Shown piece by piece: positions 1-64,000 of a stretch of DNA of 64,000 nt. The notes under the pieces were generated by a model. The model was given only the letters and a program-made list of their open reading frames with translations. It had not been told where the DNA came from and ran no database searches. Made by a program: the position numbers and the translations under genes. The DNA is from Hamiltosporidium tvaerminnensis FI-OER-3-3. Its lineage: Eukaryota; Fungi; Microsporidia. The stretch lies in assembly GCA_022605425.2 (NCBI GenBank), contig CM061248.1, positions 1,054,001-1,118,000 of the forward strand. The letters run 5' to 3'. Within the stretch, counting starts at the first letter, position 1. Each line of letters begins with the position of its first letter.

Positions 1-639
1 TTCTGATTTCAATAAACATTTATGTGAAAGAGTAACAATAAAAAAAATTCTATGCCCGAAATATCAAAGAATATAAGTTGATTGCTTAAAAAATGTTCTA
101 AATAATTTAGCGAGATTTATACTTAAAAAGGAAGATCAATCTTTATATTTCCTTATTTGAAAAAAAAACAATTACAACAAGATGCCTCTGTTATAGGTTA
201 TATTCTTAGAAGACTATTCAGTAAACAATAAAAAAGACAAACCAAGTAATTATTATTGTGATATTACTATTTAAAACATTAGAAAAATATTTGTTTGCTT
301 TATCAAACATATTGATAACAATTTTTTATTCGGTTCGGCAGAATACACGTGTTTTATATTTTACTATTTGATATTGTAATTAAAAGTTTAATCTTGAAAA
401 CGATTCTGCCTGTATCAAAAACATTATAGATTCAGGCTTGAAAGGCAAATAGACGCGGCCAAGGTGATTTCTAGTTCAGAAACAGAAAAAATAAATAATA
501 AAATCACCATTTTTTAGGAATTTTACCGTTTTTAATCTTAACTAAAAATTATATAAGCGTGAAAATAACAAAAAGACGGAATGGATCAAAATAATCATTC
601 GGTTGTTTGTAGAAGATGATTCTCTAAAACATTTCAAAT

Positions 640-1260
640 TATATAATGACACACTAATCGATAATAAACGCTTTTCCAGGCATACGTATTATGAAAGGAT
701 GTTAAAACTCTATGGTATACCAAATTGGTATTTTTAGAGCAAATATATTAAAAAAAAACAAAGTGCACGGATAGCAAGTCAAGGCGTTGGGCAAGAAATA
801 AGTTACGAAATCGTACAATAAGTTGAAGTTAATTGGGTCTTTTAAATGTTTCTAATCTTTTTTTTCCATTAATAATGGCTTCGTCGGAAGATAATTAGTG
901 GAAATTGAAGCATTTTTCAAAAATGATCATTGAAGTAATTCGATATAGTGTAATTTATTTATTGCGCATTTATTCCACTGAAAAATTAGATTTTGTATCA
1001 AGATTTGTACACAGAGAATATACATGACATTTTTAAATTCTGACGGCTTAGCCATTCAAAAAAAAAACAATAAAATAACATTTTGGGACTTTAATTTCGT
1101 CGATTTGCATACAAATAACAATCTAACTTAACAAAAAGGTTTTGGAAATTCGATTCAACAAAATCGTTTCTTTGATCTTATAATTTTAACAAGAGATCTT
1201 CTGAAAACGAGAATACTAGGTATTAAATTCAAAGTTTTTTGGTAAAATATTTTAATATCG
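640..1260 (+). mobile_element. Possible highly decayed Merlin/IS1595-like transposase relic
   Basis: Scattered translated fragments resemble VEVDE (agttgaagtt ~821), FIP.EN (~970), .SDG (tctgacggc ~1040) and F.DP (~1170) in the expected order; no ORF survives. By-eye match only. Confidence 0.25.
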
Positions 1261-1906
1261 TTTAGTAGCTATGCTTTCGCTTTAAACTAACAAATTAGAG
1301 TGTATTATGAATAAAATGCAAGAAAAATACAAAAATGAAACCTAACTTAATTCATTATGTTTTAATTTTCTCTATTTATAAAATATTCCATAAGCAAATC
1401 CTAAAAATGCTCAATAATATTCATGTAAAAATAAAAATCTAATCACAGTGAAATCAAATAAGCAGGGGTATTTAGGAGTTTTTTACGATTATAACTCTTT
1501 ATTTTTGGTGGTATTGCGCGATAATTGGTTATTAACGCTTTAAAACATAGTTCTAACTAATTTGATAACAATATCTAAAAATTTAGAATCTTGAAAACAG
1601 CAGAGAAATTCTAAACCGGTATATAGCCTAAACCTCTTCCTTTGTAGATTTAAAATGATGTAAAATGACCTGCTTGAATAATAAATAAAATAGTTATTGT
1701 TTTTTGTAACAGACATATCTATTTTCCTTTTTTTTTGATTTTGATTTTTTTTTAAAAAAAAAAAATTTACATGTTCGTATAATAAAGCTTTTTTATGAAT
1801 CAAGTTAAACATATTTATAATAAAAACGTAAAAAGACTATTCAGTTAAAAAAAATATAATTTGATAATTTATTAAAATATAAAATTTTCCGAACTTAATC
1901 TACATT

Positions 1907-2479
1907 TTAATTTCTCAGCACGAATTTCAAATAAATTTGTGCAAAAAAAATATTTGTCAATATAAGAAAAATAGAAATACAAGTCAATAAACAATTATAA
2001 CCTTTACTTCCTCTCATGTATTTATAAAATAAATATAGAATGATCAAATAGTAAAGCGAAAAAAGGGTTTTAAAGATATTTTTAAAATCCGATACCACAG
2101 ATAAACAAAGTAAAAATGTATTTTCAAAAAAAAGTGTAAAAATATATTTAAATTCTAGCTTTAAAACAAAATCCTGATGTCGATGAATATGCCGTGGCTC
2201 ATGGTTTAAATTTTGAATATTATTATCACTATCTAAAGTTTGCATAGAGGATGGTGGTGGTACAGTTTGTTGATTTGAAGAAGAATTTGTAACAAATATA
2301 TTGCTGTTTGTGAAACTCTGTGCAATTCTGCTAGAGCCATTTACATCCGTTGTTAGAATTTCATCATCTTCAGTTTCTAGCATAAAACTTTCATTTGTAA
2401 CCACATTATTTAAAATCGAATTTCTATTCATACCTAACGATTTTTTCTTTGCTATAAATGCTGCTGTCAAAACAATCAA
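1907..2479 (-). CDS. Lineage-specific small membrane protein (S/N/T-rich N-terminal half, ~3 C-terminal TM helices); start uncertain
   Basis: 190-aa ORF with hydrophobic C-terminus (LKLEFKYIF...FYKYMRGSKG) and a clear paralog at 12838-13461. Confidence 0.6.
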   Translation of the reverse strand: MIVLTAAFIAKKKSLGMNRNSILNNVVTNESFMLETEDDEILTTDVNGSSRIAQSFTNSNIFVTNSSSNQQTVPPPSSMQTLDSDNNIQNLNHEPRHIHRHQDFVLKLEFKYIFTLFFENTFLLCLSVVSDFKNIFKTLFSLYYLIILYLFYKYMRGSKGYNCLLTCISIFLILTNIFFAQIYLKFVLRN

Positions 2480-4351
2480 TTGTAATTTATTTAATAATAT
2501 CGTAAATTCTTTTATATTTATCGTGATAACATAATTAATCTAAAAAGATAAGGTCTATATTTATTAAAAATCTGTTTTAAAATAGCTTTTTATAATGTTT
2601 TTCAATGTATTATACAGTATTTTTATCGTATTTATCATTAATTGAAGCAACTAAGTCTTTTATAAAAAGTGTTTATAATTATTTTAAAATCAATTTATAT
2701 TAAAGATAACTTTTTTGTTATAATTAAAGTAACAGAAACATTCTTTTCACAATTAAAAATATTTAGAATATTTTAGTTAGAAACCTCCATTGATAAAATC
2801 AGTAATATTTTTAATATGGATGATTTGCTTAATATGGTGTATCGCCTTATTTAGTCATATGGTTTTGTGTCATGTTGTATTTATATTAGACAGTCTTTAT
2901 AATTTTTAATTCATGTTTTGATTCATGTCATTGTATACGAAATTTATGTTTACAAATTTGGCTTTTGTTTATCTAATTTCTTTGTCTTTTTTTCGAACAT
3001 ATTTGGTTACAATGACTTATACCTCTTTCTTTTCTTTGTTGTCTATACCCGCCTCGTGGTCATTTGGTTTTAACTACAAACTTATTTATCAATATGGATA
3101 AATTATTACTACGTTAAAATTAGTATTTCATCGACCGAATTCAGTATTTTGTTTTTAATGATAATCTTTAATTTTACCAGTTATTTGTTTTATGACATTT
3201 CTAAAAAAATATCCATCTGATCGTAAACATAAAATTAGTTTCCATTAAGATCCATTAAGAGGTATCAAATCAATAGAAAACAAGTAATTTTTAGTTGTTT
3301 TTCCGAAGAATGAATTTCAATAAGTTTAAGATAAGAATTCAGACTGCGATATCTATTATCTTATTTTATATTAGAATTAAATCTGTTTGATTTCTTGGTA
3401 TTATTTAATCCAGTTATGTTATATCATAATGTGGATAGGTGAAGATTTTAAAAACTATCTGTTTGGCAATGAATATGTGAAAATCATTGTTGACATTTTA
3501 GTGTTGTATAAACCACGTCAAATTGATAGACCAACCACCTATAATGCCGAGTTAGAACAGATTAAATGAAACAATTGGAAAATTTCCTGTTGTTTATCCT
3601 CGACATTGAGAGGTAAAAGAGGAATGGAATAAACAAATATAATTTTATTTTACTCAAATACTTATCTCTCAAGTTGAAAAACATTCTTATCTTTCTAGCA
3701 TTGGCTGTTTCTTTCCTTCGTTATGAACACAATCAACTGATGAATTAAAGCTTTATTTTAGGATTGTAAACTTTTCTGGTCATTTTCTCTTTTTGATGGG
3801 TAGGACGTATTCACAGAGAAAATCTTAAATTTACAAAATATAAATAGAGTGAATAAAATGTCTTAATTGAACATAATGAAATAAACCACGATATCCTACT
3901 AGACGATTGATAAAAGATAGAATCAGAAGACAAGAAAAAAAGCAGAGTAAAACGAACTAAGCTTTGATTTTTTTTAATTCTATTTATTTATCCATTCATT
4001 GTTTTCTTGAGTTAATTGAAAGAGAAAGACACGGAAAATTCTTCATTTAGCGAACATAAAAACGCTCTTTGAGTATTTCAAAGCTGTCCTAAAGGCCGAA
4101 TACACGAATGGTAGAACAAATCAAGGCTTGGCATAAGTAAGGAGCCAATATTTAATTTTACTCCTGAAACCTTGTGTTATATTACTACAACTGTAATTTT
4201 ATTTTTCGGCGTTTAAACATTCCTTAATCATCACATCTTACAAAAGAAGGGGTCAAATTTTTTACTCTAAAAATTTTTAATTTTCTATTTTTTATTATTA
4301 CGGTTTCTCTATTTTTTATTATTTAACTGATTTTATTTAACCCCCTTTTTT

Positions 4352-7139
4352 ATGTCAGAAATTCAGTTAAACATCCAAAGATTTAAAAAAAATATTCAAC
4401 GCTTACGTGAGTACATTCCTCCTTCTTCCACACTTTTTGTAATTTTAGGAAAACCAGAAGATGAACAGCCATTTGATACCAATTCAGCCGTATTTTTATT
4501 TCTTTTTGGTTATGAATTTCCCGAAACAATTCTTCTTATAAATGATTCAAATATGACAATCATTACTTCACCTCGTAAAGCCTGTATATTGGAACAGCTC
4601 TATCCTCACACTTCTCTTACACTTTTAGTTCGTAGAAAAGACAATTCAAATTTAAACGAAATAAAAGAAAAAATTTCTACTTTTACATGCATAAACGTTG
4701 TAGAGAAAGAAGGACTGAAAGGTTCTTTTGAACAGAATTTTGATATTTCTTCGTATGTAGACATAAAACCGCAATTACTTCATGTATTCAAGATTAAAGA
4801 GGATTACCAACTTGAATCTATTCAAATAGCTTCTCATCTCGCTTCTTATTTTGTTGATCAAGCAAAGACTTTTATAATTAATTCTTTTACAAATTCTTTA
4901 AAAAAAACGCATTTAGAAATTTCCAATTTTTTAGAAGAAATTATGGACAAACCAATAAATATAAATTTACCTGAAAATTTACATTTCGAACAAGACAAAT
5001 TAGAATTTGCATTTACGCCTTTCATTCAGTCAGGTGAAGCTATAAATATTTCTTCTTTCACTGAAAATCCATTTGAATCTTCATATTTAGAATTACCATT
5101 TGTTATTATAAAAATAGGTGTTAGATACGATGGTTACTGTTCTGAGATTTCTCGTACGTTTCTAATTAATCCAAACCAAGAAAGAATTGATTATTTAGAT
5201 TCACTTTATAAATTAAGAGATTTCATTTCTTCAAAAATTTTACCTGGAAGTGATTCTTCTGTTCTTAAAAAAAATATTTCTGAATTTATAAATTCGTGTG
5301 ATATTTCTTTGGATGGATCTGTGTTTTACTCAATTGGTTTACTTATTAATGAAGGATTTTGTATAAATTTATTTGATGAAATAAATGAAGATTTTAAAAT
5401 TGAAAAAAATATGACTTTCGTTATAAATATAAATTCCAAAAATATGATTTTATCCGACACGATCCAAATTTTAGAAGATAAAATAATTTTTTTAACTTCA
5501 AAAAAAACCAAAGAAAATTTCATTTTAAATATTTTATTAAAAGAAGGCCGACTTAAAGTAAATGAAAAATTAGGATTTCGTGTTCGAAGTAAAGAAAAAG
5601 AAGTTGAAAAAAATATTCAAAGAAAAGAACATCAAAAAGATTTAATGAATGATTTGATAGAAGAGATGTTAGAAAAATATAAAAAAATTAAAAAAGATAA
5701 TATTGGAGATTCAGAAATAAAAGAAGAAATATTTATTCCGTATAAAAAAGAAAATTTAATTCCTCGAGAAAGAAAACTCAAAGTAGATTTTAAACATGAC
5801 AGTATCCTTATACCTGTTTATGGATATTTAATACCTTTTCATATTTCTTTAGTAAAAAATATTAGTAAAAATGAGGATGGCAGTTTTTCTTTTTTAAGAA
5901 TTAATTTTTCTACAGAAAGTAATTTACAAAAAACTGAATTTTTAAAATCTTTAACTTATAAAGGAAATACGCATCATATTGGTGATTTATTTAGAGAAAT
6001 AAATGAATTAAAAAAAGATTTTTTAATTAGAAAAGAAGAAAAAAAGAATTTTAAAGATGTGATTGAGCAGGACACTTTGGTAGAAATAAAAGGAAAGAAA
6101 AATGTTTTAAGTGATGTTTTAGTTAAAACAGATTTCAAAATGGGTTCTAAGAAAATGAAACCTTCTAATTTAGAAATTCATCAGAATGGCTTCAAATATA
6201 CCGGTGATATTTCTTTAGAAATTTTATTTTCTAACGTAAAACACTGTTTCTACCAAGAGGGAACCCTTGAAAACAGAACAATTTTACATTTTAATTTGAA
6301 CAGTCCAGTCATCGTAAATTATTTAAATTCTTCAAAAAAAACTAAAAATTTTCAATTTTTTAAAGAAGTCGGAGTAAATTCAGCCCACTGACACATTTAA
6401 ATTAAAAAATGATGAATTTATGGAAATGATGTTGGATAAAGAAGAACAAGAAAAAAGAAAATTAGTAAATGACGAATTTAAAAAATTCTGTAACAAATTA
6501 GAAGAATACGGATTGGTAGTTCAAATTTTACTTAAAAATGGATTTTACGGTGTTCCTTATAAAGAATCTGTCCTCCTCTCACCAACAATGGAATGTCTTG
6601 TAAATTTAACAGAATTTCCTTTTTTTATTTTAACTTTAAAAGAAGTAGAAGTTGTTAATTTTGAAAGAATGATTTTTGGTGTAAAAACATTTGACATGGT
6701 TTTTGTTATGAAAGACAAAATAAATTTACAAACAGTTTCTATTTTCTCAGTTGATAGTTCAGAATCTTTAAATTTAAAAGATTGGCTTGATTCTAATAAT
6801 ATTGTTTTTATAGAAACAAGTGTAAATTTACAGTGGAATAATCTTTTAAAAAGTATTTTAAAAGATCCGCTTTCGTTCTATGAAAATGGTGGATGGGTAG
6901 AATTAATGGAGAATAGAAGTGAAAGTGAAGAAGAAAGTGAAGAAGAGAGTAGTACTGTTAGTAGTGTAAGTACTGTAGATGAAGAAGTACTTAGTGATGT
7001 TAGTGTTATTAGTAGTGAGAGTGAAGTGGTAGGAGAAGAAGAAAGTGATTTTGATAGTGGAGAGGAATATGGGGCAAGTGAGGAGGATGATTGGGAGGAC
7101 AGTGAAGAAGAAGAAAAGCCAAAGAAGAGGAAGAGGTGA
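4352..7139 (+). CDS. SPT16: FACT complex subunit Spt16, split by a single +1 frameshift near 6383-6391
   Basis: Motifs LFGYEFPET, GVRYDGYCSEISRT, PFHIS.VKN, LEIHQNGFKY, FYGVPYKESV.L.PT.ECLV, VNFER, FYENGGW and acidic tail with NLS (KPKKRKR). Removing one base joins ORFs 4352-6391 and 6420-7139 (..VGVNSA[H/T]DTFKLKNDEFMEM..). CCCCC motif just upstream of the ATG. Confidence 0.95.
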
Positions 7140-7140
7140 T

Positions 7141-7300
7141 GTGAGGGTGGGAGGGGTGTGGGAGGTGTGAGGGTAGGAAGAGGTGATGTGGGTGTGGGGA
7201 TGTGGAGGTAGATAGAGATGTGTGAGGTATGAGTATAATAAAGTATGAGTATAATAAAGTATGAGTGTAGGAAAGTATGGATTAGGAAAGTAGGAAAGGC
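7141..7300 (+). repeat. G-rich tract with G-quadruplex motif, followed by a 16-nt tandem repeat (TGAGTATAATAAAGTA)
   Basis: GGG-T-GGG-A-GGGG-TGT-GGG at 7145-7162; repeat units at ~7230-7265. Confidence 0.8.
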
Positions 7301-7750
7301 TAATTGTGTTAATTTATTTTTTTATAATGGATTACCATTTTCTAAGAAAAGTTTTAATAATTTAAGGGAATAATTTTAGGAGTAAAAATATTTATTTTTA
7401 TTTACATTTCTTTTATTTCTTTATATTTCTTTATATTTCTTTTTATGTTTAAATAGTTTTTAATTTCTTATTTTATTTTAAATTTTTATTTCTTTATATT
7501 TTTATTTTTATTTTCTTAATTACATTTAAATTTACATTTTTATTTTTATTTTTATTTCTATTGATTTATAGTGTTTATTTAACTCAAATAAACAAACAGA
7601 TAAAAAAAACAGATTAAATAAAAATAATGTAAGAATCTATTGAAACACTAAAAGAAAGAATCTATTTCTAAAAACCAAAAGCAATAAAATTCAGAAAATC
7701 TATTTAAAAAAATTTAAATAAAAAAATATTTTTTTTAAAATTTAAAAAGT

Positions 7751-7822
7751 TGCGTTCCCCGAGTATCGATCTCGGGACCTTTAGATCTTCAGTCTAACGC
7801 TCTCCCACTGAGCTAGGAACGC
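7751..7822 (-). tRNA. tRNA-Phe(GAA)
   Basis: Reverse complement GCGTTCC-TAGCTCAGTGGGAGAGC-G-TTAGA-CTGAAGA-TCTAA-AGGTC-CCGAG-ATCGATA-CTCGG-GGAACGC-A folds as a full cloverleaf; a TTTTT Pol III terminator follows. Confidence 0.97.
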
Positions 7823-7863
7823 TTATATTCAAATTAAAAATATATTTAAGAACCCTTATTTTG

Positions 7864-9868
7864 ATGAATGGATTGAAGACTTCGAAAACAGAGGAAACAA
7901 AAATGTGGTTGCATAGACTTTTTAATTCTTCTTATTTTAATACTTGGATGGTAGTTTCTTATTTATATCGGTATCCTTCTACAGGTATACAGTATTACCT
8001 GTGTAAGAAATTGGAATATAAAAAAGATGTATTGGTTGTGTTACCAGAGTTAGTGCATATATTCTTTTTTCATACTGAAGATATTGTAAGTTTACCTATT
8101 TATAATCTTTTTCTATTTCATTCTAAAAAAAGCAGAAAATTTTGTTTATCTTTATATTTTCTATTAAAGACGTATTTAGGAACTTTAGAAACTGAACAAA
8201 ACAAGTTATGTATCTTACTGATTGGAGAGATATATGAATGTGATTCTTTACGAGAAGAAAGAGAAAAATGTAAAAGAAAATTAATTTTTAATCCGATTTC
8301 TTCTTTTTTAAAGTATTTGGATTGTAAAAATATTTTGTTTAAAAACTTAATTTATAATCATTTGAATGGTTATAATTATCTAAGTTTTAAGACAATAAAA
8401 ATACCGAAAGTGGAATTAATATTTCCTAATTTGAAAGGAATTTTATTTTATTTTGTAAAATCTATATCTTGGATTATTTCTGATTCTCTTTTTAATTGTT
8501 TAAAAGATTATGAAAAGATATTTAGCAATAAAAGATTTCGATTTAAAGAAAGAGGTAGAAAAAGTAGGTTATTTTATGGAAAATCTTTTGAAAAGAAAGA
8601 TTTGACGAGTAATATTTCTTTTTTTGAGGAATTGATTGAAATTTCTAAACGATTGAAATATTTACATAAGAATATGAGACAAAAGGGATTAGAAATAGAG
8701 ATAGGACTTGTTAATTATAATTTACCGGCAAAAATTTATATTCCTTTTCTTCCTACTGGTAAGTATATCTTAAGAATATTGTTGGATCATTCTTATATTT
8801 TAGATTCTGCTGAGAATTCACCGTATTTGATTGTTTTGGAGATTGCGGATGAGTATATAAATAGAAATGAGATAATTTCTGAGGAAACACGAAATGTTGC
8901 AGTAATTTTGAACCAACTTACTACTCTGGAAATTACAAAAAAATATGAAGCGAATATAATTAAACAAAAAATAATTGAAAATTTACAAAATATTTCACAA
9001 AATAAACTTTATATGAGCAGTTGGAGTACAAAAAGAGAAACAATAAAAAGTCAATCAGTATATTCCAACTTAAGAGGATGGAATATAAAATCTATGATAG
9101 TTAAAACAGGAAATGATTTACGACAAGAAATGATAGCTTCTCAACTTTTAACTGAAATGATAAATATTTGGAAAGAAGAAAAACTTGATATTTGGGTTTT
9201 GAATTATGGAATATATTTGATTGGAAGTGATTGTGGATTCATTGAAACAATAACTGATGCGTATTCGATACACGCAATTAAAAAAAGAAATATTTCTAAG
9301 AAAAAATCGTATTTTTTAAAAAGTTATTTTTTAACAAAATACGGACCAGAACACAGTGGGGAATATAAACGAGCATTAAGAAATTTCTTAATTTCTTTAG
9401 TAGGATACTCATTAGCAACATATATATTACAGATTAAAGATAGACACAACGGTAATATTTTAATAGGTAAAGATGGACATATAATACATATTGATTTTGG
9501 ATTTATACTTGGAGACCATCCAGGTTTCTATAGAGTAGAGACAGCACCATTTAAGATATCAAGAGAGTATTGTGATTTACTTGGTAATTTAGTAAATGAT
9601 TTTAAATCTTTATTTCTTGAAGGTTTTCTTTCACTTAGAAAGTATAATGATAGATTGTGTAGAATTATAGAAATTATGATGGAAAAATCAAAAGTGAAAT
9701 GCTTAAATAAAAACTCATTGATTTATTTTAGAGAAAGATTTAAATTAGATTTAGGGTGATAAAGAAATAGAAAAATATGTTGTGGATTTAATCAATTGGA
9801 GTTTTAATAGTATGTCGACTGGGTTGTACGATTCTTATCAGTATTTCTCACACGGATATCTTAAATAA
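7864..9868 (+). CDS. PIK1: Phosphatidylinositol 4-kinase (Pik1/PI4KB type); +1 frameshift at GGG TGA (9754-9759)
   Basis: WLHRLFNS N-terminus, LDSAENSPY, IVKTGNDLRQE, QIKDRHNGNIL, HIDFGF, ETAPFK. The +1 frame supplies the conserved C-terminus GDKEIEKYVVDLINWSFNSMSTGLYDSYQYFSHGYLK*. Confidence 0.95.
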
Positions 9869-9964
9869 ATCAATTGATTCTTCTTTTATTTTATATAAAA
9901 TTAAAGTGGAGAGAGGATAATCTAAAAGTGAGAATATTCTATTAAATAATGTAAATATATTTGG

Positions 9965-10170
9965 AGAAATTAGTTATCAGTAAATAAAATTAGTTATTGT
10001 TAAATATAATTAGTTATTATTATAATAAGGTATTTATTATTATAATAAGGTATTTACCAATAAATAAAGTAGTTACTACTAAATAAAGTATTTACCAATA
10101 AATAAAGTATTTACCAATAAATAAAGTACTTACCAATAAATAAAGTACTTACCAATAAATGAGGTAGTTA
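9965..10170. repeat. ~18-nt degenerate tandem repeat (AAATAAAGTATTTACCAAT-like) downstream of PIK1
   Basis: Directly visible repeated units, best conserved at 10081-10160. Confidence 0.85.
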
Positions 10171-10310
10171 TTTAAAATAATGGAAAAAATGGTAAAAATA
10201 TTTTAGCCTAGAATTTTATCTTAATCTTATTTTTTTAAAAATAATCTAACAAATGTTAAAATGTTATATTTATAAATATTCTAAGTAGATTATAAATTTT
10301 TGTTAAAAAA

Positions 10311-11023
10311 TATCACATCTTTTTTAAAACAGTTGCAAGTGTTATATTTGTTTTCATGACATTAACGCAGTTCTAGGTTTAAAATAAATAACTGCTACCC
10401 CAAAACTCCATCATTAACCCCTGCGATACCTACGTCTCAAAGCCTTTCATCTACCAGATGTGTAAAACCTAAATAATAGGCGAGGCAGTTGCCTGGAGTT
10501 CGTTAATATCCGTCGCATGGAGTGTGATCGAAGGCCGAAGCCCCCCCTGGGCTCCCCCAAGACTATGCAGCATTCCCACTTACTCTACACTTTCAGAACA
10601 CAAGAAACTTCTAGCTAAGATATATTTCAGAGATTTACATGGGGTCCACCTAGAGAGTGCAATGTCATACCAACAGGTATAACCTGCTACTTAGCTTTCC
10701 TGGCTTTATATGGTTTTTTGTTTTAAATCTCCAGGCGCCAAGTCTTCTAACCCGAGTGAGCCAGGCTAGGTTTCCATGCTTTTACATGGCAATTACCTAC
10801 ATGTTCAGCTGCGGTCTGCAATCTGGTTACATAAAAAACTACAAATAAATTTGTACAAAAAGTTTCTCCATTTCTCAGACATCTTCTCCTCATAACAACT
10901 CCCTGGAACAACCAAAGATGTAATGTGGTTTTATTCCCACCAAAAATCCAAACAATGACCTCACACCAGTTTCATACACTCATTGCCAAGCAGAAAGTTT
11001 TTTATGTGGTTATCCTCCCTCCA
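10311..11023 (-). repeat. Dispersed ~710-nt structured non-coding element, copy A
   Basis: Highly similar to 40309-41021, colinear with 52427-53119 (inverted) and partially with 45415-45815 and 29193-29415. Strand inferred from the C(UUCG)G loop and G-U pairing. Confidence 0.9.
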
Positions 11024-11169
11024 ACATTATTTAAGTAGATATAATTATTTTATTATATAATTTTAAACAAATTTCTTTTTGGATCTTGATTACACAGAAT
11101 AAAAAAAATAATCACTAACCGCTCTTAAATCCCAATTAAATATTATTATAGGTTAATAGTTCTTTATTT

Positions 11170-12500
11170 TCAATATTTTTTCCCATTATTTTACGCTTCA
11201 AAGTCTCCCTCTAAATTCGACACTGTATTCATCTTTATTAATGGTTCCTCCGGTATGGTTATCCCATCTAAAATATTAAAGAATAAAAATTTGTATTTAA
11301 TCGTTAGACACTATATTCCGCTTATTCATTTGCTTTAAAGTAATTTATGGCTGTTTATCCGACGCGGCTCTATAATAACACTAGATGACGCACTTTATAG
11401 CGCTCTTAAGATTTTAGGTCCGACTGAAGTTTTCTTTGTCCATCAAAAGAAATTGACCGACCGTCGTCATATACACTATCAATTTGAATGTATTCCTCTA
11501 CATCCATAAGATTTTTGCAGTCTTTTGAGAAAAGTCTTATGGTATTTCGTTACAATATCGTCCTAGATCATCTTTTACAGAAGTATATCTTAACTAATTT
11601 ATAGTTAAGACTTAACTCATTTCCAATAGATCATAATTATTAAGCTTCTCCGTTTTAACTATTTGAAGTGGATCTTAGAAAGTAAAACATTCTTAAATGA
11701 GGGTTATGTATTCGATCGTCTGTCCAAAAATAATATACCAGGCTTATTATTCCAAATTTAGACATCAGTTGATATCCTATTCTCTATACCTGACTTTGCC
11801 TTCTGCTTATTATGAATTTTTTGAACTGGGTAATTCCTAATGCGTTTGAAGATTTATATTTATATCATTTTATTAGGAGCAAATGTATGTATCGGGTCTC
11901 TTCAGTATTTTGTTTAGTATAGCCATGACCAACTATTTTTTCTCATCTCTTTGCTTAACTTTCTACTGTTTACCAAATTTATTACAGTGTTTAACATACT
12001 TTTTGCCCTCCGGAATATATTTTAGCTTAGATATAGCAGCAAAACAGTTTCTTATATTCCATTTTCTCGCCATTTAGACGATCAATAACACTTAAAAGCT
12101 CCGTTTCTTTTACGTATATTAATTTTTATAAGGTTTTCGTTTTTTTAATTTAATGTAGAATTTTGCAAGTTGAGAAGCTACAGAATTATTTTATCTACTT
12201 ATAAATTAAATCGAAGAATTTTCTAAAAAACAATTTGGAAATTTTTTGTATTATCAGCTTAAGGATTTATGGTCTTCGGAATTATATTTCTTAACCTTTT
12301 TTTAACAAATAATTCTATACTGGCAGAATCATATTTTAACTTCGACTCAAATTGTAAGGCCACTTCTAAGTTCCGAATCAAAAAGGTAAACTCTCTTTCC
12401 AACTAGTCCGAAGTGTATATTTTTTTTGCCAACATCGCACACACTGCATCATTCAACTTAAGAGTGCACAACCTGTCCAAGTCAAAGCAGTTCTATATGA
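11170..12500 (-). mobile_element. Decayed 3' part of R4/Dong-like RLE non-LTR retrotransposon
   Basis: Nucleotide similarity to 60960-62340 (regions encoding WDGIVTKYHK, YIQSIV, NNRPD, QLAKL); many stops. Confidence 0.7.
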
Positions 12501-12837
12501 TAAATAATTAACGATATTGATATTGTTAATTTGCAAAAATAACATAGTTTTTCATGCTATCTCTATACGACGAAGCTTTCCCCCCTTTCTATTTGCTTTC
12601 TCAATGCCTATTATAATGATTAACAGGAAAATCACCTTTGATATCTTTTTTATGCTCATCTATTGAAAAAATCAACATCTAAAAAATGGGAGTAAAATTA
12701 CAACACAGTTTTTTTGTCTTCGATCTCCCAGTTTTAATTCTAAAAATAATAACATTTAAAAACCATTATTCGTCAGCTCTTGTAAAAAGAGCAATAATAA
12801 AATATATAAAAAAAAATATATCAACTCAATAGAAGTT

Positions 12838-13461
12838 TTAATTTTTTAACAAAATATTTAAAAAAATGCGTATCATAAAAATATTCACCAGTATAAAAAA
12901 AATGGAAAGACCAACACTAGAATATTGAAATCTTTACTTCCTCTCATATACTTGTAAAATATAAATAGAATTATCATATAGTAAAGGGAAAAAACAATTG
13001 TAAAAATGTCATTATTATTTGACATTACTGATAAAGATATGAAAAGTGTATTTTCAATCAAAAGCATGAAAATATATTTAAATTCTAGCTTTAAAAACGC
13101 AAATGTTGTTTCGATGACTGTTAGATGATTCAAGATTAAAAAATTCGAATGCTATTATCATTATCAAATTCTGGTATGATCAAGGGCTGAATTAGTGTTC
13201 TTTCGGCTAGAGAATAGGTATTACAACAATATTGTTATTTATACGATTTTGGTCAAGTTTGCTAATACTTTGTTCACTTGTTGATTTAAAAGCATTTGCT
13301 CTCGTTCCATTCCTATAGCTTTTATTTTCAGATATACTACTTAAAATCGGACACCTATTCATTCCCAACGATTTATTTGTTACTATATATATTACTGTCA
13401 AAAAAATCAATTTTAATTTATTTAATGTTATCTCGATTTCCTTTTTTTTATCGCATATCAT
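12838..13461 (-). pseudogene. Frameshifted paralog of the 1907-2479 membrane protein
   Basis: Shares KSLGMNR, LKLEFKYIF, FSLYY, YKYMRGSK and upstream DNA; broken into ORFs 13207-13461 and 12885-13133. Confidence 0.75.
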
Positions 13462-13599
13462 TATTAATTAAAAAAGATAAAGGTTTTTTTATCATAGCTT
13501 CAAAATTTCTTTTAATAAGCTTTGTCTATAATGATTTTAATTTATAACTGCAAATCAGGACTTTCTTCGAACAGTAAAATAAATTATCCTCAGATAGCA

Positions 13600-14130
13600 A
13601 TCTTCTTATTAAAAGATTAACTTAATAAATAAATTTTATAGAATTTTGTTTGTTTTGTTTCCCAGTAAATGCACTCTTTATCTTTCGTTCGGAAAGTTTG
13701 CGCTAGTCTGAGAACCTAATCAATCAAAAATAATTTGTCTTTAGAGCGCCTATAACACGGAGAAGTTATAATTCATCGTTGAATTGTGTTTAATCCGTAG
13801 AGCAGAACGACTTATTAAAAAAATTTGGCTATTTCGGTATGTTTTGGATTGCTTTATTTAGCATAAAAATCTTTTTATAAGTTTTTTTTTACTATAGATA
13901 GTTTTTGTATGTTTTGCTTTTGTTTGGTTTTTTTCATCTCAGAAACAAATATTGTAAAAATAGTGTTCTTTTTTAAAGAGCGCGTTTTATTAATCAAATT
14001 ACTCGGAAAAGTTACTATTATGTTCCGAAGACTTTAATCGCAAAACAAGAAGTATATAAAAAGGCCTGGTATCATGCAAGAAGATGCTTTATTGAAACCT
14101 AGATAATTTGAAATTAAAATATATCAGGAA
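13600..14130 (-). mobile_element. Possible Tc1/mariner transposase relic
   Basis: Weak remnants resembling the ..F.DEK motif (~13935-13950) and downstream catalytic region; no ORF. Confidence 0.25.
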
Positions 14131-15139
14131 AGTTTTGAGTATTTATCTTGCAAAGATCTCCCCGATAATGCCTAAAAAGCAAAACCTATCGCTCTGAAGA
14201 AAAAATGTTTACGAAAACCAAGTGAAAGCATAATTTAAGATAAGCATTTTATGTGATCTTTAATTACTCTTATTTAAAAGAAAGACGATGGAAATCTTTA
14301 AGAAAAAAAATGAGAAATATGAGAGTAGAGAGTGATACATAAAAGATAAACTATGTTTGTGTTATGTTATGCTAAAGTTGCGTTTTTCGCCTGTTATCTA
14401 GGAATGAAACATCGAGCTTCGTGTCAAACGTAACGAAGTTTTAATCAGCAGTAAAACGAAAAATACAACTTGTATACATATGATTAGTGTTTGGTTTCAT
14501 TTGTTCGGGTATTAATCAGGCCATTTCATTCATTTGATCGGTCTTCGGATATCATTTATCTGTTATACAAAGAAAATTTCCGAATATTGCAAAATTATAT
14601 TTCAAAAATGCTGCGATTCTTCCTGTATACTTTATGAAATTCTACAAGTACTATGTTTGGAAAGACCCTTTGGGTCTAAACTTAGTATTATAAGCAGCTA
14701 TCTGATACCCGACTTTAGACTAAAGCAAATTTCCGAGCATTTAGCCTATATATTTCAAACTTGTTTAAGCCAAAGTGGGAAATTTTGACGAATGTTGTAA
14801 GTAACGGTGTGAAATACCAGGGTTCTATCAGATACTCAGTTGGGTGCAGTGAGAAGAAAAGTACAACGTCATCAGCATTTCTTTAATACAGAAAACGAGA
14901 ACATCCTTTGACAACATTTGACCATGGAAAAACTGATTAGAATCAGTACTTTATAATAATCAAATAGAATGCATTGAAAGAGTTATTTCCTGAGTAGATA
15001 CAATTTTTGGTAAAAAGAATGAACTGAAAAATTAGATTAGAAAGGTAAAAAATTATGAAAAAGAACATATAAAAGAAAATAGTACTTTGCTATATGTATT
15101 TACCTTATTTTTTTGTGTTTTATATGTATTTTTTAAGCC

Positions 15140-16260
15140 AAAAGCCCACCGATAAATACAAAAAGGTGACAATAGAAACATTTCACGAATTCACTCATTA
15201 TTTATATCGAATTTACTATTGATTTCAAGATCCTAGCAAAAATTAAATAAAAATCAAAAAAAGACTGAGAAGAGTAAAATACTAAGAAAAATATGGGATT
15301 AGAAACATACAGAGAGAATTACGCCCCAAACGATCCATTCTCATAAAATAAAGCATTTCTTCTTGAATAATAACTGCTTGAAACTACCCTGTAGTAATAA
15401 AATATATCATTGGTACCCCAGCAAGCAGTTCATTTAAAAATAAAATATCAAACCGTTTAAGGATTAGAGAAATCTTATAAGATTGAATTAAATCAAGAAA
15501 TATATTCTAAGCAATCAAGAACCAGGAAACTTTTTCTATAAAGCATCGTATTTCTGTACTATGGCTTCGACCAGGCGAATTTTTGAATTTGAAAGAATCA
15601 AAGTGCTTTGCTAATAAAGAAAAAATACATAAATCTCAACTATGTAAAGAACTTCTAAATTTCCAGCTGAAAATATTGAAGACTTTAAGTTAGTATAGAG
15701 TTCAAAGTAAAAATATACTCAAATCTACTTTCCGATAATCAAAGACAAAAAGAAACATCATAAAAAAAGCAGAAATTCTACGTGGTAGAGAAATACCAAA
15801 CATGATATTGTACTTATATAAAACTTCTTAAAGGTGAAATAATATTTTAAATGAAAATTCGAGAAATGAGATGAAGAAGCTTAGTCACTTAACTTATTAA
15901 AGAAATAATAATGAAAACCAATATGAAAATGACATTATATATGAAATAAAGAGCTATATTAGGTAAATTACTCCCTAATATGGTCAAGAAATCATTCTAA
16001 AGACCACATGAGAAGAATATTCTACTATATTTTAAGTATATATGTATTATGGTCAGCTTATATATATGTAACATCGTAGTCAGTCATTAAACATTACGCT
16101 TTTAGCAACAAAACGATAAAAAGGATGAGATTGTTATAACGTCTCGCCCGCTATCAAAATTAAAACAATCTTTGATAGATACTACTTCTATTTTCGAAAT
16201 ATCCATTTGCAACGGGTAACTAAGAATTGTTTAGAAATATTTTTTCTCAAAAAAAGTAGT
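15140..16260 (+). mobile_element. Decayed internal fragment of R4/Dong-like non-LTR retrotransposon
   Basis: Remnants of KVTI.T..HLLFID, GLE..REK.A.ND, RP.NE and LAT matching the copies at 31480-35075 and 60960-62340. Confidence 0.6.
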
Positions 16261-17149
16261 ATTGTTTTTAGAATTATTATATTCCTTACCCTTTTCTATC
16301 ATTGATAAGTTAAATATGATATAATTTTATAGTTATTAAAAAATTATTGATTAGTTATTATGTAGTAGAATTTATTTTTTAAGAAAATTCGACGGCATAA
16401 GGAATGGTTAGATATCTCGAGCATCTATGTATTTGCATATAGATTAAGCTTGTAAAAAAATAGGTCTAAATCCATTAAATGACTTTTTGAAAACGAGTTA
16501 GAGGTAGAAAAGAGAAATACAGATAAAACAGATATCGATTGTTGCAATAAAGGGTTTAGAAATTTATTTTTGATCAGAGCAAAAATTGATGATCCACATG
16601 GAGTGAAATAAGAACTAGAGACATATTTAAAATGATTTAACAGAGAAACGAACAAATTCGACGCTTCAAAAACAGATTAGATTACATAATAAATATAAGG
16701 TTATGGTAATCCTCAATTCAATAACATAAATAATGTATTTTAAAAATACCAAAAGAAGTGGCGTGACGACTAAAAATTTTAGGAATTATGAAGCATATAT
16801 TGTGTCGAAAGCTTATAAGGAGAGAATAAAACTATTTTCTTTGATAGATAAAGAGAATAGCAGTCAGAAGACAATTCCGAAGAGAGCTATTAAAGTGAGC
16901 CATAAAGTTGTATTTTTAAATCTTAGATTCTTTAACTATCAAAAAACTTCTTAGGGCAAGCGAATAACAAAAAAGACGTGATAAACGAGCAAATACATAA
17001 AAATATTTTATTTTTTATTTTAGATGTCATAACATCTTTGGAAGAACAAGCCTATTTAAAGAATCTTTATAATTTGAAGAAAAGTAGAGGGTGTTAAAAA
17101 TGATCAAAAAAATTGTAAAAAAAATAGAATATTTGTTAACTAAAATAAA

Positions 17150-18150
17150 TATAAACATAATTTATTATTTGTTTCATGTCTTGTGAAAATTTGATCAAGA
17201 ATATGGGTGCAATGATATCCAAGCTTTGCAATATTCATAAGTTTTTAAATAATCTGCAGTTAACTGACATATTTTATTTATCCTTTCAAATGAATATTGT
17301 AACAAAGTGACAAATATAGTATGCCACGTAGAAAAATAACATAATAAAGCCTAATTAAATAAGTTTTTAAATAAATTCGGCAAGAAAAGGTGGTTTCAGG
17401 AAGTTTGTTAAGTGCCATGCTTTGATACAAAGAGATTCTTGGTTTGTCTTAAATTAAAGCTCTAAAAATCTATTTAAATCTTAGAAATAACATGAAAGAA
17501 ACTCTGTAAAAAAAAGATAGGATCGTTGATCTATCCGCAAAACATCGGTAGAATAGTGAGAAATTCAGGCGATGCTTGAAAAGAAATAAGAAGAGCAAAT
17601 ATGAAAAAAATTTGTCCAAATAAATAAATAAAAGCACGTTTGTGGGAATAAACAGTTATTAACCTACCTTAAACACCGTAAATATTGTTTAAAAACCATC
17701 TAATCGGATAGTATCTAGGTATCTCAAAAAGAATTATAACTAAAAGTGCACAGGAAAAGTAAATAATTAATTTAGTATTACTCCCATACATGAACCTACT
17801 GTAAATTGCAAATCTTTTAAAATTAAACGATGGAGGCCAAGACATATATCAAGCTTTTCTTAGACATAAGAATACATGCTTGTAAGACATAGAAATTCGC
17901 CAAACGTAACGAAGCGACGATGAATGTATGGTAAACCATCTTTAATTATATGTAGAATTAGCAATAGCCTATTAAGATGACTGAGAACCTGCGGGAATAT
18001 CGGTTTCAAAAATACTATGAAATTTCAAATTTTTAAACGAGGTCGAAAAAACCAGATATCAGATGTGCTATATTTAAAAACGTCGGAAATTCGAGTATTT
18101 AAAATAACTTAAAATGTTATTTCGACCGTTGACGACTTTATTTTCGTAAA
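17150..18150 (+). mobile_element. Tc1/mariner transposase relic
   Basis: Ordered remnants of G.G.L, QDNA.CH..K (~17865-17900) and ENLW (gagaacctgcgg ~17985). Confidence 0.4.
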
Positions 18151-19459
18151 AAAATTACTTGCATAAGGAAATATAAAAATCACAGTATCCTTTGTAATAA
18201 ACAAATATTACAGTCTATTGATCACAAAAAGTAGAATTTGTAGAAAAAATGGTTCAATCTCTAAGTCAGCTCTAAGCCATTGAGCAAATAAGTTGGTAAG
18301 TAACAACACGTTTAGATTAAAAAAAAATAATTTTAAAACAATATATACTTTTTTAATTATACAAGAGAAAATGGGATAGGAGTTAATCGGATCTAAGGAA
18401 ATGGTTAGAGTCACGGGGTTCTGGTGTCGTTTTTTGCCTTTTTCAATCTTTGATATAAGCCTCGGAACATCTATTTCTTGCTTTAGTTTGTTTAACCGCG
18501 AACTATTTAGGTTATTTTCTGAGTCATTGTTGTTATAATTTAAATCCAATATGTTTTGTGTACGTGTAGATTTACCATAAACGACAGAAGTGAATTACGT
18601 CCATCGAAACTGCAAAACCTATGTAAAAGAACAAACAAGAATAGAATATATAGTTAAAAAATTTCAAATAAATATATGTTTAAATTTTAAAAATAAATAA
18701 AAAATATTTTTGAGCATTTCTAAATTTCCTTCCAACATTAAAAATAAATATGTCTTTATTTTTAAATTATGAAATAATTTAAACCGAATTAAAATATATT
18801 TCGCCATGCATATTTTTTAATAGCTCGCTTCTTCCTTATGTAAGAAACACAATCTAAGAATAAATCATAAATTTCCCAAAAAAACAGGTTTTCCAAATAG
18901 ATTTTTCTTTGGATTGGTTAAGTTTTCAGCCCAACGCAACCATGTAATGTTTAAGTAAATAAATTTTAAATCAAAATCAATTTATATATTCTCTTAAAAA
19001 ACCAATTTTTGACTTTTTATAGTTTTTGAAATAAACTATAACGTTATTCGAAAAGATTTTATACATCTAAATTTCTCTAAATCTACATTGTAGCAGAATG
19101 AATGTATATGTAGAACAGGTGGATTTCAATATAAAATGAACTTATTTGGTTGGTTTGCCAACAAATCACGTAAACTCTTACAATAAACCTCCACCCAATA
19201 CCGATCGATTACTTAATATTTTATTTAGAGATTATTTTATAATTTGTACTTGATAAAAAAAAATATTGTATTTCTTTCTACATAAATAAAATAAGTAAAT
19301 TTGAACGACTTATATTCAAAAGACATTAATTGATAAAATTCGATACTAACTTAGAATATAATATAGCAAATTAGGTTTGTCGTAAATTATTTTTATAATA
19401 AAGTAATTTGAGATATACATTTATACAATAAAATTCTGGGTTAACAAATTTTATCTTTT

Positions 19460-21260
19460 AAATAATTATTTTTACTATTTCAACCACTTAATTCTTTTCT
19501 TCTAAATCCGAGTTTTCATTTGCATTAAATATGTTCCTCTGCTGTGATTATGCTATCTAAAATAAGAGGTAAAAGACTTTTTCTAAATTCCGTTTTAACA
19601 CCATCTTCCTCGTTGTCTACTTGCTTTAAAGGATGTGTTGGTTTTTTATGCATCGGAGCCCCTTAAATAACACGTAAAGATGCTTTTTCCTAGCTCTCTT
19701 CGGCATTTAGCCTGTATTCAAGTCCTCATCGTCGACCAAAAGAAATTTTTTCGACCGCTTTTTGAGTACTATAGATTATATACCTGCCTCTACATTCATG
19801 GGTATTTGTAGTCTTTTAACAACATCTTATGGTATTTTGTTCCAATACCGTTCCAAGTCATCACATAAGGAATTATCTTTATACAACATTTATGAATGAT
19901 GGCGAACTTATTTGCTAATAGTTCGTACTTCTTAAGTTTCTCTGTTTCAACTATTTGAAGAGAGTCTTGGGATGTGATTCCTAATTTAATGAGGGTTATC
20001 CTATTCTGTCTCTTGTCTCAAATAAATATATCGGGTATTTTACACCGAATTTTGACATCTGTTTTTATCCTAGTGTTCACTTTTACCTCTGTACGCTCAT
20101 TATCAAAAAAATTTTTTACACCGATCGACTCATAATTTGTTTTAAAGACTTGAATAAATATTTATTTAGTAGGATTAAGTATTTGCATTGTGAAACTTCA
20201 TTTTTTGGTCTAGTATAGTCACTCTAGCTTTTTCTCGCATCTTGTTGCTAAGAAGTCTACCGTTAGACATATTTAGTTGCTGCGTGTGAAATACCTTCGG
20301 TACTCCGGCAATCTACTTCTATCTTATATAGAACAGAACACTGCTTGATCAGGTGGTCTTATACTTCCTTTCTTTAACCATCTATAAGAGTCATTCACAC
20401 TTACAAGCTCGTTATTACTAGCTTTATAACATTGAATGTAGTTTTCGGTTTTTGATTTCGTTATATAGGTTAGCTAGTTGAGCTTCTTCCAATTTCTTTT
20501 TTGTGACTTCCTCTTCTAACTCGTATTTAATTTTTAAAATTTTTTTTTTAGTGAAAAGTGGGTTTTAATATTATTGTCAACCTTTAGGATTGCTGCTCTT
20601 TTGGTCGATGTATTTTTATGTTTTTCAAGACAATCCAAGTGTTGCAAAAGCATCTTCGCTTTTAAAGTCTACACTATATAAACTTCTTCATAGTTCTTTA
20701 CGAGGAAGGTATAGACGTTATTTCATCCTAGGCGTAGATGTATTTACTCTGTACTGGCAGTGCACGCACTGCATAATCTAACTTAAAGAAGTCAGTTGTT
20801 CCAGGCAAGGTACTTCTATTTGGCAGTGGGTGGACGATATCGGATGTTGATATTTTGCAGAAAATAATTTTTTAGCATTCTATTTTGTTGCGAAAAAGTT
20901 TTTCTACTCGTGCTTTATGTTTTATTGTACTTCCTCGAACGACATACATCTTAGGATTCCTCTGCTATTTTCTTTGGTTCTTAAGTATTTTTAAACACCT
21001 TTTCATTGAAAAAGAATAGCTGTATCTTCACAACACGGGTTTTTTGTAGCCGATTTCTCTTTGTTTATTTCTAATCGTATATTGTTCATTCACCTCTTCC
21101 GTCATTTCCTATAATGCTTGTTCATCTTTTTCAGGAAGCAGAGATCATCATATAATAATATTATTGGCCGCACGGGATTCTGCATCATTCTTTATTGTCA
21201 GCTTTGGGTTTTTTTCATTAAGCTTTCGGCTCCATAGATCAATACACAATAAAAAGAAAT
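19460..21260 (-). mobile_element. Decayed, 5'-truncated R4/Dong-like RLE non-LTR retrotransposon
   Basis: Clear DNA similarity to 60960-62340 (GITSQDSLQIVETEKLKKY, WLKKGSIRP, RLYLPRKEL) extending into the RT C-terminal half; multiple stops and indels. Confidence 0.9.
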
Positions 21261-24200
21261 AAATACAAAAATTTATACAAAGAAAGAAAATATTTAGGTA
21301 TTTTTATGAAGAAGTTGTAATAAAAGAGAATTTAATGGTTTTCTACATTTTTTAAACAATTAATAATATTTTCCATCATTTCAAGTCAAAAAATATAATA
21401 ACAAAAAATAATAGCATATTTTTTTTAGAAATTAATATAGTTAAGGGGTTCCCCAAATAGTAAGAAATCCAGTTAAATTTATTGGAGAAATAATCAATAA
21501 AAAGACCAAGTGTTTGTCTCTTATTTTGCTTTCAACATTTTTGTATATTTTATTTTAAGAAATGTTTCTTCAAATAGATAGATTTTGTTAAAAGCGTAAA
21601 TAAAACTATGAGAAAATGCATGAACTTGGTGTGAATACGAAGCTAAAAAACTCTTTTCCAATTCAATTAATTTTGAATTCAATTATTTTTTTAAAAAGCA
21701 TTTGTGCATTGCATATCTATTACTTACAATTAAACACCGGTACTAGCCTTTCAAGATCAGCCGAAAAGAGATTTAAAGAATTTAAATATAATTTTTTGCA
21801 AAATGAAACCAGAAAAACTAAATCAAAATATATTTTCAAAGTATCTAAAGTTTTTATTACAGGTCTTATAAACAGCTTCATTTTTTTTTACTAAATATTG
21901 CGCACCTATTAAAATGAATAAGACATTTGTTCGAGCCTTCGCGTAAAGAAGACTATTTTGATAGAATTTTTAAATATGATTCAAAATTCGGGTTCTGTCT
22001 TTTTTTTATTTCTTTGAGATTTAAAATTAAAATGCTTCAATAATTCGGATTAATCCGTACAAAAAAACAACTTCCATACTCATTTATTGCTTTGTGAATC
22101 AGAAAGAAGCTGAGTCATTTCAGAAAAAATTTCAATGATTGCAATAACTTTAAAACTGCATATAAATGTTTATACGGCAAGTTAGCGAACTGAACTAGTC
22201 TGTTGTAAATCATCTTCCGAAATTTCGTAAATTTACTCACGTAATTGACGAGTTTTAAGTACGTGCAATTCTATATAGTTGAAGGTTAAATGACTGGTAT
22301 ATAAGCCGTGACAGTTTCAAGTATACTCCATATAACGATTTTTGAGAAATAATAAGGTATTATAAATGATTTTGAATTACCTTAATCTCCTGATTGAAAA
22401 TATAAGAGTAACAAAAACATATTTATTTACATTATATCTTTCCATATTTAGTTGTAATATAATTTGAATATCACCTTCTATGATTTTTCGACTTGATCAA
22501 AAATATCTTGTCTATTGGCCGTGCTTTGAATACTAAAAAGATCTAATGGTTCTTTACAAACCTTCTATTTGTCAATAAAATTTTCGAATAAAATAAATTT
22601 TCAGTAATATTTGAAATTTTATTTAGCACATCCAGAGCTAAATAAAACTATTCCAGGTTCTGATTTATTTCGAATGTAATGTCTAAACTCTTCTTGCTAC
22701 TGTGTTTGGAGATAAACAAATAATTTAAAATGTATTGAAACCTTCAAGGCAATTTTCCCAAGATTTCTTCTTTGATAAGATTTGAATAATTCTAATTCTT
22801 TAATTAGTTTACCATGTTTCCCAAAAAATTATTGTTACTTAAAAATTTTATGTATCTATCATCTTGTCCAGCTCTATATTTCTATAATAAATTATATTGG
22901 AATTTACGTCCTCGTTTTTAAGCTTGAAATTTCGTTCCTAAAATCTACAGACTATTCCGAGATTCAGAGAATGATTAGTTTAAGAAGAAGCATTTGATAC
23001 TATTGATTCGCGAGATATGTAGTTTCCTCAGACAAAAATTGGTATTACTACATAAAGCAAAAACAACACCACTTCTGTTTTTCCTTTCTATATTCATTAT
23101 CTATTTTGTTTTGTCGGTACGAATATTAAGTTAAATTAGGGAAATAAGAAAATACAACGCATTAGCTAAAAAGAATATCAAAATTTGTTTCTGAAATGCA
23201 GGTTTGTTTGCTGGTAATACGCTCTTAATCTTTTAAAAAAGAAAGTGTATGTTTTGCCGAAGCCTTGCCAATCAAAAGAAGACATGTCTCTGAGACGCCT
23301 ACCCTTAACGAAGCTCTAATTCCCCGTGGATTGTATTCCATTCATAAAGAAAGAAACAATCTAATATAAAAATAAAACGAGATCACAGTAAGGTACACCA
23401 CTAGATTTTAACTAAAAAAAATAAAGGAGCGTTTACTTAGCAGTTGAAGAACAACTAACACAACGTAAAGTTTATAAAATAAGTGATCTTTATATCTCCT
23501 AAGACTCAAAGCCATAAAACTTTTTTTTGATAATTTAATATTGTACAATAATTTATATTGCAGGTAATGATAAAAATCTGTTTAAAAAATAACTAACCCA
23601 TAATGCTATGTTATTTTTTTGATAAGCACGAACAGCCTAGCATATTAATCGAAACCCCAGACTTTAGATCTGAAAACTAGAAATATTAAGCCAAGCAGGA
23701 GAGAATGTATTTTATTTATCATCAGATTAAATACTAGTCGAATTGCGTACTTGCAAGTCAATATAAGAATTTATAGAAAACCAGTCTTTAGTGTCGTTTT
23801 CTTGTTAAATCAGGCAAAAAAAAAACGTCATTCTGATGCTATGGGTTACCATTCATTTTTAATCAAATATAAGAATAAAATAAAAACCACCTAGCTTAAG
23901 ACCAATAGAGCAAGTGTTTAAAGAAATAGAATAAATAAAAAAATAATTCGCATAGATATTCCTTTTTTTATAAGAAAACAGCAAAAAACCCTTAATTCTG
24001 GTTTTTTTATAGTAATTTCGTGTAAGCTATACACAAATATTTATCTTCTTCTTACTATTTTAGAAAAATATTTATATTATTTTTAAGATTGTGTCGAGAA
24101 TAACACTTTTAAAAACAATCTGATTTAATTTGTATTTGAAACATGCAAAAATGATATCTAAAGATTTTTTTTAGAATGATAATTACACTTAATATTCGGT

Positions 24201-24429
24201 AGTTTATAAAAAAACTATAAAGAGGAGAAAGTCTACAAAATGCTAAAACTTTTTTCTAAGAGCATAGTTTGTATTTTTTTTTATAAGTAAAATGAAGCAA
24301 ACGATTGAACTTTATGATAATTAAATTGTATAAGCATAGAGACCTAGCCTTCCTCCTTTAGATTAGGAGAAAGGGAGACAAAGAAACGCAGAAAAGTATA
24401 TATTTTATAGAGCTTGTAAAGCTAGTTTC

Positions 24430-24560
24430 CCCCACAATGCCGGAAAAGAATTGGCTTAGAGTATACTCTGCTTGTGTAAGAGGCGACTAAAAAGGACCGG
24501 TCCCCCGGTTTGGACTTAAGGCTAACAACTCACCTTTTAAAACTACACTAATACTAAACT
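24430..24560 (+). mobile_element. Isolated RTE-type 5'-leader fragment (non-autonomous/SINE-like)
   Basis: TGCTTGTGTAAGAGGCGACTAA followed by GGTTTGG..GGCTAACAACTCACCTTTTAAAA, similar to GGCCTAACAACCCTACCCTGTAAAA at the head of the RTE at ~42366. Confidence 0.5.
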
Positions 24561-50161: not shown

Positions 50162-52426
50162 GTTTATGTAAACAAAACAAAATTAAATAGAAATGATTAA
50201 ATCTTAGAATACAGAAAATCTATAAATTTCCTAAACAAAAATTTAAAACAAAAAGATATTTCTTAATTAATATTACCTTCACTACCTATAAATTCAATAA
50301 CTCAAATAAATATTTAATACATTTTATTGGTAAATAAAGTTTAAGTGTTTATGGTAAAACATAAATTACAATACAGAATATTCTATTATCAATTTGAAAT
50401 ATTTTTATTTTAACTTTAAAATGGATATTTTTTAATTCTTGTAAAAAATTAAAGATATCTTTTTATCTAATATATCTTATTAAACTTTATAAAAATTAAA
50501 TTGAATTAAAAGATCTATTATGTCTTTTTCTACTATAATATACATATTAAAATATAATGCATCTTTTTGGTCAATTTTATTTGCAAAGCGATCCAAATTG
50601 TGTTTAAATTTAATTGTATTTATAAAAACTTTAAATATATGCAAATATAATAAAATATAATTGTGCAGATGAACTTTTCAAAAAAAATATTGTATAGATC
50701 AATACTTTTATAAACTTAAGAACTAAATAATTATTTTGTTTAATGTATAAAAGGAACTGATAATTTTGTGAAACTCTTTACTAATGAATACAAAAGTTAT
50801 AGTTGGTTTTTAATAGGATAATTCATAAAAATTTAATTTCTAATTTTTAATTATATATTTTTAAGATATAATTACGCTTTTTTCTTTAAAATCTTAAATA
50901 TATTGATAATTTACCAAGAAAAATATCATCGATCTAAAAGGCCGTTTAATTGTTTAGAAATCTTTTTGTTTAATCTATAATTTGAAATTTTGAATTTATA
51001 TCTTTTTTATACAAAGTTTATAAAAGTTTTTGATTGAATAAGAGTAAAAACCATTCTATTAATTTATAATGCAAAAGATATAATAAAGTGTTACTATTTT
51101 ATTTATAGAACCATGTAGTATATTTTAAGATATTGAAAATAATCTTGTTCTAAATGTTTCTTTTAAGAAACAAATGAAAAACATTCATTTGTTCATTTTC
51201 GACACTGAGAGGTAAAAGAGGAACAGAATAGATAAGCAATTAAGTATGTTTCTTCTAAGATAGCAAAGAGACGCTTCACTCCGAGGAACGCAAGCAGAAT
51301 GTGGATAAAGACCAAAATTGATACCTTTTAAAGCAAAAATTCAAACTTCAAAATGTGTTTTCTGATGGTATAATTGTTTAAATGAGAAGACCAAAATTAA
51401 TTTAAAGTTATTTACTTAAATGAAAAGATCAAGATTTATAGAAAAGTTTTTCTTAAATGAAAAGATCAAATATCAATCAAAACTTTTCATTCAAAAGAGA
51501 AGAAAAAGCTTTTAAAAATTTTTACTACAAGAAAAATACAAAATATTTTCTCAAATTTTTTTTAGTTAAATCACCTAGTGTGTAATTATATACTTAACAC
51601 CCTAATAACATTATATTTTTACCCTAAAAAGTTTAATTAAGATATTGTGGAGTCAATAAATCCGAGCTTTCATAAAATGTCTAATTTTCTATATTTTTTT
51701 GAGTCAAAGAAGTTGAAAAATAATTTAAGCTTAAATAAACGTAGAAAGGTTATTCTTATTCGACTATCTTATGAAAGTAAAATGTTTCAAGACATAAAAA
51801 TGCTCTACAAGTAAATCGAAGAAAATCAAAACGTAGAATTATGTAACTAAAAGAAATATACTTCCTCAACACTAAAAGATATAAGAAGACCTGATAATTG
51901 AGTAAGAAAAATACGTATTTAATTATATAACAACCTAATAAATATCGGATACAGAATATAAAGACAAATCTCAAATTTAAGGAAAAAATTAAATATTAAA
52001 TATAAATAATTCGAACTCTATATAATTTCCTTGAATTGATTAATAAAATATAAAAAAAAAAAATAAACTATTAACCCTTAAAAATAAAAGTTTGATGAAT
52101 CAAAATTTCTTTCTTCTTTTTGCACAAACTGAAGCAAAATATTCGAAAGCAAATACCTTTTATTATTTCTCAATGAGGAAAGAAATGTTTTTACTTCTAT
52201 AGGCGTTATCTTATTCCATCTCTTATCTAAATATTTATATTGGGTCTATTTCAAACAATCTTGCGATCAGTTTAATATTTAAATGACTAAAGGCTAATAA
52301 AAGACCTTTTTTTTCTTAGTTATAAAACTTTATTCGTGCTATTACTTTAAATCAATTAAACATATTTCAAAAACTGTAAAATATTTTAAGTTTTTTTATA
52401 GAATTTAATTATTATTTAAATTCAAG

Positions 52427-53119
52427 TGAACAGAAGATAACCACATAAAAACTATCTGCTTAGAAATTAGTATGTAAAATTAGTGTTAAAATGATTGTTT
52501 GTATGTTTGGGGAGAATAAAAGCACACTAATCTTCGGTTATTCTGAGATTTGTATGAGGAGGTGAAAGAAATAGCGAAACTTTTTTTACAAATCTATTTT
52601 GTGGTTATGTACTAAATCAACGCAGCTGAATTTGTAGGTAATTTCCATGTAAAAGCATAAAAACCTAGCCTTGCGCACTTGAGTTAGAAGACTTAGCGCC
52701 TAAGAGATATAAAAAAAACCTCCTTGGATCCGGGGAAGTTAATTATCGAGTTATACATGTTTTTATGATATTGCACTTTCTAGGTGGACCCCATGTAAGT
52801 CGCCGAGATACGTAGTTGCAGAAGTTCATTGTTTAATGAAAGTGTAGAGTAAGTGGAAATTCTACATAGTCTCGGGAGATCTCGGTGTGGGTTCTAACTG
52901 GAATCACACACCATGCAACGGACATTAACGAACTACAGGCAACTTCCTGGGCTATTAAATAGGTTCTATATACCCTTTGGATGAAAGACTTTGGGATGTA
53001 GATATCTTAAGATGTACTAGTGGAGTTTTGGACGAAAAGTTATTTGTGCTAAACCTAAAACTGAGTTTATTTCCTGAAAAAAACTATAACCATTACCATT
53101 GTTTTAAAAAGATGTGATA
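52427..53119 (+). repeat. Dispersed ~710-nt structured non-coding element, copy C (opposite orientation, more diverged)
   Basis: Colinear with the reverse complement of copy A from GATAACCACATAAAAAC to AAAAAGATGTGATA. Confidence 0.9.
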
Positions 53120-53582
53120 TTTTTTAAATAAATATTAAATGAATATAAGGGTTTAAGACAATTTATAATATAATCATTTTAAAAAGGTTCAGGATAATGT
53201 GTAATAAGATGATTATAATTTTATTACTGCCCACACTCTTGAAATAAAATTTTATTTATCTCTATTACTTATTTCCTTAACTCATTTTTTTCAAGGAAAA
53301 CAAATTATTAAAGGAAGAATGTAAAATTTAGTCGTTTTTTCGATTATTATACCAAATTTCGAAAATATTTTATTAAAAAGTATTTTGTATTCGATAGCTT
53401 GAAATTTCAATATAAATAATAAATCTGTAAGTTTAATTTATCTAAAAGTACATGCTATTCATTGAAGTATGGATATTTTATATTTTTATGAAATATTAAA
53501 TAAATGAGATAGAATAAAATAGAGTCTTTAAAAGCAATTTTTTGCTTTACTTCCAAATGAAATATTTGGAAGCAGAAATAAA

Positions 53583-53730
53583 ATTGATTTAATAAAACTC
53601 TTTATTTAATTTGTATATTAACTGTCCAATAAAATATTCGGAAGAAAAAATTTACTTGATTTAATAAAAGTCTCTTATAGAAATAAATTATAGATTAACT
53701 GTCCAATAAAATTTCGGAAAAAGAAAAACA
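53583..53730. repeat. Imperfect ~70-bp direct duplication upstream of TAD3
   Basis: TTGATTTAATAAAA...ATTAACTGTCCAATAAAAT..TCGGAA occurs twice. Confidence 0.8.
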
Positions 53731-53938
53731 ATTTATTCAATAAACCACTGTTATCGAATTTAATTTATACATATAATCCCCAATTAAATACAGAAAACAC
53801 ACCATTTTAACTGGCATAAAATCTTTGGAAACAAATTTAATTTTTCATTTACTTCATATAAAAACCCAAAGAAATAGATTTTCTTCTAAATTCGTAAAAA
53901 ATTAAAATTTATTTTTAATCTCCTTTCTTAATTGTAAA

Positions 53939-54838
53939 ATGTCTGTAGTAAAACGATTAGTTACAGTTGAAGAAGAAAAACAAATAGAAACAATCAAAGC
54001 AATAGCATGTGAAGTAAACAAAGAAGAATTAAGCACATTTTTACAAAAAATATCTACAACCTACAAAATACCAAAATATCTGAAGAGAGTAAAAAACAAC
54101 ATTGTATTGGTATCATTAGAAACCACTTTAAATATATCCTTCTTACCAAATACCCTCGTTGTTGATGTACCGTCCACACAACCAATTACAAGAGAGCAAT
54201 ACGATCAATGTAAGAAAATATGGCCATGCAATTTTTATCCAAAAAAAATTGAAAAACTTGAACTTCCAAATACTTTAATTTTAAGTGTTTTCCAAAATAT
54301 TTATGAGATAAATAATTCCAAAGGAATAAACGAAATTAATTATTCTAAAGATTTAAATAATATATTAGATCTAACCGATTATAAAAATATTTCATTTATA
54401 AAAAATAACCTTCAAATAGACAATAATATTTCTGAAAAACAATTTTTTTACCAATTTTTTACAAATGTAAATAAAAAAAAAGAAAATATTTTATTTTGTT
54501 GTGGTACTGCATGTATAATCGATACTTCAAATAAAAAAGTTATAGAGATATCCAAAGACACAAGTCATATATTAGAACATGCAATATTTAAATGTATTGA
54601 AAAAGTAAGTAAGAATAAAGAAACGTATCTTTGTACAGGATATGATGCATTTTGTGTTTTTGAACCGTGTATATCCTGTGGTATGGCACTTGTTCATGCT
54701 CGTATCCAACGGTTATTTTCTATTTTTCCAAATAAACACTCAGGTATATTTTCTGTACATCGATTAAACCAAAATCCTAATATCAACCATAGATTTGAAG
54801 TATATTTTCTTAAAGAAAAATATAAAAAAAATATTTGA
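53939..54838 (+). CDS. TAD3: tRNA adenosine-34 deaminase non-catalytic subunit Tad3/ADAT3
   Basis: YLKRVK, VPSTQP.TREQY...WP, EHAI (no catalytic Glu), YLCTGYD, EPCISCGMALVHARI, INHRFEVY. Confidence 0.93.
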   Translation: MSVVKRLVTVEEEKQIETIKAIACEVNKEELSTFLQKISTTYKIPKYLKRVKNNIVLVSLETTLNISFLPNTLVVDVPSTQPITREQYDQCKKIWPCNFYPKKIEKLELPNTLILSVFQNIYEINNSKGINEINYSKDLNNILDLTDYKNISFIKNNLQIDNNISEKQFFYQFFTNVNKKKENILFCCGTACIIDTSNKKVIEISKDTSHILEHAIFKCIEKVSKNKETYLCTGYDAFCVFEPCISCGMALVHARIQRLFSIFPNKHSGIFSVHRLNQNPNINHRFEVYFLKEKYKKNI

Positions 54839-54884
54839 ATTTATAAATTTATTTTTTAATTTGCTATGTTCTTCAGCTTTGATT

Positions 54885-55085
54885 CAAAAGCTTTTTATAT
54901 TTCTTCTATATTCCTTTTATATTCCCTCTATATTCCTTTTATTTTTCTTTTATATTTTCCCTCTATTTTTCTTTTATATTCCTTTTATATTTCTTCTATA
55001 TTCCCTCCATTTTTCTTTTTTATTTTCCTTTTATATTCCTTTTATATTTCCAATACTCATTCGCTTTATATTTATATTAAATTTT
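54885..55085. repeat. Pyrimidine-rich low-complexity repeat (TTTTATATTCCT-like) between convergent TAD3 and 14-3-3
   Basis: Directly visible; explains the spurious F/Y/I-rich ORFs. Confidence 0.8.
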
Positions 55086-55250
55086 TTTTCTTAAAATAGA
55101 AATAATTCTTTTTTATTTACAATATAAAAGAACCTCAAAAAAAACGATTTAAAATTATTTTAAATATTCTCCTTAAAAAAAATATTCTTTATAAAATAAA
55201 AAAGTTTTTCATATAAAAAAATTTAAAAACCAGCATTTTATTTAAAAAAC

Positions 55251-56054
55251 TTAATAAGGCGTCGCCTCATTTTCTTCTTCCTTTTCAAATCCTTCTTGTT
55301 CAGCCTGTTCGTCCATCTGAGTATTATCATCTTGATTGGTCCATAAAGTAAGATTATCTCGTAAAAGCTGCATAATCAGTGTAGAATCTTTATAATGATC
55401 TTCAGAAAGTTGATCAAGTTCAGCGATTGCATCATCAAATGCTTGTTTGGCCAATGCACATGCTTTCTCATGTTCCTTATGAATTTCATAATAAAAAACT
55501 GAAAAGTTTAAAGCAAGTCCTAATCTGACAGGATGGGTAGGAGGCAGAACACTGGCTTCTTTAGTAGCACTATCATAAGCATGGAAAGACTCATCGGTAC
55601 ATTTCCTAAGAACATCTCCTTCACTTACTTCAGCCTTATATCTGTAATAATCTGCTTTCATTTTTAAAAAGAAAACTTTGGATTCCACATTTGTGTTGAG
55701 ACTTTCAGGATACAAAATTGAAGAATCAATTACGTTCAAAACATCGTCACATATCTCGTGTAACTCCTTTTCTACCTGCACCACGTATTTCTCTGCTATT
55801 TCGTGTTGCACAGGATCTTTACATTCAAGTTTTTGTCTTTCAGAACTTAAAATGCGCCAACTGGCTCGTCGCGCGCCAGCAAGATTTTTATATGCAACTG
55901 AAAATAAGTTACGTGCTTTTACATCCAATTCTACTTTGTCTTCAAAAGCTATCTTAATAGCTTGTTTCATATCACTTACCATGTCTTCGTAACGCTCTGC
56001 TCGTTCACTTAGAGATGCTCTTGAGATTAATCGATCAAAATCTATATTTTTCAT
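55251..56054 (-). CDS. 14-3-3 protein
   Basis: [68 protein letters not shown]; CCCC motif upstream of the ATG. Confidence 0.98.
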
Positions 56055-56739
56055 TTCTTTATGTTGGGGATGAATTTTATTTTTTTTTATTTCTTTATTT
56101 TTTTCATAAAAAAGGAGTAAAGGAGAAAAAAAGGAATTTTTTTTTTCTGATTCACAAATAATAAAATCTTACTTTTTTTTAACTGCAAAAATATCAAATA
56201 ATTAAAATTTAAAATATTATTTTGAGGTTTCTGTTTGTAAATTTGCCCTTCTTTAATTTTCTATAAATAGCTATTTAGAATATTAAATTGTAAATTCTCA
56301 TAATTTTCTTAAAAATTTTTAAATTTCGGTGTAATTAAGTTAATAACAATTCTATCAAAATATTTTTAAAAATATTTAAATCACAGAGCAGTTATGTAAG
56401 TTTTAATAAAAATCATTTGGTTTTCTTATAGACAAATCATAATCTCACATAACGAAATGTAAAATAAAGTTTATTTTATAATGGTTATTTCTCTTTTTCT
56501 TTAAATTTACTTTCTTACCTCTATTTCGTTTCATTCTTAGGGCTATTTCTCATTTTTTTGCCTTTGCTTTGATTCCAGTTATTGTATCTACACTGTGAAT
56601 TCATTTATTTTTGGTTTGTTACATTAATATCGCCTTCTCGCTTTCTGTATATGTATAAAGAATGTATCTGTTGTTGAGATGTTTCTCTATCACGTAGTAT
56701 ATCTATGAATAAGTCTTTTCTAGCTTCATAGGAATATGA

Positions 56740-58560
56740 TTATTGCCTCTCATTCATCTCATAGATCAACAAAATTAAATCGACTGTTCTTTTATGTACT
56801 GAATACCTTATCCAGACATCTACATAATTATTATCCGGAGATGCTCAATAAAGCTTATATAATATTTAAGTATAGTACCATCCTGGCTATCATACATGCG
56901 ATCAACACTAAACTTATAAATACGACCGAATTTATTCGCCAAAATTTCTTACTTTTAGTTTTTCTGTTTTCACAATTTTAAATTAAACTTACTATTCAAT
57001 TCTACCTTTATTGGTGTAATCTTGTTTGTTTTTTATATAAACGAACATGGATGTCTAAAATTATAGATTTTTGCAGCTATTTTTGTTCTATGTAACTCCT
57101 AATTAAAACATACTTAATTTAAATAATTTCTTGAAGTGTATGAATCTTAATTTATTTTGAAGACTTGATCTTAAATCTATTTATGAAGTTCATACTGACA
57201 CCAAATACATAACTAAAGTGTCAAGAATAACCATGCCAGGGACTTCTTTCACATTTGACGGAGAATCGCTTGAGCCCCCTTCCAAATATACAAGAATATT
57301 GATACTTTCATTATTTACTCAGATATATTTATAGATTGAATTTAACAGAAGAAAATTACTTGTCAAGAGGCTTGATTTCCATTTTCTAGTTATTTAGACA
57401 TATAACACCTACCTTATCGACCTATTATTTGTTGCAATGTAAACTATAAATTCTACTTTGCATTTTATTTTTTGTTGACCTACTTTTAAAGTCCGTGTTC
57501 TTCCTTAAATTTTTCTTGTATCTTCTCCTTCTAATCTGTATTTTTTTATATCATAACTTGTTAGAGTCAAAGGTTATTTTATGATCTTTTTCCTCTTTTA
57601 AGCATGGCTGCTTACCAATAGATAATTCTTTATTTTATTCCGGACAATTTAAAGAATCCAGAATTCCTTACGGTTCTAGCTCGACAAATAGACAGTTTTT
57701 AAGCTTAAATCTAGTTAGTACCGAAATAAATTACATCCTTGTCCATGATTCGCCATTTCATTCACTTAAGATGCAAACAAGGAACTAAAAAACCTACATA
57801 TTTCATTATTTTAAATGCAAACGCTCTTACTGTTATTTTATCCGAGATATTTCGCGTTGATGAATTACCTTAAAAAATCTTTCATTTGGTCTGATGAGAG
57901 AATCTTTTTGAAAACCTACTAAGAGATTCTTCTTACTTTCTTAAATAAATCAAATATTGAAATCAATTGCTTATTTATATTATTTAAATATTGATAGACA
58001 CAATAAATTTTTGGAAGAGTAGCAGTATCTTCACAAAATGTATATTTTGTGGTTAAATCTCATTGTCTATATCTACTAAAATTTATTTTTGAATGAACTA
58101 CTTCGTTTCATTTCCATTAAACCTATTTTTCTTCTTTTATCAAAATACTTAATATCATTTATGAATACGTAAGGATTTATAGTGTGAAAACATGTATTGT
58201 ATTGGAATGTATATTATTACTTTTATAACTTTCTAACTAAGATCTTGGTTTAAATAATCTCGTTATAACAGTGATAATAAAGAAGATAAACTATATTCGA
58301 GCAGAATTTTCTTGTTCTTCTGCCTTCCTACTTTTTAAGGTTCTACCAAATATTAATATTTCATTCTAATCTAAGTATAAATGGAACTTAATATCTTTAG
58401 GAGTTATTTTTAACTGCATTTCATCAAATAAAGACGATATATTAAACATAGACTTTTAACATCCTGCCATGTATTCCAACATTGTTTCTATAATGTTCAT
58501 CAAGGACAAATCAAAAAAATGCCCCTAGTTCCATGTACACCTCTTACTTCTATTAACGAA
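56740..58560 (-). mobile_element. Old, heavily decayed R4/Dong-like non-LTR retrotransposon
   Basis: Ordered remnants VRGV.G (~58535), TW.DVK (~58465), F.NDIK (~58160), DG.I.KY (~56875), KRTV (~56785). Confidence 0.6.
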
Positions 58561-59968
58561 TAAAGTAAAAATACCTTAGATCTTTCTATGTAAATGAAGA
58601 AGGTTTTTTTTCACATTTAAATAAATTTCTTAGATGATACACATCAAATTGCTTTTTAGTTAAATCACTTTAATCTGCGTTTTGTTATTAAATTTTAGAC
58701 AGAGGCTGTACAAAAAAAACTAAAAATATAGTTTGCATCGAAAATAATAAAATATATGTTTCTTCAATATAAATATACAATATTAAAAATATTTATAGTT
58801 TAAATTTCTTTACTATATCAGAGCTTATAAAAAAAATTGGTACACATTTTATATTTATCTGTATCTACTTTTATTAAAGAAGCTTAAAATACATGTAAGA
58901 AGATTGGGCTTTTAGCTTTGAATAATACAAAGAATGATTATTTAATGCGATAAATAAATTTCAAACTATAGTTATATAGAACTTGACATGATTTTAAGAT
59001 TTAAAGTGTATTTATATTACATTTAATCTTTTGTTTATATATTTTATAGGCTTTATATACATTTACAATAAATTGTCAAAGATTTTAAAGTTTTCGCAAA
59101 AAATATTTCATTTTTTATTTGTTCAAATGAGATATTTACTTTGTATCTATAAAGTAAAATATCATCAATAAATATTACATAATTTAAAAAAGTTGATTTA
59201 AATACTTTACTGTTCAGGAAATCAGAATTTTACCATGTTTAACTTCGGAACTGGCTCCCCTACAAAAAAAATACATCTACATCCTATAAGATATCTACAT
59301 ACCAAAGTTTTTTATACAAAGATGTATATATTCTTTAATAAACGAGGGAGAGTATCTGTATCTCTTGATGCCCATTGTCTTGAATGTGTTGTAAAAACAA
59401 CCCAACTTAGGCTCCCTCACTACCAACAGCACCATTGCGTACTATACACAATTAGAGCCAAATTAAGTTCTATATACAATAAATTTCCGTGATTGACATC
59501 GAATCCATCCGTTATTTGCGGATCATGCAAATCTTTACAACCTGCTCTCTGGGTTTCAAAGATATATTTTTGTATCTCATGTATCAAATCTTCCTTCGCG
59601 ATTAAAAAAAGCTATATTTTCATCCTTCGGCAATGTAAACACTTAAAATTCGCTTCTATTCTACAATCTAACTATATAAAAAATCAAAAGCTACGTTAAA
59701 CGAAATATTTTAAACTTTTGCGTCACTTTCTACTTTTTATACTAATTCTTACCGAAGGAAGAAAAATTGATTATAAATTTCATACCAAAAAAAATTATAA
59801 AAGTTTTTACATTAAACTACTCGATCATAGCAAAAAATAAATTTTATTGTAGGGTGCTTCCTGTCTAATATTTCTTATCAAATATAAATTTTCCAAAAAA
59901 ATATATTATTTATAAATTAATTTATTAAAAAAACAATTTGTTTATAACAATTAAAACATATAACACCC

Positions 59969-60654
59969 ATGATAGATTTTATTGTAAGAATATTCGGTTT
60001 ATTTCTTTGTTTTTACGGCGTGAGTGAGAGAACAATGCCATTGGAAATGGCAAGTGCATTACGGATGTCATTTGGTGGAAGACAACAAGTAAGTGAAATT
60101 TCTAATTTAAGTTCTTAACAATTATAGGATTGAATGCTACCATACTTACATTAATATTTGGGTTGGTTATTAGATATGCTAGATTAGATAAGAACGGTAA
60201 CATATTTAAATATGTCTCTAGTTTCCATACATTTCTTTTATCTTTAATTATACCAGTTGAAATGACAATTACCATTTTATTCTGGGTTTTATATTTGAAA
60301 GATCCTACTCTATTGATAAGTAAAGAATTTTATGAAAGAAACATCAAAATACGTTTATTTAGTAATCTTTGTATGCATCTTTTTCCATTTATACTTTTGA
60401 TAATTGAGATAATTGATACAAATATTAAAAGAAGTAATATACATTTAATTGCCATAATTATATTTTCGATTACTTACTATTTCTGGGTAAGTTTTATTGC
60501 GAGTATGAATAAAAGATGGCCATATCCTTTGTTAGATGGTTTGAATGGCATTGGAAGACTATTGATTTTTACAGCGGTTACACTTTTAACGGTTTCTTTT
60601 TACGAAACAATTATGTATTTGGCAGGTAAAACAAAGAAATTAAAAAGAGAATAA
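59969..60654 (+). CDS. FAR-17a/AIG1-like membrane protein; 2 exons (59969-60088, 60112-60654), ~220 aa
   Basis: CCC directly before the ATG; splicing restores FGGRQQ|FLTIIG; downstream ITILFW.LY..DP.L, NLCMH.FP, WPYPLLD are family hallmarks. Confidence 0.9.
60089..60111 (+). other. 23-nt spliceosomal intron
   Basis: GTAAGT-GAAATTT-CTAAT-TTAAG: canonical 5' site, branch-like CTAAT and AG; removal restores the frame. Confidence 0.9.
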
Positions 60655-60879
60655 ATACTAACTAGTTTAAGTTATAATTTAAAATTTGCTTTTTAAATTT
60701 TATTGACTTTATTAGGGCATTAAAGTTAAATATTAAATATTTTTTTATATCATTCTTTAAATCATTTTTATTCCCAAATTTTTGAGCAAAACATACATAT
60801 TAGTTGTTCTTTATAAATTTTTTAAAAATATCATTGAACCAAAGTGTTCTATTTCTAAGCTTGCAGCTCAATTTATCTT

Positions 60880-62346
60880 TCTTAACACATTTGTTTTTAC
60901 TAAAATATGGAATAATAATTTATTTAATAAAATTCTGGGTTAAAATATTTTTACCATTTTTATATGTTTTCTTCTACCTCTTTAACCACTATTGTCTCTT
61001 CTTCCAAATCCGACTCTTCATTTATGTTATTGGTCGGTTCCTCTAAAGTGGTTCCTCCTTGTGAAATAAGGGGTGTATTATTTTTTTGTTTTAAAATTTT
61101 AACACCATCTTCCTCTCTTTTCGCTTCTTTTAAAGGGGGTATTGGTTCCTCATGCATCTCTGATCTCATAATAACACCCATTGACGCTCTCTCCCAGCTC
61201 TCTTCAGCATTGAGTCCTGACTCAAGTCCTCTTCGTCGATCAAAAGAAATTGTTTCGACTGTCTTCTTAAGTACTATAGACTGAATGTATGCTTCTACAT
61301 TCATGGGTATTTCTAGTCTTTTAAGATGAGATTTATGGTATTTTGTCACAATACCGTCCCAGGTCATCACATAAGGGATTATCTCAACACTACACTTATA
61401 AATAAGACCCAACTCATTGGCTAGCAGGTCATACTTCCTAAGTTTTTCAGTTTCAACTATTTGAAGTGAATCTTGGGAAGTGATTCCTACTTCAATGAGT
61501 GTTATCTTATTCTTCTTCTTATCTAAAATAAATATGTCCGGTCTGTTATTCCGAATTTTAACATCAGTTTTAATTCTGGTGTCCACTCTTATCTCTGCAT
61601 ACTCATTATCAAGAATTTCTTGAACTGAGTGACTCCTAATTCGTTTTGAGGACTTAAACTTATATCTATTTAGAAGAAGTAGGTGTAGGCATCTAACCAC
61701 TTCATTATGCCGTCTGGTGTAATCATGGCCTAGCATTTTTTCACATCTAGTTGCCAGATGATCTACAGTCTTACCAGACTTCCCGCAATGTTGACACACA
61801 CCATCTGCTCCCCAGAATACATTTCTATCCTGGATATAGCAGAACACAGCTTCATTTCGTGGCCTTATATTTCCTCTCTTTAACCATCTTGAAGAGTCAC
61901 TAACACTCACAAGCTCATTTTTTCTTGCATTATATAACTTTGAATGGAGTTTTCGTTTTTCTATTTCATTATATAGTTTTGCAAGTTGAGCTTCTTCTAA
62001 ACTTTTCTTAGTGACTTCTTCTACCAACCTGTACTTTACTTTTAAGAATCCTTTTATTAGTGCAAGATGGGTTTTATTATTATTCTCCACCTTGAGGATT
62101 GCTGCTCGTCTAGTTGATATTTCTTTACTTTTTTCCAGACAATCCAAGAGTTGCAGAAGCATATGTTCGCTTCGCAACTCAACACTATGTAGGTCTCTTC
62201 CAAGTTCTGTTCTAGGAAGGTATAAACGCTCTTTACATCCTGGGCGGAGATGTATCTTATTCTTCACCAACACCGCACGCACTGCATCATCTAACTTAGA
62301 GAAGTCAGCCGGTTCAAGTCGAAGTACTCCTATGTGGTAGTTGATT
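60880..62346 (-). mobile_element. Young 5'-truncated R4/Dong-like non-LTR retrotransposon with open 3' ORF (thumb, CCHC knuckle, PD-(D/E)xK endonuclease)
   Basis: ORF 60960-62282: RLYLPR..LGR.L, CQHC..TVDHLATRC, RRHNEVV, RPDIFI, LIEVG, K..KY. Similarity stops abruptly at ~62346; RT core absent. Confidence 0.93.
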
Positions 62347-64000
62347 CTAAAATATGGATACGAGTATTTATTTTTAATTAAATCCTTTTTTTGTGCAATG
62401 AAATAACGTTACTACTTAATACAGCAACTATAAAGAGCCCGGGTATTTATATAAGTCTTTTTATGGCTCAGCTTATGATTCTTTATAACGTAAAAATCTA
62501 TCAGAATTTCACAAGCCAGAATGACAGCTAAACCAAGTAAATATTTTATCGCGAATCTATTCCACAACCAAATTAAATAGAAAATAATATTAGTCTTTTA
62601 ATGAATCAATTCTTTCTTCGGTGAACTTTTTTATAATAAGAGTTCATGTGTTTTTTGTTTCTATTCATATTTAGGAAAGGAAAAAATATATTGTATTTTT
62701 GACAGCTAAAAATTTTGTCAAAAGCAAACTGATGTGATAACTATGTATTAGAAGAATTAAAAACCGGTAAATGTTTCGAAATTTATCTTCCAAAATCAAT
62801 CACAGTTTTGAGCTTAAAATGTGCGATAATAAAATTAATATTTTTAACAGTTTGACTTGGATATCTATACAAGTTGTAGCTCATATGAAAAATGAAGCGG
62901 ATGTATACTTCATATATTTAAGATTTAATCTTGGGGGTGGGGTACAACTAAGAGAATTTTATAGCAATAAAAAGACGAAAAAAGGTAAAATGATTGGCTT
63001 TTATGAGAAAAAACCTTGGAAAGCTGTTTTTAGAAGTGGCAATGGATAGAATTTTAATATTAAGCGAACACAATCAGAAAATTGTCTACAAAAATTGTAA
63101 TAAGAAGTATAATTATTTTAAATTATTTCAAATCGGCTACAAAATGAATGATTAAAAGCTTTTTTCTTATTTTACGCCATTTTAATCTTTAAAGGTGTTA
63201 TTTTATATGGGTTTATTCCTGAATTTATTGCTTAATGATCGTTTTTTTTTTGTTTTTTGAATAATTTGCATTTCTTAATATAAGAAATATAAGAAACTAC
63301 AAAAAATAGCATAAGAAAAGAAATGGTGGAAACAAATGGAAATAGATGTATTGAACTAACCTAATATATTATTTTTATAGTTTTAAAGTGGAAAAAAGGT
63401 GATTTTGGAACGGATAGACATTTTTTTTAAGGTAAAATATGACAATCAAATAAAGCCGCCAGAAAAATACTCAAAAAAATCATAAAGATGGCGAATAGGT
63501 TAGAAAATCTTTACTATGCGTAGAAAAAAACAAGATTAGCTTAGGGAAAAACTGATTATTTGCAAGAAGATATAAAAGTTTACTTAGATTCTGATTCCAT
63601 TGATATGAATTTATTTTAATATGATCTAAAATTCCAAATTTTGTAAATAGATCATTATCCTTGCAATTGAGATCTCACAGGCAACTACGGATATATAAAA
63701 TGGTCAAAAATAGAAATAATCTATTGAATAAAAGTGACAATATTTGATAAATAGCTTCTTGTTTATAAAGGAAAGAGACTAAAATCAACTCGAATGATAT
63801 TATTTGGAAGCCGAAGAAGCCACTTTAAGAATGTCTTAAAATAGCGAAACAATATTTTAAAAGTACTAAAATACATATTTCATCTATCATACACTTGGTT
63901 TTTTAAAGAGTTTGTGCGCTAGCAAAAAACCAACATGAGTCAGAAAGGAAAAAAAAACGTTGAATTAAATAAAAGGCGTATTTTAATTAACACATATGAA

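What the first reader, a model, noticed from the sequence alone, without database searches (positions are those of the whole stretch)
10311..11023. Dispersed ~710-nt non-coding element whose hairpins show compensatory changes: candidate novel mobile structured RNA
Seen: copies at 10311-11023, 40309-41021, 52427-53119 (inverted), 45415-45815 (diverged) and 29193-29415 (partial), GC-richer than the flanks, with no conserved ORF and no TSD. Comparing A with diverged D, stems survive while sequence changes: CCTA-aataa-TAGG (10468-80) vs CTCA-tttga-TGAG (45469-81); minus-strand UUGGG-GGAG-CCCAG (10547-60) vs UUAGG-AAAG-CCUAA (45545-58); GCCUGG-loop-UCGGGU (within 10747-69) vs GCUUGA-loop-UCGGGC (45747-62). 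Also a C(UUCG)G tetraloop (10531-44) and CCAUG/CAUGG and CAGGU/ACCUG hairpins. Copies A-C start at the same TG ten nt before ATAACCAC. Inference: a multi-copy RNA selected for fold (non-autonomous retroelement, large ribozyme or IRES-like leader). I cannot assign it to a family I know.
Basis: partly seen in the sequence, partly recalled or inferred. Interest (0 to 1): 0.85.

Follow-up and report, generated by a model that had tools for sequence, protein, structure and literature searches.

The report
High-copy SINE-like repeat of a microsporidian
This 730-base non-coding repeat occurs eight times, whole or in part, in this stretch of a water-flea parasite's genome and has very many more copies elsewhere; it is likely a passenger element copied through RNA by a retrotransposon's enzyme, and two of its hairpins look conserved although selection for an RNA fold is not established.

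Summary
The repeat is real and larger than reported. The window is Hamiltosporidium-like microsporidian DNA. It holds eight copies or fragments. Public runs show a very high copy number and sharp ends at the same bases across dozens of unrelated AT-rich flanks. There is no codon signal, protein match, Rfam match, terminal inverted repeat or TG...CA terminus.

'No TSD' is wrong for copy A, which has a degenerate 20-30 bp direct repeat (1 of 397 null pairs scored as high). Copies B, C and G have none. Two neighbouring RLE-type LINE copies have 27-34 bp duplications, and three head-to-tail pairs are spaced by 21-34 nt.

Best reading (0.6): a SINE-like non-autonomous retroposon moved by a LINE through target-primed reverse transcription, working like Entamoeba EhSINEs. 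A shared tail with the LINE was not significant, and RNA could not be tested.

The hairpins are as described, and two covary across six copies. Tests over all stems are mixed and folding z-scores are weak (-0.2 to -1.9), so 'selected for fold' stays open.

The parts
10298..11025 (-). Copy A, full length (about 728 nt); likely RNA sense is the minus strand
   Evidence: ends from contig depth and loose ends
10276..10305 (.). 3' copy of the degenerate direct repeat flanking A (core 10276-10295; up to 30 bp if the AATAAA-like junction motif is counted)
11026..11055 (.). 5' copy of the direct repeat flanking A (core 11026-11044)
   Evidence: score 12, 1 of 397 AT-rich null pairs
10996..11007 (-). 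5' arm of a 12-bp internal inverted repeat (partner 10829-10840); also pairs in B, C, D in shifted registers
   Evidence: sequence; duplexes; not recovered as a consensus helix
10548..10559 (-). 4-bp hairpin with purine-rich tetraloop, 96% of cells paired in six copies, two pairs with two-sided changes
10467..10481 (-). 5-bp hairpin, 87% of cells paired, three pairs with two-sided changes
10303..10327 (-). [quoted passage not shown]
40294..41023 (-). Copy B, full length, 91% identical to A; no flanking duplication; abuts another multi-copy stretch (40002-40285)
52426..53129 (+). Copy C, full length, about 76% identical to A and B
45411..46233 (-). Copy D: 5' module 46044-46233, about 180 nt of extra sequence, core 45411-45864; old, single-copy at 90% likeness
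29193..29494 (+). Copy E: 5' module, inverted copy of the 5' 35 nt (29384-29418), 3' piece 29421-29494, core missing, A-rich run behind
59169..59880 (-). Copy F, decayed (about 59% to A); 59169-59693 by profile search, 5' part by multiple alignment only
24091..25029 (+). Copy G, decayed full length with a 265-nt insert (24380-24644)
3448..3519 (+). Copy H, 5' fragment
   Evidence: E 6.7e-5
60914..62347 (-). 5'-truncated RLE-type LINE copy, candidate mobiliser family; about 27-bp duplication at 62347-62373 and 60900-60925
19419..21255 (-). Older 5'-truncated LINE copy; weaker 32-34 bp duplication at 21249-21280 and 19395-19428

Best explanation
This is a high-copy, non-coding interspersed repeat of a Hamiltosporidium microsporidian that is likely a SINE-like non-autonomous retroposon. 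Shown: it is non-coding, abundant, has fixed ends in unrelated AT-rich flanks, has no terminal inverted repeats, and one copy carries a long flanking duplication. Inferred: the minus strand of copy A is transcribed; the RT/endonuclease protein of a non-LTR element, probably the RLE-type LINE family in the same window, binds the RNA; it nicks an AT-rich target near an AATAAA-like motif; the RNA 3' end pairs with the nicked T-rich strand and primes reverse transcription; a second nick 20-34 bp away leaves a long target-site duplication. Inserted copies then decay (C, D, F, G, H). The short conserved hairpins would be what the source lineage kept for transcription, RNA stability or RT binding; that role is untested.
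For: Abundance: 14,699 of 203,365 contigs of run X14 and 24,711 of 4,979,603 of X1 lie on 9900-11400, with summed depth 3e5-1.3e6 over the element against 20-507 in the left flank in X14. Fixed ends: 61 and 70 contigs leave the element at 11023, and 32-43 contigs per run at 40297, into flanks that agree only 0.47-0.5. Duplication at A: 1 of 397 null pairs as high. LINE copies: the best match to the 3' flank within a 400-500 nt scan falls at the 5' truncation point in 2 of the 3 long copies scanned, plus none convincing for a fourth short one. Three different head-to-tail junctions have spacers of 34, 34 and 21 nt counted from the terminal T-run (my count from table 5c), the size expected if the spacer is a duplicated target. 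Candidate mobiliser: RT proteins 81-98% identical to the window ORF are named from H. tvaerminnensis, with RVT_1 and nearest solved relatives L1 ORF2p and R2. Precedent: EhSINE1/2 are 0.5-0.7 kb, in hundreds of copies, with 18-24 bp TSDs in young copies and no known precursor RNA (PMC2996970, PMC3716655, passages).
Against: Only 1 of 4 copies tested has a significant duplication; B, as young as A, has none. I had seen the 9-bp core at A before testing it, so that test was not blind, and no null was computed for the LINE duplications. The 3' 80 nt are not significantly like the LINE tails (best p 0.034 of 12 pairs). There is no poly(A) or simple-repeat tail in A-C, no 5'-truncation gradient in depth, no tRNA, 5S or 7SL head and no B box inside a copy. 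No empty site appeared among the joints shown (15 of 228, 15 of 201).
Confidence: 0.6

Rival explanations
1. Non-autonomous rolling-circle element (Helentron/HINE or DINE-1-like), copied as single-stranded DNA by a Rep-helicase; the hairpins would be DNA structures.
For: Fixed ends with A before and T after in the loose-end majorities; CACAT sits at the same distance (17-21) from each end; an internal inverted copy of the 5' region and a 3' stem-loop; 3 of 4 copies without a duplication; four Helitron families are listed for H. tvaerminnensis (PMC4202319, passage).
Against: HINE/DINE-1 have 11-15 bp subterminal inverted repeats, an inverted repeat 3-22 bp from the 5' one, and no target modification (PMC4067079, passages). 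Here the symmetric match is 5 bp (9 bp in E), the inner repeat is about 155 nt away, and A has a long duplication.
Confidence: 0.12
2. Pseudo-LTR or retrozyme-like derivative of a Penelope-like element.
Against: No hammerhead or other ribozyme family at E<=10 in A, B or D; no Penelope-type ORF noticed beside any copy; spacers differ between the three pairs.
Confidence: 0.08
3. A functional host RNA (large ribozyme, IRES-like leader or other structured RNA) whose gene family is kept by selection on the fold.
For: Two hairpins with two-sided changes; excess of such changes between A/B and D on one strand; consensus energy of A-D beats 40 of 40 column shuffles on that strand; D and part of C sit at the same place in another organism label (11,953-nt contig of X16).
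Against: Copies carry many 1-nt indels, large inserts and deletions; the signal vanishes without A (11 of 40 shuffles as low) and with all six copies (5 of 40); B folds like its shuffles (z -0.24); shared old loci are expected for fixed neutral insertions.
Confidence: 0.07
4. Solo LTR of a Ty3/gypsy or copia element.
For: Length; copy A alone can be read as TGTT...AACA.
Against: The family ends are (G)GTGGAG and AAATAAAG, not TG and CA; no 4-6 bp duplication; dozens of junctions at both ends run into unrelated flanks rather than one internal region.
Confidence: 0.05
5. MITE or other non-autonomous cut-and-paste DNA transposon.
For: Copy E looks bounded by about 30-bp inverted ends over 225 nt; a 9-bp exact core flanks A.
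Against: Full-length copies have no terminal inverted repeat; E continues into the family's 3' piece; the repeat at A extends to 20-30 bp.
Confidence: 0.05

Closest known systems
EhSINE1/EhSINE2 of Entamoeba histolytica (PMC2996970, PMC3716655; passages read)
   Same: 0.5-0.7 kb, non-coding, hundreds of dispersed copies in AT-rich intergenic DNA, long TSDs that decay with age, no recognisable precursor RNA, a LINE in the same genome.
   Different: EhSINE1 shares about 70 bp of 3' end with EhLINE1, has internal 26-27 bp repeats and is a known polyadenylated transcript. Here the shared tail is not significant, there are no internal tandem repeats and transcription is untested. No sequence comparison with EhSINEs was run.
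R2 SIDEs, RIME and NARTc: deletion derivatives of LINEs (PMC3414825 and PMC3383444, start of abstract only; PMC2996970, passage)
   Same: Non-autonomous, moved by target-primed reverse transcription, precise 5' end.
   Different: They share ends or their whole length with the partner, and R2 and L1Tc/NARTc carry a 5' ribozyme. No DNA or protein match links this element to the LINE copies in the window, and Rfam finds no ribozyme.
Canonical tRNA-, 5S- or 7SL-derived SINEs
   Same: Short, non-coding, high copy, TSD.
   Different: No such head, no B box, and internal runs of 5-7 T on the sense strand that would stop RNA polymerase III (textbook knowledge).
DINE-1/HINE Helentron derivatives (PMC4067079; passages read)
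   Same: Internal inverted repeat of the 5' region, 3' stem-loop, T-rich surroundings.
   Different: No 11-15 bp subterminal inverted repeats, wrong spacing of the inner repeat, long duplication at A.

Membership tests
Non-autonomous non-LTR retroposon (EhSINE-like) | Short, non-coding, dispersed in high copy number | tested here: met
Non-autonomous non-LTR retroposon (EhSINE-like) | Variable long target-site duplications | tested here: inconclusive
   significant in 1 of 4 copies; spacers of 21-34 nt in three tandem pairs fit
Non-autonomous non-LTR retroposon (EhSINE-like) | 3' end shared with a partner LINE | tested here: inconclusive
   best p 0.034 of 12 pairs against the one LINE family in the window; other LINE families not available
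Non-autonomous non-LTR retroposon (EhSINE-like) | Transcribed as a unit-length RNA | not testable with these tools
   no RNA holder listed; 0 reads laid in X24, no test
EhSINE1/2 proper | Internal 20-27 bp tandem repeats | tested here: not met
   no array inside any copy among 29 rows
Canonical SINE | Head derived from tRNA, 5S or 7SL with a polymerase III promoter | tested here: not met
   0 of 8 B-box matches fall in a copy
Canonical SINE | Poly(A) or simple-repeat tail | tested here: not met
   A-C end in a fixed AT-rich motif; only E has an A-rich run
LINE deletion derivative (SIDE, RIME, NARTc) | Clear homology to the partner's ends or body | tested here: not met
   no blastn or profile hit on the LINE copies; 64 RT proteins give no hit below E 0.1 in any copy; only this LINE family was tested
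LINE deletion derivative (SIDE, RIME, NARTc) | 5' HDV-like ribozyme | tested here: inconclusive
   no Rfam match; no descriptor search was run; by eye only partial motifs
Helentron/HINE/DINE-1 | 11-15 bp subterminal inverted repeats | tested here: not met
   5-bp symmetric match, 9 bp in E
Helentron/HINE/DINE-1 | Palindrome near the 3' end | tested here: inconclusive
   weak AT-rich stem-loop
Helentron/HINE/DINE-1 | No target modification, insertion in TT | tested here: inconclusive
   A has a duplication, B, C, G do not; no empty site seen
Solo LTR | TG...CA termini and 4-6 bp TSD | tested here: not met
MITE | Terminal inverted repeats and fixed short TSD | tested here: not met
Conserved structured RNA family | Significant covariation in a deep alignment | tested here: inconclusive
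   six copies only

The most novel reading that the evidence does not exclude
The element is a retroposon of a new structural class: a 730-nt RNA with no tRNA, 5S or 7SL ancestry and no LINE-derived tail, whose conserved core fold lets it cut itself out of read-through transcripts at the fixed 5' G, or recruit a LINE reverse transcriptase by shape alone. It would then carry an undescribed self-cleaving or RT-recruiting RNA domain, amplified to hundreds of copies in one of the most reduced eukaryotic lineages.
Probability: 0.1. Interest if true: 0.8.

Novelty: new member of a known kind. Interest (0 to 1): 0.42.

Why it matters
A quarter of the H. tvaerminnensis genome is interspersed repeat classed as neither retroelement nor DNA transposon (25.45% 'other', PMC10542269). 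This family would explain part of it: two copies at 90% identity in 64 kb extrapolate to about 700 in 21.6 Mb, if the window is typical. The word SINE does not occur in the main text of the five Hamiltosporidium-related papers checked, so a SINE-like partner of an RLE-type LINE would be a new item for microsporidian genome expansion. It would also be a second protist-style case of a SINE without a polymerase III head. With hundreds of copies of graded age, the question of selection on the fold is directly testable on the published assembly.

Tried and rejected
Whole genome: none held, so all alignments rest on window copies.

Rfam: whole window at gathering and at E<=5, and A, B, D at E<=10, gave no match near a gathering score apart from one tRNA-Phe.

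Decayed protein: 24 frames of A-D with stops as X gave no Pfam hit above cut-off (best E 0.008); one frame of A gave 4 candidates and no hit; one frame of B gave 0 hits in 1.84 billion representatives; 8 of 9 copy pairs show no codon phase, one has p 0.027, while 2 of 3 RT control pairs do.

Relatives elsewhere: an exact 25-mer found nothing in viral, metagenome or prokaryote contigs; a degenerate pattern gave 5 loci, none matching the profile beyond the pattern, so they are chance.

Expression: no RNA holder listed; X24 laid 0 reads, no test; X20 laid one 189-nt contig and may be DNA.

The null shuffled each copy on its own and overstates significance; I replaced it by the joint column null. 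The five helices were picked from these sequences, so its shuffle counts are not probabilities.

A 10-nt likeness between the element's 5' end and the LINE's first codons and a possible duplication at the near-full-length LINE and at E are too short or too low in complexity to count.

Resemblances to group I and II introns, SRP helix 8, 5.8S rRNA and an HDV-like core were considered by eye from recalled motifs and dropped, since they are not conserved across copies.

Earlier notes of this scan: nothing found. The script machine was lost, so the wider duplication test with a null for the LINE copies was not run.

Full report
Context. No whole genome is held. The window is 27% GC and gene-sparse, with intronless eukaryotic genes (SPT16, PI4 kinase, Chs7). 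Its RT-like ORF at 60960-62408 matches proteins named from Hamiltosporidium tvaerminnensis and H. magnivora at 81-98% in the best cases. I take the source to be a Hamiltosporidium microsporidian, a parasite of Daphnia (PMC4202319, table passage). The published assembly is 21.64 Mb with 39.56% interspersed repeats, 25.45% of the genome being 'other' (PMC10542269, passages).

Observation. The five reported copies are there. A profile from A-C finds three more (F, G, H), a 5' module for D, a 3' piece for E and an inverted copy of the 5' end inside E. Identities to A are 91% (B), 77% (C), 71% (D), 59% (F) and 61% (G) over aligned blocks. All quoted stems read as stated. The sequence is non-coding: stops in every frame, mostly 1-nt indels, no codon phase in 8 of 9 pairs, and no protein match. 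Rfam has nothing near threshold.

Copy number and ends. Twenty of 24 listed runs hold the stretch, under five organism labels and eight studies. In run X14, 14,699 of 203,365 contigs lie on 9900-11400; summed depth is 3e5-1.3e6 from 10308 to 11021 and 20-507 in the left flank. Summed depth overcounts, so it gives no copy number. Window density suggests about 700 young copies and some 2,000 or more in all (extrapolation). Contigs leave the element at the same bases: 61 and 70 at 11023, 32-43 per run at 40297 and 9-16 per run at 41012-41022, into flanks with low agreement. Read on the minus strand of A, the family starts at (G)GTGGAG and ends at a T-run followed by AAATAAAG. Depth is flat along the element, so 5' truncation is not common. 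D is at single-copy depth at 90% likeness, so it is an old copy and not a young subfamily. One 11,953-nt contig of X16 runs from the 5' end of B through D into C with 131 other letters, so these insertions are shared with that organism label. No empty site was among the joints shown.

Target duplication. With the refined ends, A is flanked by a degenerate direct repeat (10276-10295 and 11026-11044); 1 of 397 AT-rich null pairs scored as high, while B, C and G scored at or below the null median range. The repeat extends to about 30 bp if the AATAAA-like junction motif is counted. I had noticed its 9-bp core earlier. The youngest LINE copy has a 27-bp repeat that ends exactly at its 5' truncation point and also starts with AAATAAA. 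A second copy has a weaker 32-34 bp one. For the near-full-length copy the scan's best hit was not at the ORF start, and a fourth copy gave nothing convincing. Three distinct head-to-tail junctions between element copies appear in the runs (table 5c). Counted from the terminal T-run their spacers are 34, 34 and 21 nt. That is what a second insertion into an existing duplicated target, or unequal exchange between duplications, would leave (inference). Duplications of 20-34 bp are typical of target-primed reverse transcription and not of LTR elements, DDE transposons or Helitrons (established knowledge); young EhSINE1 copies have 18-24 bp (PMC2996970, passages).

Partner. The window holds five pieces of one LINE family. 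The protein has RVT_1, a C-terminal CCHC knuckle and a PD..D/E-K-like motif visible in the sequence (motif names recalled), and its nearest solved relatives are L1 ORF2p and R2 proteins. I call it RLE-type; assignment to the R4 clade is recalled and untested. The element shows no profile or blastn match to it. The last 80 nt align by eye with one LINE tail, but the best of 12 pairs has p 0.034 against composition-matched DNA. The partner is therefore likely, not shown.

Structure. Folding z-scores are weak: A -1.73 and B -0.24 on the element strand, -0.04 and +0.08 on the other, A core -1.90, D core -1.57. RNAalifold on six cores gives an unfavourable covariation term and no consensus for the 5' module. 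Counting every shared local stem, A or B against D has 8 two-sided changes against 2.4-3.2 expected on the element strand (p 0.00-0.03; these four tests are not independent). A or B against C has 3 against 2.6-2.9, and C against D is significant on the opposite strand. With a null that moves whole columns, 3 of 18 settings reach p<0.05 for two-sided changes, two on the element strand and one on the other. Consensus energy beats 40 of 40 shuffles for A-D, but not for B-D (11 of 40 as low) or all six (5 of 40). Two short hairpins stand out: 10548-10559 (96% of cells paired) and 10467-10481 (87%) hold 7 of the 11 two-sided cells among five hand-picked helices. The UUCG hairpin and the 10747-69 stem do not covary. 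A 12-bp inverted repeat links the 5' end to a site about 155 nt inside, and pairs in shifted registers in C and D. This is a hint of constraint on the source lineage, not a demonstration.

Mechanism. Shown: non-coding, abundant, fixed ends, no terminal inverted repeats, one long duplication, long duplications at neighbouring LINE copies. Inferred: transcription of the G-rich strand, binding by a LINE protein in trans, priming at a nick near an AATAAA-like site helped by pairing with the RNA 3' end, and decay after insertion. How the fixed 5' end is made is open. An internal polymerase II promoter or self-cleavage are the candidates; R2 and L1Tc/NARTc use 5' ribozymes (PMC3414825, PMC3383444, start of abstracts). 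Internal T-runs argue against polymerase III.

Comparison and novelty. It works like EhSINE1/2 but fails two tests for canonical SINEs (head, tail) and one for EhSINEs proper (internal repeats), so I file it as SINE-like and not as a member of either. It fails the subterminal-repeat test for Helentron derivatives (PMC4067079, passages), and the terminal tests for solo LTRs and MITEs. 'SINE' has 0 occurrences in the main text of PMC10542269, PMC7313128, PMC4202319, PMC6944219 and PMC12449221; of PMC7313128 I also read part 1 of 4. PMC13702014 lists SINE as a RepeatMasker category for microsporidia without detail (two passages). Searches listed no description of such an element by title or abstract start. 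Repbase and Dfam could not be searched and supplements were closed, so the family may already exist as an unclassified RepeatModeler consensus.

Verdict. A real, abundant and apparently undescribed repeat, most likely a SINE-like retroposon (0.6); new member of a known kind; interest 0.42.

Noticed in passing
window 31398-35120 (+): Near-full-length decayed RLE-type LINE; its ORF starts like the MGRRKK start of P0001 and P0022, with little room for a 5' UTR.
   Followed up: partly
window 30782-31384 (-): UBA1-like stretch (ThiF and UBA_E1_SCCH domains) lies head to head with that LINE and looks incomplete.
   Followed up: partly
window 10170-10230 (+): Short stub matching the LINE 3' end, with summed depth 4e4-1.8e5: a very common, strongly truncated piece, 70 nt from copy A.
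   Followed up: partly
window 40002-40285: Stretch next to the 3' end of copy B is itself multi-copy (depth 146 against 19 in X16); could be another repeat or carried-along flank, which would explain the missing duplication at B.
   Followed up: partly
window 3568-3631 and 51167-51230: Another short dispersed repeat (80% identical; depth about five times background); fragment H lies just before the first copy.
   Followed up: no
window 24380-24644 and 45865-46043: Inserts of 265 nt in copy G and about 180 nt in copy D; the one in G falls in the A-rich loop of a predicted helix.
   Followed up: no
window 4352-7139 (+): SPT16 reads in two overlapping frames (4352-6391 and 6378-7139); a frameshift or an assembly error.
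   Followed up: no
window 1866-2610 and 12801-13545: Paralogous membrane-protein-like ORF pair at 69% identity, no Pfam match for the first; the second has no long open frame.
   Followed up: no
window 26421-28746 (+): Two consecutive ORFs in different frames (495 and 219 aa; no Pfam match for the first) that look like one leucine-rich gene with a break.
   Followed up: no
window 7751-7822 (-): tRNA-Phe(GAA) gene.
   Followed up: no
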